Assembly (NCBI GenBank): GCA_963659105.1
Contig: CAVKTQ010000003.1
Coordinates: 13,228-56,655 of the forward strand
Source of the DNA: Firmicutes bacterium CAG:238
Lineage (GTDB): Bacteria > Bacillota > Clostridia > Christensenellales > CAG-917
Reading direction: 5' to 3'
DNA length: 43,428 bases
Positions within the stretch are counted from its first letter, which is position 1. Each line of letters begins with the position of its first letter. Made by a program: the position numbers and the translations under genes. Below the pieces are notes generated by a model that did no database searches, was not told where the DNA came from, and worked only from the letters and a program-made list of their open reading frames with translations. Positions 1 through 43,428 of this stretch are shown here, piece by piece.

Positions 1-42
1 GTGCAAGAACGGCGTTGTTTTTTGAAAAAAGAAGGTGCAAAA

Positions 43-1131
43 ATGTATAGAAAACGCATTATTTTGATACTCACTTCACGCGACGAAAGCGACGAAATAT
101 CGCAAAAAATCGCGGAGGCAATACGCAAAATCGGCACGCACAACGTCGTCGTCGTAAGCGACGACAAGTACGGCTCGGCAACCAAACTTTCCGCTCTCGA
201 CAGGCTTATGGACAGCGGAAGCGAGTATCAGTATCTGCTCGAAAAAAAGGACAAAGGCGTCATACGCGATATGTTCAAACTCAAAAGTTTGTCAAAGCGC
301 GTCAACCGCATAAACAACCTAATCAAGCGTTTTCATCCCGAGTATATTTTGTGCGTTACGCCGTACGCTCACCATTGCGCAGTCGAGGCAAAACGCAGAG
401 CGCGCTTCAACACTCAAATCATATATATGCTCCAATCCTTTACGCTTCCCAAACGAGTGCATGATGACGCAACCAATGTGTTTATCGTCGAAAATGCGGA
501 CGTAAAAGCCGATTTGGTGCGACAAGGCATAAAATCCAAAAACGTTATGGTGATGGGGCTTCCCTACGAGGCAGTGCCTAAAACAAGGGAGGAAATCGCA
601 CTCAAAAAGCAAGAGGCAGGACTTCCAAAAGCCAAAACCGTCTACGTCAACGTGCAGGAAAAAAAGCAACTGGAAAACATATTTTCTCTTCTCCTCGATC
701 AAGGCGAAATCGCAAATCTTGCCGTGTACGTCAAGGACGAGCGTATGCTTCAAACATTGTCGGCAATGGCGGTCAAAGCCCCCGAAACCAAGGTTTTGTT
801 TTTGCAAAACGGCGAACAAGCGGACGATTGTCTGCCTGTCTGCGACGTGGCAATCACGCAGTACGACCCGGCAACGCTGTACAAGTGCTTCAAACTCGGA
901 GTGCCGAGCATAGTTGCAAAGAGCGGCGAACACGAGCAGGCGGATATATCCTATCTCGCCTCGCACGAACTTTGCCTCGTTGCCTACCGTGATCTCGATA
1001 TCGTAGGTCTGTTGTACAGGCTCTTGCAGTCGGACGTCGGCGAGAAAATCGCGTCCAACGGCAAGAAGTGGGTGGAAATGAGTTCGCTCGAAAATATTGC
1101 AAACTTCCTGACTGCGTATATAGCAGTGTGA
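43..1131 (+). CDS. Glycosyltransferase, MGDG-synthase/UgtP-like (GT28-type C-terminal domain), divergent
   Basis: ORF 1..1131. An in-frame ATG at 43 is preceded by GAAGGTG. The N-terminus (RIILILTSRDE) looks Rossmann-like. The C-terminal stretch GVPSIVAKSGEHEQADISYLASHELCLVA resembles the nucleotide-sugar-binding end of UgtP/MGDG synthases. Canonical motifs are degenerate, so the function is tentative. Confidence 0.55.
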   Translation: MYRKRIILILTSRDESDEISQKIAEAIRKIGTHNVVVVSDDKYGSATKLSALDRLMDSGSEYQYLLEKKDKGVIRDMFKLKSLSKRVNRINNLIKRFHPEYILCVTPYAHHCAVEAKRRARFNTQIIYMLQSFTLPKRVHDDATNVFIVENADVKADLVRQGIKSKNVMVMGLPYEAVPKTREEIALKKQEAGLPKAKTVYVNVQEKKQLENIFSLLLDQGEIANLAVYVKDERMLQTLSAMAVKAPETKVLFLQNGEQADDCLPVCDVAITQYDPATLYKCFKLGVPSIVAKSGEHEQADISYLASHELCLVAYRDLDIVGLLYRLLQSDVGEKIASNGKKWVEMSSLENIANFLTAYIAV

Positions 1132-1665
1132 GCAAAAATCGTCGCTAAGGCAACGACAACACACAAGTGTGCGCATTGCCGAGAGCCTTGCTTGATTTAT
1201 TGCTCTGCTAACCGCGCAAGCCCTCTTTGCTCTCCCGAACAAGACGGACAAAGAATCCAGCCACAATTCCGCACGAGTGCTTGCTTGGTGAAGCGTGCTT
1301 TGCACACATATGGTGAATTTGAATTATCCATATGTCATTCAGAGCGTAGCGTAGGAATCCAGCCGTAAGCGCATTTCGCTCCGCTTGATTCTCACGGTCA
1401 CTGTGTTCCCTCAGAATGACGAGCGCAAAGAATTTGTGCTATCCGTTCAAGCAAGGACAAAAATCCTGCCGCAATTTCGCAAAATTATCTGCTTGGTGGG
1501 TGCGTGCTTTGCACGCAGTTGCGGAATATTTTAATATTCCATAACCCAAACGACGTTTGGATATCATCGTGCAGAATTGCACGATATCATCACAAAGTGA
1601 TATCATCGCCATAAGCGATATCATTCACTGCGTGAGGAAGGGGGAAAGCTTAAATTGAAGTTATA
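1132..1665. repeat. Mosaic repeat locus R1: L element (1132-1330), foldback F (1334-1420), 5'-truncated L (1421-1540), hairpin/linker array (1546-1635), T-like tail
   Basis: It starts immediately after the stop codon at 1129-1131. Long stretches align with 31810-32590, with the reverse complement of 19713-19922, and with 12463-12610. The ORFs called here are in different frames in different copies, so the region is non-coding. Confidence 0.9.
1334..1420. mobile_element. Foldback (MITE-like) element F, copy 1 (short variant)
   Basis: The termini GTCATTCAGAG ... CTCAGAATGAC are inverted repeats. It aligns with 19611-19709 apart from an internal deletion of about 12 bp. Confidence 0.75.
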
Positions 1666-1723
1666 GTTCTCGCTCGTAGAGGAAGAACGCAGCATAGATA
1701 TAAACGGAAAAATAGGATTCGAT

Positions 1724-3001
1724 ATGCCAAAGATAACCAAACTTAACGATATTGCAAAAAAACAAGGATTCAGGCTCGGCGACGACGTGCTGCGTATCGG
1801 CGGCTTCAAAATGGTCGACGAACTCGACTACCTCTTCTACGACAACGAAAAGAAATTTTCGGTGGATATTTTGCGCGACGGAAAAGAGCATACGATAAAA
1901 GTCCACAAAAAAGACGGGCAATCGCTCGGACTCGAATTTGCAATCGATATGAAACCCGTCGTGTGCAAAAATAAGTGCATTTTCTGTTTTGTAGACCAAC
2001 TCCCCAAAAATATGCGCCCCAGCCTCTACGTCAAGGACGACGACTACCGTTACAGTTTTATGTGCGGCTCGTACGTCACTATGACAAACGTCACGGAAGA
2101 GGAAATCGAAAGGGTGATTCGCTTGAAACTCAGTCCGCTTTACATTTCCGTACACGCGTGGGACGACGACATCAGAACGTACATCCTCAAAAATCCGAAC
2201 ACGAGAAAGTTGCCCGAGCAAATGCGCAGACTTGGCGCAAACGGCATAAAAATGCACACGCAACTCGTTGTCGTTCCCGACGTGAACGACGGCAAAGTGC
2301 TTGAAGACAGCATACGCGGACTGCACTCGGTCGAGGGCGTGGAAACGGTTGCGGTCGTGCCTGTTGGCATGACGGGGCATAGAGATACTCTCGACAAACT
2401 CAAAGCCGTAGACGAGCAGAACGCAAGAGATACGATAAAACTCGTCGAGGGATTGAACGAGGAATACGGCGGCAATTTCTGCTGGTGCAGCGACGAGTAT
2501 TACGTCAAGGCAAACGTAGACGTTCCGAGCAGTTCGTACTACGGAGCGTTTGACCAAATCGAAAACGGCGTGGGACTTATCGCCGACTGGAAAGACAATT
2601 TCGAATACAGCCTCTCGGAAGTGCCGACGATGAATCTCGGCAAAAAAATAGACCTCATAACGGGCGTGTCGTTTGCGCCAATACTCAAAGAGTACGCAAA
2701 GAAACTCGAAGCGAAACTCGGACTGAAAGCGGAAGTGCATGCAATCGTAAACAACTTTTTCGGCACGAGCGTGACTGTCGCCGGGCTTTTGACGGCAGTG
2801 GATATAATCGACCAACTTGCCGGAGTGAAGTCTGACGCATTTGTCATCCCCGACAATATGTTGCGTGAATTTACGGACACTTTTCTCGACAACAAGACTG
2901 TCGAAGAAGTGGAAGCAGCACTCGGCGCGCCCCTTGTCATAATATCGCACAGCGGCAGCGATACGGCGCAAAAAATCATAGAACACTTTGAAAACAAATA
3001 A
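1724..3001 (+). CDS. DUF512 domain protein (PDZ plus radical-SAM-like core), typical upstream neighbour of der
   Basis: 425-aa ORF containing a CKNKCIFCF cysteine motif. Its position directly upstream of der matches the conserved clostridial arrangement. Confidence 0.8.
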   Translation: MPKITKLNDIAKKQGFRLGDDVLRIGGFKMVDELDYLFYDNEKKFSVDILRDGKEHTIKVHKKDGQSLGLEFAIDMKPVVCKNKCIFCFVDQLPKNMRPSLYVKDDDYRYSFMCGSYVTMTNVTEEEIERVIRLKLSPLYISVHAWDDDIRTYILKNPNTRKLPEQMRRLGANGIKMHTQLVVVPDVNDGKVLEDSIRGLHSVEGVETVAVVPVGMTGHRDTLDKLKAVDEQNARDTIKLVEGLNEEYGGNFCWCSDEYYVKANVDVPSSSYYGAFDQIENGVGLIADWKDNFEYSLSEVPTMNLGKKIDLITGVSFAPILKEYAKKLEAKLGLKAEVHAIVNNFFGTSVTVAGLLTAVDIIDQLAGVKSDAFVIPDNMLREFTDTFLDNKTVEEVEAALGAPLVIISHSGSDTAQKIIEHFENK

Positions 3002-3104
3002 CGAAAAACAATAAATTCGATTTTGCGGCAAAAGTTCGCAAAATCTACAAAACGACGTTTATCACGTCGAAAATCACAGATAAAATACGGAAACGGTGAA
3101 ATAT

Positions 3105-4421
3105 ATGAAACCTTTGGTGGCTATCGTAGGAAGACCGAACGTCGGAAAATCGACGCTTTTCAACAGACTTGCCGGCAGCAGAATCGCTATCGTCGAAAAT
3201 ACGCCCGGCGTGACTCGCGACAGAATTTATGCGGATTGCGAGTGGTGCGGCAGAGCGTTTACGCTCATCGATACGGGCGGTCTCGAACTTAAAAGCGACG
3301 ACGAAATGTGGGGGCATATCCGCACGCAAGTGGAAATCGCAGTGGATACGGCAAACGCGATTTTGTACGTCGTTGACGGAAAAACCGGACTTACGACGGA
3401 CGACAACCTCGTGTGCTCGTTTTTGAGAAAGTCAAAACTTCCCGTAATCCTTGCGGTAAACAAAATCGACAACAACGATTTGAGCAACGTGTACGATTTT
3501 TACGCGCTGGGGTTTGGCGAGCCTCACGCGGTCAGCGCAGAGCAAGGTAAAGGGCTTGGCGATTTGCTCGACGCAATCCTCGAAGTCATCCCCGAGCATA
3601 TGGCGGACGAAGACCCCGAACGTATCAAAATCGCAATCGTCGGAAAGCCGAACGCAGGCAAGAGTTCCATCACCAACAGGCTTTTGGGATACGACAGATG
3701 CATCGTCAGCGACATCGCAGGCACGACGCGCGACGCAATCGACACCGAACTCGACGTGGGCGAGGACAAGTACCTCATCATCGACACGGCGGGTATGCGC
3801 AAGAAAAAAGTGGTCAACGAGGACCTCGAAAGATACTCGGTGATGAGAAGTTTGCTCGCCGTGCGCAGGGCGGACGTGGTGCTTGTCGTGTGCGACGCAA
3901 CCGAAGGACTCACCGAACAGGACGTCAAAATCGCAGGCTTCGTTCACGAGGAAGGCAAACCATCCGTCATCGTTATGAACAAGTGGGATTTGGTGGACAA
4001 AAACACGCACACCGTTTACGAATACGAAAAGAAACTCAAAGAGGATTTGAAGTATATGGATTATTTCAAATCCGTGTATATTTCTGCGCTCAGCGGCAAG
4101 CGTCTCGACAATTTGCTGCCGCTTTGCAAAGAGGTCGTGGCAAATTCGAGAAAACGCATTTCGACCGGACTTCTCAACGAGGTTGTGGGCGACGCTATCC
4201 GCATAAGCGAGCCGCCGTCCTACCTCGGCAAAAAGCTCAAAATATTCTACGTCACGCAAGTGTCCGTCGCGCCGCCGACTTTTGTGCTTAAAGTCAACGA
4301 TCCGACGATTATGCATTTCAGTTACAAACGCTATCTCGAAAACGCATTGCGCAAAAGTTTCGACTTTTCGGGAACGCCCGTCCGCTTGCTCGTGAGAGGC
4401 AACGGCGAGCGCGACGACTGA
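3105..4421 (+). CDS. der: Ribosome-associated GTPase Der (EngA), two tandem GTPase domains plus a KH-like C-terminus
   Basis: Two P-loops (GRPNVGKST and GKPNAGKSS) and two DTAG motifs. I prefer the ATG at 3105 (MKPLVAIVG); GTG 3096 is an alternative start. Confidence 0.95.
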   Translation: MKPLVAIVGRPNVGKSTLFNRLAGSRIAIVENTPGVTRDRIYADCEWCGRAFTLIDTGGLELKSDDEMWGHIRTQVEIAVDTANAILYVVDGKTGLTTDDNLVCSFLRKSKLPVILAVNKIDNNDLSNVYDFYALGFGEPHAVSAEQGKGLGDLLDAILEVIPEHMADEDPERIKIAIVGKPNAGKSSITNRLLGYDRCIVSDIAGTTRDAIDTELDVGEDKYLIIDTAGMRKKKVVNEDLERYSVMRSLLAVRRADVVLVVCDATEGLTEQDVKIAGFVHEEGKPSVIVMNKWDLVDKNTHTVYEYEKKLKEDLKYMDYFKSVYISALSGKRLDNLLPLCKEVVANSRKRISTGLLNEVVGDAIRISEPPSYLGKKLKIFYVTQVSVAPPTFVLKVNDPTIMHFSYKRYLENALRKSFDFSGTPVRLLVRGNGERDD

Positions 4422-4604
4422 CGGCGACGGGAACTTTTTTTCGAGCGTTTCGGCATTGAAAATTAAGCCGAAAATCTGCTTGAAAACGATTGCCGAAATT
4501 GCGATTCGGTGATATATTTTTTCAGTGATAAATTTGCAAAGCGTTTTGCGTTGCGGCACTCTTGGCTCGCACGCGACGTATAGTGTAAAAATTAGAGGTA
4601 TATT

Positions 4605-5879
4605 ATGGACTACAATTCATTGCCGACAGACGAACTTGAAAAACTCCTCAAACAAGAGCAGAAAGCCTACAAAAAACTGCAAAAAGCGGACAGAAGCGTG
4701 GATATGACGAGAGGCAAGCCCTCAAAAGAGCAACTCGAAATCGCCATGCCGATGCTCGAAAACGCCGCAAAGTGCAACTTTTCGATGAGTGGATTTGACG
4801 CAAGAAACTACGGCGAACCCGCAGGCGTAAAGCAAGCAAGAGAACTCTTTGCCGAACTTTTGGGAGTAAAAGCGGACGAGGTTATCGCACTTGACGGCTC
4901 GTCGCTCGACATCATGTACAACGTGGTGCAGTTTGCAATGCAATTCGGCGTTTTGGGGTCTACGCCTTGGAACAAACTCAAAAAAGTCAAATTCATTTGT
5001 CCGGCACCGGGCTATGACAGACATTTCTCCATTTGCGAGAACTTCGGCATAGATATGATAACCGTGCCTATGCTTTCGGACGGTCCGGATATGGACCTTG
5101 TGGAGCAACTCGTGCGCGACGACGACAGCGTCAAAGGCATTTGGTGCGTGCCGAAATATTCCAATCCGACGGGAATCGTGTTCTCGGACAAAGTTGTCGA
5201 GCGTATGGCAAACCTCAAACCGAAAGCCAAAGATTTCCGCGTTTTCTGGGACAACGCCTACTGCGTCCACTCCCTCTACGACACCGACGACAAACTCAAA
5301 AACATCTTCGACGTGGCAAGAAAGGCAGGTACGATCGATATGATTTACTGCTTCGCTTCAACCGCAAAAATTACGTTTGCAGGCAGCGGCGTAGCGGTGT
5401 TTGCGTCCTCTCAAAACAACGTGCAGGACATCCTCAAACGCCTCTTTTTCAAGAGAATCAACCCGAACAAAGTCAATCAGGTTATGCACGTCGAGTTTTT
5501 GAAAGACGTTGAAAACATAAAGAATATTATGTCGCAACACGCGGCGATTCTTCGTCCCAAATTCGACCTTTTCAGAGTGAGAATGGACGAAGCGTTTTCG
5601 GACAATCAGAGCGTGACGTGGTCAAAGCCGAGAGGAGGGTATTTCATTTCCCTCGACGTTCAAGGCGCGGCAAAACGCGTTGTGGAACTTGCAAACGAGG
5701 CAGGCGTGAAGTTTACGGCGGCAGGCTCGACTTTCCCCTACAGAATAGACGACAACGACTCGAACATCCGTATCGCGCCCAGCGTACCCTCGCTTGAAGA
5801 AATGGATTTTGCAATCGACGTGCTGATAAGTTCGATAAAGATTGCGCTTATCGAAAAGAGTTTGAAAAATCGCATCTAG
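4605..5879 (+). CDS. PLP-dependent aminotransferase, class I/II fold
   Basis: 424-aa ORF with RBS AGAGGT. It contains motifs typical of fold-type I aminotransferases (SNPTG, and ST.K around the expected PLP lysine). Substrate cannot be determined. Confidence 0.75.
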   Translation: MDYNSLPTDELEKLLKQEQKAYKKLQKADRSVDMTRGKPSKEQLEIAMPMLENAAKCNFSMSGFDARNYGEPAGVKQARELFAELLGVKADEVIALDGSSLDIMYNVVQFAMQFGVLGSTPWNKLKKVKFICPAPGYDRHFSICENFGIDMITVPMLSDGPDMDLVEQLVRDDDSVKGIWCVPKYSNPTGIVFSDKVVERMANLKPKAKDFRVFWDNAYCVHSLYDTDDKLKNIFDVARKAGTIDMIYCFASTAKITFAGSGVAVFASSQNNVQDILKRLFFKRINPNKVNQVMHVEFLKDVENIKNIMSQHAAILRPKFDLFRVRMDEAFSDNQSVTWSKPRGGYFISLDVQGAAKRVVELANEAGVKFTAAGSTFPYRIDDNDSNIRIAPSVPSLEEMDFAIDVLISSIKIALIEKSLKNRI

Positions 5880-5892
5880 GGATGCGATTTTT
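5866..5892 (+). terminator. Intrinsic terminator of the aminotransferase gene
   Basis: Stem AAAATCGCATC / GATGCGATTTT with the TAG stop codon in the loop, followed by a T-run. Confidence 0.75.
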
Positions 5893-5893
5893 C

Positions 5894-6090
5894 AATTAAT
5901 AATTAACAATTAATAATTAATAATTGAGGGTGGGACACGCACACCCGATTGTGCCTGCGGCACAGTGATATTATCTTGCGACAGTGAAATGCACGCTGTG
6001 CGTGCGTGAAATTGTCCTTTCGGACAGTGAAATTTGCACTTCGTGCAAATGAAATTGCACCGTCGGTGCAGTTTTGGAATATTAAAATTC
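5894..6090. repeat. Mosaic repeat locus R2: T module (5894-5947), hairpin/linker array (5950-6070), degenerate hp palindrome
   Basis: An AATTAATAATTAA-rich stretch is followed by GAGGGTGGGACACGCACACCC. Then come the hairpins TGTGCCtgcGGCACA, GCACGCtgtGCGTGC, TGTCCtttcGGACA, TTGCACttcGTGCAA and TGCACCgtcGGTGCA, joined by GTGAAAT/GTGATAT linkers. Confidence 0.9.
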
Positions 6091-6188
6091 TATTTTTCCT
6101 ATTTTTGAAAACATAAAAATTTGCATATTTTTTTGCATATTACCCATACCGCCGTCATAGAGTTTAGCAAACAGAATCGGAGGAGTTT

Positions 6189-7664
6189 ATGGATAAATTT
6201 GACCTTTATCGCGATATTGCCTCACGAACCGGCGGCGATATTTACGTCGGTGTCGTAGGCCCCGTGCGTACCGGCAAGTCTACGCTTATCAAACAAGTGA
6301 TGCAACAATTCGTCATCGACGGCATCGCAAATCCCGACGAACGCTCGCGCGCAATCGACGAAATTCCGCAGTCCGCTGACGGAAAAACCATTATGACAAC
6401 GCAACCGAGATTTGTTCCGAACGAGGCGGTCAGAGTGTCCGTGGGGGAGAATATCGCCGTCAATATGCGCCTTATAGATTGCGTGGGCTATCTTGTGGAC
6501 GGCGCGCTCGGCGCACAAGAGGACGGCAAAGAACGTATGGTTTCGACGCCGTGGTCGAGCGAAGATATGCCTTTTTCCAAAGCCGCCGAAATCGGCACGC
6601 AGAAGGTTATAAAAGAGCATAGCACAATCGCGCTTGCCGTCACCACGGACGGTAGTTTCGGCTCGATATCGAGACAGGACTACGTCAAGGCGGAGGAAAG
6701 AGTCATATCCGAACTCAAAGAGTGCAAAAAGCCGTTCGTCATCGTCCTCAACGTCGCCGACGTCAACGCTCAAAGCGCGGCTCTCAAAGACGAACTCGAA
6801 AAGAAGTACGACGCGCCCGTCATCGTCAAGAATGCGTTGACCCTCGACGAGAACGACATCAGCGAGATTCTTGAAACGATATTGCTCGAATTTTCCGTCA
6901 AAACCATAGACTTCGATTTGCCGCGCTGGGTGCAGGCTTTGCCTATGGATTGCGACGTCGTGCGCGAAATCGTGGACAGAGTGAAAAATATGCTCGACGA
7001 CATCGACAAGATGCGCGACTACGACAAAATCGACGCGTACTTCGAGAATGCAGAGTTTTGGAAACAACCGTCCGCAATCAGCCTCGACGCAGGAAAGGGC
7101 AGAGTGCAAGTGAAGATGTCGACGGGCGAGGATGTGTTCTTTAAGGTCGCAAGCGAGCAATGCGGCATAGACGTAAAGGACGATTTCGACTTGCTTTGCG
7201 AACTCAAAACGCTTTGCAAAGACAGAGAAAAGATACAAAAAATTCAATCCGCAATGGAACAAGTGGAAACGCTCGGCTACGGAATCGTTGCGCCCACTCT
7301 CGACGAAATCGAACTCAAAGAACCCGAGATTTTGCGGCAAGGTCAACAATACGGCGTGAAACTCTCGGCAAAAGCGCCGTCGCTACACATAATGAAAGTG
7401 GACGTCGAAACCGAAGTCAGCCCCATCATCGGAAGCGAGCAACAAAGCAAAGATATGGTCGAGGGTATGCTTCAAGACTTTGAAAGCGACAAGCAAGCGA
7501 TTATGAACACCAACATTTTCGGAAGGTCGCTCTCGACGCTCGTCGCGGACGGAATCAACAACAAATTGCAAACCGTACCCACCGACGCAGAACAGAAACT
7601 TCGCAAAACTTTGGGACGTATCGTCAACGAGGGCAAGGGCGGCGTAATTTGTATCTTGTTGTAG
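6189..7664 (+). CDS. spoIVA: Stage IV sporulation protein A (spore-coat morphogenetic ATPase)
   Basis: 491 aa. The N-terminus (IYVGVVGPVRTGKSTLIK) carries a Walker A motif, and length and overall sequence are characteristic of SpoIVA. Strong RBS GGAGGAG. Confidence 0.93.
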   Translation: MDKFDLYRDIASRTGGDIYVGVVGPVRTGKSTLIKQVMQQFVIDGIANPDERSRAIDEIPQSADGKTIMTTQPRFVPNEAVRVSVGENIAVNMRLIDCVGYLVDGALGAQEDGKERMVSTPWSSEDMPFSKAAEIGTQKVIKEHSTIALAVTTDGSFGSISRQDYVKAEERVISELKECKKPFVIVLNVADVNAQSAALKDELEKKYDAPVIVKNALTLDENDISEILETILLEFSVKTIDFDLPRWVQALPMDCDVVREIVDRVKNMLDDIDKMRDYDKIDAYFENAEFWKQPSAISLDAGKGRVQVKMSTGEDVFFKVASEQCGIDVKDDFDLLCELKTLCKDREKIQKIQSAMEQVETLGYGIVAPTLDEIELKEPEILRQGQQYGVKLSAKAPSLHIMKVDVETEVSPIIGSEQQSKDMVEGMLQDFESDKQAIMNTNIFGRSLSTLVADGINNKLQTVPTDAEQKLRKTLGRIVNEGKGGVICILL

Positions 7665-7937
7665 AAAAGGCAGTTTACAATACCGTTTGTAAAGGATAAA
7701 ATTCAAAATCCGTCGATGAAGCGATTTGTCGGCGGATTTTGTCGCAAGGTTGAAAAGACGGAATCGAAAAGCCTAAACAGAAATCGTTGCGGATTCAAGC
7801 GGCTTCAGGCGGCGACGAGGCGCATAACAAGAAAGTGCGAAAGCGCATAAAACAACGCGAGTTATGCAAAGGCGAAACGAAGAAAACTATGCAAATTCGG
7901 CATATTGTATCGACATTATTTTTTATATTATATTTGT

Positions 7938-7966
7938 TTGACATTGTGATAAACAAATTCTAAAAT
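7938..7966 (+). promoter_or_regulatory. Sigma-A-type promoter candidate for the MATE gene
   Basis: TTGACA, 17-bp spacer, TAAAAT, about 40 bp upstream of the start at 8005. Confidence 0.5.
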
Positions 7967-8004
7967 ATGTGGCGCAATAAAAAGAATGTAAAAGAAGGCA
8001 TCGT

Positions 8005-9483
8005 ATGGAAAGAGATTTGACCGTCGGCAAACCTATGAGCGTGATTTGGAAGTTTTGCTTGCCCCTTTTCGGCAGCATCATTTTTCAGCAACTTTACAAT
8101 CTCGCCGACAGTTTCGTAGCGGGAAAATTTATCGGCGACAACGCCCTCGCCGCCGTCGGCAACAGTTATGAGATAACACTCATTTTCATTGCTTTCGCTT
8201 TCGGCTGCAACATCGGTTGCTCGGTTATCGTTTCAAAGTATTTCGGCGCAAGAAAGTTCAACGATATGAAAACCGCCGTGTTTACCACTTGGATTGCGGG
8301 CGGCGTTTTGTGCGCGATTCTTATGGTGCTCGGTCTTACGCTCAGCGAGGCTCTTTTGGGGCTTATCAACACGCCGAGCGAGATTATGGCGGATTCCAAA
8401 CTATATCTCGACATCTACGTTTGGGGCTTGCCGTTCGTGTTCTTCTACAACATCGCAACGGGTATTTTCTCGGCAATGGGGGACAGCCGCACGCCGTTTA
8501 TATTCCTCGCCTGTTCCTCGCTTGCGAATATCGGTATGGACATACTGTTCGTCGCAACTTTCAAAATGGGCGTTGCGGGCGTTGCGTGGGCGACGTTCCT
8601 TTGTCAAGGCGTAAGTTGCGTTCTTGCCGTCGTGTTCGTTTTGATTCAACTCAGAAAGGTCAAAACCGAAGGCAAAATCAAAGTCTTTTCTTGGCGTATT
8701 TTGCGCGATACGGCGGTGATTGCCGTTCCGAGTATCTTCCAACAAAGTTTCATTTCGGTGGGCAACATCATCATTCAAAGTATGGTCAACTCCTTCGGCA
8801 CGGTGGTTATGGCAGGCTATTCGGCAAGCATAAAACTCAACAACCTCGTCGTAACGTCGTTCACCACGCTCGGCAACGGTATTTCAAACTACACGAGCCA
8901 AAATCTCGGCGCAAACAAGCCCGAGCGTATTCGCCCCGGGTTTATGTCGGGTTTGATTTTCGTGTGGATATTGTGCGTGCCTATCGTGCTTCTTTACATG
9001 CTCGCAGGCAAACCGCTTCTTCTCATATTCCTCGAAGACGGCGGAAGCGAGTCCATACAAGTCGGCTTGCAGTTCTTGCGTATCGTGTCGCCGTTCTATT
9101 TTATGGTCGCGGTCAAAATCATTTCGGACGGCGTGCTTCGCGGCGGCGGAAAGATGGGAAGATTTATGATAACCACATTTACCGATCTCATTCTTCGCGT
9201 TGTTATATCCGCATTCTTGTACAAGCCGATGGGCCCGACGGGTATATGGTGGTCTTGGCCGATCGGCTGGGCGGTCGGAACAGTCCTTTCGGCGGCGTTC
9301 TTCTTCACGATAAAGTGGCGCAAGCACCTTCCCGAAGAAGTGTATATCCGCGAGCCGAATCTGCCTCAGTCGCTCGTAGATTGCGATGAGGAACACGCTA
9401 CGGAAGTTCTCGAAGCCGAGCAGGAAGCAACTGACGACGCTCTTGCCGCCGTTGAAACGGACAGCGAAAACGTCACCGAGTGA
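8005..9483 (+). CDS. MATE family efflux transporter with an acidic C-terminal tail
   Basis: 492 aa. The N-terminus (WKFCLPLFGSIIFQQLYNLADSFVAG) is typical of MATE proteins, the protein is hydrophobic in a 12-TM-like pattern, and the last ~50 residues are rich in D/E. Confidence 0.88.
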   Translation: MERDLTVGKPMSVIWKFCLPLFGSIIFQQLYNLADSFVAGKFIGDNALAAVGNSYEITLIFIAFAFGCNIGCSVIVSKYFGARKFNDMKTAVFTTWIAGGVLCAILMVLGLTLSEALLGLINTPSEIMADSKLYLDIYVWGLPFVFFYNIATGIFSAMGDSRTPFIFLACSSLANIGMDILFVATFKMGVAGVAWATFLCQGVSCVLAVVFVLIQLRKVKTEGKIKVFSWRILRDTAVIAVPSIFQQSFISVGNIIIQSMVNSFGTVVMAGYSASIKLNNLVVTSFTTLGNGISNYTSQNLGANKPERIRPGFMSGLIFVWILCVPIVLLYMLAGKPLLLIFLEDGGSESIQVGLQFLRIVSPFYFMVAVKIISDGVLRGGGKMGRFMITTFTDLILRVVISAFLYKPMGPTGIWWSWPIGWAVGTVLSAAFFFTIKWRKHLPEEVYIREPNLPQSLVDCDEEHATEVLEAEQEATDDALAAVETDSENVTE

Positions 9484-9540
9484 TTGCACCGCAAACGGAA
9501 AAATTCGCATTAAATAGCAAACAGAAACATCAAACAATAT

Positions 9541-9592
9541 GGAAAACGCGCAATAGATTTGTCAGTTGTTGATAAATGTATTGCGCGTTTTC
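9541..9592 (+). terminator. Long-stem hairpin downstream of the MATE gene
   Basis: Perfect 14-bp stem GAAAACGCGCAATA / TATTGCGCGTTTTC with a ~24-nt loop. Confidence 0.5.
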
Positions 9593-9611
9593 AACGTATG
9601 AATATACATTA

Positions 9612-9640
9612 TTGACATTTTGTATTTTTTAGCGTATCAT
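9612..9640 (+). promoter_or_regulatory. Sigma-A-type promoter candidate for the leader and LRR lipoprotein gene
   Basis: TTGACA, 17-bp spacer, TATCAT. Confidence 0.45.
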
Positions 9641-9822
9641 GAGAGTGCGACAAACTTAATTAAATTGGAAAAAGACCTATTACCTTGGTAACAGGTGCAT
9701 TTTTCGCAAAGCATCGCTTTTTCCAATTTGAGCATGTGGTTTGTCGCAAAATCAGCGAGATGCACTTGTTATATATTGCTTTCTTTGTATCGGGTGTGTT
9801 TCGTTCCCGATACTTTTTTTGG
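9641..9822 (+). promoter_or_regulatory. Structured 5' leader (or small RNA) ending in an intrinsic terminator just before the RBS
   Basis: Nested helices: TGCGACAAAC (9646-9655) pairs with GTTTGTCGCA (9739-9748); TTGGAAAAAG (9665-9674) pairs with CTTTTTCCAA (9717-9726); inner hairpin at 9675-9696. Then the terminator GTATCGGG...CCCGATAC plus T7 (9787-9820), immediately followed by GGAGGAG and the ATG at 9835. Confidence 0.5.
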
Positions 9823-9834
9823 AGGAGAATAAAA

Positions 9835-12051
9835 ATGAAAAGAAAATTTGCGATTACGATTGCATTTTTGCTTGTCGCATTGCTTGCGGCAACACTTGTC
9901 GCTTGCGACATCGATGACGGCAAAACCCCAAACGGAATTGTTTTAAGGGAAGATATGACGTTGGGCGAACTGATAGAAATGGCAAGTGATGTCAAAAGTG
10001 CAACAGTAAAGGCATACGACGAAAGCAATCAACTGATATATGAAAAATATTACAGCGAAAATGCCTGTATATGTTATTTTTATGAAGATAAAGATTTGTA
10101 TTCGTCGCTCGATATGCACGACACTCAGGGGTGGATATTGGACGGATCATTACTCTATCAATTTTACAAAGATGGCGATGATACAAAAATGGCTGTCGTC
10201 GATTATGATGGTTATGATTATGGTTTTTTCGCCATATCTTGTGCCGAAAGCATTTTGGAATGCATCACCGGCGGCAACAGTACAATAGAAAATAACACAA
10301 TTGTTTTTACATCTGTTTTTATATTAGGGTACACTTATATCCCTACTATTGTTTATTCGAACTTAAATAGTACAGAATTTGCACTTCCGAAAGAGTTTGC
10401 AAATTGTAAAGAAGAAGCCGAAACACGTCCTATGCTTGAATATGAGACAACGCCTTTTGAAAACGACGATACAAAATGTAAAATAACAAAAATTAATTGC
10501 AACGACAATTATGAGCTTTTGAAATCAATCGATATCGTTATTCCAAAAACCATTGATGGAAAAACCATCACTGAAATCGGTGAAAATGTGTTTGGATGGG
10601 GCAGTTATTCACGTACTAATGTCAATGTGATAATTCCCGATAGTGTTACAAACATCGGTGATGATGCTTTTTGTTGGTGTCTCGGGCTTTCAAACGTCAC
10701 AATCAGCAACAGTGTGACGAACATCGGCGAATCTGCTTTCGAGAATTGCAGCGGTTTGACGAGCATAACAATCCCAAACAGCGTGACGAACATCGGCAAT
10801 TATGCTTTCTCTGGTTGCAGAAGTTTGACGAGCGTAACAATCGGCAACGGTGTGACGAGCATTGGCAAAAATGTATTTTCCGGTTGTGAGGGTTTAACGA
10901 GCGTCACAATTCCCGAGAGCGTTACGAGCATCGGTGATGATGCTTTTAGTGGGTGTATCGCATTTACAGATATTACGATTCCAAATAGTGTGACTAGCAT
11001 TGGAAATTATGCCTTTTATCATTGCAATGGATTAGTGTATATTGATATTCCGAACAGTGTGACGAGTATAGGCGAGCATGCTTTTGAACGTTGCGAGGGA
11101 TTGTCCGGCGTGACGATTCCCGAGAGTGTTACAAAAATCGGAGACTATGCCTTTTGTAAATGCGATCAATTGGCAAGTGTTACGGTACCAACCGGTGTGA
11201 CGAGTATAGGCGCAGGCGCCGTTTCTGATTGTGCAAAACTGACAACTGTAAACTGGTATGCAACCGCATGTACAACGACGCAATCTGTCTTTTACGATTG
11301 TTTGAACCTAACCGAGTTGAATATAGGCGATAATGTAACAACAATCCCTGCTTATGCCTTTCGTGGTTGTGATGGACTGACAAGTTTAACAATTCCGAAC
11401 AGTGTGACGAGTATAGGAAATGACGCCTTTGTTGGTTGTCGGCGGCTTATTGAAGTGTACAACAAATCATCACTAGATATGGAAGAAAACAGTTTGAGGA
11501 ACTACGGCTTAGATTATATATTGAACGTCTATACGGAAGAAGGCGGAAGTAAACTATCTGTTGATAAAGATGGCTATGTGATATACACAGACGAAGGGAC
11601 GAAGAGCCTTGTTGCATATCACGGAACAGATACGGACATTGTTTTGCCAAGCGGAATCACTACAATTAATCAATACGCCTTCATATATAATGACGGAATT
11701 GCCAGCATCGTAATTCCCGATAGTGTTACAAACATCGGCGATGATGCTTTTTGTTGGTGTCTCGGGCTTTCAAACGTCACAATCGGCAACGGTGTGACGA
11801 GCATTGGCAAAAATGTATTTTCCGGTTGTGAGGGTTTAACGAGCGTCACAATTCCCGAGAGCGTTACGAGCATCGGTGATGATGCTTTTGAGAGGTGCTT
11901 CGAATTAGAAACAATATATTTTAATGGTACAGTGGAAGAATTCAATAAGATTTCCATCGGTGCAAGTGCTTTCGGTAGTACAAAAGCCAAGACCGTTATA
12001 TGCACAAATGGTACTGTAGATAAATACTTCAATGATAGCATCGGCGATTAA
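9835..12051 (+). CDS. Surface lipoprotein with BspA-type leucine-rich repeats (LRR_5-like)
   Basis: ATG 9835 follows GGAGGAG. Signal peptide plus lipobox (LLAATLVAC). More than 15 repeats of about 23 aa of the form IPnSVTsIGdyAFsgCxxLtsV. The in-frame extension back to 9685 lacks an RBS and I reject it. Confidence 0.85.
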   Translation: MKRKFAITIAFLLVALLAATLVACDIDDGKTPNGIVLREDMTLGELIEMASDVKSATVKAYDESNQLIYEKYYSENACICYFYEDKDLYSSLDMHDTQGWILDGSLLYQFYKDGDDTKMAVVDYDGYDYGFFAISCAESILECITGGNSTIENNTIVFTSVFILGYTYIPTIVYSNLNSTEFALPKEFANCKEEAETRPMLEYETTPFENDDTKCKITKINCNDNYELLKSIDIVIPKTIDGKTITEIGENVFGWGSYSRTNVNVIIPDSVTNIGDDAFCWCLGLSNVTISNSVTNIGESAFENCSGLTSITIPNSVTNIGNYAFSGCRSLTSVTIGNGVTSIGKNVFSGCEGLTSVTIPESVTSIGDDAFSGCIAFTDITIPNSVTSIGNYAFYHCNGLVYIDIPNSVTSIGEHAFERCEGLSGVTIPESVTKIGDYAFCKCDQLASVTVPTGVTSIGAGAVSDCAKLTTVNWYATACTTTQSVFYDCLNLTELNIGDNVTTIPAYAFRGCDGLTSLTIPNSVTSIGNDAFVGCRRLIEVYNKSSLDMEENSLRNYGLDYILNVYTEEGGSKLSVDKDGYVIYTDEGTKSLVAYHGTDTDIVLPSGITTINQYAFIYNDGIASIVIPDSVTNIGDDAFCWCLGLSNVTIGNGVTSIGKNVFSGCEGLTSVTIPESVTSIGDDAFERCFELETIYFNGTVEEFNKISIGASAFGSTKAKTVICTNGTVDKYFNDSIGD
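11711..11888 (+). repeat. Intragenic near-identical duplication inside the LRR gene
   Basis: 11711-11786 matches 10631-10706 with one mismatch. 11778-11888 matches 10838-10947 with no differences seen. The two source blocks are about 130 bp apart at the first site and fused at the second. Confidence 0.85.
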
Positions 12052-12118
12052 TGTAAAAAAAAGAGATTAGAAGTCGGTTTTATCAATCTAAATAATTGTA
12101 GACTGGATTGTCTAATTG

Positions 12119-12145
12119 AAAAACGCACCGTCGGGTGCGTTTTTT
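12119..12145. terminator. Bidirectional intrinsic terminator
   Basis: AAAAACGCACC gtcg GGTGCGTTTTT, flanked by A-runs and T-runs, lying between convergent ORFs. Confidence 0.8.
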
Positions 12146-12167
12146 GATCGATTCTCACGAGAGGGGA

Positions 12168-12350
12168 TTACCAGTCCTCACGGTGATTGATTTTGACATC
12201 GTCGTAATACTCAAAGTACTTTTGTTTGTATCTCTGAGTTTCGTTGCGGTGGCGTTTGAGTTCCTCTCTCGCCGCCTTTTCGGCTTCGTTTTTCGGTTCT
12301 GCACCCTTTACTTCGTCAATAGGGGTGAGATTGTATTTCAAATAATCCAT
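12168..12350 (-). CDS. Small hypothetical protein (60 aa, charged)
   Basis: The ORF reads MDYLKYNLTPIDEVKG...YFEYYDDVKINHREDW. Composition is protein-like and it is followed by the shared terminator, but I see no clear RBS upstream. Confidence 0.4.
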   Translation of the reverse strand: MDYLKYNLTPIDEVKGAEPKNEAEKAAREELKRHRNETQRYKQKYFEYYDDVKINHREDW

Positions 12351-12362
12351 ATTAATTTGTAA

Positions 12363-12835
12363 GTGATATTGCACTTATGGTGCAGTGATATTGTCTTACG
12401 ACAGCGATATTGTTGCTTCGCAACGGTGATATTGCGACTTTGTCGCAGTTGCGGAATATTCAAATTTTCCGCTTGCGCACGAAGTGCGCTTCACAAAGCA
12501 GATAATTTGGCGAAACTGTGGCTTGAATCTTTATCCGTGCCTGAACTGATAGCGCAAATTCTCTGCGCGGTTAGTGATTGCGAGAACAAGTGCGGCTTTT
12601 GACAATCGCCCCAAAAGTTTACGTTTCTATTTAGGGGATTCCCACGCTTCGCTCTGAATGACAAAGTGGGCGATTGACGTTGCCACAACGTAGTTTGAGC
12701 AATGGCTCGCCGCTTTGCGGCTCGTGTTCCGTCTGCGAATGAGCAGATACCGTTTATAAGTAGGCTTCGAATTAGTTTTCGTTTCGGGTGTGGGCAGAGC
12801 CCACCCAAAATTATTCATTATTAATTATTAATTAA
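12363..12835. repeat. Mosaic repeat locus R3: hairpin/linker array plus hp (12363-12462), partial inverted L (12463-12610), half F element (12634-12662), T module (12784-12835)
   Basis: GTGATAT-linked hairpins TGCACTtatGGTGCA, TGTCttacGACA, GTTGCttcGCAAC and TGCGACtttGTCGCA. These are followed by GCGGAATATTCAAATTTTCCGC and by GCGCACgaaGTGCGC...AAGCAGATAATTTGGCGAAACTGTGGC, which match the other L copies. Confidence 0.9.
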
Positions 12836-13125
12836 ATCTGTATATGTTCCACGTCGTCGCGGGTGCTGCGCTTGTATATCACGATTTTGTTGCCGATTGC
12901 GGTTACGGGTTCTGCGCCGGTCTTTTGGCATACCTCGTCCAAAACGTCTTTGGCGTTTGCCTCTGCGTTGCGAAGGACGGATATTTTGACAAGTTCGTGA
13001 AGTTCGAGCGCAAGACAAATGTCCTTGACTTGGTTGTCGCCCACGCCGTTTTTGCCGATTTGGAAGATTGGATTTATCGTTTGCGCCATACTGCGAAGTT
13101 TTGCGCGTTGCGTGCTTGTTATCAT
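12832..13125 (-). CDS. yhbY: Ribosome assembly RNA-binding protein YhbY (CRM domain)
   Basis: 97 aa. LTSTQRAKLRS...NPIFQIGKNGV...ELVKI is the typical YhbY signature. RBS GAGGTAA. Confidence 0.88.
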   Translation of the reverse strand: MITSTQRAKLRSMAQTINPIFQIGKNGVGDNQVKDICLALELHELVKISVLRNAEANAKDVLDEVCQKTGAEPVTAIGNKIVIYKRSTRDDVEHIQI

Positions 13126-13218
13126 TGATTACCTCGATTGTTCGATTGCGCCGTGCAATCTGCAGAAACTGTATTTTGTCACCGATATATTAGCATTTTT
13201 GGCGGCAGTATGCAAGCG

Positions 13219-14400
13219 TCACGACATTTTTCTGTCCACGTCGATGACGAAAAAGTATTTTACGGGGTCGTTTGCAAACTCTTGTTTCATAGCGTTTTTC
13301 ACGTCGTTGAGGCAAATTTTGCTGTCGTAGGGGATTACGACGTCGAAAATCATATTTGTGTGCGTTTGTCCGCTGACGATGCGAAAATCGTGCAACGAAA
13401 GCCCCTCGTCGAGGTTGGCAAGCGCGTTTTGAGCGCGAAGTTTGAGTTCGGCAAGTTTCTCGTTTTTGGTATCCACAGGGTCCATATGTATGGTGATTCT
13501 CACATGCATTTCGTTCCAAAAGTCGTGTTCGATGTTGTCTATGACGTCGTGGCTCTTGGTTATTTCAACGTCCTGCGGCACTTCGACGTGCGCAACGACA
13601 AAGCAATGATTCTCGCCGTAACTGTGCACGACAAGATCGTGAACGCCTATAACGCCGTCGTAGGAAAGTATTTTCGCCGTGATTTTGTCAACGAGTTCCT
13701 TGGGCGGCTTTTCGCCGAGAATAGGGGATATGGATTCCTTCACGAGAAGTATGCTCGACACGATGATAAACGCCGACACCGCGATACCCATTATGCCGTC
13801 CACGCTCACTTTGGGGCTGATTTTGTCGCCCGCAACGTCGATGACTATCGTTGATATTAAGACGGCGACGGTGGCGAGCACGTCGTTTCTGCTGTCCGCC
13901 GCAGAGGCTTTGAGCGCACCGCTGTTTATCGCTTTCGAGAAGTCGAGATATATGAGCATTTGCACGAGTTTCATTGCGATTGCCGCGCCCAAAACGACGT
14001 AGGTGTATACGCTTACGCTCACCGCTTCGGGCGTAATACACTTTTCGATGGACGATTTCAAAAGCAGTATTCCGATAAAAAGCACCGTGACCGACACGAG
14101 CAGAGAAGTTATGTATTCGTACCTTGCGTGACCGAACGGGTGATCCTTGTCGGGCGGCGTGGCGGAAAGTTTGAATCCCACGAGCGTGACGACGCTGCTT
14201 CCTGCGTCCGACAAGTTGTTGATTGCGTCCGCAACGATTGTTATGCTGTTGCCGATGATACCGACGATAAGTTTGAACACGCAAAGCAAGGCGTTGGATA
14301 TTATGCCGAACACGCCGGCGACAAGCCCGTAGCGGAAGCGCACTTTCGGGTCTTTGGTGTTTTGATAATCTTTTATAAGCAGTTTGCGAATGAATTTCAT
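13219..14400 (-). CDS. Cation diffusion facilitator (CDF) family metal efflux transporter
   Basis: 393 aa. A six-TM N-terminal domain contains ADAINNLSDAGSS and HPFGHARYE motifs. The cytoplasmic C-terminal domain contains HDLVVHSYG. Confidence 0.88.
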   Translation of the reverse strand: MKFIRKLLIKDYQNTKDPKVRFRYGLVAGVFGIISNALLCVFKLIVGIIGNSITIVADAINNLSDAGSSVVTLVGFKLSATPPDKDHPFGHARYEYITSLLVSVTVLFIGILLLKSSIEKCITPEAVSVSVYTYVVLGAAIAMKLVQMLIYLDFSKAINSGALKASAADSRNDVLATVAVLISTIVIDVAGDKISPKVSVDGIMGIAVSAFIIVSSILLVKESISPILGEKPPKELVDKITAKILSYDGVIGVHDLVVHSYGENHCFVVAHVEVPQDVEITKSHDVIDNIEHDFWNEMHVRITIHMDPVDTKNEKLAELKLRAQNALANLDEGLSLHDFRIVSGQTHTNMIFDVVIPYDSKICLNDVKNAMKQEFANDPVKYFFVIDVDRKMS

Positions 14401-14438
14401 ATGTTATATTCTCTCTCGGTTGTTATTACTAAAATATT

Positions 14439-14470
14439 CCCCGAAAATCTCGATGTCAAGATTTTCGGGG
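14439..14470 (-). terminator. Intrinsic terminator downstream of potD
   Basis: 12-bp stem CCCCGAAAATCT / AGATTTTCGGGG, followed on the minus strand by a T-rich tract. Confidence 0.75.
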
Positions 14471-14484
14471 AAGTATGTGTTTTT

Positions 14485-14545
14485 ATATTAATTAAGATAT
14501 TTTGGGGTGTGGGGTGAAACCCCGCCCGAAATTATTGATTATTAA
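14485..14545. repeat. T module copy overlapping the end of potD
   Basis: GGGGTGTGGGGTGAAACCCCGCCCGAA followed by ATTATTGATTATTAA. The AT-rich part encodes the last codons (LNNQ) and the stop codon of potD. Confidence 0.7.
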
Positions 14546-15998
14546 GTTTCTTTGTCTTTCTAGGTCGTACTTTAATTGCTTGCACTATGAAGTACACGCC
14601 GACGACAACAGCGATTGCGCCGACTATCGCCAAAAGGACGTACCAAAGATTTACGTCCACGCCGTCGCCCGATTTCGCTCTTTGCCACATATTGACCACG
14701 ACGTCGTTGCGCTTTCCGAAGTCGCGCATAACGCCCAAAGTGTCGTTGATGACGGGGTAGCGCCCCTCGTCGGCAAAGTATTCTTCGACGTCGTATTCGC
14801 AATCTTCAAGGTATGCGCAAACGTCCTCGTCGGCTTGAAGCAACGCCTTGTTGGTTGCCGAAGTGTAGCCGATTGCAACCGAGTTGCGCACGGAACTTAA
14901 CGGATTGCACATATAGTCGATAAACATCATTGCGGCGAGTTTGTTGTTGACGGACGTCGGTATGCACCAGCCGTCGTACCAAATGTTGCTCGCCACGTCG
15001 GGGACGTAGTAGCCGAGTTGATAGGCGCCCGTTTCCTCGTCGTAGCCGCCTTCCTCGATTGCCCAAAGCGCGTCGCCGCTCCACGCAAAGTCGGCGTAGA
15101 CGATTTCGTTTATCATATCGTCCTTGCCGAAATCAACCTCGTATCCCGAGATATGCTCGCGTTGCTCTGTAAGCACTTTTTCCGCTGCCGCAACCATTTC
15201 GTCGTCGGTGCAGTTGATGAGTTCTTGCACGGAATAGGACTTATATTTTTCGGGGAGGAGGTTGTATTCGTACATATAAAAGATTGCGGCGGCGTAGGTG
15301 TCGCGCACGCTGTCTTTCATAAGGATTTTGTTTTCGAGTTTCTCGTTTTTCTGAACGTTCCAAAGCACGCCCCAGCCGTATTGTTCGAGTTCTTCGAGGC
15401 TGACGACGGACGTGTTGTAGAGTATGCCGAGCGTGCCGCACATATAAGGAACCATATATTCTGTCATGTCATGGCTTGCGCCGTCTTGCGACTTTACGTC
15501 GTTGAACATGCTCGATATCACGTCCATAATATCGGGGTCGATGTTGCCCCAACCCGACCTTAAACTGCTCATATTGTCAAGTGAAATACCGTATTTGGTC
15601 AAATCATCCTGAATTTCGGCTTTTATGTCGTTGTGGTTGAGAAGGCAGTTTGCCGTGAGCAATTTTTCGATTGCGTATTCGCTCGGGCAAATCAAATCGA
15701 CGTTTGCGTCGCCTTTGAGCACCTTTGTCATCATCGTTTCGTTGGTGTCGAAAGTGGTGTAGGTAATAGAAAGCGCGCGCCCCGTTTTTTCTTTGTAGTA
15801 GTCGGCAAATTCGTCGAGCAAAGTCTTGCCCGTTTCCTCGTCGATTTCTGCGTCGATATAGTCTTCCCAGTTGTAGATGACAAGTTTGTCGCCGCCGCTT
15901 TCGCCCTTTGCGCCGTTGTTGCAGGCGGTGAGGACGGGAAGCAAAGTCGCACTCAAAACGAGGACGAGTACAATCAAGGTTGCAATGCGTTTTTTCAT
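14532..15998 (-). CDS. potD: Spermidine/putrescine ABC transporter substrate-binding lipoprotein with an extra C-terminal TM helix
   Basis: ATG 15998 follows AAGGAGG. Lipobox LLPVLTAC. PotD-like body (LVIYNWEDYID...). The C-terminus LWYVLLAIVGAIAVVVGVYFIVQAI plus a basic tail looks like a membrane anchor. The 700-aa ORF extension overlaps potC and I reject it. Confidence 0.85.
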   Translation of the reverse strand: MKKRIATLIVLVLVLSATLLPVLTACNNGAKGESGGDKLVIYNWEDYIDAEIDEETGKTLLDEFADYYKEKTGRALSITYTTFDTNETMMTKVLKGDANVDLICPSEYAIEKLLTANCLLNHNDIKAEIQDDLTKYGISLDNMSSLRSGWGNIDPDIMDVISSMFNDVKSQDGASHDMTEYMVPYMCGTLGILYNTSVVSLEELEQYGWGVLWNVQKNEKLENKILMKDSVRDTYAAAIFYMYEYNLLPEKYKSYSVQELINCTDDEMVAAAEKVLTEQREHISGYEVDFGKDDMINEIVYADFAWSGDALWAIEEGGYDEETGAYQLGYYVPDVASNIWYDGWCIPTSVNNKLAAMMFIDYMCNPLSSVRNSVAIGYTSATNKALLQADEDVCAYLEDCEYDVEEYFADEGRYPVINDTLGVMRDFGKRNDVVVNMWQRAKSGDGVDVNLWYVLLAIVGAIAVVVGVYFIVQAIKVRPRKTKKLNNQ

Positions 15999-16822
15999 AC
16001 GTTCGCCTCCTTGTTCTTTTTCTTCTCGCGCGAGATTTTGACGAGGTTTATCGAAAGCACGCCGGCAAGAACGATTACGAATATAATCGAGAATATCGCA
16101 TACCAGAACGGTTCGAGACCTTGCACGCGCGCGTCCGAATAAATGTAGGTGGACAGGGTGTTGATGCCCGTTGCCGCGCCCTTGTTGATTTGAGTGATGA
16201 TGAAGTCGTCCATAGACATTATGAACGCCATGACGAATCCGCTGACGATGCCCGGCGTTATGATGGGAATCATCACCTTGACCAGAGCCTTGAACGGATT
16301 TGCGCCGAGGTCGAGAGCCGCTTCGTAAATGTTGGGGTCCATAGATTCGAGTTTGGGAAGCACGCTCAAAACGACGTAGGGGGTGCAGAACGCTATGTGC
16401 GCGATGATGAGGCGCAAGTATCCTTCGGGAAAAGCGAACGTGATGAAGAACACCATCATAGAAACCGCCATAACGATTTCGCTGTTGATGATGGGGAATT
16501 GGTTGACGTTTTCCACGATACGTCTTGCTCGCTTGCCGAGGTTGAAGATGCCGATAGAGGCGAACGTACCCATAATCGTCGCCACGACGGAAGATATGCT
16601 CGCGATGATAAACGTGTTTGCGATCGCGCTCCAAAGGTCGGGCGATTTGTCCGATTTGAATATCGAAACGTACGCCTCGAAACTGAATCCGTTGTCGAAA
16701 TTGAAGTTGGAACTGTTGGAAAACGAGTACACGATGAGAAGGACTATCGGCGCGTACAGTATCGCGAGGATAATCAAAAGATAGAACTTTTCAAAAAAGC
16801 CTATAATCTTTTCTTTTACCAT
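15995..16822 (-). CDS. potC: Spermidine/putrescine ABC transporter permease
   Basis: 275 aa, six-TM permease with an EAA-like loop (YEAALDLGANPFKAL). Its ends overlap potD and potB by 4 and 7 nt. Confidence 0.88.
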   Translation of the reverse strand: MVKEKIIGFFEKFYLLIILAILYAPIVLLIVYSFSNSSNFNFDNGFSFEAYVSIFKSDKSPDLWSAIANTFIIASISSVVATIMGTFASIGIFNLGKRARRIVENVNQFPIINSEIVMAVSMMVFFITFAFPEGYLRLIIAHIAFCTPYVVLSVLPKLESMDPNIYEAALDLGANPFKALVKVMIPIITPGIVSGFVMAFIMSMDDFIITQINKGAATGINTLSTYIYSDARVQGLEPFWYAIFSIIFVIVLAGVLSINLVKISREKKKNKEANV

Positions 16823-17616
16823 AGCGACCTCCTCACAGCGTTGCTGTTGCGATTGAATTTGTTCATAACGAAGTTGGATATAAGCACGAACACGAGCATA
16901 ACGAGGCTCATTATCGAGCCCACGCCGTACATGCCTTGCTCGAAACTCAGTTGTATCGAATCGCCGAAAAGGAATATCTTTCCGTTCGAGAGCAGTTGCG
17001 AGATCGCATACGTCGAAATCGTGGGGATAAACACCATCGTGATTCCGCTGAATATGCCGCTCATAGAGAGGGGAAGCGTGGTTTTCAAAAAGACGGTCGC
17101 TTTGTCCGCGCCCAAGTCCTGCGCCGCTTCGATATAACTCTTGTCAATGCCAGAAATGGTGGTGTGCAAGGGAAGAATCATAAACGGCAGATAATTGTAC
17201 ACCATACCGAAAAGCACCGTACCCATACCCAGTTCCACGCCGAGCGCAATGAAGATAGCCTTCGTCGCGAGCGTGCGGATAAGGAAGTTTACGCCCATGG
17301 GAATGACGTACAAAAGCACGAGTATGCGTCCGCTCGACATCTTCGAGAGGAAGTAGGCGACGGGATAGCCTATAACGAGGCACAATACCGTCGTTATCAC
17401 GCCCACGAGCAGTGAATTGCCAAGCACCACGAGGCTTGATTTCGACGTAAAGAATGTCTTGAAGTTTTCAAGAGTCAGATTGTTGTCGCTGTCGAGAAAC
17501 GCGTTTACGAGGATAAGCACGAGCGGCGTCACCACGAACAGCAACAAGAAAAGGATGTAGGGGATCGAAAACACCTTTTTCGTCAATCTGAATTTTTTGC
17601 GAGAGGTGTTTTTCAC
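16816..17616 (-). CDS. potB: Spermidine/putrescine ABC transporter permease
   Basis: 266 aa permease with the EAA loop IEAAQDLGADKATVF. Translationally coupled to potA (ATGA overlap). Confidence 0.88.
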   Translation of the reverse strand: MKNTSRKKFRLTKKVFSIPYILFLLLFVVTPLVLILVNAFLDSDNNLTLENFKTFFTSKSSLVVLGNSLLVGVITTVLCLVIGYPVAYFLSKMSSGRILVLLYVIPMGVNFLIRTLATKAIFIALGVELGMGTVLFGMVYNYLPFMILPLHTTISGIDKSYIEAAQDLGADKATVFLKTTLPLSMSGIFSGITMVFIPTISTYAISQLLSNGKIFLFGDSIQLSFEQGMYGVGSIMSLVMLVFVLISNFVMNKFNRNSNAVRRSLW

Positions 17617-19238
17617 TCTTCATCCTCCTTTTCGTCGCTCGATTGCTCGGCCTCTTGCTGTTCGGCTTCGATTATGATTTCCTCCACCGCGTCGAATTTT
17701 TCGGGTTCTGTGAGGCGCGCCTCTTCGATTGCTTCCTGCTCCTCTTTTGTGAGGGTTTCGTCCTTGACGACGGTTTCAACGACCTGTTCTTCCTCGTCGC
17801 GTTGTTCGATAACGATCTTTTCGGGCGCGATCTTGATGCCTACGCGGTCGCCTTTGAGCCAATCGTCGTCGGTGTCGGCAAAGAAGATGTAGTGGTCGTC
17901 CGTCGAGAGTATGGCTTGATAGTAACTGCCCTTGTATATGGACGAAAGCACGGTTGCGCCGATCTGTCCGTCCTCTTCGTCGTCGGTGATTTCCACGTCG
18001 TCGAAGTCGACGAACACCTTGACGGGCGTTTCGACGGGAAGGTCGGTTTTGCACTCGAAGTCCGTTCCGCAAATCTCGACGAGGTTTTCGCCCGTGATGT
18101 AGGTGTCGATTTCGTTGATGATGCGAGTCTTGTGCATGATGTGAAGGTCAAACGGCTTGATGTAGATTCCCACCGTTTCGCCCACGTCGTAAGTGTCGGT
18201 GTCGTGCGCCACGATTTCGTTGCCGTTGGCAAGCAGGGTGATTTGATAGTGGTCGCCCTTGAACACGGACGAGATGACCTCCGCCGTGAGGATGGTGCGC
18301 TTGTCGTCTACCTTTTTGATTTTCACGTCCTCGGGACGAATGATAACGTCGATGGGTTCGTTGTGCTTGAATCCCTTGTCCACGCACTCGAAAACGGTGT
18401 CGCAAAACTCGACTTTGCAGTCTTCGAGCATAGTTCCCGAAAGAATGGTGCTTTCGCCGATGAAGTCCGCGACGAACGCGTTTGCAGGCTCGTCGTACAC
18501 CTTTTCGGGGGAAGCGATTTGCTGAATTTCGCCAAGACGCATAACCACGATTTTGTCGGACATCGTGAGCGCTTCTTCCTGATCGTGCGTGACGTAAATG
18601 AAGGTTATGCCCAGTCTTTTGTGCATATCCATAAGTTCGAGTTGCATATCCTTGCGCATTTTGAGGTCGAGTGCGCCCAAAGGCTCGTCGAGGAGCAGCA
18701 CTTCGGGTTCGTTGACGAGCGCGCGTGCGATTGCGACGCGTTGTTGTTGTCCGCCGCTGAGCGAGGATACGTTTCTGTGTCCGTAGTCTTCGAGGTCAAC
18801 CATTTTGAGAGCGTTGTTCACTTTCTCTTTGATTTCCGCTTTGGTGTACTTTCTGAAAAGTTGGATGGTTTCGCCTTTCTTGTTGACTTTTGTGCCGTTG
18901 GGAATAACTTTGAGTTTAAGCCCGAACGCGATGTTGTTAAAGACGTTCAAATGCGGGAAAAGCGCGTATTTTTGGAATACGGTATTTACGGGGCGAAGGT
19001 GGGGCGGAGTGTCCGTGATGTCCTTGCCGTTGAAAATGATTTTTCCGCTCGTGGGCATTTCAAAACCGGCAATCATACGAAGGGTCGTAGTTTTGCCGCA
19101 GCCGCTCGGACCGAGCAAAGTGACAAATTCGCCGCGCTTAATCGTAAGGCTGGCGTTTTTGACCACTTGTTTGCCGTCGTACTCTTTGTAGACGTTGCGA
19201 AGTTCGATGATGTTGTCAACAGGTGTTTTGTTTGTCAT
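17613..19238 (-). CDS. potA: Spermidine/putrescine ABC transporter ATPase with a duplicated C-terminal regulatory (TOBE-like) domain and an acidic tail
   Basis: ATG 19238 (MTNKTPVDNIIELRNV) with AAGGGG upstream. Walker A GPSGCGKTT, signature LSGGQQQRVAIARAL, Walker B LLLDEP. At 541 aa it is roughly 170 aa longer than a typical PotA. Confidence 0.9.
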   Translation of the reverse strand: MTNKTPVDNIIELRNVYKEYDGKQVVKNASLTIKRGEFVTLLGPSGCGKTTTLRMIAGFEMPTSGKIIFNGKDITDTPPHLRPVNTVFQKYALFPHLNVFNNIAFGLKLKVIPNGTKVNKKGETIQLFRKYTKAEIKEKVNNALKMVDLEDYGHRNVSSLSGGQQQRVAIARALVNEPEVLLLDEPLGALDLKMRKDMQLELMDMHKRLGITFIYVTHDQEEALTMSDKIVVMRLGEIQQIASPEKVYDEPANAFVADFIGESTILSGTMLEDCKVEFCDTVFECVDKGFKHNEPIDVIIRPEDVKIKKVDDKRTILTAEVISSVFKGDHYQITLLANGNEIVAHDTDTYDVGETVGIYIKPFDLHIMHKTRIINEIDTYITGENLVEICGTDFECKTDLPVETPVKVFVDFDDVEITDDEEDGQIGATVLSSIYKGSYYQAILSTDDHYIFFADTDDDWLKGDRVGIKIAPEKIVIEQRDEEEQVVETVVKDETLTKEEQEAIEEARLTEPEKFDAVEEIIIEAEQQEAEQSSDEKEDEE

Positions 19239-19317
19239 AGGTAGACCCCTTGTAATTGCACCTACGGTGCAGTTATATTGCGGCAATGCCGCAGTGATAT
19301 CGTTGCCGTGCAACGGT

Positions 19318-19581
19318 GATATCCTCGCAATGCTCGGGCGATATCCTCGCTATGTTCGGGCGATATCCTCGCTATGCTCGGGCGATATCCTCGCTATGTT
19401 CGGGCGATATCCTCGCTATGCTCGGGCGATATCCTCGCTATGTTCGGGCGATATCCTCGCTATGCTCGGGCGATATCCTCGCTATGTTCGGGCGATATCC
19501 TCGCTATGCTCGGGCGATATCCTCGCTATGTTCGGGCGATATCCTCGCTATGCTCGGGCGATATCCTCGCAGTGCGAGGAT
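19318..19581. repeat. Tandem repeat: 12 units of 22 bp (GATATCCTCGCtatgYTCGGGC) with C/T alternation, giving a 44-bp super-period
   Basis: Units start at 19318, 19340, 19362 ... 19560. Units 2-11 are identical apart from the alternating C/T. The last unit is a perfect hairpin, CCTCGCagtGCGAGG. Confidence 0.97.
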
Positions 19582-19610
19582 TGCGGATTATTCAAATCTG
19601 TTTTCCGCTT

Positions 19611-19709
19611 GTCATTCAGAGGAGCAACAGAGTTGCGACGTAGGAATCAAGGCGAAGCCGCATTTCGCTACGCTGGATTCTCACGGTCACTTTGTTCCCT
19701 CAGAATGAC
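19611..19709. mobile_element. Foldback (MITE-like) element F, copy 2 (full length, 99 bp)
   Basis: GTCATTCAGAGG...CCCTCAGAATGAC. It is near-identical to the reverse complement of 32136-32235. Confidence 0.8.
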
Positions 19710-19967
19710 ACATGGAAGATTTAAATCTTCCGCTCAACTGCGTGCGAAGCACGCTCTCACCAAACAGATAATCTTGCGAAACTGCGGCTTGATTATTTGT
19801 CCGTCTTGTTTTGATAGCAAAGATTCTCTGTGCGGTAGAAGCGCAATAAATCGAGTAAGGTTCTCGGCGATACGCAAATCTGCGTGTTGCCGTTGCCTCA
19901 GCGACGATTTTTGCGCAGTACGATTTCATCACGAAGTGATATCATCGCCAAAGGCGATATCATTTTA

Positions 19968-20501
19968 TTAAAATGTCGGTGGGGAAGCAACCCACAATAC
20001 GACCGCCTTTTCGTTCGTGCGATTTTCAAGACGGTGCGGCTTCGAGGATGTGAAGTAAAACACTTCGCCCTTTTTCACGCAGTAAGCCGCCTGCCCGATG
20101 TGAAGCCATATTCTGCCCGATATGACGTATCCGAATTCCTCGCCCTCGTGAGGCACGTCCTCTTCGAGATTGGTGTGCGGCTCTATGGTCACTCGTATGG
20201 GTTCCATCTCGTTCTTCTGCGCGTTGGGGACAAGCCATTCGATTTTGTGCGTGTCCGCAACCTTTTCGATAAACTCCGCTTCGGTGAAAACGACCTTTTC
20301 CTCCTTTTCGTCCTTGAAGAAGTCCGCAAACGTCGTTCCGAGCGCGTTGAGGATATCCTCCAAAGTTGTGATAGAGGGGGAAGTGAGTTCGTTTTCGAGT
20401 TGCGAAATGTAGCCTTTTGTCAATTCGCATCTGTCGGCGAGTTCCTCTTGCGTGAGGTTGTTTTGAAGCCTCAGTCTTTTGATTTTAGTGCCAAGTTCCA
20501 T
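19968..20501 (-). CDS. XRE-family HTH plus cupin-domain transcriptional regulator (PuuR-like)
   Basis: ATG 20501 follows GAGGGA. N-terminal HTH (IKRLRLQNNLTQEELADRCELTKGYISQLE). C-terminal cupin (HEGEEFGYVISGRIWLHIG). It sits upstream of potABCD on the same strand. Confidence 0.85.
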   Translation of the reverse strand: MELGTKIKRLRLQNNLTQEELADRCELTKGYISQLENELTSPSITTLEDILNALGTTFADFFKDEKEEKVVFTEAEFIEKVADTHKIEWLVPNAQKNEMEPIRVTIEPHTNLEEDVPHEGEEFGYVISGRIWLHIGQAAYCVKKGEVFYFTSSKPHRLENRTNEKAVVLWVASPPTF

Positions 20502-20544
20502 AAGTTCCCTCAAAAGCGAAAACGGTACACGAAGCGTGCGTTCC

Positions 20545-20642
20545 GTTTAGGCTGACTAAACTTTCGGCTTAGTTTAGGCAAAATCGACCGCGAGTTTAGC
20601 AAGTTTTGCATTTTTTAACAAAAAGTTTAGCAAAACTAAACT
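20545..20642. promoter_or_regulatory. Cluster of GTTTAG/CTAAAC operator-like sites upstream of the HTH-cupin gene
   Basis: Inverted repeats GTTTAG-n5-CTAAAC (20545-20561) and AGTTTAG-n5-CTAAACT (20624-20642), plus half-sites AGTTTAGG (20571) and AGTTTAGC (20593). Confidence 0.55.
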
Positions 20643-20965
20643 TGTCTGTCAAAAACGATTATATAGATTATAAAAGTCCGTGTCAATTATTTTGATATAT
20701 TTTTTCGACAAATTTTGCGCCGTACCGTTTGCGAAAACAAAATATGAAATATGTTTCATATTTTTTGACAACGCGCGCGTACAAATATAGAATATTAGCG
20801 CAACGAAAAATCGAGGCGAAATATGTTGAAACAATGGGTGACAATCAAAATCCCGCCGTGTTGTTTTTCCACGCAATGGGCGTGACGGGAAACAGCAGCG
20901 AGAGGGTGTCAGAGGTTTTTGCAAACGAAATCGTAATATAAACATAGGATTAACGCAAAATGCAC

Positions 20966-21000
20966 AAAAAAATCCTCGCTAAATCTTGCGAGGATTTTTT
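20966..21000. terminator. Bidirectional intrinsic terminator
   Basis: AATCCTCGC taaatctt GCGAGGATT, flanked by an A7 run and a T6 run. Confidence 0.7.
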
Positions 21001-21113
21001 GTGTTTTCAGCCAAGTTTTTAAGGCAATAGTGCGTTTTCGACGTTGCTCTTTTGTGCAAGACAGAACTTCGCCGCACATCAAAACGTCGCTTTTGAAATA
21101 TTGACGTAACGAT

Positions 21114-22394
21114 TTAGTCAGCCGTGCCTGCGACCGCTATATCCGTAAACTTGACCGCATAAGGTCCTTCGTAGTTTGCAGACGAGAATCTCTCTGTCGA
21201 GAACGTCATATTCTGTTGCGCTTCGATGAGATTGCCGTTTATCGAGCCGCCCGTAACGGGGGTGACTTTGCCGTCCTCGATGAGGTAGGCAAGACGGATT
21301 TCGCCTCCGAAGTGACCCGAGAACGCGTCCATTTGGAAGTCGGAAAACGCAACCGCCCAAAGGCAGGGCTTTTTCTTCATATCCTCGAAGGATACGCTGC
21401 CGAGATTGTCGCATTTTGCTTTTTCGTACGCGCCGGTGGGTTCGATTCCGAGATAGCGGCAGAAGGGAGTGCTTCCGTGTATTGCCGAAAGTTTGCCGTC
21501 TTTCACGACCGTGAGGTCTTGCATTTTTATGCCGTCGCCGCTGAAAGGTCTTGTGGCAACCATAGTGAGGTCGAGAGCGTCGCCCTTGACGTCGCCTTGC
21601 ACGCCGTCGCCCGTTTTCCATGAGGAATAACCGGGGTAAATCATATCCGCCGCCGATTTTTCTTCGTAGTAGGACAGCACTTCCGCAAGGTTCTTGCCGC
21701 TCAAAATCACGTCGTATTTGCCGCTCTTGAGCGCTCTTTGCGCCAAAGCCCTGTCGTACACGAAGTCGAGATATTCTTTCACGCCTTTTTTGAGAGCGTC
21801 GGTGTTTACGTCGTCGTATTCGAATTGATTGATGAGTTCAACGTCCTCGGGACTCTTGCATTGCACGACGTAATCGCCTTTGCAAACCGCGTCGGTGAAG
21901 GAAACGTCCGTGCCTTCCGACGTCATAATGCGAGTGAAGGTCTTGTGGCAGAACACTTCCGTCGAATTGATATATGCGTGTTTGTTGGTGTCTTGCGAGA
22001 ACACTGCCGCCGCCATTTTACCCGCGCTTTCGGCAAGCGGTGCGGTTGCGAGTTCGTTGTGCTTGTAAATCGTGTCGGACACGACTTTCGCGGGCGGCGC
22101 GAAATAAGGATTCATCGCAAATTGCGCGGCGTAGTACGCGCCCTCGATTGCGCCTTTAACCTCGTCGTAGGTCATGGAAGCGATTATGTTCGCGTTGGTG
22201 TTGCCCACCAGCTTCTTGCCGTCCTTTTCGCCCTCTCTGTACACCGTGACGGTGCATTTATGGGTGTCTTTGATACGTCTTGTGTCAAGAGTATGCTTGA
22301 CGAAAAACAGTTCCGCCGATTCCTCTTTGACCTCGTTGATACGCCAACGAGTTATATTAAGTTCGGACAATGCCTTTTTGATGTTGTCTATCAT
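21114..22394 (-). CDS. pmbA: TldD/PmbA family metalloprotease subunit (PmbA/TldE-like)
   Basis: About 426 aa. ATG 22394 follows GAGAGGTGG. PmbA_TldD family features are present without the HExxxH motif, and it is paired with tldD immediately upstream. Confidence 0.8.
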   Translation of the reverse strand: MIDNIKKALSELNITRWRINEVKEESAELFFVKHTLDTRRIKDTHKCTVTVYREGEKDGKKLVGNTNANIIASMTYDEVKGAIEGAYYAAQFAMNPYFAPPAKVVSDTIYKHNELATAPLAESAGKMAAAVFSQDTNKHAYINSTEVFCHKTFTRIMTSEGTDVSFTDAVCKGDYVVQCKSPEDVELINQFEYDDVNTDALKKGVKEYLDFVYDRALAQRALKSGKYDVILSGKNLAEVLSYYEEKSAADMIYPGYSSWKTGDGVQGDVKGDALDLTMVATRPFSGDGIKMQDLTVVKDGKLSAIHGSTPFCRYLGIEPTGAYEKAKCDNLGSVSFEDMKKKPCLWAVAFSDFQMDAFSGHFGGEIRLAYLIEDGKVTPVTGGSINGNLIEAQQNMTFSTERFSSANYEGPYAVKFTDIAVAGTAD

Positions 22395-22405
22395 AACGCC
22401 ACCTC

Positions 22406-23824
22406 TCAACCAAGTCTAATGCGGGCTTTCATATACGGACCGCCGTCGGACACTTTGACCCATTCCTTGTAACCCTTGCCGCAGAATCCGCTTCCGCAGG
22501 TCACGAGGCTCGAACTCATCATACTCACCGATTTGAGAAGGTCGGGAACGTAGCCTGTAAGCACGATGGGCGAGAACACTTTGCCCGTGAGTTTGCCGTC
22601 TTTTATCTCTCTTGCTCTTGTAACCATACATTGAATACCCCAGTTTTTCGGGTCTTCCATACCGCTCGACGGCGATTCGAGCAAGAATCCGTATTTGACG
22701 GAAGCGATCATATCTTCGGGCGTAACGCCTTCTTTTGCGCCCTCGAAATAGGTGTTTGTCATACGCGTGTACACTTTGCGCTCGTAACTTTCGCGCCTGC
22801 CGTTGCCCGTCGGTTTTACGCCGAGTCTGCTTGCAGACAGCGCGTCGCACATACCGCGTTTCAAAAATCCGTTCGAGATGACGACGGTGTCGCCCGTGAG
22901 CGTGCCTTCGTCGTCGAACCAGCAAGTGGCAGTGTCGTCAACCGCGTTGCCGTCGTGCATTGTCACGAGGTCGCTTGCAACTCTTTGATCGATAAAACTC
23001 GAAGCAAGCGCTCTGTCTTTGACGAACATATCCATTTCCACGCCGTGTCCGAACGCCTCGTGAACGATCATACCTGTCGTGTCGGGATCGCAAATGCACT
23101 CGTATTCGCCCGGGATCATCGGCTCGCTTTTTAGAAGTTCGACCGCCTCGTTTGCAACTTGCACCGCATAGCCCTCCATCTTGTCGAGAAGTTCCGCGCC
23201 GCCGAGGGTGGAGAAGCCCTTGTATGCGTCCTTGACTTCCTCGCCTCTTGCCGCCATTGCCATAATTGCGCCGTTTGTCCACATAACCGTTTGGTCGAGG
23301 TCGCGATGAGCGGAAATAAATACCTTTCTGAACGCTCTGTACGAAACCGTCGCGATTGCGTCCAAAACGCCATCGACGGTCAACGCCTTGTTGCGTATTT
23401 GTTCAAGTCTAGCCAAAATCGCCTCGTCGCCCATTTCTTTGGGGTGAATCTCAAACGCGCTCACCTTTTTCAAGGTTGCGGGTTCGTCTTCGGGAATAGG
23501 GGTGGGAAGAGGTGCGATACCGTCGGGAATATTCTTCGTTTCAAGCGCAATGCGCTCGCGCATTTCTTTGAGAATTTGCGGTATTTTTTCTTCGGAAAAT
23601 TCGTTGAAAGAGTACTCGGCGCAACCCGTTTTGTCAAACACTCTCACCACAAAGCCCGAGCCTCCGCCCAAGCCTTGACTGTTTATTCTTTTGCCCGTGC
23701 GGCTTATTCGCCATCCGCGATTTTCGTCCTCGACCGCAAGCACGGAAGCATAGGCGTACTCTTTTAGAAGTTCTTGCACCAAATGCTTGATTGCAGGCTT
23801 GATTTTATCGAGTTTTTCAAACAT
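22406..23824 (-). CDS. tldD: Metalloprotease TldD
   Basis: 472 aa. ATG 23824 follows AAGGAG. It contains the HEAFGHGVE zinc motif characteristic of TldD. Confidence 0.88.
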   Translation of the reverse strand: MFEKLDKIKPAIKHLVQELLKEYAYASVLAVEDENRGWRISRTGKRINSQGLGGGSGFVVRVFDKTGCAEYSFNEFSEEKIPQILKEMRERIALETKNIPDGIAPLPTPIPEDEPATLKKVSAFEIHPKEMGDEAILARLEQIRNKALTVDGVLDAIATVSYRAFRKVFISAHRDLDQTVMWTNGAIMAMAARGEEVKDAYKGFSTLGGAELLDKMEGYAVQVANEAVELLKSEPMIPGEYECICDPDTTGMIVHEAFGHGVEMDMFVKDRALASSFIDQRVASDLVTMHDGNAVDDTATCWFDDEGTLTGDTVVISNGFLKRGMCDALSASRLGVKPTGNGRRESYERKVYTRMTNTYFEGAKEGVTPEDMIASVKYGFLLESPSSGMEDPKNWGIQCMVTRAREIKDGKLTGKVFSPIVLTGYVPDLLKSVSMMSSSLVTCGSGFCGKGYKEWVKVSDGGPYMKARIRLG

Positions 23825-24015
23825 AATCACATCTCCTTTATAGAATCGCGCAACGCAGCGTATACCGTCCGCCGCACCGCTCGATGTATCTATTTGTTTA
23901 CTGTACAACATTATCCGTCCAAACAGTGGATTTGTCAAGTTGTGAGCCGTATCGCTCGCAACTTTTAGACAAAACGAATCGGACAAAATCGAATGAGATA
24001 TTTTTCAAAACGAAG

Positions 24016-24043
24016 TTGATTTTTTCATAATATGTGATATAAT
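24016..24043 (+). promoter_or_regulatory. Promoter of ssrA (extended -10)
   Basis: TTGATT, 16-bp spacer, TGaTATAAT, about 35 bp upstream of the mature tmRNA 5' end. Confidence 0.6.
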
Positions 24044-24077
24044 CATTGCACCAAGGCGGTTTTGATTGCCCGCTTTC

Positions 24078-24442
24078 GGGGGTGTTCTGGATTCGACATT
24101 CGGTCTGATGCGGGATAAGCACGTCGTAGGCTCGGCTACGTAAAAACGGAACGTTAAAATTAAACGCAAAAAACAATCAAAAGAGCTCCAATATGGAGTT
24201 CGCTCTTGCTGCATAATTTAAGTCGGCACGTCGACGCGAGGTTTTCTGTTCCCTCGTCAATCGGCGTCAGAAAAACAGACAACGCAATCTGATTTCTCGG
24301 TAGGGTTGTTGTCAATACGAGATCATCGAGGCAAGGTTTGTAGGTGAACCGAACTTAGAAAAATTTTAATCACCGACTAAACGTGTAGAAAGTGCCGAGT
24401 ACGGTCGGGTGGACCGGGGTTCAAATCCCCGCACTTCCACCA
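24078..24442 (+). ncRNA. ssrA: tmRNA (SsrA), 365 nt
   Basis: 5' GGGGGTGTTCTGGATTCGAC and 3' GGACCGGGGTTCAAATCCCCGCACTTCCACCA. The acceptor stem includes a G3:U pair. The tag reading frame is GCA AAA AAC ... GCT CTT GCT GCA TAA, giving AKNNQKSSNMEFALAA. Confidence 0.95.
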
Positions 24443-24450
24443 CAAAAAAG

Positions 24451-24484
24451 ACAAGTTGAACCCCTGTTCGACTTGTTTTTTTTT
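24451..24484 (+). terminator. ssrA terminator
   Basis: ACAAGTTGAAC ccct GTTCGACTTGT followed by T8. Confidence 0.8.
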
Positions 24485-24544
24485 GTCTGTCGTGTGGGGA
24501 TTTCTGTGATTTTTTCTAAAAAATCACGCCACGGCTCCGCCGTG

Positions 24545-24568
24545 TGAACCCCTGTTCGACTTGTTTTT
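24545..24568 (+). repeat. 24-nt direct repeat of the ssrA terminator 3' arm
   Basis: TGAACCCCTGTTCGACTTGTTTTT at 24457-24480 recurs identically at 24545-24568. Confidence 0.9.
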
Positions 24569-24589
24569 ATCTTTTATGAATTATTTAGG

Positions 24590-25060
24590 TTATCCGTAGA
24601 TTTTGATTCCGTACTTGAGAATGTCGTTGAGAAGTGCGGGGGCGGAACACAACTGCGACGTATCGAGCAGATCGACTTTCTTTTTCAGTGTTTCTCTCAA
24701 CACTTGCGCAAGTTCGGCGGTGGGCAAGTCGGCATTTGCCGTAGATATCAACAAATCGACGTCGCTCGTTTCGGTTGCGTTGCCTTTTGCATAAGAACCG
24801 AAAAGGTAGCAACAATCAACTCTATATAAGTTTAATATGCCTGTGCATATCGTCTTTATCTTGTCTATTGTCAGAATGCCTTGATTCTCGCTTATCGCGC
24901 CGTATGCGTTCAAACGGTCGAACACATATTGCCGTTTGATGTTGTTTATCTTCGGCTCATCGCTTTCATATCGGCAGTAGGTGCGCAGCGGAATGCCCAA
25001 ATACTCGGCGCATGCTTTTTGCGTCAATTCTTTTTCGATTCGTAATTGTTTCAATGTCAT
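24590..25060 (-). CDS. XRE-HTH fused to a MNT-type nucleotidyltransferase domain
   Basis: ATG 25060 follows GAGGTGA. N-terminal HTH (LKQLRIEKELTQKACAEYLGIP). C-terminal GSYAKGNATETSDVDLL motif (GS-x9-SDxD, pol-beta/MNT NTase). Confidence 0.8.
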   Translation of the reverse strand: MTLKQLRIEKELTQKACAEYLGIPLRTYCRYESDEPKINNIKRQYVFDRLNAYGAISENQGILTIDKIKTICTGILNLYRVDCCYLFGSYAKGNATETSDVDLLISTANADLPTAELAQVLRETLKKKVDLLDTSQLCSAPALLNDILKYGIKIYG

Positions 25061-25078
25061 AGTTATCACCTCTGCTCT

Positions 25079-25106
25079 ATTATAACACGCTGGCATATAA
25101 ATGCAA
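25079..25106 (-). promoter_or_regulatory. Promoter of the HTH-NTase gene
   Basis: On the minus strand: TTGCAT, 16-bp spacer, TGtTATAAT (extended -10). Confidence 0.55.
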
Positions 25107-25427
25107 GAAAAATATTGCCATATAGACATAAAATTTTGAATAATAATTGCCTAAGTGGCATTTTGTGTGCGGAAATCATAGTGCCTAAATGGCGAAAAGC
25201 GCATTTGATTGTATTGCCATTGGGCATAATTTGCTTGCCAACTCGGATTTTTGGTTTTCCGTTTGAGAGGCGGCGCGGTTATATAAAAAAACAAGCGCAA
25301 CGCTTTGTTTGGCTCTTGTTCGGACAAATCCCTCGGTGTTTGGCGGCTTTAAGTATGTCTTAGATTTGTATGAACTGTTCTTTATTTTTGGAGGCGTTGC
25401 GCTTGAAAGTATAACTCGCCAAAGTGT

Positions 25428-25462
25428 AAAAAAAAGTCCCGACAGAAGTCGAGACTTTTTTT
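25428..25462 (-). terminator. Intrinsic terminator of the DUF5684 gene
   Basis: On the minus strand: AGTCTCGAC ttct GTCGGGACT followed by T8. Confidence 0.75.
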
Positions 25463-25477
25463 GGATTTGAAGCGTCG

Positions 25478-26002
25478 TTACTCGTTGTCGGATTGCGGCA
25501 TAACAGTTTCGAGGGTGGTGTTGCCGATATATTCCGATTTGCCGAAACCGAGAATGAGGTTGAATATGAACGGCAAGAGTACCAAACCGATTGTGAAACC
25601 TGCGCCGTGTCCGAAGGATTTGGAAACGTGATAGTGAATTTTGATTTCAACAACCAAAAGTACGATTTGTGCGGCGAGATTCAAGAGGCTCAACACAAGA
25701 TACCAGGGGTTTGCGTCGCCGTAGGCTTCGCCGACTGCAACCGCCGTGCTTTCAAGCACAAGTGCAAGCACTGCAAACACGATTGTCACCGTAAAGTATT
25801 TCATTTTGCTGCAGTTTTTCAAGATCAAATAGAGGTTGTAAACGGGGATAAGCGATTTCCAGCCTTTTTCGCCCATCTTTGTGAAAACCTTCCAATCTGC
25901 CGCGCAGATCAAAATGTACAAACCGAAAATGATAGCCAAACTCGTGAATACGACAGCCGCCGGTTGACCTTGAAGTTCAGGAAAGAGTTGTCCGATAGTC
26001 AT
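25478..26002 (-). CDS. DUF5684-like small membrane protein
   Basis: 174 aa, about 4 TM helices. WKVFTKMGEKGWKSLIPVYNLYLILK matches the conserved DUF5684 motif. Confidence 0.7.
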   Translation of the reverse strand: MTIGQLFPELQGQPAAVVFTSLAIIFGLYILICAADWKVFTKMGEKGWKSLIPVYNLYLILKNCSKMKYFTVTIVFAVLALVLESTAVAVGEAYGDANPWYLVLSLLNLAAQIVLLVVEIKIHYHVSKSFGHGAGFTIGLVLLPFIFNLILGFGKSEYIGNTTLETVMPQSDNE

Positions 26003-26150
26003 TGTTGTATCTCCTTTTTGCGTATGTAACGCTAAATTGTATTCAAAAAAACGGGTTTATTATATTCACACGCATAGTTCTTGTCAAATATATGAATACA
26101 CTTTTTTATGTTTTTGTATATTAAGACACTTGTCTATTCCAAACGGGTGC

Positions 26151-26178
26151 AAAAAACCGCCCGAAACGGGCGGTTTTA
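26151..26178 (-). terminator. Intrinsic terminator of mscL
   Basis: AACCGCCCG aaa CGGGCGGTT, with a T-run on the minus strand. Confidence 0.8.
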
Positions 26179-26204
26179 TACATAATTTCGAATATTTGGA
26201 TAGA

Positions 26205-26837
26205 TTATTCCTTGTCTGCTTTCTCGTCAAGAAGCGCGGTTGCTTTTTCGACTTGTTGCGCTTTGAGAAGGTCGCGGATTTCGCGGAGCAAATCTTCGCT
26301 CGATTCGGGTTTGTTTGCTTCTGCCGCCGCAGCCGCTTCTGCGTCCGCTTTTGCTTGCGCTTCGTCGCGAGCAGCCTTGATTGCAACGAGTTCCTTCTTG
26401 GTTGCGACCTTGCCTTTGATGGTTGCTTTTTCCTCGGGAGTGAGGGATTCGAGGAATTTCGTATCGCGTTTAAGTCCCGTAAATCCGCCTTTGACGGAGT
26501 TGATGAGTTTGATCACCGCAAACAAAACAAGTGCGGTGAGCAAGAACGTGACGATTGCGCTGATTACCGCGCCAAAATCCATGATAACCGCTTCTTTTAT
26601 AACGGTGCCCGCTTCGTCTACAACGGGGTTTCTCAAAACGACTTGCAAACTCTTGCCGTCGCCGAGAGGAATCATATTGATGAGCGGTTGGAGAATACCT
26701 TTTACAAGTGCCGTCACGATTGCGGTGAAAGCACTGCCGATAATCATACCAACGGCGAGATCGAGAACGCTGCCTCTGTTGATAAACGCCTTAAATTCGT
26801 TCCAGAGTTTGAACTCAGGCTTTTTAAGTTTTTTCAT
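26205..26837 (-). CDS. mscL: Large-conductance mechanosensitive channel MscL with a ~70-aa Ala/Glu/Lys-rich C-terminal extension
   Basis: ATG 26837 follows AAGGAGAG. N-terminus FKAFINRGSVLDLAVGMIIGSAFTAIVTALV is the canonical MscL sequence. At 210 aa it is longer than the usual ~130-150 aa. Confidence 0.88.
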   Translation of the reverse strand: MKKLKKPEFKLWNEFKAFINRGSVLDLAVGMIIGSAFTAIVTALVKGILQPLINMIPLGDGKSLQVVLRNPVVDEAGTVIKEAVIMDFGAVISAIVTFLLTALVLFAVIKLINSVKGGFTGLKRDTKFLESLTPEEKATIKGKVATKKELVAIKAARDEAQAKADAEAAAAAEANKPESSEDLLREIRDLLKAQQVEKATALLDEKADKE

Positions 26838-26953
26838 AAAGTTATCTCTCCTTACGTTGATAATAAACAATATAGTACATTTCGTATTTCAAGTCAAGAA
26901 AATGGACGATTTGACAAAATCCGAGGCATTTTTCGGCTATTTTCGCAAAATAA

Positions 26954-26982
26954 TTGACTTGAATCGTGCTTGCGCATACAAT
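26954..26982 (+). promoter_or_regulatory. Sigma-A promoter of the TPP riboswitch/transporter unit
   Basis: TTGACT, 17-bp spacer, TACAAT. Confidence 0.6.
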
Positions 26983-26984
26983 AA

Positions 26985-27060
26985 AGGTCGCTAGGGGTGC
27001 TGTAAAGCTGAGATGATACCCTCAAACTTGTGAGATAATCCTCGCGTAAGGAAGCAACAA
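26985..27060 (+). promoter_or_regulatory. TPP (THI-box) riboswitch aptamer
   Basis: CTAGGGGTGC...GCTGAGA...ACCC...ACTTGTGAGATAATCCTCGCGTAAGGAAG follows the conserved THI element pattern (GGGGTGC / CTGAGA / ACCC / GATAAT...GCGTAGGGAA). The downstream gene is ThiT-like. Confidence 0.8.
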
Positions 27061-27121
27061 AACGAAAGTTTAAGACATTGCCTTTTCTTTTCAAGTTCCC
27101 CATAGCAGGAGGACTTTTTTT

Positions 27122-28297
27122 ATGGATATCGAAACCTTATCCGACAAACTGCAATTCGTCGCGCTTTATCTTGCCGTCGCGCTCACAGCGGCGTTTATCG
27201 TCGTTGGTTTGCTCGTTCGGTTTTTCAAAAAGGAAAAATTCAACGACTTCAAAAAGTATGCCGTGGGCATAACGACGGGCTTTGCCGTGACTATGGTCGT
27301 GGTGTTTGCCTACGTCAAATTCCAGTGCAACATCGACGATATGCAGGCAAAACTCTTTTACCCCATACTCGCAACGCTCATAACCGTAGTCGCAGGGGCG
27401 ATTGCGATGCTCGTAAGTTCGCTTTTCAGCGACAAGGCGGTCAAGATTTCCTTTATCGTCACCGCCGTTTTGACGCTTGGTTGCTTTATAGCCACAATGG
27501 TGCTTATGGCGCAATACTACGGCGACATCGCAGAGTATTATCCCAAAGCGAATCTCGTCGGAATGATCGTGTCCGCCGTCGTGTTTATGGCGATTATGGT
27601 TGCGATGTGGTTTGTGGGCGACAAACGCAAGATGAGCGACACTCGCTCTATCGTGTACGGCGCAATCTCGATTGCGCTCTCGTTTGCCCTTTCCTATGCG
27701 AAACTTTTCAAACTTCCGCAGGGTGGTTCCGTGACGTTTGCAAGCCTCCTTCCGCTCATGATTTACTGCTGTATGTTCGGCACGAGAAGGGGACTTATCG
27801 TATGCGCGATTTACGGCGTTTTGCAAGCGTTGCAAGATCCGTACATCATTCACCCGATGCAATTTTTGCTCGACTATCCTCTCGCTTTCGGGCTTATCGG
27901 CGTCAGCGGAATATTTATGGAAAAGGGTGTGTTCAAGGACAAAAAAGTGGTTGCGTTCTTGCTCGGCGGCGTGCTTGCCGTTGTGTTGAGATATGCTTGC
28001 CACGTTTGCTCGGGCGTATTTGCGTTTGCAGACTACGCAGACCTTGACAAGTACGACACGGCAATCGCGTACAGCATGGCGTACAACTCGTTTGCGTTTG
28101 TGGATATGCTCATTGCGCTCGTCGCAGGAAGCACGTTGTTTGCTTCGAAATCGTTTTCCGCTCTCATGCAAAAGTCGAGCGACGTGAACAATGCGGCGGA
28201 AGTTAAAACCGAGCAACCGACAGACGACGAAGAAGATTTGGACGAGATAGACAAGCAAATTATTGAAAATCAAGAGAACAAAAACAGCAATCAATAA
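27122..28297 (+). CDS. ThiT-like thiamine transporter (ECF S-component-like C-terminal half) fused to an extra N-terminal multi-TM domain
   Basis: 391 aa. Residues ~180-345 (IVYGAISIALSFALS...GGSVTFASLLPLMIYCCMFGTRRG...YPLAFGLIG) resemble ThiT. The N-terminal ~170 aa add about 5 TM helices, and the C-terminal tail is acidic. Confidence 0.7.
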   Translation: MDIETLSDKLQFVALYLAVALTAAFIVVGLLVRFFKKEKFNDFKKYAVGITTGFAVTMVVVFAYVKFQCNIDDMQAKLFYPILATLITVVAGAIAMLVSSLFSDKAVKISFIVTAVLTLGCFIATMVLMAQYYGDIAEYYPKANLVGMIVSAVVFMAIMVAMWFVGDKRKMSDTRSIVYGAISIALSFALSYAKLFKLPQGGSVTFASLLPLMIYCCMFGTRRGLIVCAIYGVLQALQDPYIIHPMQFLLDYPLAFGLIGVSGIFMEKGVFKDKKVVAFLLGGVLAVVLRYACHVCSGVFAFADYADLDKYDTAIAYSMAYNSFAFVDMLIALVAGSTLFASKSFSALMQKSSDVNNAAEVKTEQPTDDEEDLDEIDKQIIENQENKNSNQ

Positions 28298-28313
28298 TAG
28301 CAGACGGGAAAGA

Positions 28314-28880
28314 GTGCCTGCGGCACAATGATATTGCACTTCGTGCAGTTATATTGTGTCTGCGACACAGTAAGATTCTCGCTCTGCGAGAGTGATATTG
28401 CGGCGTTGCCGCAGTTGCGGAAGATTCAAATTTTCCATATGTCATTCTGAGGGAATGAAGTGACGGCGAGAATCAAGCGAAGCGAAATGCGGCTGTCGCC
28501 TTGATTGCCACGTTACAACGATATTGCTCCTCCACAGTGATTGTGCGCATTTAGCGCAAGCCTACGGCTTTAATTTGCACTTGTGCAAATACAATCACTC
28601 CAAAAATATCGTCGTTCGCAAACCCTTGCAAGCAAGTTTCCTCACTCGACATTGACGCAATGACGATAGGGGGGGACACCCACACTCGAACAGATATTCA
28701 AATATTCCTCAACCCAAACGAAGTTTGGATATCATCGTGCGATATGCACGATATCATCACAACGTGATATCATCGCCATAGGCGATATCATTTAGGTGAG
28801 GCTGGGGAAGCTTCAAATAAAATGCATCGAGGGCGGGACACCCGCGCCCGAATAAAACACCCGCACCGAATAAAACAAAT
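28314..28880. repeat. Mosaic repeat locus R5: hairpin/linker array plus hp (28314-28436), F (28441-28532), unique multi-hairpin segment (28533-28690), hp plus array (28691-28791), T-type module (28796-28880)
   Basis: Hairpins GTGCCtgcGGCAC, TGCACttcGTGCA, TGTGTCtgcGACACA, TCTCGCtctGCGAGA and TGCGGCgttGCCGCA joined by GTGATAT-like linkers. The second array is near-identical to 32443-32520 and 1546-1620. Confidence 0.9.
28441..28532. mobile_element. Foldback element F, copy 3 (inverted, distal terminus degenerate)
   Basis: GTCATTCTGAGGGAATGAAGTGAC... aligns with 32136-32228. The final CTGAATGAC terminus is missing. Confidence 0.7.
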
Positions 28881-28896
28881 TCACCCGAATCAAATC

Positions 28897-28924
28897 AAAA
28901 AGCACGGCAGCGCCGTGCTTTTCC
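28897..28924. terminator. Hairpin terminator between convergent thiT-like and thiN genes
   Basis: AGCACGGC agc GCCGTGCT, flanked by A5 and T4. Confidence 0.65.
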
Positions 28925-29033
28925 GTTAGAAAGGTTTTGGAAAACGATGAATTTTTTTGTTTTCGGTATATATACAATCGAAACGCTCGTTTTATTGGAC
29001 AAAAACAAGAAAAAATTCAATTTTTTTGAAAAT

Positions 29034-29636
29034 TCATCGTTTTATGTATCTGAACACGAATACGCCGCCTCGTTTGACGTTGATGTGAATCTTTCCGCCG
29101 AGCGATACGTTGCTTAGTCCGCGCGATGAGCAAGAGGCGAGAACAAGTTCGTCAAGAGGGTATTCGAGATTCTTCGAATCGCTCACAAGCGCGCTTTCGC
29201 CGTAGGGAAGGATGGATATGGTTTCGCCCTTTTGAGTGGGCATATCGAACTCGCCCTCGACGTAATAGATGTCCAAACCGTCTTCCTCGGCTTTTGCACT
29301 CATACCGAGAGAGTGGGCAAGGCGCATAATGGAAAGGTTGCAAAGGACGTGGTCCACTCTGCCGCCAGTTATGCCGTAAAACACGAGAGAGTCGGCGTTA
29401 TACGTTTCTTTTGCGTAGTACACGGCAAGTTCGCCGTCGCTTGCGTCCTTGTGAGGATTGTGCTCGACGAGGGGAATGTCGATACCCTCGGGTTTTTCGA
29501 GAGAATCGAAATCGCCGAGTATGACGTCGGGCGTCACGGTGCATACGTTGAAACCGCCGTCGCAACATACGACTTTGTCGCCTTTGATTTTGCGCTTTAT
29601 TTCGCTTCCGCAATTGAGAACAATGGATACTTGCAT
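29034..29636 (-). CDS. thiN: Thiamine pyrophosphokinase
   Basis: 200 aa starting at ATG 29636. Contains ILGDFDS and GITGGRVDH motifs typical of TPK. The 319-aa ORF extension lacks support. Confidence 0.82.
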   Translation of the reverse strand: MQVSIVLNCGSEIKRKIKGDKVVCCDGGFNVCTVTPDVILGDFDSLEKPEGIDIPLVEHNPHKDASDGELAVYYAKETYNADSLVFYGITGGRVDHVLCNLSIMRLAHSLGMSAKAEEDGLDIYYVEGEFDMPTQKGETISILPYGESALVSDSKNLEYPLDELVLASCSSRGLSNVSLGGKIHINVKRGGVFVFRYIKR

Positions 29637-29765
29637 AAAAACAGTGTAGCACGGCGAGAGAATTTTTGCAATTTTTGTCGCAGTATTTTTCAAAACTGCT
29701 ATTGAAAATGTATGTTTTATTGTATATAATACACTTATAAAACCTTGTTTTTGAGGGATGCGCAT

Positions 29766-30692
29766 ATGAAAGAGTTCAAACTCAAAAGTTTTGACAACAC
29801 CGAGATTTACTGCAGGCTTTGGGATGACGCGGACAATCCAAAAGGCGTCATTCAACTCGTGCACGGTATGAGCGAGTACGCAGGTCGCTACGACGAGTTT
29901 GCTCGCTACCTCAACACGAGAGGCTACATAGTGTTCGGCGACGACCACCGCGCGCACGGACTCACCGAAACAGACCAAAATCGAGGCAAGCATCCCGGCA
30001 ATATTTTCAAAAAGACGTTAAAAGACGAGTTGTTCTTCCGCGAGTGGCTCAAGTCGCAATACAATCTGCCCGTGTTCCTTATGGGACACAGCTACGGCAG
30101 TTTCCTCTCGCAGGCGTTTGCGCAAGAGGGTACGGACGTAAAGGCAATCGCGCTCATAGGCTCGGGGCATATGAGAGATTTGTTCAATCTCGGCAAAATC
30201 GTCGTCGCTCCGATATTCCTTGTAGCGAGAAACTGGCGTCCGCGCGTCGTCAACTTTGTGAGCGACAACTTCCAAAAATTCAAGGGCGACGAGGGCAAAT
30301 TGCAGTGGGCAAACAGCGTCCGCGCAAGGCGCGAGGACGTGCTTGCAGATCCGCTCGCACACCAAAATATGTCCGTCGGCTTCGACTTCTATATGATGAA
30401 GGAAACTTCCAAACTGTACGGCAAAAAAGCGCAGGCAAAACTCAATCCGGCAACCGCAATAGGCATCTTTTCGGGCGACGCGGACTCCGTCGGACAAATG
30501 GGCAAAGGCGTCAAAAAACTCGACAAGATGTACAGACAAAACGGTATCAAAACCGAATTGCATCTCTACCACGGCGCAAGACACGAGGTGTTTTACGATT
30601 GGTGCGGCGAGCAAATGCAAAAAGACGTCGCCGACTTTTTCGACAAATTCATCATCTACGAGCAAACCAGCATAGACGATTTGTGTAAATAA
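29766..30692 (+). CDS. Alpha/beta hydrolase (lysophospholipase / monoacylglycerol-lipase-like)
   Basis: ATG 29766 follows GAGGGA. It has the HGMSEYAGRY motif and the nucleophile elbow GHSYG. Confidence 0.8.
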   Translation: MKEFKLKSFDNTEIYCRLWDDADNPKGVIQLVHGMSEYAGRYDEFARYLNTRGYIVFGDDHRAHGLTETDQNRGKHPGNIFKKTLKDELFFREWLKSQYNLPVFLMGHSYGSFLSQAFAQEGTDVKAIALIGSGHMRDLFNLGKIVVAPIFLVARNWRPRVVNFVSDNFQKFKGDEGKLQWANSVRARREDVLADPLAHQNMSVGFDFYMMKETSKLYGKKAQAKLNPATAIGIFSGDADSVGQMGKGVKKLDKMYRQNGIKTELHLYHGARHEVFYDWCGEQMQKDVADFFDKFIIYEQTSIDDLCK

Positions 30693-30803
30693 AAACATAT
30701 CGCAAAAGTCCTGCTTTTCGGATGCGCCTCAAAAGTTAGGTATTTAGGTATCACTTTTGGGTGTAAATCGTTTTTGAGAGGACTTTTGTTTTTGAGGAAT
30801 GAA

Positions 30804-31751
30804 ATGAAAGTCACAATACCTTCGGGATTTAAGATAGGACACTACAACGACGACTTCACGGGCGTCAGCGTCATCCTTGCGCCAAACGGCGCAGTTGGCG
30901 GAGTGGATTGCAGAGGCGGCGCACCCGGTACGAGGGAAACCGACCTTCTGCACAACGAAAAAATGATGCAAAAGGTGAATGCAATCGTGCTGTCGGGCGG
31001 CTCGGCATACGGACTTGCCTCAACCGTCGGCGTTATGGAATACCTCAAAGAGCAGGGCAAAGGCTATCGCTCGATGGGCAAAATCGTACCCATAGTCTGC
31101 GGTGCGGTTTTGTACGACCTCAACCAAAAGGAATATCACTATCCGACGGCAGAATATGGACTTAAAGCGTGCCAAAACGCCGCAAAAACCCTCGATTTCG
31201 GCAATATCGGCGCAGGAAAGGGCGCAACTGTCGGCAAAATCAGAGGCTTGAAAAACGCTTGCAAAAGCGGCGTCGGCGCGGCAACGGTCAAAGTGCTCGG
31301 CGTGAATGTGACGGCAATCGTCGCAGTCAACGCAATGGGCGACGTGGTTGACGAAACGGGCAAAATCATCGCAGGCGCAAAGGGGCGCAACGGCGAGTTT
31401 ATCGACACCGAAAAGTGCCTTGCAAGCGGCGACGCAATGAAACTCTTGCTTGGCACAAACACCACCATCGGTTGTATAATCACCGACGCGAAACTTTCAA
31501 AAGTCGAGGCAAACTCGATTGCGAGCATATCCCACAACGGGCTTGCAAGGGCAATCCGCCCCGTGCATACCATGTATGACGGCGACACGATGTTTTGTAT
31601 GGCAAGCGGCAAACGTGCCGTTATGAATCTTGCCATAATCCAATCCGCCGCAGTCGAAGCCACAAGACAAGCGATTGTCAACGCCGTGCGAGAAAGCGCA
31701 ACCTATGACATAATCTTCGACCAAGACGAGCAGGACAACCAACAACTCTAA
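30804..31751 (+). CDS. P1 (DmpA/ornithine acetyltransferase-like, S58) family aminopeptidase
   Basis: ATG 30804 follows GAGGAA. N-terminus GFKIGHYNDDFTGVSVILAPNGAVGGVDCRGGAPGTRETDLL is typical of the family. Confidence 0.8.
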   Translation: MKVTIPSGFKIGHYNDDFTGVSVILAPNGAVGGVDCRGGAPGTRETDLLHNEKMMQKVNAIVLSGGSAYGLASTVGVMEYLKEQGKGYRSMGKIVPIVCGAVLYDLNQKEYHYPTAEYGLKACQNAAKTLDFGNIGAGKGATVGKIRGLKNACKSGVGAATVKVLGVNVTAIVAVNAMGDVVDETGKIIAGAKGRNGEFIDTEKCLASGDAMKLLLGTNTTIGCIITDAKLSKVEANSIASISHNGLARAIRPVHTMYDGDTMFCMASGKRAVMNLAIIQSAAVEATRQAIVNAVRESATYDIIFDQDEQDNQQL

Positions 31752-31768
31752 TCGATGGGCGGGGACAA

Positions 31769-32590
31769 TGCCTTAGGCACAATGAAATGCACGCAAGCGT
31801 GCGTGAAATTGCGCAAAAATCATCGCATAGGCAACGGCAACACGCAAGTGTGCGTATCGCCGAGAGCCTTGCTCGATTTATTGCGCAACTACCGCGCAGA
31901 GAATCTTTGCTATCAAAATAAGACGGATAAACAATCAAGCCGCAGTTTCGCAAGATTATCTGCTTGGTGAAGCGCACTTCGTGCGCAGTTGAGCGGAAGA
32001 TTTGAATATTCCATAACCCAAACGAAGTTTGGATATCATCGTGCAATATGCACGATATCATCACAGCGTGATATCATCGCCGCAGGCGATATCATTGCAC
32101 AGAGCGCAATAGCGGATAAATTGAATAATCCATATGTCATTCTGAGGGAACGGAGTTACCGTGAGAATCAAGCTTAGCGCAATGCGGTTGTCGCCTTGAT
32201 TCCTACGTCGCAACGATGTTGCTTCTCTGAATGACAAGCGCAAAAATCATCGCATTAGCAACGGCAACACGCAAGTTTGCGTATCGCCGAGAGCCGTGCT
32301 CTATTTATTGCGCTACTAACCGCGCAGAGAATTTGCGCTATCAGTTCAAGCACAAATAAAACCTCACGCCACAATTTCGCCAAATTATCTGCTTGGTGAA
32401 GCGCACTTCGTGCGCAGGATGAGGATTCAAATATTCCGCAACCCAAACGAAGTTTGGATATCATCGTGCAATATGCACGATATCATCACAACGTGATATC
32501 ACCGCCATAGGCGATATCATTTATGTGAGGATGGCGAATCTTCAAATAAAATACATCGAGGGCGGAACACCCGCACCCGAATAAATTATT
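31769..32590. repeat. Mosaic repeat locus R6 (most complete): mini-array, L (31810-32012), array (32018-32110), hp, F (32136-32235), L (32236-32440), array (32443-32520), T-type module (32521-32590)
   Basis: Two tandem L copies are visibly similar over about 200 nt. The arrays carry ATATCAT linkers. The module order largely parallels R1. Confidence 0.92.
32136..32235. mobile_element. Foldback element F, copy 4 (full length, inverted relative to copies 1 and 2)
   Basis: GTCATTCTGAGGGAACGG...GCTTCTCTGAATGAC, flanked by TCC-ATAT on the left and AAGCGCAAAAATC (start of L) on the right. Confidence 0.8.
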
Positions 32591-32611
32591 CGCAGAAAAC
32601 AAACAAAATTT

Positions 32612-33733
32612 ATGAACATCAGCATAATGCTCAAACCGGCGTCGTCAAATTGTAATTTGCGATGCAAATATTGTTTTTACAACTCGCTTTCAAGCCAACG
32701 CGAGATGCCTTCGCACGGGCTTATGAGCGAGCAAACCTTGCGCGCCACGCTCAAAAAAGCGTTCGATTTTGCAGGAGACGACAGAGTTATGCTCTCCTTT
32801 CAAGGCGGCGAGCCGCTGCTTGCAGGCAAGGACTTTTTCAGAAAACTGCACGAGATTATACGTCAACTTAACGTCAATCGCGCGCCCGTCAGCATAGGCA
32901 TTCAAACCAACGGCACGCTCATCGACGACGAGTGGTGTTCCATTTTCAAACGCGGCGGCTATCTCGTCGGATTGAGCCTCGACGGCGACGAACTTGCCGA
33001 CTCTCTGCGCATTGACGCAAACGGCAATCAAACGTTTCCTCGCGTTCTCGAAAGCGCGAAACTTATGCAAAAATACGGAGTGAATTTCAACATTCTCACC
33101 GTGCTTACGAAGCAAGCCGCAAACAGAATCGTGCCGATATACAACTTTTTCAAAAAGCAAAAATTCAAGCACTTGCAGTTTATCCCTATGTTGAAGCCCT
33201 TGCGCCTCGACGAGTCGGGCAAGCCATCTTGCGCAAAAACCTACGGCGAGCCGTTCCCGAGCGAGGACGAAAACTACGTTATGTCGGGCGAGGATTACTA
33301 CAAGTTTTTGCAAAAATGCTTCTCGCTCTATCTTAAAGACTGTATGGACGGCAAGTATACTTCGGTAAGGCAATTCGACAATTTCGTACGGCTTGCGCAT
33401 TTTCAAAACTGCGAGCAATGCGGAATGGAAGGACATTGTTGTCATCAGTTCGTCATCGAGGGCGACGGCGAAGTGTATCCTTGCGACTTCTATTGCCTCG
33501 ATTGCTACGATATGGGCAACATAAACGACACGGACTTCTTCGCACTGTCCAAGCACCCCATAGCCGTCGAGTTTATCAAAGAAAGTATGGTCGTAGAGGA
33601 AAAGTGCAAGACGTGCAAGTACTTTGCGCTGTGCAAAAACGGTTGCAAACGCGAGCGTATCGACATCGACAAATGCGAAGCGTACAAAAAGTTTTTTGCC
33701 TACGCCTTGCCTCACTTGCAACGCATAAGTTGA
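32612..33733 (+). CDS. Radical SAM / SPASM-domain enzyme (anaerobic sulfatase-maturase-like)
   Basis: 373 aa. N-terminal CNLRCKYCF (Cx3Cx2C) and a C-terminal Cys-rich SPASM region (CEQCG...HCCHQ...CDFYC...CKTCKYFALCKNGC). No obvious RBS. Confidence 0.85.
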   Translation: MNISIMLKPASSNCNLRCKYCFYNSLSSQREMPSHGLMSEQTLRATLKKAFDFAGDDRVMLSFQGGEPLLAGKDFFRKLHEIIRQLNVNRAPVSIGIQTNGTLIDDEWCSIFKRGGYLVGLSLDGDELADSLRIDANGNQTFPRVLESAKLMQKYGVNFNILTVLTKQAANRIVPIYNFFKKQKFKHLQFIPMLKPLRLDESGKPSCAKTYGEPFPSEDENYVMSGEDYYKFLQKCFSLYLKDCMDGKYTSVRQFDNFVRLAHFQNCEQCGMEGHCCHQFVIEGDGEVYPCDFYCLDCYDMGNINDTDFFALSKHPIAVEFIKESMVVEEKCKTCKYFALCKNGCKRERIDIDKCEAYKKFFAYALPHLQRIS

Positions 33734-33781
33734 AAAATAGGCGGAATAGGGCATAGTTTTTGAGATAAAAACTATGGAAGA

Positions 33782-33891
33782 AACCGCAAAAAAACCGCAA
33801 AAAAACCGCAAAGAAACCGCAAAAAAACCGCAAAGAAACCGCAAAGAAACCGCAAAGAAACCGCAAAGAAACCGCAAAGAAACCGCAAAAA
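33782..33891. repeat. Tandem repeat: 10 units of 11 bp (AACCGCAAA[G/A]A)
   Basis: Units start at 33782, 33793 ... 33881. A-tracts recur every 11 bp. A 41-codon ORF (33774-33899) runs through the repeat. Confidence 0.97.
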
Positions 33892-33926
33892 ATCAATAAA
33901 AAATCACGATAAAAACCATAAAAACC

Positions 33927-33960
33927 GACAAAAAAATACGCTCGATTGCCGAGCGTATTT
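33927..33960 (-). terminator. Intrinsic terminator of the GtrA-like gene
   Basis: AAATACGCTCG attgc CGAGCGTATTT, with T7 following on the minus strand. Confidence 0.75.
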
Positions 33961-34010
33961 CCGTTGTAACGATATGGATTTTTGTGCCGAATCGATTTTT
34001 ACAATGCAGA

Positions 34011-34802
34011 TTATTCTTTGTCGGAGGCGACTTCTTCCATTGCGGATTCGGTTGCGTTTTGACAATCCGTACATTCGCAGCAAGCGCATTGTTCTTCGTC
34101 GCAAGCGGTTTCTTTTGCGGATTTTGTCTTCTTCTCGCCCCAGTTGCGCATGACGAGGAATTTGTTGCCGAGAAAACTGATGATGAGTGCCGCGATGCCT
34201 GCGACCGCTTGTCCTGCGAGGTTGAAGAGCAGCGCGAGGAATCCGTCCGCATCGGGTTTTGCATTCCAGCAAGCGGATGTGATTGCGCCGCCGAGAAGGG
34301 TTTGCATAAAGATGATGAACACGGCGAGAATGACGTACATGATGCCGGAAATCACAATGTTGTTGGTGCAGTTGAAGGTCTTTTTGCGGTTAAGCACGAA
34401 CGTGAGCACTTGTCCGACAACCGAACCTACCAAGAAGCCTATGAACTCTGCCGTCGTATCATAGCCGAAAATCGCAAACGACGATACGGGAATGCCGACA
34501 AACGGAGCGGCAAGCGTGCCGCCTGCAAGGCGCAGAAGCGAGAGCAGATAAGTGATAATCATTTGCGAGCCGCCGCAGATGAAACTGAAAAGAGTGAATA
34601 CCACCATTTGGCGCACGTCTTCGTTGGATTTGATTTTGTCAACGAGTTTTTGAAGCCAAGCAGGAAGTTTGACTTTTTTCTTTGCTTTGCCGTCGGTTGT
34701 TTCGGTCGTTTCGGTCGTTTCGGTCGTTTCGGTCGTTTGATTCTCAACGACGTCTTGATTTTCGACGTTTTCGTTTGTTACGTCGGTTTTGATTTCGTCC
34801 AT
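34011..34802 (-). CDS. GtrA-like family membrane protein with an acidic (ETT)n N-terminus and a Cys-rich acidic C-terminal tail
   Basis: ATG 34802. A 4-TM core contains LNRKKTF and FLGNKFLVMRNW motifs (GtrA-like). The tail reads ACDEEQCACCECTDCQNATE. Confidence 0.6.
   Translation of the reverse strand: MDEIKTDVTNENVENQDVVENQTTETTETTETTETTDGKAKKKVKLPAWLQKLVDKIKSNEDVRQMVVFTLFSFICGGSQMIITYLLSLLRLAGGTLAAPFVGIPVSSFAIFGYDTTAEFIGFLVGSVVGQVLTFVLNRKKTFNCTNNIVISGIMYVILAVFIIFMQTLLGGAITSACWNAKPDADGFLALLFNLAGQAVAGIAALIISFLGNKFLVMRNWGEKKTKSAKETACDEEQCACCECTDCQNATESAMEEVASDKE
34694..34738. repeat. In-frame tandem repeat: 5 units of 9 bp (CGGTCGTTT) encoding (ETT)n
   Basis: Direct reading of 34694-34738. 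It lies inside the GtrA-like CDS. Confidence 0.9.
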
Positions 34803-34870
34803 AAGTTTCCGTCCTTTTGTTAGGATTTTATGTCTAACAAAGTGTATTATATAAGAATATACAACGTTTG

Positions 34871-35683
34871 TCAACGACTTGTTTTTTCAAGTGTACAGAG
34901 GCAAAAATCGGCGGTCAGCGAGAGGGCGTTTTTTTGCTTTACGCGCTCGACTTTGTCTTTTGGCGCGCGGTAGACGTACGGGGTCATCGTGAGCAAGTCG
35001 GAAATCTGTTTCGAGGATTCGAGATTGAAAGAATACGTGACTTCCTTTTTGCCTAAAAGCGAAAGAGTGCTGCTCGGCAAATCCGTTTCGACCTTTCTAA
35101 CGTCGTCGTAAAGCGCGCGGCGAAGTCCTATGAGGTGATTTTCGCAAGGGTACACCAAAACGAGAATACCGCCGCTTTTGAGCACTCGAGCGTATTCGTC
35201 CATAGCAAAGGGCGAAAACACGCAAACCACGACGTCTGCAAACTCGTCCTTTACGGGAATATCGTATACGCTTGCAACCGCAACGTCCGCTTGCTTTGCG
35301 CGCTTTGCGCAAATTTTCACGGCGTTTTTCGATATATCGACTGCGGCGTAAACGTCGCTTCCGTTGCGCCTTGCTTCGATTATGCGCGACAAATAGTAGC
35401 CCGTTCCTGCGCCTGCGTCCAAGAGGGTGATAGGACGATTTGCAAAATGCGAGTTAATCTCGCTTGCGATTGCCTCTGCCAAAGGCGCATAAAAGCCGCA
35501 ATCGAGAAAATCTCTGCGCGCTCTCACCATTTCGGCGTTGTCGCCGGGGGCGTTGGACTTTGGCGGAAGAAGATAAAAATATCCCTCTTTCGCGCAATCG
35601 AAAAGATGACCGTTTTGGCAAACGGCGGAACGCTCTGTCATAGCAAGAGGCTTTTTGCATACGGGGCATAAAAAGTTGGTCAT
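34871..35683 (-). CDS. rlmA: 23S rRNA (guanine-N1)-methyltransferase RlmA family
   Basis: 270 aa starting at ATG 35683. N-terminal zinc ribbon (CPVC...C..GH) and SAM motif LLDAGAGTGYY. Confidence 0.8.
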   Translation of the reverse strand: MTNFLCPVCKKPLAMTERSAVCQNGHLFDCAKEGYFYLLPPKSNAPGDNAEMVRARRDFLDCGFYAPLAEAIASEINSHFANRPITLLDAGAGTGYYLSRIIEARRNGSDVYAAVDISKNAVKICAKRAKQADVAVASVYDIPVKDEFADVVVCVFSPFAMDEYARVLKSGGILVLVYPCENHLIGLRRALYDDVRKVETDLPSSTLSLLGKKEVTYSFNLESSKQISDLLTMTPYVYRAPKDKVERVKQKNALSLTADFCLCTLEKTSR

Positions 35684-35770
35684 AAAAAGATTATAGCACC
35701 AAATCCGAATTGCGCAAACGATTTCAAAAGTCGATTGCAAAGCAATACGCTTTTGTGCTATACTCGAAGT

Positions 35771-37939
35771 ATGTTGGAACTTCTCGCACCCGCAGGGGAT
35801 ACGGAAGCGTTTGACGTTGCGATAGAGAGCGGCGCGGACGCGGTATACCTCGGACTTGACAACTTCAACGCGCGTATGAAAGCGCAAAATTTCGATTGCG
35901 TGGGTATTGCCGACGTCGTTTCGCGCGCCCATTTTTACGGCGTGAAAGTTTACGTCACCGTCAACACGATTTTGCAAAACGACGAGTTTAGCGACCTAAT
36001 ATCGCTCGTTAAAGCGGCGGTTGAGGCAAAAGTGGACGCATTTTTGGTGCAAGACCTCGGCGTATGCAAGGTGCTTAAAGAGTGTTTCGAGGGGATTGTG
36101 CTTCACGCAAGCACGCAACTCGGGGTACACAATCTGCTCGGCGCGAAGATGTGCGAAGAAGCGGGATTTTCGAGAGTGGTGCTGTCAAGAGAAACGAAAC
36201 TCGAAGACGTAAAAGCGATAAAGCAAAACACGAATCTCGAAATCGAATATTTCGTGCAAGGTGCGCTGTGCGTGGCGTTTTCGGGCAACTGTTATCTTTC
36301 GTCAAAGGAACAAGGCGCAAGCGGAAACAGAGGGCTTTGCAAGCAACTTTGTCGTTTGCCCTACCGCGCGGAAGTGGGCGGAAAAACCTACGACGGCTAC
36401 CTTTTGAGCGCAAGGGATTTGTGCCTTTACTCGTCGATTAAACAACTTGCCGAGGCTGGCGTATGCTCTTTCAAAATCGAAGGCAGATTGAGAAGAAAAG
36501 GCTACGTCGCGTGCGCCGTGCAAGCGTACAGAAAGGCGATTGACGAAGCGGAAAACGGAAAGAATCCCGTTCTCGACGACAAGACGAAAACTATGCTGAA
36601 AATCGCTTTTTCAAGAGGCGAATATCTTGAAAGAGCGTATCTCGACGACGGCACGCCGAAAGTCATCGAAAAAAGATTCAACAACCATACGGGCATAAAG
36701 ATAGGCGTTGTGCGAAGCGTAAAGGATTTCGGAAAGGACGGACTTTTCGAGATTACCGTTGCGACGAAATATCCGCTCGAAAAGGGCGACGGTCTCAAAT
36801 TTTTCGACGGCGACAAAGAAAAGGCGAGTTTGGGCATAGGCGAAGCGAAGCCGTGCGGAAGCGGCGCATACTCGTTCGTCACCAAAACGAAAGTTAAGGT
36901 CGGTTGGCAAGTAAATCTCATTCTCGACGCAAAAGCGGACGACGAACTGTTGAGAGCGAAGCGTTACGTTCCGATAAAACTCGAAGTCGAGGCTATGGAA
37001 GGTCAGCCGCTCGCAATTAAGGCGATATACGAAAAGGGCGATTGCAGATGCGAGGCGCAAAAGCGCACCGAGCAAGCGCTCGAAAAGGCGAAAAACGCAC
37101 CGATGAGCGCAAACGACGTGGCGGCGGCTTGCTCGAAAGTGGGCGACAGCGGTTTTTGCGTAACTACTTGCCAAGTGAACACCGACGGCGTGTTCGTGGC
37201 AAAGTCGGTTGTGAACGCTCTGCGCCGCGAAGTGCTTGCCGAGTTGAAAGAAAAAATCATAATTGCGAACGCACCCGAAAAGGTTACGTTCGACAAGGAT
37301 AAAGCGGACGAATTGCTTTCCGTTCTCGACGACGTAAAAGAGGTCGAGGCAAAGCAAATCCGAGTGGTGAAAAGCGAGAAAATCAAAAGCGTGCTTGTTA
37401 GAGCAAAAGAAACGTTTTTGCTCAAACCCGACGTTTATTCGGCGCAAAGCATACAACGAACGCTCGATTTGTTGGATTTGAGCGTTGATAACGTCATTCT
37501 CGATTTGCCGATACTTGCAAACGGCAAGGACTTGAAAGTGCTTGAAAAAGCCGTTGCGGAAAGCGGAATAAAACGCCTTGCGAGCGAGAATATATACGGA
37601 TTGTACTTTGCAAAGCAAGGTTACGAAGTGATTGCGGGCGAGGGGCATAACGTTGCCAACGTCTTTGCGGCGCGCGAGACAAAAGCACTCGGCGCAAGCG
37701 CGTATATGCCCTCGTGCGAATATAAGGACTTTCCCGCGTGCGACGACGTAGAGCGCATTGCCGTCGACGAGGATATACCGCTTATGACCTTTGCGCATTG
37801 TCCGTACAAAACGATTTTCGAGTGCGAGTGCAAGGATTGCGCCTACAAGCCTGACCTCGTGCTTGAAAGAGAAAAGAGAAAATACGCCGTGCGCAGAGTG
37901 CGACTTGCTTCTTGCCGATTTGAATTGTATCCGCTGTGA
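35771..37939 (+). CDS. U32 family peptidase-like protein (long form with C-terminal DUF3656-like region)
   Basis: Starts MLELLAPAGD...GADAVYLG, the typical U32 N-terminus. 722 aa. Confidence 0.82.
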   Translation: MLELLAPAGDTEAFDVAIESGADAVYLGLDNFNARMKAQNFDCVGIADVVSRAHFYGVKVYVTVNTILQNDEFSDLISLVKAAVEAKVDAFLVQDLGVCKVLKECFEGIVLHASTQLGVHNLLGAKMCEEAGFSRVVLSRETKLEDVKAIKQNTNLEIEYFVQGALCVAFSGNCYLSSKEQGASGNRGLCKQLCRLPYRAEVGGKTYDGYLLSARDLCLYSSIKQLAEAGVCSFKIEGRLRRKGYVACAVQAYRKAIDEAENGKNPVLDDKTKTMLKIAFSRGEYLERAYLDDGTPKVIEKRFNNHTGIKIGVVRSVKDFGKDGLFEITVATKYPLEKGDGLKFFDGDKEKASLGIGEAKPCGSGAYSFVTKTKVKVGWQVNLILDAKADDELLRAKRYVPIKLEVEAMEGQPLAIKAIYEKGDCRCEAQKRTEQALEKAKNAPMSANDVAAACSKVGDSGFCVTTCQVNTDGVFVAKSVVNALRREVLAELKEKIIIANAPEKVTFDKDKADELLSVLDDVKEVEAKQIRVVKSEKIKSVLVRAKETFLLKPDVYSAQSIQRTLDLLDLSVDNVILDLPILANGKDLKVLEKAVAESGIKRLASENIYGLYFAKQGYEVIAGEGHNVANVFAARETKALGASAYMPSCEYKDFPACDDVERIAVDEDIPLMTFAHCPYKTIFECECKDCAYKPDLVLEREKRKYAVRRVRLASCRFELYPL

Positions 37940-38052
37940 GCGAATACGAGCAAATTATATCGGGAATAATGAAATTATGACTTGTCAAAATCAAAGCGTT
38001 GTGCTAATATAATTGCAAGCGAAAGCGAATATATTTGTAAGGAGATAAAACT

Positions 38053-38223
38053 ATGCCCAGAGTTATCAGCGATGAGTGCATCCAATGCGGTGCTTGCGCA
38101 GATACTTGCCCCGTCGGAGCAATCGCAGAAGGCGACAGCAAATACGTTGTCGATCCCGAGCAATGCATCGATTGCGGCGCGTGTGAAGACGGCTGCCCCG
38201 TCGGCGCAATCAAGGAAGCGTAA
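38053..38223 (+). CDS. Clostridial-type 2x[4Fe-4S] ferredoxin (56 aa)
   Basis: Not in the ORF track because it is under 60 aa. AAGGAGATAAAACT precedes the ATG. Translation is MPRVISDECIQCGACADTCPVGAIAEGDSKYVVDPEQCIDCGACEDGCPVGAIKEA, with two CxxCxxCxxxCP motifs. Confidence 0.92.
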   Translation: MPRVISDECIQCGACADTCPVGAIAEGDSKYVVDPEQCIDCGACEDGCPVGAIKEA

Positions 38224-38242
38224 TTAGCAACAAAGATCAAAT

Positions 38243-38274
38243 AAAAAACGGTGCGATCGTCGCACCGTTTTTTA
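38243..38274 (+). terminator. Ferredoxin terminator
   Basis: CGGTGCGA tcg TCGCACCG followed by T7. Confidence 0.85.
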
Positions 38275-38449
38275 TTGCCGGAAAAATCGATTTTGAAAAA
38301 GGTATATTTACCGTTGGTTTTGAAAACTTCGTTTTATATCGAATAATATATATTTTTTGAATATCCGTTTATATATTAATTTTGAAAGGGGATTATAACC
38401 CAACACCGTTTCGTTGCCCGAAAGGGCGGTTTTAGATGTCGTTTGATTG

Positions 38450-38665
38450 TCATTTTTTGTTGCCGAACTCGTCTTCGAGTTCGAGCAGATAATCCGCGCT
38501 GACGTTGAAGAATCGCGCAATGGCAATCAAAGCGTAAGAAGTCGGCTCTGTTTTGCCGAGTTCCCACTTTGCAACGGCAGACTGACTCACTTGCAAAGCC
38601 CTTGCAAGTTCGTACTGGCTCATTTCTTGCGATTCCCTCAATTCCTTGATTATGTCTTTGAACAT
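38450..38665 (-). CDS. Small XRE-family HTH transcriptional regulator
   Basis: 71 aa. LRESQEMSQYELARALQVSQSAVAKWELGK is a classic Cro/CI-type HTH. I prefer ATG 38665. Confidence 0.8.
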   Translation of the reverse strand: MFKDIIKELRESQEMSQYELARALQVSQSAVAKWELGKTEPTSYALIAIARFFNVSADYLLELEDEFGNKK

Positions 38666-38671
38666 AATCAA

Positions 38672-38718
38672 AGAATACTCTAATTAAGTATTCTTGTACT
38701 TAACAAGTCTAAATAGAC
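38672..38718. promoter_or_regulatory. Three adjacent palindromes in the divergent XRE/lipoprotein intergenic region (candidate operators)
   Basis: AGAATACT-n7-AGTATTCT (38672-38694), CTTGT-actta-ACAAG (38693-38707) and GTCTA-aa-TAGAC (38707-38718). Confidence 0.45.
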
Positions 38719-38806
38719 TTAACGAGGCACTTGTCAAAGGAAAACGGACTTAATATCATAAAGATAATAGGGCAAAAGTCCCGTTTTTTTGGCGGAGGAA
38801 AGAAAA

Positions 38807-40420
38807 ATGTCATTGAAAAAATCATTTGTCAACGTCATTTGCGCGTTGATTTTGTGCGCGGTCGCGCTCACGCAATTCGTTGCGTGCGGCGATAACGGCG
38901 CAAACGACTCGAACAACGGAAATAACGGAAATAACGGCGGCGATACGCCCGTGATAAACGAGATTGAAATCGAAAGCGTGCTCGAACAAAACTCGGCGTA
39001 TGCAAATCTCGATTTGCAAACCGCAATCGAGGAATCGATTTTGCAACGAGTCGCTTCGCACTTTGACGTGACGACGAGCAACGTCGAATTGTTAGATGTG
39101 CAACGCAAAAACAATTTGACAATCGTGGCAAAAGTGAGCGGAAGCAAAATCGTCACGGCATATTGCCAAAACAACGCCTTTGCGGCATACGAGGGCGCAG
39201 ACAAAAAAGATTTGGTGTTGCAAAAGGCAGGCTACACCGCAACGCAGAAAATAGAGCAGTCCCAAAAAGACGAAGCAAACGCCAAAATCACACAAGCCGT
39301 CAACGAGATTGCGGCAACAATCGAGCAACTCGGAAATGCCGACTTTGACAAAACCAACGTGATTCTCGACGGATTTTCGGACGAAAAATATATCCCCGAG
39401 TCCTTGAAATCGGCGTGCGATTTTGCGTTTTTGGGCAAAGTCCGCGAGGACGGAACGGTGATTGCAATCACCCTCACAAACGGAACGCTCAAAGACAACG
39501 TTTTGTCCGTCGAGGGCAAGGAAGATTTGACAAACGAGCAGATTTTGGCAACCGTTGCAAGCGGAAACGGCTTTTCGACAACCACACGCACCATTGACGC
39601 AAGCAAAACCTACGAAACGCCAAAACTTATTGAATACGTCGATTTCGATACGGTTTTCAATGAGATTTTCGGAAAAGATTATTCGCTTCCGTCCCCGACG
39701 GAACTAATAGAAAATGCACTTCCGAACATTTATAATAAAGTTTTGAGTTCAAAACTAATTTTTTATTCTATCTACAACGGAACGTTTGTTTTTTACGCAG
39801 AATTTGTTGATAAATTGGATTGTACGGGTTTTAGTAGTACTACATATAAAGGCTCTGATTACGACAAAATCAGCGGATACGCAAACGATTATCAAGAAAT
39901 GTCGGGCAACTTCAAACAATACGTTTGCGAGAAGTATATGCAAAACAAAATAGAAGTCGGAAGTACAGAAGAAACGTCGTTAAAAGAAAATATGACTTCG
40001 CTCAAAACAAAACTCGATGATGAAATCGATGTTTTTGAAAAATTAGATAATAGCAAGTTCCGTAAAGGTGGCATACAAATCGACACAGATGATACGGTTG
40101 ACAAAGCGGCGTTCGGGAAAAAACTTTGCCCCGATAAAGACGTTATCGCCACTTATGTCGGAAGTTTGAGTAGTAAACAACTTAATGATACTTTTGGAAC
40201 GGGGTATGTAAGGGGATTTAATGTAGCAGTTGTTTATAAAGAAAACAATCAAGTTAAAATCTATACGGTTCATATTGTCGTTCCGCATTATACTAATGAC
40301 AACAATGAAGATTCTTATAATCGATTTTTACTAAAAACCGCATATTATTTTGTTAACGAAGTTACGGAAACGGTCAACAATCCCGTGCTTGCAGAGGGGA
40401 TAGGGGATAATCGAGATTGA
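38807..40420 (+). CDS. Hypothetical lipoprotein (537 aa), AT-rich 3' half
   Basis: ATG 38807 follows GGCGGAGGAAAG. Signal peptide plus lipobox (ALTQFVAC) and an Asn/Gly-rich linker. I recognise no domain. Confidence 0.75.
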   Translation: MSLKKSFVNVICALILCAVALTQFVACGDNGANDSNNGNNGNNGGDTPVINEIEIESVLEQNSAYANLDLQTAIEESILQRVASHFDVTTSNVELLDVQRKNNLTIVAKVSGSKIVTAYCQNNAFAAYEGADKKDLVLQKAGYTATQKIEQSQKDEANAKITQAVNEIAATIEQLGNADFDKTNVILDGFSDEKYIPESLKSACDFAFLGKVREDGTVIAITLTNGTLKDNVLSVEGKEDLTNEQILATVASGNGFSTTTRTIDASKTYETPKLIEYVDFDTVFNEIFGKDYSLPSPTELIENALPNIYNKVLSSKLIFYSIYNGTFVFYAEFVDKLDCTGFSSTTYKGSDYDKISGYANDYQEMSGNFKQYVCEKYMQNKIEVGSTEETSLKENMTSLKTKLDDEIDVFEKLDNSKFRKGGIQIDTDDTVDKAAFGKKLCPDKDVIATYVGSLSSKQLNDTFGTGYVRGFNVAVVYKENNQVKIYTVHIVVPHYTNDNNEDSYNRFLLKTAYYFVNEVTETVNNPVLAEGIGDNRD

Positions 40421-40432
40421 CGTAAGTAAAAA

Positions 40433-40470
40433 AAAGAGGCGACGGACTTTGAATCCGCCGCTTCTTTTTT
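40433..40470. terminator. Bidirectional terminator between the lipoprotein gene and clpB
   Basis: An imperfect hairpin, GAGGCGACGGA ctttgaa TCCGCCGCTTC, flanked by an A-run and a T-run. Confidence 0.6.
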
Positions 40471-40523
40471 ATAGGGAAAATTATGAGGGGTTTTAGTTTG
40501 TGCCACCGTCGGCGGCAAGGGGT

Positions 40524-43112
<2,589 letters not shown>

Positions 43113-43222
43113 AGTTCATACCTCCTTTGAAATATGTTCCGTGTCGTGCCGCCGTCAAACGACTTTCATCGACGCCGCTCGCCGCTTTGCTTGCGACCTT
43201 TGGCAATCTTTTCGCTTGACTG

Positions 43223-43276
43223 TTAGCACTCTTTATCTTCGATTGCTAATTATAGCACCAAATTTTGCAATGTCAA
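43223..43276 (-). promoter_or_regulatory. clpB promoter (TTGACA, 16-bp spacer, TGcTATAAT) with an overlapping CIRCE-like operator
   Basis: CIRCE candidate TTAGCACTC-n9-GATTGCTAA at 43223-43249, one mismatch to TTAGCACTC-N9-GAGTGCTAA. On the minus strand the -10 is at 43249-43254 and the -35 at 43271-43276. Confidence 0.65.
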
Positions 43277-43428
43277 TATATTCTGCACAAATTTTCAAGA
43301 TTTTTTTCAAGAGAAAAATTTAAATTTTTGTTAATCCTCTACACGAGTGTACGGCGTGTACTTTAATTACAATTTCCCCCTTCCTCACGTGTTTCCCCTA
43401 CCGCCGTTCCCCCTCTGCATACTTTGAG

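What the first reader, a model, noticed from the sequence alone, without database searches (positions are those of the whole stretch)
19318..19581. Recently expanded 22-bp tandem array (44-bp super-period) abutting the potA ribosome-binding site
One array unit, GATATCCTCGCtatgYTCGGGC, is repeated 11 times in a row, followed by a twelfth unit with a perfect stem. Apart from a strict C/T alternation the units are identical, so the real amplified unit is 44 bp (5 copies). The amplified unit is a degenerate hairpin (CCTCGC/YTCGGG), whereas the terminal unit is perfect (CCTCGCagtGCGAGG).

The perfect identity implies a recent slippage or recombination expansion, so this is likely a length-variable locus. 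The array ends about 20 nt upstream of the potA start, with the first hairpin at 19257-19271, the RBS at 19247-19252 and the ATG at 19238. It therefore lies in whatever 5' UTR or intercistronic RNA potA has. A 22-bp direct repeat array also superficially resembles plasmid iterons.
Basis: partly seen in the sequence, partly recalled or inferred. Interest (0 to 1): 0.7.

Follow-up and report, generated by a model that had tools for sequence, protein, structure and literature searches.

The report
Expanded hairpin module of Gut-1 repeat
The 22-bp array is a real, strain-variable tandem expansion (1, 2, 3 or 11 copies) of one hairpin module of a "Gut-1"-type hairpin-train repeat lodged between a polyamine regulator gene and potA in an uncultured gut Christensenellales bacterium; it is an ordinary kind of variable repeat, but it shows the orphan Rfam motif Gut-1 to be a dispersed, modular repeat family.

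Summary
Positions 19318-19559 hold 11 head-to-tail 22-bp units with strict C/T alternation, followed by a perfect-hairpin unit at 19560-19581.

The array is not a stand-alone feature. The 22-nt register continues to the potA ribosome-binding site as three more units, each with its own perfect hairpin. On the + strand (antisense to potA) the whole train aligns unit for unit with other hairpin trains in the window, including a bona fide Rfam Gut-1 RNA hit.

In other strains and species the same gap scores above the Gut-1 gathering threshold (58-66 bits). In L007 that match includes the homolog of the amplified unit.

Copy number of the unit varies between assemblies:
- 1 in nine assemblies
- 2 in L007
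- 3 in L091, without alternation
- 11 in the window and in an independent MAG
- one short-read unitig breaks inside the array

More distant relatives have a 23-136-nt gap with no train.

The best reading is a VNTR made by slippage or unequal recombination inside a REP/BOX-like modular repeat that sits in the intercistronic region of a puuR-like/potABCD operon. Predicted access to the potA ribosome-binding site does not change with copy number. The iteron, CRISPR and potA-specific riboregulator readings are rejected. The function of the trains remains unknown.

The parts
19318..19559 (+). Tandem array: 11 units of 22 bp, GATATCCTCGCTATGYTCGGGC (5.5 x 44 bp, C/T alternating). This is an amplified, degenerate hairpin module (X-type unit) of a Gut-1-like train. 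The strand given is the Gut-1-sense strand, antisense to potA.
   Evidence: The homologous single unit sits in an above-threshold Gut-1 match in L007. Copy number is 1/2/3/11 across assemblies.
19560..19581 (+). Terminal unit (U1) with a perfect hairpin, ATCCTCGCA-G-TGCGAGGAT. On the potA-sense strand its 3' arm plus linker (GCGAGGATATC) is identical to the end of each amplified unit. This gives an 11-nt direct repeat at 22-nt spacing, a likely slippage seed.
   Evidence: (I9). Present in all strains with variable loops and one compensatory stem change in L007.
19252..19317 (+). Three divergent 22-nt units in the same register, each with its own perfect hairpin (19257-19271 TGCACC/GGTGCA; 19279-19293 TGCGGC/GCCGCA; 19301-19315 CGTTGC/GCAACG), joined by GTTATAT/GTGATAT linkers. 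This is the conserved potA-proximal part of the train.
   Evidence: Stems 0/34 and linkers 0/25 segregating sites across 12 alleles, against 17-31% at synonymous sites. Aligns to other Gut-1-like trains.
19583..19608 (+). AT-rich palindrome/hairpin GCGGATTATTCAAATCTGTTTTCCGC. This module ends every train of the family (consensus GCGGAAKATTYRAATMTTCC).
19611..19709 (.). Long imperfect hairpin, MITE-like module (GTCATTCAGAGG...CCTCAGAATGAC). It is present only in some alleles (window, L090, L091, L007) and is flanked by AT-rich palindromes on both sides.
   Evidence: (I2).
19714..19731 (.). Second AT-rich palindrome, GGAAGATTTAAATCTTCC.
   Evidence: (I11).
19902..19965 (-). Partial copy of the GATATC-linker (4-hairpin) subfamily of the same repeat family, immediately after the regulator stop codon. 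It is complete in L002, L005 and L007.
   Evidence: Gut-1 model 23.1 bits. The complete L007 copy scores 35.4 bits.
19587..19615 (-). Promoter-like match (ATGACA-17-AATAAT, 10/12) reading toward the array and potA, formed at the junction of two repeat modules. Consensus match only.
19236..19251 (-). potA start codon (19238-19236) and AAGGGG ribosome-binding site (19251-19246).
   Evidence: N-terminus MTNKTPVDNIIELRNV conserved in related species.
17613..19238 (-). potA-like polyamine ABC transporter ATPase (541 aa), followed by two permease genes and a potD/F-like binding-protein gene.
   Evidence: TIGR01187 potA 365 bits, above the 355.6 cut-off.
19968..20501 (-). HTH_3 + Cupin_2 regulator (PuuR-like), upstream of and co-oriented with potA.
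5982..6060 (+). Bona fide Rfam Gut-1 RNA match (66.4 bits) in the same window. It has the same architecture as the potA train.
28326..28403 (+). Gut-1-like 5-hairpin train (42.6 bits, E=3.5e-5). Its hairpin 4 (TCTCGC/GCGAGA) aligns with the position of the amplified unit.
12361..12437 (+). Gut-1-like train (41.6 bits, E=6.5e-5).
1556..1626 (-). Copy of the GATATC-linker 4-hairpin subfamily (Gut-1 model 32.1 bits). Further copies lie at 28713-28795, 32028-32097 (34.9 bits) and 32442-32525.

Best explanation
The array is a variable-number tandem repeat. It arose by amplification of one ~22-nt module (a 7-nt constant linker plus a short hairpin, here a degenerate one) inside a Gut-1-type hairpin train.

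Shown:
- The train is a member of a dispersed, modular, intergenic repeat family of an uncultured gut Christensenellales bacterium.
- This copy lies in the gap between a puuR-like regulator gene and potA, with its better-folding (Gut-1-sense) strand antisense to potA.
- More distant relatives have a short gap without a train.
- The number of units at this position is 1, 2, 3 or 11 in different assemblies.

Inferred:
- The element was inserted into an ancestral operon junction.
- Unit number changes by replication slippage or unequal recombination between the constant linkers.
- In the array lineage, the end of the unit became identical to the 3' arm plus linker of the neighbouring perfect hairpin (GCGAGGATATC). 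This created an 11-nt direct repeat at 22-nt spacing that seeded duplication.
- A C/T point change then arose in one copy, and the resulting 44-bp dimer was amplified in register to 5.5 copies.
- The array itself is probably neutral or only weakly modulatory for potABCD. It adds about 220 nt to the intercistronic RNA or 5' UTR, without predicted terminators and without a predicted change in access to the ribosome-binding site.
- The conserved flanking hairpins and linkers are under purifying selection. They probably act, like REP or BOX elements, as structured RNA or ssDNA modules whose precise role is unknown.
For: - Array anatomy.
- The 22-nt register continues as three units with different perfect hairpins.
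- Family context. GATATC is about 5-fold enriched and clustered. There are 8 hairpin trains in the window against about 0.1 in shuffles. 7.6% of the window is repeated mosaic.
- Link to Gut-1. The window holds one bona fide Gut-1 hit and four significant sub-threshold hits, each on the predicted strand. The potA train aligns unit for unit with them. Orthologous potA-gap trains score 58.2 bits (L007) and 65.7 and 59.8 bits (L012), above the 50-bit gathering score, all antisense to potA; L003 scores 36.4 bits, E=0.002. The L007 match contains the homolog of the amplified unit.
- Copy-number series and mosaic presence/absence. Gaps are 152, 232, 327, 518, 553 and 729 nt, with 1, 2, 3 or 11 units. 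L012 shows a four-unit block duplication.
- Lineage-specific insertion. L013-L022 have 23-136-nt gaps with no train.
- Constraint. Stems 0/34, linkers 0/25 and loops 3/9 segregating sites, against 17-31% at third codon positions. There is one compensatory stem change, and 66 hairpins with 38 distinct arms are all perfectly paired.
- Strand asymmetry through a conserved U.G wobble.
- No effect on predicted access to the ribosome-binding site (0.38, 0.40, 0.40).
- No minus-strand terminator-like site in the gap.
Against: - The window's own potA train and array get no Gut-1 hit at E<=10. Formal membership therefore rests on orthologous alleles and on the alignment.
- The copy number of 11 rests on assemblies of unknown read type. 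The supporting MAG is otherwise fragmented at repeats and is identical to the window over 5.8 kb around the array, so the two may not be fully independent.
- There are no expression data. I do not know which strand is transcribed, or whether the regulator and potA are co-transcribed in this species.
- Invariant stems and linkers could reflect concerted evolution or gene conversion among copies rather than selection.
- The slippage history (hybrid unit, 11-nt seed, dimer amplification) is inferred from a handful of alleles.
Confidence: 0.78

Rival explanations
1. The array is a contingency or tuning locus. The number of 22-nt units in the potA leader sets potABCD expression. This could work through leader length and stability, through the 12 SD-like GAGGA motifs per sense transcript acting as ribosome decoys or standby sites, or through the spacing between a promoter-like site at 19615-19587 and the ribosome-binding site.
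For: - The array lies in the only route from the regulator gene, or from the promoter-like site, to potA.
- Copy number differs between strains.
- Each sense-strand unit carries GAGGA (direct reading).
- The proximal train next to the ribosome-binding site is strongly conserved.
Against: - Predicted unpaired probability of the ribosome-binding site is the same for 1, 3 and 11 units, at 0.38-0.40.
- The amplified unit is the least conserved module.
- The element family is genome-wide and occurs in both orientations next to unrelated genes.
- Related species regulate the same operon without any train.
- No start codon follows the GAGGA motifs at a functional spacing.
Confidence: 0.12
2. The train, including the array, is expressed from the + strand as a Gut-1-type non-coding RNA antisense to the potA leader. 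The expansion would multiply linker-hairpin modules, for example binding sites of an RNA-binding protein (sponge valency), or CCUC motifs complementary to Shine-Dalgarno sequences.
For: - Weinberg et al. 2010 rated Gut-1 a certain RNA on the basis of covariation (PMC2864571).
- The + strand folds better through a conserved U.G wobble: -156 against -122 kcal/mol for the 11-unit allele, and 20/94 against 0/61 G.U pairs in L012.
- Terminator-like sites on the + strand lie downstream, at 19891-19906 and 19944-19958.
- The constant single-stranded linkers are conserved.
Against: - There is no convincing + strand promoter upstream of the train. The only match is a 9/12 site inside it.
- The amplified units are the degenerate ones: at best weak hairpins with two G.U pairs and a mismatch.
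- The family shows no consistent orientation relative to genes and no consistent promoter or terminator.
- There are no expression data.
Confidence: 0.08
3. The array is an assembly artefact. A loop in the assembly graph was traversed an arbitrary number of times, and the true structure has 2-3 units.
For: - A 242-bp array with a 44-bp period exceeds typical k-mers.
- One short-read unitig breaks inside it.
- The supporting MAG is fragmented at other repeats.
- L091 shows only 3 units.
Against: - Two assemblies of different contiguity (the 43-kb window and a 19-kb contig that differs at 21 sites) give exactly the same 11 units.
- The unitig that breaks in the array contains the T/A variant unit, which is absent from the 3-unit allele. 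The alternating array therefore exists in a third sample.
- The alleles with 1 or 2 units have different unit sequences, so they are not collapsed versions of this array.
Confidence: 0.07
4. The array is an iteron-like or operator array: double-stranded DNA binding sites, with GATATC every 22 bp, for a replication initiator or for the adjacent PuuR-like regulator.
For: - The direct repeats are 22 bp long, about two helical turns, with a palindromic hexamer.
- A regulator gene lies directly upstream.
Against: - The context is chromosomal housekeeping genes, with no rep gene and no plasmid or phage similarity.
- The same linker and hairpin modules occur at unrelated loci.
- Unit spacing elsewhere in the family varies from 16 to 23 nt, so helical phasing is not conserved.
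- Most strains with an identical regulator protein have a single unit that lacks GATATC.
- Relatives with the same operon lack the element.
Confidence: 0.03

Closest known systems
Rfam RF01706, Gut-1 RNA motif (Weinberg et al. 2010, PMC2864571)
   Same: - The architecture matches: tandem short hairpins joined by a constant GUGAAAU-type linker, whose ends extend each stem by an A-U and a U.G pair.
- The habitat matches: human gut.
- A bona fide hit lies in the same window (66.4 bits).
- The orthologous potA-gap trains in L007 and L012 score above the gathering threshold, and the L007 match includes the homolog of the amplified unit.
   Different: - The window's allele does not reach any Gut-1 score (no hit at E<=10). 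Its linkers are GTGATAT/GATATC, and its amplified unit is a broken hairpin.
- Gut-1 was described as a 3-hairpin sRNA gene of unknown organism. Here it appears as a multi-copy modular repeat with 3-11 hairpins. It occurs in both orientations, is fused to other repeat modules, shows presence/absence and unit-number polymorphism, and is assigned to Christensenellales.
BOX elements of Streptococcus pneumoniae (boxA-boxB(n)-boxC), from my own knowledge
   Same: Both are dispersed intergenic modular repeats that form stable hairpins, with a variable number of one internal module repeated in tandem. Both are often co-transcribed with neighbouring genes, and no dedicated transposase is known.
   Different: There is no sequence relationship (not tested with a model). 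The modules here are much shorter (16-22 nt against 45-59 nt), and each module is its own hairpin with a constant linker.
REP/BIME elements of Enterobacteria, especially BIME-2 with variable numbers of alternating Y/Z2 units (own knowledge; REP reviews PMC2817692 and PMC3184786 were listed but not read)
   Same: - Both are clustered short palindromic units in intergenic and intercistronic regions, combined with other motifs into mosaics.
- Unit number varies between strains.
- BIME-2 has a two-unit super-period, which resembles the 44-bp dimer here.
   Different: - REP units have a conserved stem sequence and alternate in orientation. Here the stems vary, the linkers are constant, and all units are direct.
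- No RAYT-like gene is seen in the window.
VNTR loci such as mycobacterial MIRU (own knowledge)
   Same: Both are intergenic or intercistronic tandem repeats of tens of bp whose copy number differs between strains, which makes them usable for typing.
   Different: There is no homology. Here the repeat is one module of a hairpin-train element.
Plasmid iterons
   Same: Both are direct repeats of about 22 bp in tandem.
   Different: There is no replicon context, no rep gene and no plasmid similarity. The units belong to a chromosomal dispersed family.

Membership tests
Rfam Gut-1 (RF01706) | Covariance-model score at or above the gathering threshold (50 bits) | tested here: inconclusive
   The window's potA train and array get no hit at E<=10. 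The orthologous train in the same gap scores 58.2 bits in L007 and 65.7 and 59.8 bits in L012, which pass. L003 scores 36.4 bits, E=0.002, which is sub-threshold.
Rfam Gut-1 (RF01706) | Three or more tandem hairpins joined by a constant GUGAAAU-like linker that extends the stems by A-U and U.G pairs | tested here: met
   Read on the + strand: hairpins at 19257-19271, 19279-19293, 19301-19315 and 19563-19581, with GTTATAT/GTGATAT linkers. The train aligns unit for unit with the bona fide Gut-1 copy. The G.U asymmetry is shown.
Rfam Gut-1 (RF01706) | Expressed as a stand-alone small RNA (the Rfam type is Gene; sRNA) | not testable with these tools
   No transcript data are available. Promoter and terminator scans give no consistent signals.
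VNTR / polymorphic tandem repeat | Head-to-tail copies whose number differs between strains | tested here: met
   11 units in the window and L090, 3 in L091, 2 in L007, and 1 in L001-L006 and L008-L010.
Dispersed intergenic mosaic repeats (REP/BIME/BOX-like) | Multiple intergenic copies per genome, hairpin-forming, combined with other repeat modules | tested here: met
   At least 9 trains in 43 kb, all intergenic and in both orientations. Mosaics lie at 1129-1655, 12364-12663, 19315-19965, 28329-28856 and 31810-32585.
REP/BIME sensu stricto | Conserved REP stem sequence, alternating unit orientation, and an associated RAYT transposase | tested here: not met
   The stems differ between units (38 distinct arms among 66 hairpins). 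The units are all direct. No transposase-like gene is found in the window, although the whole genome was not examined.
Plasmid iterons | Location in a replication origin next to a rep gene on a plasmid or phage replicon | tested here: not met
   The neighbouring genes are housekeeping genes (der, spoIVA, tmRNA, the pot operon and others). There is no rep gene and no similarity to plasmids or phages.
CRISPR array | Repeats separated by unique spacers, with cas genes nearby | tested here: not met
   The units are contiguous with no spacers. No cas genes are present. The only hit is a chance-level one to CRISPR-DR20, 16 bits, E=2.9.
potA-specific cis-regulatory leader or riboswitch | Conserved upstream of potA across species, in the sense orientation | tested here: not met
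   Species with 55-90% identical regulators have 23-136-nt gaps without a train. The favoured strand is antisense to potA. No Rfam cis-regulatory family hits the region.

The most novel reading that the evidence does not exclude
Gut-1-type hairpin trains would be a previously unrecognised class of self-expanding modular element in Christensenellales. Constant GUGAUAU linkers and freely varying hairpins would be recognised by a dedicated protein, as RNA (a sponge whose valency is tuned by adding or deleting modules) or as ssDNA (a RAYT-like propagating enzyme). On this reading the 11-unit potA allele is a high-valency variant that also acts in cis as an antisense or leader element on polyamine uptake.
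Probability: 0.1. Interest if true: 0.7.

Novelty: new member of a known kind. Interest (0 to 1): 0.4.

Why it matters
Taken alone, the array is an ordinary VNTR. It could serve as a strain marker, and it warns of an annotation and assembly pitfall: gene callers extend PotA into it, and short-read contigs break in it.

The wider value concerns Gut-1, an orphan Rfam motif with no known organism or function since 2010.
- It can now be placed in uncultured gut Christensenellales.
- It behaves as a dispersed, modular repeat that gains and loses whole units and occurs in both orientations, fused into mosaics with other modules. It does not behave like a single-copy sRNA gene.
- Its stems and linkers are nevertheless invariant between strains that are diverged at neutral sites.

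This reframes what experiments should look for. The candidates are a REP/BOX-like role in RNA stability or processing, or a binding partner for the linker-hairpin modules. The potA locus offers natural alleles with 1, 2, 3 and 11 modules for testing.

Tried and rejected
- Exact 541-aa PotA look-up: not on record. The reason is that gene callers use a TTG start inside the train, giving 566 aa. That version found only the same MAG and one unitig.
- SpoIVA look-up, to compare the bona fide Gut-1 copy across strains: not on record.
- Radical-SAM look-up: returned only one contig, which breaks inside the repeat mosaic.
- JGI metagenome scans for the unit, with 28-nt and 21-nt patterns: 0 hits.
- Viral contig scan for a generic two-linker train pattern: 0 hits.
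- Plasmid and phage blastn of 19240-19740: no match.
- Literature searches for Gut-1 beyond Weinberg 2010, and for repeats in Christensenellales: nothing relevant.
- Loop hypermutation. I first considered it because the differences between strains fall mainly in loops. I rejected it once synonymous-site divergence turned out to be comparable: loops 3/9 against third positions 17-31%.
- The AT-rich palindrome as a sigma-70 or Bacteroidetes-type promoter: inspection gave no convincing hexamers, apart from one 10/12 junction match at 19615-19587.
- The + strand ORFs across the array: rejected as coding. They exist only because the unit has no stop codon in any frame, and they are absent from other alleles.
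- I did not build my own covariance model, because the Rfam model already gave above-threshold hits at orthologous loci.

Full report
**1. The observation**

The array is real. Tandem Repeats Finder reports 19318-19570, period 22, 11.5 copies, score 464. Cutting the sequence in 22-nt steps gives 11 units GATATCCTCGCTATGYTCGGGC at 19318-19559. C and T alternate strictly at position 16, so the true period is 44 bp, present 5.5 times. The only other difference is an A at position 12 of the first unit. A twelfth unit (19560-19581) carries a perfect hairpin, ATCCTCGCA/TGCGAGGAT. The pattern occurs 11 times against 0 expected in shuffles.

The same 22-nt register continues leftwards for three more units (19252-19317). 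These units differ in sequence, but each contains its own perfect hairpin: TGCACC/GGTGCA, TGCGGC/GCCGCA and CGTTGC/GCAACG. These divergent units, not the array proper, abut the potA ribosome-binding site (AAGGGG, 19251-19246) and start codon (19238).

**2. Gene context**

All the relevant genes are on the minus strand. An HTH_3 + Cupin_2 regulator (19968-20501) has PuuR as its best NCBIfam match. A 729-nt gap follows. Then comes a potA-like ATPase, which passes the TIGR01187 potA cut-off, followed by two permease genes and a potD/F-like binding-protein gene.

The rest of the window is ordinary chromosome: der, spoIVA, a MATE transporter, tmRNA, TldD/PmbA and others. There is no rep gene, transposase or cas gene.

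The closest genomes are uncultured human-gut Clostridia of the Christensenellales.

**3. The array is one module of a dispersed hairpin-train family**

- The hexamer GATATC occurs 38 times against 7.6 expected. It is clustered at five other places with a recurring spacing.
- These clusters are near-identical copies of a 4-hairpin element whose hairpins are joined by GATATC.
- A scan for runs of short perfect hairpins found 8 trains in the window, against about 0.1 in shuffled sequence.
- One train coincides with a bona fide Rfam Gut-1 RNA hit (5982-6060, 66.4 bits). The Gut-1 consensus is itself three hairpins joined by a GUGAAAU linker.
- At a permissive threshold the Gut-1 model also finds 28326-28403 (42.6 bits), 12361-12437 (41.6 bits), and the GATATC copies at 32028-32097 and 1556-1626 on the predicted strand.
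- Read on the + strand, antisense to potA, the potA train aligns unit for unit with these elements. The alignment includes the terminal AT-rich palindrome GCGGAAKATTYRAATMTTCC.
- Repeated mosaic DNA makes up 7.6% of the window.

**4. Related sequences**

Nine assemblies encode an identical regulator protein. Their regulator-potA gaps are 152, 232, 326-327 or 518 nt. All share the potA-proximal train. In all of them the amplified unit is present once, as the diverged sequence GCACGAGCAAAGCGAGTATTTC, except L007, which has two units.

A look-up with PotB found the array lineage:
- L090 is a separate MAG contig of 19 kb with 21 mismatches to the window, all clustered about 4 kb away. It has the identical 11-unit array.
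- L091 has the same mosaic but only three units, all of the C type, with no alternation.
- L092 is a short-read unitig that breaks inside the array and contains the T-type unit.

The copy-number series at this position is therefore 1, 2, 3 and 11.

The Rfam Gut-1 model hits the orthologous trains above its 50-bit gathering score: L007 at 58.2 bits, and L012 at 65.7 and 59.8 bits. L003 scores 36.4 bits (E=0.002). Every hit is on the strand antisense to potA. The L007 match explicitly includes CCUCACUACGUUCGGG, the homolog of the amplified unit.

In species representative L012 the gap is an 11-hairpin train with an internal duplication of a four-unit block. L011 keeps only a remnant. Species whose regulators are 55-90% identical have 23-136-nt gaps with no train. 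From this I infer that the ancestral state is a tight regulator-potABCD operon junction, into which the element was inserted in this lineage.

**5. Constraint and strand**

The strains compared are not near-identical. Between 17% and 31% of third codon positions in the regulator gene and potA segregate. In the proximal train, 0 of 34 stem positions and 0 of 25 linker positions vary, while 3 of 9 loop positions do. L007 shows one compensatory stem change, CCTCGC/GCGAGG to CCACGC/GCGTGG.

Across the verified trains, 66 hairpins with 38 different arms are all perfectly paired. So the hairpins and linkers are maintained, either by selection or by concerted evolution, and the loops drift.

On the Gut-1-sense strand the linker extends each stem by an A-U and a conserved U.G pair. 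That strand therefore folds better in most trains tested, including every GTGAAAT/GTGATAT-linker train. In L012 the figures are -106 against -82 kcal/mol, with 20/94 against 0/61 G.U pairs. Three short trains in L013, L019 and L078 showed no such advantage.

The elements nevertheless occur in both orientations relative to flanking genes, about half each way in this window. That pattern is typical of REP, BOX or MITE-like repeats and not of a gene-specific regulator.

**6. How the array arose (inference)**

Unit number changes by whole units, through slippage or unequal recombination between the constant linkers.
- The common single unit looks like a hybrid of the two L007 units, which points to deletion of one period.
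- In the array lineage the end of the unit (GCGAGGATATC) is identical to the 3' arm plus linker of the neighbouring perfect hairpin. This gives an 11-nt direct repeat at 22-nt spacing, a classical duplication seed.
- L091 shows a three-unit stage without alternation. A C-to-T change in one unit, followed by amplification in the 44-bp register, explains the strict alternation.
- The absence of any other substitution in 242 nt argues that the expansion is recent, or that the array is kept homogeneous.

**7. Consequences**

No terminator-like site lies on the potA-sense strand of the gap. A promoter-like match (10/12) at 19615-19587 reads into the array, but it is only a consensus match.

Partition-function folding of the 1-, 3- and 11-unit leaders gives the same unpaired probability for the ribosome-binding site, 0.38-0.40. 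Each sense-strand unit carries an SD-like GAGGA, but no start codon follows it.

I therefore rate the array as near-neutral for potA. A tuning role is the main rival explanation.

**8. Comparison with known systems, and novelty**

The element is a member or close variant of Rfam Gut-1. It behaves like BOX or BIME-2 elements: modular, dispersed, and with a variable number of an internal unit.

It fails the tests for iterons, CRISPR arrays and a potA-specific leader.

The literature available here holds nothing on Gut-1 beyond its 2010 description as a human-gut-only RNA candidate of unknown organism and function.

The array itself is a new member of a known kind. The more interesting by-product concerns Gut-1, which can now be assigned to Christensenellales. 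It appears as a multi-copy, modular repeat that gains and loses units, rather than a single sRNA gene.

**9. Caveats**

- No reads or expression data could be examined.
- The copy number of 11 rests on two assemblies that may share ancestry.
- The window's own allele does not reach a Gut-1 score.
- The biological role of the trains remains unknown.

Noticed in passing
window 33778-33889: A second tandem array: the 11-bp unit AAGAAACCGCA repeated about 10 times (A/G variation at position 3). It lies just downstream of the radical-SAM/SPASM gene at 32612-33733.
   Followed up: no
window 19611-19709; also about 1405-1420(-), 28441-28540(+), 32136 onward (+), 12647-12662(-): A long imperfect hairpin of about 100 nt, MITE-like (GTCATTCTGAGGGAAC...GTTGCTCCTCTGAATGAC), with 4-5 copies in the window. 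In the potA gap it is present only in the window, L090, L091 and L007. It is flanked on both sides by the AT-rich palindrome, which may be its insertion target.
   Followed up: partly
window 5982-6060: A bona fide Rfam Gut-1 RNA (66.4 bits) sits between an aspartate aminotransferase gene and spoIVA. This places the orphan 'human gut only' motif in an uncultured Christensenellales genome.
   Followed up: yes
window 26983-27069 (+): A TPP riboswitch match just below the Rfam gathering score (49.7 against 54.3 bits), upstream of a thiT/YuaJ-like thiamine transporter gene at 27122-28297. It is probably genuine.
   Followed up: no
window 19239-19313 (-); L090, L092: Gene callers start PotA at TTG 19313, inside the hairpin train, giving 566 aa in GCA_963637195.1. 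The conserved start is ATG 19238, giving 541 aa. The + strand ORFs across the array (19195-19971, 19316-19708, 19374-19643) are artefacts of a unit with no stop codon in any frame.
   Followed up: yes
window 17613-18130 (-): PotA carries a C-terminal extension of about 170 aa beyond the TOBE domain, ending in a strongly acidic low-complexity tail. Strains differ in length, 536 against 541 aa.
   Followed up: no
L012 3635-3862: In a sister species the regulator-potA gap is an 11-hairpin Gut-1 train with AATATCAC linkers and a duplicated four-unit block (B-C-D-E). This is an independent example of expansion by whole modules.
   Followed up: partly
window 5894-5925 and 12809-12834: AT-rich 7-mer tandem repeats (AATTAAT x4.6 and AATTATT x3.7) lie in the same intergenic regions as the hairpin trains.
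   Followed up: no
window 13924-15263 compared with L090: All 21 differences between the window and the MAG contig L090 cluster in the potD-like and cation-efflux genes, while 5.8 kb including the array is identical. This suggests recombination or a mixed-strain consensus.
   Followed up: no
window 10699-10934: 69-bp tandem repeats inside the BspA-type leucine-rich-repeat protein gene at 9685-12051. These are coding repeats.
   Followed up: no

Follow-up and report, generated by a model that had tools for sequence, protein, structure and literature searches.

Gut-1 hairpin arrays in gut Clostridia as probable modules of a dispersed, strain-variable intergenic repeat

Behind a ThiT-like gene, five perfect hairpins follow one another in a row, separated by linkers of 7 nt, and the locus raises the question of what such an array is: a small RNA gene, a structure at a transcript end, a set of protein-binding sites or a repeat element. 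The array lies in the window, the whole stretch of 43,428 nt analysed here, of which 19% is intergenic DNA. An initial annotation had described alternating linkers and hairpin cores at nine places in the window. The pattern was confirmed at all nine, and two further parts were added, a tandem expansion at 19318-19570 and a curtailed array at 19918-19963. The window holds 10 hairpin arrays in six intergenic regions, all of them intergenic:

28314-28413, plus strand: the reported array, five perfect hairpins, 17 nt past the stop of the ThiT-like gene (27122-28297)
28714-28791, minus strand: facing partner array, with ~300 nt of other repeat modules between it and the reported plus array
5950-6070, plus strand: array of six hairpins, flanked by the aspartate aminotransferase and spoIVA genes; it passes the Rfam Gut-1 threshold
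12363-12447, plus strand: four-unit array, 12 nt upstream of the start of a small minus-strand gene (12168-12350); Rfam 41.6 bits
19257-19579, plus strand: expanded array of three perfect units, a tandem expansion and a last perfect hairpin, directly upstream of a minus-strand potA-like gene
19918-19963, minus strand: curtailed array, CAC-GAA-GTG and CGCC-AAA-GGCG, truncated; Rfam 23.1 bits
31769-31809, plus strand: short two-hairpin array, 18 nt past the stop of an S58 peptidase gene
32018-32095, minus strand: four-hairpin subfamily copy (repeat families D8, D10); Rfam 34.9 bits
32443-32520, minus strand: four-hairpin subfamily copy, 92 nt upstream of the radical-SAM gene at 32612
1546-1624, minus strand: four-hairpin subfamily copy, 100 nt upstream of the radical-SAM gene at 1724; Rfam 32.1 bits

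The ThiT-like gene itself sits behind a TPP-riboswitch-like element, and the window also encodes SpoIVA, Der, a PotABCD-like transporter, TldD/PmbA-like proteins and tmRNA. Such a gene content suggests a Clostridia member that forms spores.

Each array unit consists of a 7-nt linker (GTGAWAT or ATGATAT) and a short, perfect, GC-rich hairpin of 4-7 bp with a C-G closing pair. Units follow head to tail with a period of ~22 nt, and 22 nt is the most frequent period in the data, in line with the period first noted. The reported array reads GTGCC-TGC-GGCAC / ATGATAT / TGCAC-TTC-GTGCA / GTTATAT / TGTGTC-TGC-GACACA / GTAAGAT / TCTCGC-TCT-GCGAGA / GTGATAT / TGCGGC-GTT-GCCGCA, with stems GTGCC, TGCAC, TGTGTC, TCTCGC and TGCGGC and the four linkers ATGATAT, GTTATAT, GTAAGAT and GTGATAT. 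Its facing partner consists of CCAAAC-GAA-GTTTGG, CGTGC-GATAT-GCACG, CAC-AAC-GTG and CGCC-ATA-GGCG, with ATATCAT after each (families D6, D8 and D10). At least 10 different stems occur in the plus-orientation arrays of the window, in agreement with the number first given. The description of the cores as nearly always perfect hairpins mostly stood, but imperfect units exist, for example at 5972-5983 (TATCTTGCGACA) and in the 11 units of the expanded array, where a degenerate 22-nt unit is repeated 11.5 times. The conserved stems of the near-identical copies in the other orientation were also found, with the correction that these are five copies of one minus-orientation subfamily (D8), 88-96% identical to each other.

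Both the linker and the hairpins exceed chance in the window. RTGAWAT occurs 55 times, as against 28.5 ± 4.5 in shuffled sequences, and perfect hairpins 407 times, as against 220 ± 18. Region 28310-28440 folds with z-scores of −2.9 to −4.6, and none of 200 shuffles matched this stability, whichever strand was folded and whether it was folded as RNA or as DNA. In an unbiased test of the hairpins, sites were picked by three GTGAWAT linkers spaced 12-16 nt apart, with the cores left unconstrained; the linker scan took one genome per species from 185,579 species and gave at least 119 loci. Among the matches listed from this linker-only scan, 157 of 344 cores contained perfect stems of at least 5 bp, where shuffled cores predict 1.75, and the loci were bimodal, with 57 made up entirely of hairpins and 40 without any. 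The same scan of viral contigs, run as a control, gave 120 matches in which 8 of 380 cores had 5-bp stems and none had longer ones. A phage origin was rejected, as the viral contigs gave only chance matches and simple tandem repeats and no true array. Chance or low-complexity sequence has practically no likelihood as an explanation: nothing speaks for it except the shortness of the linker, and it is refuted by the linker, hairpin, folding, linker-only-scan and viral controls, and by the covariation described below. The hairpin-array observation is real and statistically solid, and overall the 230 units contain 146 distinct stems.

The arrays of the window are members of a catalogued motif family, Gut-1 (Rfam RF01706), which the initial annotation had missed. 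The Rfam model scores 66.4 bits at 5982-6060, where the gathering score is 50, and matches five more arrays below threshold at 42.6, 41.6, 34.9, 32.1 and 23.1 bits; the highest of these is the reported locus (28326-28403, plus strand, below the cut-off of 50). By Rfam score, the window thus contains one full Gut-1 member and five sub-threshold relatives. The defining traits of the family, consecutive hairpins with GUGAAAU-type linkers and compensatory changes in the stems, are both present, and 17 of 20 related hairpin loci that were tested scored above the gathering score.

Gut-1 was first described by Weinberg et al. in 2010 from 43 human-gut metagenome fragments (PMC2864571). It was published as a motif of three hairpins, confined to the human gut, found in no sequenced organism and given no proposed function, with the rating 'RNA: certainly; cis-regulatory: probably not' (PMC2864571). 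Its Rfam type is 'Gene; sRNA', and since 2010 the database has listed it as an orphan 'sRNA' without host or function. A literature search on Gut-1, its linker and intergenic palindromes of Clostridia found nothing besides the 2010 paper and general papers on REP sequences. The arrays described here share with published Gut-1 the hairpins on GUGAAAU-type linkers, the covarying stems and the gut origin. They differ in having 2-16 units per array, linker variants (GTGATAT, ATGATAT, GTGAATT and ATGAAAT), facing pairs, many copies per genome and variation between strains, in having named Clostridia MAGs from humans and ruminants as hosts, and in loops that favour the opposite strand.

Among the matches listed, almost all hairpin loci come from gut MAGs, human and ruminant, labelled Clostridia, Eubacteriales, Oscillospiraceae, Acutalibacteraceae, Christensenellaceae or Ruminococcaceae, and single MAGs yield several array loci. 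The loci without hairpins among these matches belong mostly to unrelated phyla, with a few under Clostridia-type labels; those from unrelated phyla are taken to be chance matches. The linker varies by lineage, as GTGAAAT, GTGATAT, GTGAATT or ATGAAAT.

Arrays do not stand alone in the window, where they are combined with three companion repeat modules:

28414-28436, unstranded: junction palindrome 'J' (GTTGCGGAAGATTCAAATTTTCC), families D10, D11 and D20; further copies at ~1521-1545, 6071-6099, 12448-12470, 19580-19608, 19714-19735, 28689-28713, 31990-32017 and 32418-32442
19609-19712, unstranded: module 'B', ~100 nt with inverted ends (TGTCATTCAGAGG...CCCTCAGAATGACA), families D12, D17 and D20; further copies at ~1332-1413, 28437-28540 and 32134-32237
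31811-31989, unstranded: module 'C', ~180 nt, families D9, D13-D15 and D18; further full or partial copies at ~1130-1310, 1420-1517 and 32238-32417, and reversed at 12471-12640 and 19736-19917

J closes plus-orientation arrays and precedes minus-orientation arrays. In the window, J, B and C occur in several orders and orientations and swell the centre between facing arrays. BLAST-detectable repeat makes up ~32% of the intergenic DNA of the window, a figure that leaves out the divergent plus-orientation arrays. Compared by eye with binding-site consensus sequences, neither the linker nor J fits a DnaA box, a cre site, a Fur box, a CodY box, dif or the attC core.

This face-to-face composite architecture, which the initial annotation had also missed, recurs in other genomes. 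Neighbouring arrays within 500 nt of each other form 26 convergent pairs, no divergent pair and five pairs of the same orientation. Typically, an array of 2-6 units is followed 12-83 nt on by an array of opposite orientation. Matches that pass the Rfam threshold form facing pairs 20-60 nt apart, and in three loci (L010, L020 and L078) both arrays of the pair lie above it. The facing arrays flank a short, partly palindromic centre, and the outermost linkers are inverted (AGTKATAT ... ATATCACT). One array of a pair is often enclosed in a long-range helix of 8-11 bp, the sequence of which varies by element type, being TATTCGCC/GGCGAATA in one and TAAATCCAC/GTGGATTTA in another. The facing second array is already visible in the flanks of the rows of the Weinberg alignment, and these flanks are the same as those of one composite element, designated type I. 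Linker-linker pairing between facing arrays, as predicted by RNAalifold, is not claimed, as the columns are invariant and there is one compensatory case (L079) beside two counter-examples (L088 and L078).

The type I element, ~165 nt long with seven hairpins, was aligned from 14 species to follow the stem arms. Standard pairs occupy 96.4% of the cells, and both-sided changes occur in 18 of 36 pairs (62 cells). None of 500 shuffles reached any of five measures of covariation, and sliding the partners by 1-3 columns left both-sided changes in at most eight cells. Similarly, window and locus L248 differ mostly within hairpins, by paired changes. The stems therefore evolve through compensatory substitutions in both arms, and the tag stays the same. 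The claim that both arms vary together is borne out by this 14-species alignment, as it is by the excess of perfect cores among the linker-only matches listed (157 of 344, with 1.75 expected). Some elements (L021, L075, L086 and L050) stay at one position in different species and show compensatory changes there, a pattern that also fits a host-level function.

Given covarying arms on an unchanging linker, a folded single strand of RNA or DNA, one of the two forms first suggested, is the sensible reading of the arrays. The other was a phased array of protein-binding sites on double-stranded DNA, with the 7-bp linkers, spaced by some two helical turns, bound by a nucleoid or regulatory protein or serving as transposase sites at the ends of miniature transposons. 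The 22-bp period agrees with this, as do linkers that are direct within an array and inverted between facing arrays, as in some transposon ends. Such sites would leave unexplained the perfect complementarity of the variable cores, their compensatory changes and their strand-specific loop sequences (see below), and the arrays have no transposase gene between them or alongside. On these grounds, binding sites on duplex DNA are an improbable explanation, and the suggestion fails on the loops and the compensatory changes in particular.

Our reading is that selection constrains a single-stranded fold, be it RNA or DNA and whichever the strand, and the signals for which strand is folded conflict. 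As RNA, the Rfam strand folds with −51.8 kcal/mol and the opposite strand with −37.8 kcal/mol; on the Rfam strand, each stem is lengthened by one A-U and one U.G pair borrowed from the flanking linkers. As DNA, both strands fold equally well. RNA folding favours the Rfam strand, whereas the loops favour the opposite one. Of 196 distinct units, 166 have a C-G closing pair. In this set, the strand complementary to the Rfam model shows 60 GNA triloops and 21 GNRA tetraloops, the Rfam strand five and none, respectively, and there are no UNCG loops. Mini-hairpins of the C-GNA-G and C-GNRA-G kinds are the classic examples of extra stability in DNA and RNA. Single mismatches on the Rfam strand comprise 15 A.C and seven G.T, or nine and seven in a second count. 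As a guide to the RNA strand, counts of G.U against A.C were rejected, the numbers being small and contradictory, and they give no wobble signature for the Rfam strand. The strand given in Rfam should be reconsidered.

The energy difference between the strands bears on a further explanation, that the arrays are cis-acting RNA structures at transcript ends, in which stacked hairpins block 3′ exonucleases or aid termination and act as a two-sided insulator between genes. The arrays face inward, such that transcripts arriving from either side would first traverse a GUGAWAU-type array, and the better RNA fold of the Rfam strand agrees with this, although the absence of a G.U excess over A.C and the GNA and GNRA loops of the other strand do not. 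Gene context is divided as well. In the window, three of the five plus-orientation arrays start 17-71 nt past a co-directional stop codon, whereas two arrays immediately precede minus-strand start codons. Type I elements tend to come after the stop or terminator of a co-directional gene (~9 of 14), which hints at an RNA role. A longer hairpin always precedes them, often a terminator and in three cases that of a tRNA gene. Many copies lie just past a canonical terminator or tRNA genes, and little read-through would therefore reach the arrays. Most terminal hairpins also lack a following U-tract, and consensus scans for promoters and terminators gave weak matches at best. Overall, the orientation of arrays relative to flanking genes is mixed, at 17, 10, 9 and 5 across the four orientation classes. 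A role at transcript ends is possible but doubtful as the primary explanation; it can coexist with a repeat element.

The behaviour of the arrays between strains points to such an element. A locus from a Hadza-gut MAG (L013, 'uncultured Clostridia bacterium') is ~95% identical to positions 13326-20816 of the window. In the stretch corresponding to 19239-19967, the first three units are kept with one loop substitution. The 22-nt unit of 19318-19570 is present 11 times in the window and once in L013, the kind of comparison of array lengths between strains that had been proposed at the outset. Module B and the second J of the 19-kb locus are absent from L013 (an indel of ~130 nt), as is a 49-nt stretch with the minus-orientation array 19918-19963. 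MITEs are marked by terminal inverted repeats and a target-site duplication, with filled and empty sites. Here, filled and empty sites exist and the outermost linkers are inverted, with no recognisable target-site duplication or clean insertion boundary at the sites compared.

The threshold-passing array upstream of spoIVA shows similar turnover. It is present in the window and in L248 and L249; L121-L123 and L247, the SpoIVA proteins of which are 99% identical, carry another mosaic of repeats in its place and have other genes upstream. In two sister species (85% SpoIVA identity), the spacer before spoIVA measures 126 nt and contains nothing more than a plain terminator. Exact-protein look-ups with the SpoIVA of the window, its 100% match P0001 and the HTH-cupin protein gave no matches, and the look-up with YhbY gave one contig, which ends at the repeats. 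Arrays therefore gain and lose units, and whole arrays are gained and lost, between strains. Furthermore, of 80 arrays 24 come to within 300 nt of where a contig ends, and 5.6 would be expected to do so; multi-copy repeats break short-read assemblies in this way.

It is proposed that Gut-1, here and in many related gut Clostridia, forms the hairpin-array part of an intergenic repeat of REP/BIME/REPIN-like or BOX-like type that is dispersed, modular and variable between strains, and is not a single sRNA gene; we put the probability of this reading at about 0.6. The free-standing, trans-acting small RNA gene of the Rfam annotation is the reading least compatible with the genomic behaviour. It draws on the strong covariation and on the rating of Gut-1 as 'RNA: certainly' by Weinberg et al. 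(PMC2864571). A single gene would not be expected in about ten copies per 43 kb with 2 to 16 hairpins each, nor with threshold-passing matches in facing pairs 20-60 nt apart. No conserved promoter was found in the consensus scans, the best copy of the window is absent from strains of the same species, and arrays are in excess at contig ends. A free-standing sRNA gene is, on this evidence, quite unlikely.

The proposed repeat resembles REP/BIME/REPIN sequences, in that a short extragenic hairpin carries a constant tag at its foot, occurs in high copy number and in inverted doublets, and forms clusters of variable size that are mosaics with other motifs and differ between strains. REP and REPIN sequences are defined by a GTAG or CGTC tag and by a RAYT transposase, the gene of which usually has the repeats on its flanks (PMC3733652, PMC6006769). 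The Gut-1 tag is instead a 7-nt GTGAWAT or ATGATAT, and Gut-1 palindromes vary within one genome, where only the minus-orientation subfamily is conserved; stems within a genome are far more diverse than in classical REP families. Moreover, Gut-1 units are tandem and direct within an array where REP/BIME units alternate, and the hosts are Firmicutes. No gene for a RAYT (a Y1/HUH transposase), for another transposase or for any other cognate enzyme was found among the window genes or near the arrays in 67 loci. Clustering of the genes beside the arrays in these loci gave no recurring family except generic ABC ATPases. Membership of the REP family as defined in the literature (PMC3733652, PMC6006769) was rejected for the wrong tag, the unconserved palindromes and the lack of a RAYT among the genes seen. 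The initial annotation had named a known palindromic repeat family, such as REP with its RAYT, as what would overturn its view of the arrays; the family is indeed known, as Gut-1, but it is not REP.

A second parallel is found within the Firmicutes. BOX elements of Streptococcus pneumoniae are modular intergenic repeats with a middle module in variable tandem number, a stable predicted fold and modules conserved in sequence; we know of no transposase for them. Gut-1 elements are likewise modular intergenic Firmicute repeats with variable unit number, but they consist of variable mini-hairpins on a constant linker. Integron attC sites also conserve structure over sequence, and the folded single-stranded DNA of one strand is what is recognised; they are single imperfect palindromes of 60-140 nt that flank gene cassettes near an integrase. 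Gut-1 shares the kept structure and the changing sequence, and no arrangement of cassettes and integrase was found here. The sponge RNAs CsrB and RsmZ similarly display a repeated short motif by a series of hairpins. They are single-copy, promoter-driven genes of variable repeat number with GGA mostly in the loops, whereas the Gut-1 motif lies between the hairpins and at many loci.

The arrays had also been described as the inverse of CRISPR logic. The likeness lies in the regular alternation of constant and variable segments. In Gut-1 the constant part is 7 nt (CRISPR repeats have at least 20 nt) and the variable part is a self-complementary core of 12-16 nt. There is no leader, no cas-like gene was found among the window genes or the neighbours of the arrays, and the units covary and are not foreign-derived. 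With no sign of unit acquisition and no recurrent cas-like or cognate gene nearby, the comparison holds only as a picture.

For the proposed dispersed repeat, a mechanism may be suggested from the sequence comparisons. The maintained feature would be the fold of one strand, as single-stranded DNA or RNA, in which the helices leave the constant tag exposed between them. There, tag and hairpin may be read together by a protein, as a RAYT transposase reads GTAG and the REP hairpin. Unit number would shift through replication slippage on the 22-nt period, and template switching or conversion inside hairpins may help to make the palindromes perfect. Any effect on the host would probably amount at most to structured transcript ends or insulators.

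More speculatively, Gut-1 might be the first described REP-like system of the Firmicutes. Its functional form would then be folded single-stranded DNA, or an RNA opposite to the Rfam model, with extra-stable C-GNA-G and C-GNRA-G mini-hairpins. An enzyme that reads the 7-nt tag would nick, copy or multiply the units, and the palindromes would arise by snap-back or template switching and not by slow compensatory evolution. This extended scheme is tentative, and we consider it rather doubtful as a whole.

The window contributes new Gut-1 members and a different picture of an already catalogued family. The analysis places Gut-1 in named gut Clostridia MAGs, describes it as a many-copy, strain-variable composite repeat and identifies the conflicting strand signals. 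Priority for the family shifts from the search for sRNA targets to mobility, single-strand recognition or transcript-end effects. Gut-1 repeats also break short-read assemblies of abundant gut bacteria and coincide with rearranged gene neighbourhoods, and the number of their units is a potential strain marker.

Among strains with 99% identical SpoIVA, three different genes lie upstream of SpoIVA (window 5880–6188 and L121, L123 and L248, loci from other SpoIVA-bearing assemblies). These encode an aspartate aminotransferase, a trypsin-like peptidase or an M28 peptidase, and the breakpoints of the gene change fall within the repeat mosaic. The gene differences reflect either a real rearrangement at repeats or mis-joined MAG contigs. 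Comparison of the window with L248, from a near-identical strain, revealed that two compensated base pairs and the loop are changed in the terminator hairpin of the aminotransferase gene (5866–5893), which reads CGCATC..GATGCG versus CGCGC..GCGCG between identical flanks. Concerted change seems to concentrate in hairpins.

Further repeats in the window
1332–1413, 19609–19712, 28437–28540 and 32134–32237: module B, ~100 nt, with inverted ends TGTCATTCWGAGG / CCTCWGAATGACA
10630–11900: 69-nt (23-residue) repeats within the gene for a leucine-rich-repeat surface protein (9685–12051, 788 aa)
19318–19570: tandem expansion, 11.5 copies of the degenerate 22-nt unit GATATCCTCGCTATGYTCGGGC
33778–33889: tandem repeat, ten copies of the 11-nt unit AAGAAACCGCA, in the spacer 3′ of a radical-SAM gene

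The 22-nt unit of the 19318–19570 expansion is present as a single copy in the related strain L013. Because C and T alternate in this unit along the expansion, the duplicated block is probably 44 nt. The small junction palindrome J adjoins module B at every copy in the window, and pieces similar to module B are present in four other loci (L034 and L121–L123). Module B looks like a miniature transposable element.

Read on the plus strand, the minus-orientation Gut-1 hairpin arrays contain weak matches of the sigma-70 type (28764–28791, 32068–32095 and 32493–32520), consisting of GTGATA, 16 nt and TATCAT and agreeing at 9/12 positions. The spacing of the hexamers equals the unit period of these arrays, and plus-strand genes start ~90 nt downstream of two of them.

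In L020, L065, L079 and BAAZ01025322, the last from the alignment of Weinberg et al. (2010), a tRNA-gene terminator is followed at once by a type I element (the composite Gut-1 element), with CAGTTA as the common joining sequence. Some Gut-1-type hairpin arrays lie on contigs that binning assigned to Bacteroidaceae (L002, four units) and Akkermansiaceae (L005, two units), which indicates either mis-binning or spread beyond Clostridia. In L004 (3281–3645), hairpin units with a second linker type (AATGATGC / ATGATGC) adjoin a Gut-1 array. A Flavobacteriia MAG (L022, 5037–5461) carries an array in which a 9-nt linker (CGCCTTACT / CGCCTTAGT) connects units resembling hairpins; this array has no sequence relation to Gut-1, and may represent an analogous arrangement in a different phylum.

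RNA genes and thiamine-related features in the window
24078–24442, plus strand: tmRNA gene, tag peptide AKNNQKSSNMEFALAA
26983–27069, plus strand: TPP-riboswitch-like element, 49.7 bits, slightly below the Rfam cut-off of 54.3
29034–29993, minus strand: thiamine diphosphokinase gene, near the TPP-riboswitch-like element and the ThiT-like gene

The gene directly downstream of the TPP-riboswitch-like element encodes a 391-aa protein, the C-terminal half of which matches the ThiT thiamine transporter.

Follow-up and report, generated by a model that had tools for sequence, protein, structure and literature searches.

A shuffled mosaic of hairpin-rich non-coding modules, with Gut-1 hairpin arrays among them, in long intergenic gaps of an uncultured gut Clostridia lineage

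Introduction

What fills the long intergenic gaps of this chromosomal region, and does it belong to any known class of repeat or RNA? The window, i.e., the whole stretch of 43,428 nucleotides that was analysed, had been reported in a preliminary description to hold six such gaps assembled from a common set of modules: an L element, an AT-rich palindrome (hp), arrays of short hairpins, a foldback element (F) and a T module. The DNA belongs to an uncultured clade of Clostridia from the human gut; the metagenome-assembled genomes (MAGs) of this clade carry titles like "uncultured Clostridiales", "Christensenella sp." and "Firmicutes bacterium CAG:475". Mosaics of this general kind are known from other bacteria. 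In E. coli, BIMEs combine hairpin units of alternating orientation into intergenic mosaics with few linker motifs and a central AT-rich motif resembling a protein site; they lie at 3′ ends and between operon genes, are co-transcribed and differ from strain to strain. Pneumococcal BOX elements (boxA-boxB(n)-boxC), together with RUP and SPRITE, are modular, intergenic and predicted to form stable RNA structures; to our knowledge, BOX elements have neither coding capacity nor an established route of mobilisation.

Results

Six Intergenic Loci Share One Set of Modules

Comparing the six spacers with the whole window by self-BLAST, repeat modules common to six intergenic loci (R1–R6) were found. 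The partners of all six spacers were confined to these loci, and a repeat search recovered the same families. Profile HMMs built from the window copies gave 6 matches for L, 4 full matches plus one end for F, and 4 matches for T, every one of them within the six loci; one further, weak and solitary T lay outside them (Table 1). The proposal of a common module set was thus borne out. Its estimated extent of about 3.3 kb, or 7–8% of the window, agreed with the six ranges, which total 3,303 nt (7.6%). The list of six loci stood but was incomplete, as the solitary T and an M-type piece at the window edge had been omitted. Likewise, the modules listed are real, and further modules exist beyond that list.

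Copies inside the window were 65–92% identical by self-BLAST. R1 and R6 had been described as sharing the order L-hp-F-L-hp-array-T, which did not hold exactly, because the module maps of the two loci differ. R6 runs hairpins-L-hp-array-hp-F-L-hp-array-T, whereas R1 runs L-hp-F(inverted)-truncated L-hp-array and ends with the head of T only. With 76–82% identity the two are old, diverged copies and no assembly duplication, just as had been suggested. A 17-nt tail piece, CGTGAGGAAGGGGGAAA, was found at 1631–1647 (+) and inverted at 43373–43389 (−), with 0.02 occurrences expected. The sequence adjoining the inverted 17-mer, as far as the window edge, matches an additional module in a related genome. 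This cut edge copy lies upstream of the clpB promoter, and at locus L070 the R1 ortholog carries the same two pieces, the 17-mer and the motif CTCAAAGTATGCAGAGGGGGAACGGCGGTAGGG.

The modules are non-coding, as initially proposed: across the L core, each reading frame was open in at most 24 of 107 copies. A domain scan of 30 large ORFs revealed no transposase, integrase or RAYT in the window, again in agreement with the first account. The shuffled mosaic of hairpin-rich non-coding modules in the long intergenic gaps is therefore real, and it is partly known.

Table 1. Repeat modules located in the window, with coordinates, strand and type of evidence.
Locus	Feature	Coordinates	Strand	Evidence or remark
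R1	L, full, form-A 5′ domain	1129..1310	+	nhmmer 1130-1332, score 193.6; alignment
R1	hp, degenerate AT-rich palindrome	1312..1329	.	pattern match, 3 mismatches
R1	F foldback, short form	1333..1420	-	repeat families I10, I11, D19; self-BLAST; HMM
R1	truncated L, 3′ domain only	1421..1520	+	nhmmer 1423-1543, HMM positions 86-204
R1	hp palindrome GGAATATTTTAATATTCC	1523..1540	.	pattern, 0-1 mismatch
R1	four-hairpin array, GATATCAT linkers	1545..1626	-	repeat family D8; Gut-1-like on - strand
R1	tail piece GTGAGGAAGGGGGAAAGCTTAAAT	1631..1660	+	recurs inverted at right window edge
R2	T module	5890..5950	+	nhmmer score 47.5; sequence
R2	hairpin array, GTGAAAT/GTGATAT linkers	5951..6072	+	bona fide Gut-1 match
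R2	degenerate hp	6076..6093	.	pattern match
R3	hairpin array	12361..12447	+	Rfam Gut-1 12361-12437, 41.6 bits, E 6.5e-5
R3	hp palindrome	12453..12470	.	pattern, 0 mismatches
R3	L, form-B 5′ domain	12474..12663	-	nhmmer 12450-12642, score 173; alignment
R3	T module	12776..12836	-	nhmmer score 51.6; sequence
Extra locus	solitary T	14502..14548	-	nhmmer E 1e-4; at solute-binding-protein gene stop
R4	hairpin array	19255..19575	+	Tandem Repeats Finder; repeat family D1; orthologs
R4	hp copies either side of F	~19584-19605, 19714-19731		pattern match
R4	F foldback	19610..19710	-	sequence, alignment, HMM
R4	L, form A	19735..19917	-	nhmmer score 205.2
R4	partial array, two hairpins, GATATCAT linkers	19920..19965	+	repeat family D8; self-BLAST
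R5	hairpin array	28317..28410	+	Rfam Gut-1 28326-28403, 42.6 bits, E 3.5e-5
R5	hp palindrome	28419..28436	.	pattern match
R5	F foldback, degenerate right end	28440..28540	+	nhmmer score 135; alignment
R5	degenerate hp, then four-hairpin GATATCAT array	28691..28793	-	repeat families D6, D8, D10; self-BLAST
R5	T module	28794..28881	+	HMM, terminator scan
R6	two hairpins, AATGAAAT/GTGAAAT linkers, running into L	31769..31809	+	weak Gut-1 match 31780-31814
R6	L, form A, first copy	31810..31990	+	nhmmer score 215.3
R6	hp palindrome	31995..32012	.	pattern match
R6	four-hairpin array	32017..32097	-	Rfam Gut-1 32028-32097 (-), 34.9 bits
R6	degenerate hp ahead of F	32114..32131	.	pattern match
R6	F foldback, 102 nt, ends TGTCATTCTGAG...CTCTGAATGACA	32135..32236	+	sequence, alignment, fold, HMM
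R6	L, second copy	32238..32417	+	nhmmer score 212.6
R6	hp palindrome	32420..32437	.	pattern match
R6	four-hairpin array	32442..32522	-	Rfam Gut-1 32453-32522 (-), 37.6 bits, E 1.3e-5
R6	T module, ~20 nt upstream of radical SAM gene start	32523..32592	+	nhmmer; fold
Window edge	cut copy of further module (M-type)	43340..43428	-	inverted 17-mer + motif CTCAAAGTATGCAGAGGGGGAACGGCGGTAGGG

The Hairpin Arrays Belong to Gut-1

The preliminary description had recognised no described family in any of the modules and had proposed a search of Rfam. This search decided against it for the hairpin arrays, which match a described non-coding RNA family, Gut-1 (RF01706), and in its favour for the remaining modules: L, F, hp and T remained unmatched in Rfam 15 at E up to 1 for the window and 10 for R6. 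The R2 array scored 66.4 bits at 5982–6060 (+), above the gathering score of 50, and is a member of the family. Five other arrays of the window matched Gut-1 at 32–43 bits, below the cut-off, with E between 1e-5 and 0.02; the R1 array, for example, was found at 1556–1626 (−) with 32.1 bits and E 0.016. The R5 array with GATATCAT linkers is Gut-1-like when read on the − strand, and the R4 array is tied to Gut-1 only via its 70–75% identity to the arrays of R3 and R5. In related MAGs, two loci (L021 and L082) exceeded the cut-off with 57.2 and 52 bits, in both cases adjoining L.

The cmscan alignments contained three consecutive variable short hairpins with conserved (G)UGAAAU-type linkers. Outer pairs were 88% Watson-Crick in 81 unique hairpins taken from between NTGAWAT linkers; G·U and A·C combinations numbered 6 versus 12, with no asymmetry in favour of G·U. 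Unit periods clustered at 16–23 nt and consisted of a constant part of 7 nt and a self-complementary variable part. Arrays occurred in both orientations around hp and directly abutted L, F, T or gene ends. These two orientations would also fit a DNA-level or strand-neutral element. In R4 a 22-nt unit is tandemly expanded to 11.5 copies (19318–19570), and this expansion is absent from the orthologous loci.

Gut-1 was published as a stand-alone sRNA candidate and classed as a probable non-coding RNA from metagenome reads only, and no organism, genomic context or function was given (Weinberg et al., 2010; PMC2864571). The seed alignment of that study has the same layout of array, AT-palindrome and reverse array. 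Our literature search on Gut-1 and on repeats in Christensenellales and Clostridia yielded nothing beyond that paper. Both the published family and the window arrays come from the human gut and show at least three variable short hairpins, GUGAAAU/GUGAUAU linkers and GCAGUU at the end. In contrast to published Gut-1, the arrays described here are one module of a multi-module repeat, occur in both orientations and at many loci per genome, and are assigned to named MAG lineages; most local copies carry GAUAUC-type linkers and remain below the Rfam cut-off. None of the window arrays is a stand-alone non-coding RNA gene, all being embedded in composite repeats. This puts the annotation of the Gut-1 family in question, while sequence membership is unaffected.

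Other array-forming systems were considered. CRISPR arrays, with identical repeats of 24–48 nt and unique spacers of similar length, were rejected on the basis of the 16–23 nt units, the constant part of 7 nt, the self-complementary variable part and the lack of cas domains. Type III toxin-antitoxin arrays were dismissed on unit size or missing partner genes, and dif/Xer sites because the consensus bears no resemblance to the modules. Outside the repeats GATATC was counted at 7 sites versus 10.3 expected, no notable avoidance.

L Looks Like a Constrained Structured RNA Domain

The L module of about 180 nt combines a conserved 3′ domain with at least three alternative 5′ domains, and the 5′ domain of the R3 copy differs from the others. 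This form-B domain opens with an F-type terminal repeat (12636–12663; repeat family I18). For L, RNAalifold predicted a helix in which 7 of 15 pairs show compensatory changes; this long-range helix joins positions within the conserved 3′ half. Helix cells were paired to 98.3%, compared to 89% in shuffled alignments (0 of 500 reached the observed value), and pairing fell to 28–45% when partners were slid. G·U outnumbered A·C by 218 to 28 and 206 to 13, and in the core helix by 130 to 10, where the signal came mostly from one conserved pair. The mean folding energy of single sequences revealed no preference for the L strand.

Identity was 94.5% for L, 91.6% for coding sequence and 83.1% for third codon positions. 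L exceeded third codon positions in 9 of 9 ortholog pairs, which are non-independent and come from BLAST alignments that had to span L, with a possible bias toward conserved copies. The first L of R6 was 98% identical to its orthologs, the flanks of which reached only 92–94%. Being conserved above third codon positions, L looks like a constrained RNA domain and not like neutral repeat DNA. The preliminary description had overlooked this property of L.

A long ORF on the same strand ended within 200 nt upstream of form-A L in 35 of 52 copies and within 10 nt in 13 of 52. Between co-directional genes L was found 30 times in sense and 10 times in antisense orientation; these orientation counts rest on crude ORF calls and include many orthologous loci, so that they are not independent. 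As L was antisense to the upstream gene in 24 of 82 copies, its orientation is a bias only. About 10 L copies, all in other genomes, have terminator-type ends, while most copies have no terminator. Tandem L arrays occur as well, for instance three units with a 176-nt period at locus L051. A function of L as riboswitch or leader was discarded, since its copies precede unrelated genes and are too numerous for such a role.

hp, F and T Modules

The hp pattern GGAAnATTnAAATnTTCC had 20 matches at up to 3 mismatches versus 2.7 expected, and 0 of 100 shuffles reached 20. This AT-rich palindrome is the joint between modules.

F is a MITE-like foldback. It measures 88–102 nt, contains no ORF and has the ends TGTCATTC(T/A)GAG...CTC(T/A)GAATGACA; the size and terminal inverted repeats are those of a MITE, and the foldback had a z of −2.4. 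No target-site duplication or direct repeat was found; most of 13 unique copies have ATA to their left and AGCG to their right. F was joined to hp in one orientation in 10 of these 13 copies. With respect to hp, the R1 copy points the opposite way from those in R4, R5 and R6.

In T, as seen in R2, an AT-rich stretch carrying stop codons in every frame precedes a G-rich hairpin. A role as intrinsic terminator was rejected: the hairpin is followed by GAAUAAA or GAUUG and not by a U tract, and the terminator scan placed the true terminators outside the modules. One of them, a bidirectional terminator at 28897–28923, lies just past the T of R5.

Concerning neighbouring genes, the full R1 L shares its first bases with the TGA stop codon of a glycosyltransferase-like gene upstream, and the R2 T is located directly beyond the terminator of an aminotransferase gene. 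The R3 T overlaps the stop codon of yhbY on the − strand; the partial array of R4 terminates at the stop of an HTH-cupin gene.

Modules Are Gained, Lost and Inverted Between Related Genomes

The L core pattern was detected in more than 105 stretches from approximately 15 related gut MAG species. In 756 kb of sequence, HMMs matched L 175 times and F 117 times, and the modules co-occurred across assemblies. Independently assembled MAGs carried the same modules at orthologous loci. Orthologous spacers differed strongly in length (592 versus 243 and 471 nt; 738 versus 335–682 nt; 860 versus 397 and 561 nt), and spacers with 88–98% identical flanks differed by whole modules. Between genomes, modules were gained, lost, truncated, inverted and tandemly amplified, with junctions at hp and at GATATC/GCTATC motifs.

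None of the 555 ORFs around copies in the 756 kb was multi-copy, and no pair of F ends enclosed an ORF there as expected for an autonomous element. Analysing 149 neighbouring proteins with Pfam, no recurrent transposase family was observed among the best 25 of 146 families, all of them housekeeping; a single transposase could still occur among the rest. MAG assemblies often lose IS copies. A distant-mode search of phage and plasmid collections with R6 gave no match, and the L pattern was absent from IMG/VR. Matches of a loose three-linker pattern in IMG/VR were non-specific (giant viruses, coding tandem repeats) and were discarded as uninformative.

Discussion

We consider it probable, with a rough probability of 60%, that the loci represent a BIME/BOX-like, lineage-specific system of non-coding mosaic repeats, which is transcribed along with neighbouring genes and in which recombination at short joints common to the modules brings about the reshuffling. 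The modules would mostly be transcribed together with the adjacent genes, their usual site probably being behind a stop codon and ahead of either the true terminator or the following gene, with a bias to the sense strand. They may act at the RNA level as structured 3′-UTR or inter-cistronic elements; exonuclease barriers, processing or termination sites and insulation of translation are candidate roles. Dispersed copies might recombine at the short joints, or serve there for template switching, and so spread and reshuffle the modules; a transposase encoded beside the modules would have no part in this.

Classical non-autonomous MITEs offer a different origin. F above all, and perhaps L, would be moved in trans by a transposase encoded elsewhere, the hairpins would be recognition structures, and RNA structure would be incidental. 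F does resemble such an element, being around 100 nt long with 12–14-nt terminal inverted repeats, folding back on itself, present or absent at orthologous loci and inverted in R1; the 5′ end of form-B L shares its terminal repeat, and L often abuts or supplies a TAA or TGA stop, as at a preferred target. Yet F lacks a target-site duplication, and its attachment to hp in one orientation in 10 of 13 copies makes it part of a composite and not a free insertion. No multi-copy ORF was seen among 555 ORFs around the copies, no recurrent transposase among the leading families of 149 neighbouring proteins and no transposase among 30 large ORFs of the window, phages, plasmids and IMG/VR were without a match, and L displays purifying selection and strand-specific covariation. 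We regard this origin as possible, if unlikely. A bolder proposal takes L to be a new class of structured RNA with some 100 or more copies per small genome, under purifying selection and with an activity of its own, e.g., self-cleavage or processing, or recruitment of a protein by a 3′-UTR domain. Gut-1 array, hp and reverse array would then organise themselves into a single-strand scaffold, with stacked junctions formed by pairing between the linkers of the left and right arrays, and this scaffold would allow modules to recombine and spread without a dedicated transposase. Such a genome element driven by RNA or ssDNA structure would be new, and we hold it to be rather unlikely. That L copies are multi-copy genes of trans-acting sRNAs with their own promoters and terminators, and Gut-1 arrays are sponges presenting repeated single-stranded GUGAUAU sites to an RNA-binding protein, as CsrB RNA displays repeated sites to CsrA, appears distinctly improbable. 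The covariation, conservation and terminator-bearing copies of L, its tandem arrays, the constant linkers separating hairpins of variable sequence and the published classification of Gut-1 as probable non-coding RNA agree with it. However, L follows directly on a stop codon, on the end of an F or on the linker of an array, so that no constant upstream sequence and no room for a promoter are left; a terminator is missing from most copies; at six copies in 43 kb, L is far denser than known sRNA families; and with both array orientations in one locus, at most half of the arrays show GUGAUAU per transcript.

Selection could also act on double-stranded DNA, with phased GATATC linkers and hp binding a nucleoid, segregation or replication protein in an iteron- or centromere-like manner and shaping chromosome architecture. 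In E. coli BIME-1 an IHF site lies between inverted REPs. This analogy, the periods of 16–23 nt with the 22-nt R4 unit spanning about two helical turns, the symmetric layout of array (+), AT palindrome and array (−), and array stems that are nearly all Watson-Crick without strand asymmetry point in this direction. On the other hand, stems that vary yet stay self-complementary bear the mark of selection for single-strand folding and not for a duplex site of defined sequence, the linker of the Gut-1 consensus, GUGAAAU, is no palindrome, and the conserved G·U pair of L becomes an A·C mismatch on the opposite strand, which leaves a protein-binding DNA element very unlikely. Finally, repeats are a known cause of misassembly, and the length of the 22-nt array in R4 rests on the assembly; nevertheless, chimeric joins or collapsed repeats of a metagenome assembly have a negligible chance of explaining the loci, as the same orthologous positions are occupied in many independent MAGs, including a complete MAG chromosome labelled as a long-read ("lr") bin, and the window copies are 65–92% identical instead of identical.

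The conceptual likeness to BIME and BOX elements drawn in the preliminary description was upheld for non-coding, modular, mosaic loci. With BIMEs the system shares hairpin units in alternating orientation, few linkers, a central AT-rich motif, a location at 3′ ends and between genes, variation from genome to genome and, probably, co-transcription. It differs from REP/BIME in having no sequence similarity and no GTAG-type head; the conserved part is a 7-nt linker, and array stems vary, unlike the fixed stems of REPs. The window yielded no RAYT, the 149 neighbouring proteins no recurrent family and the 756 kb no multi-copy ORF, the long L and F modules have no BIME counterpart, and the host is a Gram-positive anaerobe, unlike E. 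coli. Common to BOX and the present loci are modularity with a tandemly repeatable middle unit, intergenic location, predicted stable RNA structure, lack of coding function and a Firmicutes host. BOX elements, however, have other sequences and fewer module types, while both orders and orientations, as well as purifying selection and covariation of L beyond simple hairpins, set the new loci apart. The bcr1–bcr18 repeats of the Bacillus cereus group, 100–400 nt long and near gene ends, include MITE-like forms with terminal inverted repeats and others with conserved RNA secondary structure and compensatory changes. They are unrelated in sequence and host clade and mostly separate elements, without a mosaic sharing joints. 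Correia elements of Neisseria (about 100–150 nt) fold back, occur in either orientation, vary between strains and are co-transcribed with their neighbours. F is likewise small, with terminal inverted repeats, foldback, either orientation and presence or absence at a site; Correia elements duplicate a TA target, whereas F shows no such duplication and is joined to hp the same way round in nearly every copy. We know of no parent IS of F.

Gut-1, an orphan documented since 2010 by metagenome reads only, gains a host lineage and a genomic context, and the results suggest that it serves as one module within interspersed repeats, instead of being an sRNA gene in its own right. Structured and fast-reshuffled repeats make up roughly 7–10% of the region, which is unusual for the ~1.6 Mb genomes of uncultured gut Clostridia. 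They will have consequences for the assembly of MAGs, for operon annotation and, by way of polymorphic modules and VNTRs, for strain typing. L itself may be a new structured RNA domain, multi-copy and under selection, and as such is a concrete candidate for testing.

Reality and extent of the mosaic repeats

The preliminary description had proposed a modular repeat family at six intergenic loci (R1–R6), and this family is real. In a self-BLAST of the window with the six long spacers as queries, partners were found only at those six loci (65–92% identity, both orientations), and separate repeat finding returned the same families. HMMs built from the window copies detected six copies of the L module, four full copies plus one end of the foldback module F and four copies of the T module, all inside the six loci; in addition, a solitary inverted T was found at the stop of a solute-binding-protein gene. 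The AT-rich palindrome hp occurred 20 times with up to 3 mismatches, versus 2.7 expected. The six ranges make up 7.6% of the window, in agreement with the 7–8% estimated before. The 17-nt tail piece reported to recur inverted near the right edge was located there again, and the sequence adjoining it up to the edge matches a further module from a related genome; a further copy beyond the edge had been suspected. Any one reading frame of the L core was open in at most 24 of 107 copies; L is therefore non-coding, as had been claimed for the elements. The common order L-hp-F-L-hp-array-T given for R1 and R6 was inexact: R6 reads hairpins-L-hp-array-hp-F-L-hp-array-T and R1 reads L-hp-F(inverted)-truncated L-hp-array-tail. 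Modules not listed before include 'GGCGGTAGGGCGCG...' pieces after L and, at the 5' side of L, the domains of form B and form C.

Coordinates of repeat loci and other features in the window
Feature	Position	Strand	Details
R1	1132-1665		spacer 592 nt; orthologs 243, 471 nt
17-mer of R1 tail	1631-1647		inverted copy at 43373-43389
Terminators, bidirectional	5866-5893, 12120-12146, 28897-28923		outside modules
R2	5894-6090		array at 5982-6060
BspA-type protein	9685-12051	+	788 aa; leucine-rich repeats of 69 nt (23 aa)
Small ORF	12170-12352	-	60 aa; MDYLKYNLTPIDEVKGAEPKNEAEKAAREELKRHRNETQRYKQKYFEYYDDVKINHREDW
R3	12363-12835
Solitary T	14502-14548		inverted
R4	19257-19966		spacer 738 nt; orthologs 335, 335, 351, 527, 682 nt
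R4 tandem array	19318-19570		22-nt unit GATATCCTCGCTATGCTCGGGC x 11.5
tmRNA gene	24078-24442	+	152.9 bits; tag peptide AKNNQKSSNMEFALAA
TPP riboswitch-like element	26983-27069	+	49.7 bits; gathering score 54.3
Thiamine transporter gene	27122-28297		ThiT/YuaJ-type
R5	28314-28880
Thiamine pyrophosphokinase gene	29034-29993	-
R6	31769-32590		spacer 860 nt; orthologs 397, 561 nt
11-nt tandem repeat	33778-33889		AAGAAACCGCA, 10.2 copies, 96% matches
clpB	40524-43112	-
CIRCE-like repeat	43223-43249		TTAGCACTC-N9-GATTGCTAA

Phylogenetic range and turnover

With a degenerate pattern of 24 nt taken from the core of L, at least 105 stretches were found in the GTDB species representatives (one genome per species), and all listed matches were gut MAGs. 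Their titles include 'uncultured Clostridiales bacterium' UMGS1042/1043/1170/1331, 'Christensenella sp.' UBA6880 and 'Firmicutes bacterium CAG:475', besides the complete 1.65-Mb MAG CP091723.1 and Hadza MAGs. A total of 175 L and 117 F HMM matches was obtained in 756 kb of related-MAG sequence, and in the closer genomes L, F, T, hp and arrays occur together. Several L-bearing MAGs are syntenic with the window at ~73–97% nucleotide identity (90–97% over the longest blocks). Several bins carrying the clade's repeats and syntenic with the window at 90–97% identity bear titles of unrelated taxa, 'Phascolarctobacterium succinatutens' (CAVBBF), 'Anaeroplasmataceae bacterium' (CAVKUX) and 'Firmicutes bacterium TM09-10' (CAVABL), which look like taxonomic mislabels in public records.

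Turnover is rapid and proceeds by modules: orthologous spacers whose flanking genes are 88–98% identical differ by whole modules, with junctions at hp and GATATC/GCTATC motifs. The site orthologous to R1 in the related MAG stretch L070 (757-1229) is an alternative composite of 471 nt. The R4 tandem array, with a C/T alternation producing a 44-nt super-period, is specific to this genome, the orthologous loci of five related genomes having one or two units; it ends ~70 nt upstream of an ABC-transporter ATPase start (ATG 19238, minus strand) and is a candidate VNTR. Near-identical tandem L runs occur in other genomes (e.g. the stretch L051, 176-nt period).

Structure and constraint of the L module

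According to the alignment of 110 distinct L copies, L combines a conserved 3' domain with any of at least three alternative 5' domains. The 3' domain contains a long-range helix, of which there are three mutually complementary versions: AGAGAATC/GATTATCT, AAGCCCTC/GAGTGCTT and AATCGTTCG/CGAACGATT. Of the 15 pairs given by RNAalifold, 7 show compensatory changes. A total of 98.3% of the helix cells were paired versus 89% in column shuffles (0 of 500 reached the observed value) and 28–45% with slid partners. The terminal hairpin covaries as well (GCGCAC..GUGCGC versus GCGUGC..GCACGC); about 10 copies have a canonical intrinsic terminator, a GC stem plus T run, in its place. G.U exceeded A.C in the core helix (130 versus 10), mostly owing to a single G.U pair kept in 109 of 110 copies, and in the per-form folds (218 versus 28 and 206 versus 13). 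This excess indicates that it is the L strand which folds. In the nine ortholog pairs whose long alignment spans an L copy, mean identity was 94.5% for L, 91.6% for coding sequence and 83.1% for third codon positions, with L above third positions in all nine. In these respects L behaves as a structured RNA under constraint.

The hairpin arrays and Gut-1

The preliminary description had not recognised the modules as any described family. This is correct for L, F, hp and T, which had no match in Rfam 15 and no description in the literature searched, but not for the short-hairpin arrays, which by covariance model are assigned to the Rfam motif Gut-1 (RF01706). The R2 array scored 66.4 bits (gathering score 50); the arrays of R1, R3, R5 and R6 (two in R6) reached 32–43 bits (E 1e-5 to 0.02). 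Read on the opposite strand, the GATATCA(C/T) linkers are GUGAUAU/GUGAAAU. The original description of Gut-1 drew on 43 sequences from human-gut metagenomes and treated it as a probable non-coding RNA, without organism or function (Weinberg et al., 2010; PMC2864571). Its seed alignment with flanks has the wider layout seen in the window: a forward array ending in GCAGUU, an AT-rich palindrome and a reverse array whose linkers are AUAUCAC. Hence hp marks the middle of a symmetric array(+)-hp-array(-) unit, and it is this middle that L and F adjoin in this genome. In one folded seed sequence the left linkers pair with the right ones (z = -7.3).

Genomic setting

The window (G+C ~48%) carries ordinary housekeeping genes (among them SpoIVA, EngA, ClpB, aspartate aminotransferase, ABC transporter parts and two radical SAM enzymes), and this gene content marks the host as a spore-former of the Firmicutes. 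The TPP riboswitch-like element scored slightly below the gathering score, lies directly upstream of the thiamine transporter gene and is probably a genuine TPP riboswitch whose P3 stem is shortened; the thiamine pyrophosphokinase gene converges on this region. The CIRCE-like repeat is located downstream of a good sigma-A promoter (TTGACA-N17-TATAAT, minus strand) and ahead of clpB, a placement which suggests HrcA control. The 11-nt tandem repeat, whose period is not divisible by three, is found in the spacer behind the radical SAM gene and is unrelated to the mosaic modules. The small ORF between the R3 repeats and the neighbouring terminator had been left out of the ORF list by its 80-aa threshold.

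Competing explanations

The loci are best supported as a mosaic system of intergenic repeats, lineage-specific and of the BIME/BOX/bcr kind, with Gut-1 as one module. Trans-mobilised MITEs are an unlikely alternative. F (88–102 nt) has the ends TGTCATTC(T/A)GAG...CTC(T/A)GAATGACA and folds back on itself, and its terminal repeat also opens the form-B 5' domain of L. In 10 of the 13 unique copies hp plus ATA stands ahead of the GGGAAC arm; AGCG and then hp, L or T come after F. No target-site duplication was seen. R1 is the exception in that its F is inverted. As stated before, the window is free of transposase, integrase or RAYT domains among the 30 large ORFs scanned. No ORF enclosed by a pair of F termini was found, and among 555 ORFs near repeats none was multi-copy within an assembly except one paralog pair in a related MAG, similar to the BspA-type protein. 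Around L and F, at distances of up to 1.2 kb, 149 non-redundant proteins are encoded; they fall into housekeeping families such as tRNA synthetases, PFK, PEPCK, SHMT and radical SAM enzymes, with no recurrent mobility family among the 25 commonest of their 146 families. Phage and plasmid collections contained no match to L, F, hp or T, and IMG/VR no L pattern. IS copies tend to drop out of MAGs.

That the modules are independent sRNA or sponge genes is less probable again, and the reading as duplex-DNA protein-binding arrays is the least probable of these three. An assembly artefact is ruled out, since the modules are present in independent assemblies.

On the preferred reading of a mosaic repeat system, the modules would be co-transcribed with neighbouring genes, would act at the RNA level and may spread via recombination or template switching at short shared joints. 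L is antisense to the upstream gene in 24 of 82 copies overall; between co-directional genes 30 copies are sense and 10 antisense. Its start frequently coincides with the stop codon of the same-strand upstream gene or lies no more than 10 nt from it, and five copies supply that codon with their first three bases. T, an AT-rich stretch with all-frame stops followed by a covarying G-rich hairpin without U tract, is commonly found overlapping the stop codon of a gene or coming after it. The true terminators, which are bidirectional, are located outside the modules, and at R5 the plus-strand gene's transcript would cross ~570 nt of repeats before its terminator. The array hairpins (88% Watson-Crick) show no G.U asymmetry (6 versus 12 A.C) and hence give no strand evidence. 

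Systems of this kind are already known, and one module had been catalogued before. What appears undescribed is the four families L, F, hp and T, the mosaic around Gut-1, the host lineage of Gut-1 and the constraint on L. The mosaic repeats reveal no new mechanism as yet. They lead to a reinterpretation of the orphan Rfam family Gut-1 and provide, with L, a testable new RNA domain.

Follow-up and report, generated by a model that had tools for sequence, protein, structure and literature searches.

REP units are mobilised by RAYT transposases. They measure 20-40 nt, are GC-rich and carry a GTAG or CGTC tag (PMC3733652), and REP and BIME have been linked to mRNA stabilisation and attenuation (PMC3184786, PMC3049150). 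The BOX element, organised as boxA-boxB(n)-boxC, is thought to act on co-transcribed genes (PMC3049150). In the Bacillus cereus group, bcr1 (~155 bp) has two predicted stem-loops, in which compensatory changes keep the RNA structure, and is transcribed together with its neighbours (PMC3184786). The repeat described in this work, here called L, is high-copy, intergenic and dispersed beside unrelated genes, and is made of separable palindromic modules that vary in number and order. A literature search on L-type repeats in Christensenellales found nothing, and L appears to form a new family of a known type, that of BIME, BOX or bcr1-like mosaic repeats. The reading that we favour, with moderate confidence, is that L is a non-coding, dispersed palindromic A-B composite belonging to a mosaic repeat system, co-transcribed and acting in cis if it acts at all.

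An earlier note on the window, that is, the whole stretch of 43,428 nt analysed here, had reported four full and two partial copies of L. Using nhmmer together with the covariance model (CM) R1, filters off, we confirmed them all, the CM finding exactly six copies at essentially the same coordinates. The focal copy lies on the plus strand at 31810..32014 (nhmmer E=7e-68; CM R1 227.9 bits) and is divided in the module map into unit A (31810-31894), unit B (31894-31988) and the palindrome J (31995-32012). In the same intergenic region and on the same strand, a second full copy occupies 32237..32439 (CM 216.9 bits), with A at 32237-32320, B at 32322-32417 and J at 32420-32437. A third was found by nhmmer at 1129..1331 (+; CM 197.2 bits) and includes among its first bases the stop codon (TGA, 1129-1131) of the gene before it, glycosyltransferase-like according to Pfam. 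The fourth, found by nhmmer at 19712..19917 (CM 218.8 bits), runs in the same direction as its neighbours, on the minus strand, and its orthologous position is occupied in five species. One partial copy, at 1423..1542 (+; CM 90.7 bits), consists of unit B and J only (model positions 87-203), and the other, at 12451..12606 (-; CM 134.3 bits; model 48-203), of the 3' part of a variant unit A followed by B and J, its CM alignment reaching 12703; the copy previously placed at 12463 is present, but its left part is a different variant of unit A. Full copies score 197-228 bits with R1 and partial ones 91 and 134 bits, and the remaining CM matches in the window are all below 25 bits, the top ones being reverse-strand echoes of palindromic repeats. 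A 21-nt degenerate core pattern has 6 matches against 0.00 expected from shuffles, and the conserved blocks described before are visible in alignment A1. According to a rough tally of the mosaic regions, the L family accounts for several percent of the window.

More than 250 further copies were found in about 15 genomes of uncultured human-gut Clostridia and in gut metagenomes, a count that overstates the number of independent events because many of the counted copies are orthologs. The host records are 'Christensenella sp.' MAGs, UMGS1042/1043/1170/1331 and CAG:475, from a clade of small-genome human-gut Clostridia. Across the window and 104 genome loci nhmmer gave 165 L matches, and a second copy set was obtained by scanning metagenomes with a unit-A pattern; in this set a B comes after A in 72 of the 81 testable cases. 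As had been proposed, L is non-coding: with genes called by a codon-usage model, an overlap of more than 30 nt with a called gene occurred in only 2 of 151 copies, and the copies differ by indels of 1-2 nt. No match to L was obtained in plasmids and phages (blastn) or in viral contigs (exact-pattern scan).

L is composed of two palindromic units, A then B, so that the element which the earlier note treated as a unit is a real repeat but a composite of two separable parts. RNAalifold and a manual structure of 55 copies give unit A as a rod of ~80 nt (31811..31886, +) with the helices P1 (31811-31821 with 31875-31886), P1b (31825-31832 with 31866-31872), P2 (31835-31840 with 31857-31862) and P3 (31842-31846 with 31851-31855), all on the plus strand. 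The single-sequence fold of this rod has -35 kcal/mol (z=-4.4), and three sequence variants of unit A have identical helices. The stem ACGCA-loop-TGCGT, whose varying loops had been noticed earlier, corresponds to P3. Unit B carries a long interrupted helix, P4 (31891-31910 with 31950-31968, +), around an A-rich loop of ~40 nt, and 3' of it P5, a 6-bp hairpin reading GCGCAC-ttc-GTGCGC (31972..31986, +). Folded alone, unit B shows no gain in stability over shuffled sequence (z about 0 to -2), and when the alignment was inspected by eye no further pairing within the 40-nt loop had covariation support. In P4, 98.4% of cells are paired, compensatory pairs number 7 of 16 in alignment A2 and 12 of 16 in A4, and complementarity is kept in all four of the differing arm sequences. 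The switch in P5 between GCGCAC/GTGCGC and GCGTGC/GCACGC, to which the earlier note had drawn attention, is real (31972-31977 with 31981-31986, and 1503-1517) and stands at 24:27 among the 55 copies; the states UA/GC and CG/AU were counted at 27:24 and 31:22, and none of the three commoner P4 variants is limited to one of them. For L as a whole, 95.1% of cells are paired in the 55 copies of A2 and 23 of 51 pairs are compensatory, a value reached by none of 500 shuffles, with slid controls pairing at only 30-45%. The second, separately gathered set (94 copies, A4) gave 94.2% of cells paired and 42 of 51 pairs compensatory. The fold is thus strongly supported by compensatory substitutions, which are far more numerous than the single hairpin first described.

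L belongs, as one module, to a larger mosaic between genes, which also includes Gut-1-type hairpin arrays, the AT-rich palindrome J and a unit called S, and which follows a loose grammar of the form [Gut-1 hairpins] A B J (S) (J) H. Gut-1 arrays flank the focal copy, a forward one at its 5' side and an inverted one at its 3' side. The latter is module H (32015..32096, +), which directly follows L and has four hairpins with ATATCAT spacers; it is Gut-1 (RF01706) read on the minus strand, with Rfam scores of 34.9 and 37.6 bits, below the gathering score. Between the two L copies lies the S module (32136..32235, +), a unit of ~95 nt with 12-bp terminal inverted repeats GTCATTCTGAGG. At gathering score, the only Rfam matches over the whole window are tmRNA and Gut-1, the latter at 5982-6060 (66.4 bits), and a search of Rfam 15 returned no match to L at gathering score in the window or at E<=10 in 31700-32650. 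The identity of L with Gut-1 was consequently rejected, as only the flanks of L match that model. In the nhmmer hits L itself is repeatedly broken at model positions 48 and 80; truncated and tandem partial units occur among the copies, as do tandem arrays of unit B, and the variant unit A of the 12451..12606 copy is found in tandem at one genome locus, L073. Orthologous intergenic regions differ in module content, with flanks about 89-90% identical, and orthologous L copies are conserved as well as or better than the coding flanks (98.4% vs about 90%).

The earlier note had also suggested that L might be the right end of an IS200/IS605 element or an omega-RNA-like scaffold. The length and hairpin content of L are compatible with a remnant of a degenerate IS200/IS605 (TnpB/IscB) element, and palindromic mini-elements derived from IS200/IS605 are known, but the suggestion is largely refuted and we give it next to no credence. 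No tnpB, iscB or tnpA adjoins the copies among the matches listed, L has no Rfam match at any threshold, and the breakpoints at model 48 and 80 divide it into units that occur independently. Pfam was run on 117 proteins flanking copies, and the best 25 families by member matches, each with at least two members, include no transposase, TnpB or recombinase. Neither was a Y1 (HUH) transposase or RAYT present among the flanking genes, within the matches listed. These genes are unrelated, ordinary housekeeping genes, those upstream of the window copies encoding a glycosyltransferase, a peptidase S58, an HTH-cupin protein and similar (Pfam). A search of the 547 proteins predicted at the loci gave no multi-copy ORF as a partner of the repeats, the only family with at least three copies in one assembly having six members. 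Flanking direct repeats of k>=5 were seen in 4 copies against 4.2 expected from shuffled flank pairs, so target-site duplication is absent, and no clean empty site was recovered among the orthologous intergenic regions compared. The whole L has no terminal inverted repeats, while units A (P1) and B (P4) are each closed by inverted repeats. Other identities were tried as well. An integron attC was rejected because unit A ends in GCGCAAAAATC ... GATTTATTGCGC and not in R''/R' (RYYYAAC ... GTTRRRY), its neighbours being dispersed housekeeping genes and not cassettes; retron msr/msd, riboswitch or leader, CRISPR and attC were dropped for want of reverse transcriptase or integrase neighbours, for lack of gene-family specificity and for wrong core motifs.

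The orientation of L also speaks against an IS200/IS605 origin. Counted per intergenic region, L is on the same strand as the upstream gene at 81:16, the sense bias appears within single genomes too (the largest sets range from 18:2 down to 10:5), and the metagenome set repeats it at 72:20. By gene arrangement, 41 are tandem co-oriented, 6 tandem anti-oriented, 18 convergent and 4 divergent. At loci whose genes run against the local GC skew, L goes with the genes at 9:1, the skew being taken over 8-kb pieces and serving only as a proxy for replication. The orientation bias therefore tracks transcription and not the GC-skew proxy for replication. Two mosaic regions of the window, 12052-12831, which contains a partial L copy, and 28298-29033, which has no L, have a recognisable intrinsic terminator, and in both the mosaic lies upstream of it; in at least one ortholog (L073), by contrast, a strong intrinsic terminator precedes B units. 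Of 33 independent gene groups, 15 have a unit A whose 5' end is placed at -21..+3 nt relative to the stop of the preceding gene, with junctions such as TGA-GCAAAAATC and TAA-GCAAAAATC; at about 40% of independent loci, A begins at that stop codon or over it. Membership in a mosaic, the split into two units and the tendency to start at the upstream stop are three features of L that go beyond what the earlier note had described.

Immediately 5' of L, the sequence varies by locus and may be the stop codon of one of several unrelated genes, Gut-1 hairpins or the S unit, and no sigma-70-like promoter or sense-strand terminator was found in or beside L. Both observations weigh against the view, close to the repeated ncRNA of the earlier note, that L copies are multi-copy, independently transcribed genes of ~200 nt for trans-acting sRNAs. 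The strong covariation would fit such genes, and the Gut-1 hairpin arrays that adjoin L were themselves first proposed as non-coding RNA (PMC2864571). Nevertheless, truncated and tandem partial units, a density of about 6 L per 43 kb and the lack of a G.U excess on the sense strand make this explanation very unlikely. Gut-1, in turn, appears to be a module of the L-containing repeat mosaic and is probably not a stand-alone sRNA gene.

As for the strand that folds, counts of wobble pairs per paired site in 157 copies showed G.U above A.C at 19 sites, the reverse at 19 and a tie at 14, and the antisense strand, taken as RNA, folds more stably in 48 of 55 copies for A and 44 of 55 for B. Since the wobble pairs are balanced, they do not indicate the folding strand, and a function at the RNA level is something that we infer; a strand-blind constraint at the DNA level explains the pairing equally well. 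This symmetry is consistent with L being a purely selfish palindrome of the MITE/REP type, whose two ends or DNA hairpin would be recognised by a DNA enzyme (a transposase, or a hairpin-binding Y1/RAYT-type or tyrosine recombinase), with no role for the RNA and with an orientation bias due only to the harm of antisense L inside operons. The antisense strand of unit A does end in a hairpin followed by TTTTTGC, resembling an intrinsic terminator, and in a backward insertion of L it would have a polar effect. The inverted-repeat ends of A and B co-vary as sets, module content shifts between close relatives, and the adjoining S unit has the classic 12-bp terminal inverted repeats, all of which agree with a selfish element. 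We nonetheless regard this explanation as rather unlikely, although it is the most serious of the rivals, given that more than 250 copies have no adjoining transposase (Pfam, among the matches listed) or recurrent ORF, that target-site duplications and clean presence/absence sites were not found, and that copies are kept at orthologous sites in five species with a conservation equal to or above that of the coding flanks. In addition, the starts at stop codons and the 18:4 ratio of convergent to divergent regions point to a placement relative to transcripts.

In the co-transcribed, cis-acting reading that we prefer, L would be part of a transcript as a 3'-UTR or intercistronic segment and any action would be exerted in cis on that mRNA. 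Its rods might block 3'-5' exonucleases or serve as sites for double-strand RNases, and where the stop codon lies in the base of a rod, each terminating ribosome would have to melt it. Liang, Rudd and Deutscher reportedly found in 2015 that REPs near a stop codon affect translation. L encodes no transposase and may spread and rearrange as repeats recombine with each other or with the help of an enzyme that recognises hairpins. A bolder and improbable version of this idea is that A-B is a portable cis-acting RNA device tied to translation termination through a stop codon within the base of rod A or immediately beside it, and spread as a ready-made post-transcriptional module, possibly via recombination at J. 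If coupled to termination in this way, the unfolding of the rod would tune decay, processing or downstream translation of the mRNA, and, if the device is truly portable, the mosaic would amount to a chromosome-wide system for shuffling non-coding modules.

The hosts of L are common yet uncultured small-genome bacteria of the human gut, and the present work names the family and describes its anatomy. The orphan Rfam motif Gut-1 has, to our knowledge, been known since 2010 from gut metagenomes only. With hundreds of natural variants, a strong orientation bias and its placement at stop codons, L offers a test system in which an old question can be addressed, namely whether palindromic repeats are mere genomic parasites or act on the mRNAs that carry them. 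On the practical side, repeats of this type break up assemblies of the host genomes, and an ncRNA gene or a small ORF can wrongly be annotated where one of them lies.

L is proposed to work like the BIME/REP clusters of E. coli, the pneumococcal BOX and the bcr1 of Bacillus cereus, and it may be compared with each of them. Like L, bcr1 is a dispersed intergenic repeat of Firmicutes with compensatory base changes, but it has 5-bp flanking direct repeats and varies in presence between strains, whereas L lacks target-site duplication, forms a multi-module mosaic, shows a marked sense bias and frequently starts at a stop codon; the two sequences are dissimilar. BOX is also a modular, composite intergenic repeat of variable length with extensive secondary structure. 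It differs in the terminal inverted repeats that it has between boxA and boxC, in its target-site duplications and in the IS (ISSpn2) proposed as its cognate element, none of which is found for the whole L, and its sequence is unrelated to the modules of L. Gut-1 shares the intergenic mosaics of L and directly flanks it; it is, however, a chain of hairpin units of ~22 nt with a GTGA(T/A)AT spacer, while L consists of two large rods. E. coli REP/BIME elements resemble L as mosaics of palindromic units and short motifs present in hundreds of copies, although the units of L, of about 80 nt with internal loops, are larger than the 20-40 nt of REP units. REP/BIME occur in 3' UTRs and in the gaps that separate co-transcribed genes, and L is presumably co-transcribed as well.

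The L element is a unit of about 200 nt in which a rod of about 80 nt (unit A) is followed by unit B, and the copies listed in the earlier note were all recovered, in both orientations, by a repeat finder. An nhmmer profile made from four full copies placed full copies at 1129-1331(+), 19712-19917(-), 31810-32014(+), the focal copy, and 32237-32439(+), and partial copies at 1423-1542(+) and 12451-12606(-). The conserved blocks previously named are visible in the alignment of the six stretches, and a degenerate 21-nt core, CGCMMRWKTRYYTGYTTKGTG, matched the window 6 times against 0.00 expected from shuffles. With filters off, a covariance model found six strong L matches only (91-228 bits); the remaining matches scored below 25 bits, the strongest of these being palindromes echoed on the reverse strand. 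An exact-pattern scan of contigs from one genome per species returned at least 104 loci with the L pattern, including some in bins with implausible labels and four chance matches in unrelated phyla; the hosts listed are nearly all about 15 uncultured human-gut Clostridia genomes (record titles 'Christensenella sp.' UBA6880 and nC33, UMGS1042/1043/1170/1331, CAG:475). Over the window and the listed loci, nhmmer gave at least 165 matches, at least 57 of them near full length, and among the matches listed partial copies recurrently started at model position 48 (21 times) or 80 (17 times). A second scan, of metagenome contigs with a left-half pattern, yielded 117 loci, 76 of them real; in this set, chosen via unit A, B came after A in 72 of the 81 cases that could be tested, and A plus B is therefore a real unit. 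Unit B was also found alone and in tandem, and no L match occurred in plasmid, phage and viral-contig collections.

For 55 full copies RNAalifold predicted 39 pairs, 20 of them compensatory, and manual extension brought this structure to 51 pairs, arranged in six helices. Rod A is made up of P1, P1b, P2 and P3; unit B consists of P4, a long interrupted helix closing an A-rich loop of about 40 nt, and P5, a 6-bp hairpin. Standard pairs occupied 95.1% of cells and 23 pairs had changed on both sides, so that compensation extends well beyond the single hairpin in which it had been noticed. None of 500 shuffles reached any of five measures computed for the 51-pair structure, and pairing fell to 30-45% when the 3' partners were shifted by 1-3 columns. 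The metagenome set, aligned to the model, had 94.2% of cells paired and 42 of 51 pairs compensatory, figures that lean towards the structure because the alignment was fitted to it. The most persuasive evidence for the fold is qualitative: P4 exists in four sequence versions, all complementary (GCAGAgAATCTT/AAGATTaTCTGC, ..AATTTG/CAAATT.., GCAAGC..CTC/GAG..GCTTGC and ACAATCGTTCAT/ATGAACGATTGT), and rod A in three, with every helix altered and complementarity kept in all. The hairpin switch originally described corresponds to P5 and is real, with a split of about 1:1. Each of the three commoner P4 versions is found with either state, implying that the hairpin has changed more than once or that recombination has occurred. 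Thermodynamic stability was marked for rod A (z = -3 to -5.7) and not robust for unit B alone (z about 0 to -2).

Folded as RNA, the antisense strand of the window copy reached -80.5 kcal/mol against -67 for the sense strand, and antisense RNA was the more stable for unit A in 48 of 55 copies and for unit B in 44 of 55. Wobbles per paired site, counted over 157 copies, were balanced: G.U exceeded A.C at 19 sites, A.C exceeded G.U at 19, and 14 were tied, the sense strand being favoured by one invariant G.U in P4 and the antisense by two rod-A positions at which A.C is frequent. Typical functional RNAs carry a clear G.U excess on their own strand; unlike them, L has no clear excess on the sense strand. 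The main alternative, that the pairing serves a DNA-level need of a putative recombination or transposition enzyme and that RNA is irrelevant, seems to us rather unlikely, and it does not exclude an effect at the mRNA level. No target-site duplication was detectable around L, and no clean empty site was found among the orthologous regions compared.

L is probably carried sense-oriented in 3' UTRs and in the spacers between cistrons, where it would exert its effects. Genes were called with a codon-usage model trained on the long ORFs of the loci, longest-ORF calling being unreliable here, and overlap with a gene exceeded 30 nt in only 2 of 151 L copies. Counting once per intergenic region, L shared the strand of its upstream gene 81 times and lay opposite to it 16 times (p about 1e-11); the bias held within single genomes (18:2, 10:2, 11:3 and 10:5 in the largest sets) and in the metagenome set (72:20). 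The L regions were tandem co-oriented in 41 cases, tandem anti-oriented in 6, convergent in 18 and divergent in 4. With GC skew as proxy, replication does not account for this bias, since L follows the genes 9:1 where flanking genes oppose local skew; in the window cumulative skew rises nearly continuously, while L flips along with gene blocks. At the end of its antisense strand, A has a hairpin followed by TTTTTGC, a terminator-like feature that offers a simple explanation of the bias by selection, without any RNA function.

The 5' end of unit A very often falls on the stop codon that ends the gene before it, with junctions (marked by a hyphen) such as ...GTG TGA-GCAAAAATC at window 1129, TAA-GCAAAAATC, TGA-CGCAAAAATC and TAA-GAGCAAAAATC; at some loci the ORF enters A by a few codons and ends at a TAA in the A-run. 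Grouping the copies by the protein encoded upstream gave 33 independent groups, of which 15 held at least one A unit -21 to +3 nt from the stop. At such junctions the outermost P1 pairs comprise the last one or two stop-codon bases, matched by the 3' partner (GAGCAA/TTGCTC, AAGCAA/TTGCTT, ACGCAA/TTGCGT). The mosaics at 12052-12831 (partial L) and 28298-29033 (no L) lie between a stop codon and a recognisable intrinsic terminator, and in the focal region no terminator was found between the upstream gene and L; locus L073 is a counter-example, its three tandem variant-A/B units following a strong terminator. Fold, position and orientation are demonstrated by these data, and we infer that L is transcribed and influences the mRNA, where it might act as an exonuclease barrier, as a double-strand RNase site or by interfering with terminating ribosomes.

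One small set of modules, G, H, J, S and L, makes up six of the window's intergenic regions (1132-1660, 5880-6188, 12052-12831, 19240-19967, 28298-29033 and 31752-32611). G is an array of hairpin units of about 22 nt with spacer GTGA(T/A)AT; the array at 5982-6060(+) is Gut-1 (Rfam RF01706, 66.4 bits), and further arrays of this type lie at 12361-12445, 19250-19590 and 28320-28415. H is a G-type array on the opposite strand (1543-1625, 19915-19964, 28711-28792, 32015-32096 and 32440-32521), with minus-strand Gut-1 matches of 35-38 bits, under the Rfam gathering score. A 2010 paper described Gut-1 as a candidate ncRNA, at that time seen in human-gut sequence alone (PMC2864571); since such arrays recur in both orientations within the L-containing mosaic, Gut-1 has the appearance of a dispersed repeat module rather than of one sRNA gene. 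A run of expanded Gut-1-type units forms the 22-nt tandem repeat GGCGATATCCTCGCTATGYTCG at 19239-19612 (12 to about 16 copies, C/T alternating at one position), directly upstream of the start of a minus-strand ABC ATPase gene. The AT-rich palindrome J, GGAAnATTnAAATnTTCC (also given as GCGGAAnATTnAAATnTTCCGC), marks nearly all module-module junctions (1312-1329, 1523-1540, 6076-6093, 12453-12470, 19714-19731, 28419-28436, 28691-28708, 31995-32012, 32114-32131, 32420-32437), with 20 matches in the window against 2.7 expected (both strands, up to 3 mismatches). S is a MITE-like unit of about 95 nt with terminal inverted repeats GTCATTCWGAG and 12-bp ends GTCATTCTGAGG...CCTCTGAATGAC, found at 1334-1420, 19611-19709, 28441-28534 and 32136-32235, with an end fragment at 12652-12662 and 63 copies among the genome loci listed. 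It takes either orientation relative to L and is usually entered from J (..CCATAT-GTCATTC); where a genome has S and its relative lacks it, J is found on either side of S, and J could be a recombination site. A short hairpin repeat, GGGYGGGACACCCRCACCCGA, often following AATTAATAATTAAT, was also seen near gene ends at 5928-5948, 28669-28689, 28831-28851 and 32559-32580 (+) and 12786-12808 (-).

Orthologous intergenic regions with flanks 89-95% identical carry differing module sets. The focal site reads G-A-B-J-H-J-S-A-B-J-H in the window, G-A-B-J-S in L046 and G-A-B-J-S-J-H in L061; after the glycosyltransferase gene, only A-B is present in L066, with A-B-J-S-J-H in L077, A-B-J-S'-B-J-H in the window and unrelated sequence in L073. 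Region 19240-19967 contains an S unit plus a second J copy absent in relatives. At L073:5420-6170, orthologous to window 5880-6188 (where only Gut-1 hairpins occur) and with flanks about 95% identical, three tandem variant-A plus B units of about 235 nt follow the same intrinsic terminator as in the window, which shows fast expansion of these regions. The A-B unit itself is kept at the same site in five species, with identity equal to or above that of the coding flanks (87-95% vs 84-95%; at the focal site 98.4% vs about 90%), except at one site with a swapped B version.

The genes flanking L in the window are unrelated housekeeping genes (MGDG-synthase-like glycosyltransferase, radical-SAM/DUF512 protein, BspA-type LRR protein, YhbY, ABC ATPase, HTH-cupin regulator, peptidase S58 and radical-SAM/SPASM protein), and L is therefore not the leader or riboswitch of any single gene family. 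The BspA-type leucine-rich-repeat protein (788 aa, 9685-12051(+)) has 69-nt (23-aa) repeats, which account for the direct-repeat families D3-D5. A 68-codon ORF at 12168-12374(-), coding-like in its codon usage and unmatched in Pfam, lies between a hairpin array and a bidirectional terminator (12120-12146). After the radical-SAM/SPASM gene, an 11-nt tandem repeat, AAGAAACCGCA, runs for about 13 copies (33745-33942), within which the ATG at 33773 starts a 41-codon Lys-rich repetitive ORF (MEETAKKPQKNRKETAKKPQ...). The window also holds a tmRNA gene at 24078-24442(+) (Rfam RF00023, 152.9 bits).

A promoter and a sense terminator for L were looked for and not found; together with a differing 5' context at every locus, this makes a stand-alone sRNA gene very unlikely. 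The suggestion of an omega-RNA or IS200/IS605 end in the earlier note did not hold up: searches of the flanking genes found no tnpB, iscB or tnpA beside any copy, L shows no similarity to Rfam families, and orientation does not follow the replication proxy. L is best read as a new repeat family, intergenic and dispersed, with a structured, mosaic make-up; the literature searched yielded no description of it and no paper on repeats in these organisms, and Rfam 15 holds no model for it. Points of some interest are the depth of covariation, a module grammar shared with Gut-1, and the stop-codon junction together with an orientation bias linked to transcription. Elements of this kind are already well known, and the L family is a new addition to them. 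Like L, the REP/BIME clusters of E. coli, the pneumococcal BOX elements and bcr1 of B. cereus are dispersed, structured intergenic repeats; they have extensive secondary structure and are known or thought to be co-transcribed with neighbouring genes and to affect them, BOX and BIME being modular and bcr1 having two stem-loops preserved by compensatory changes (PMC3184786; PMC3049150).
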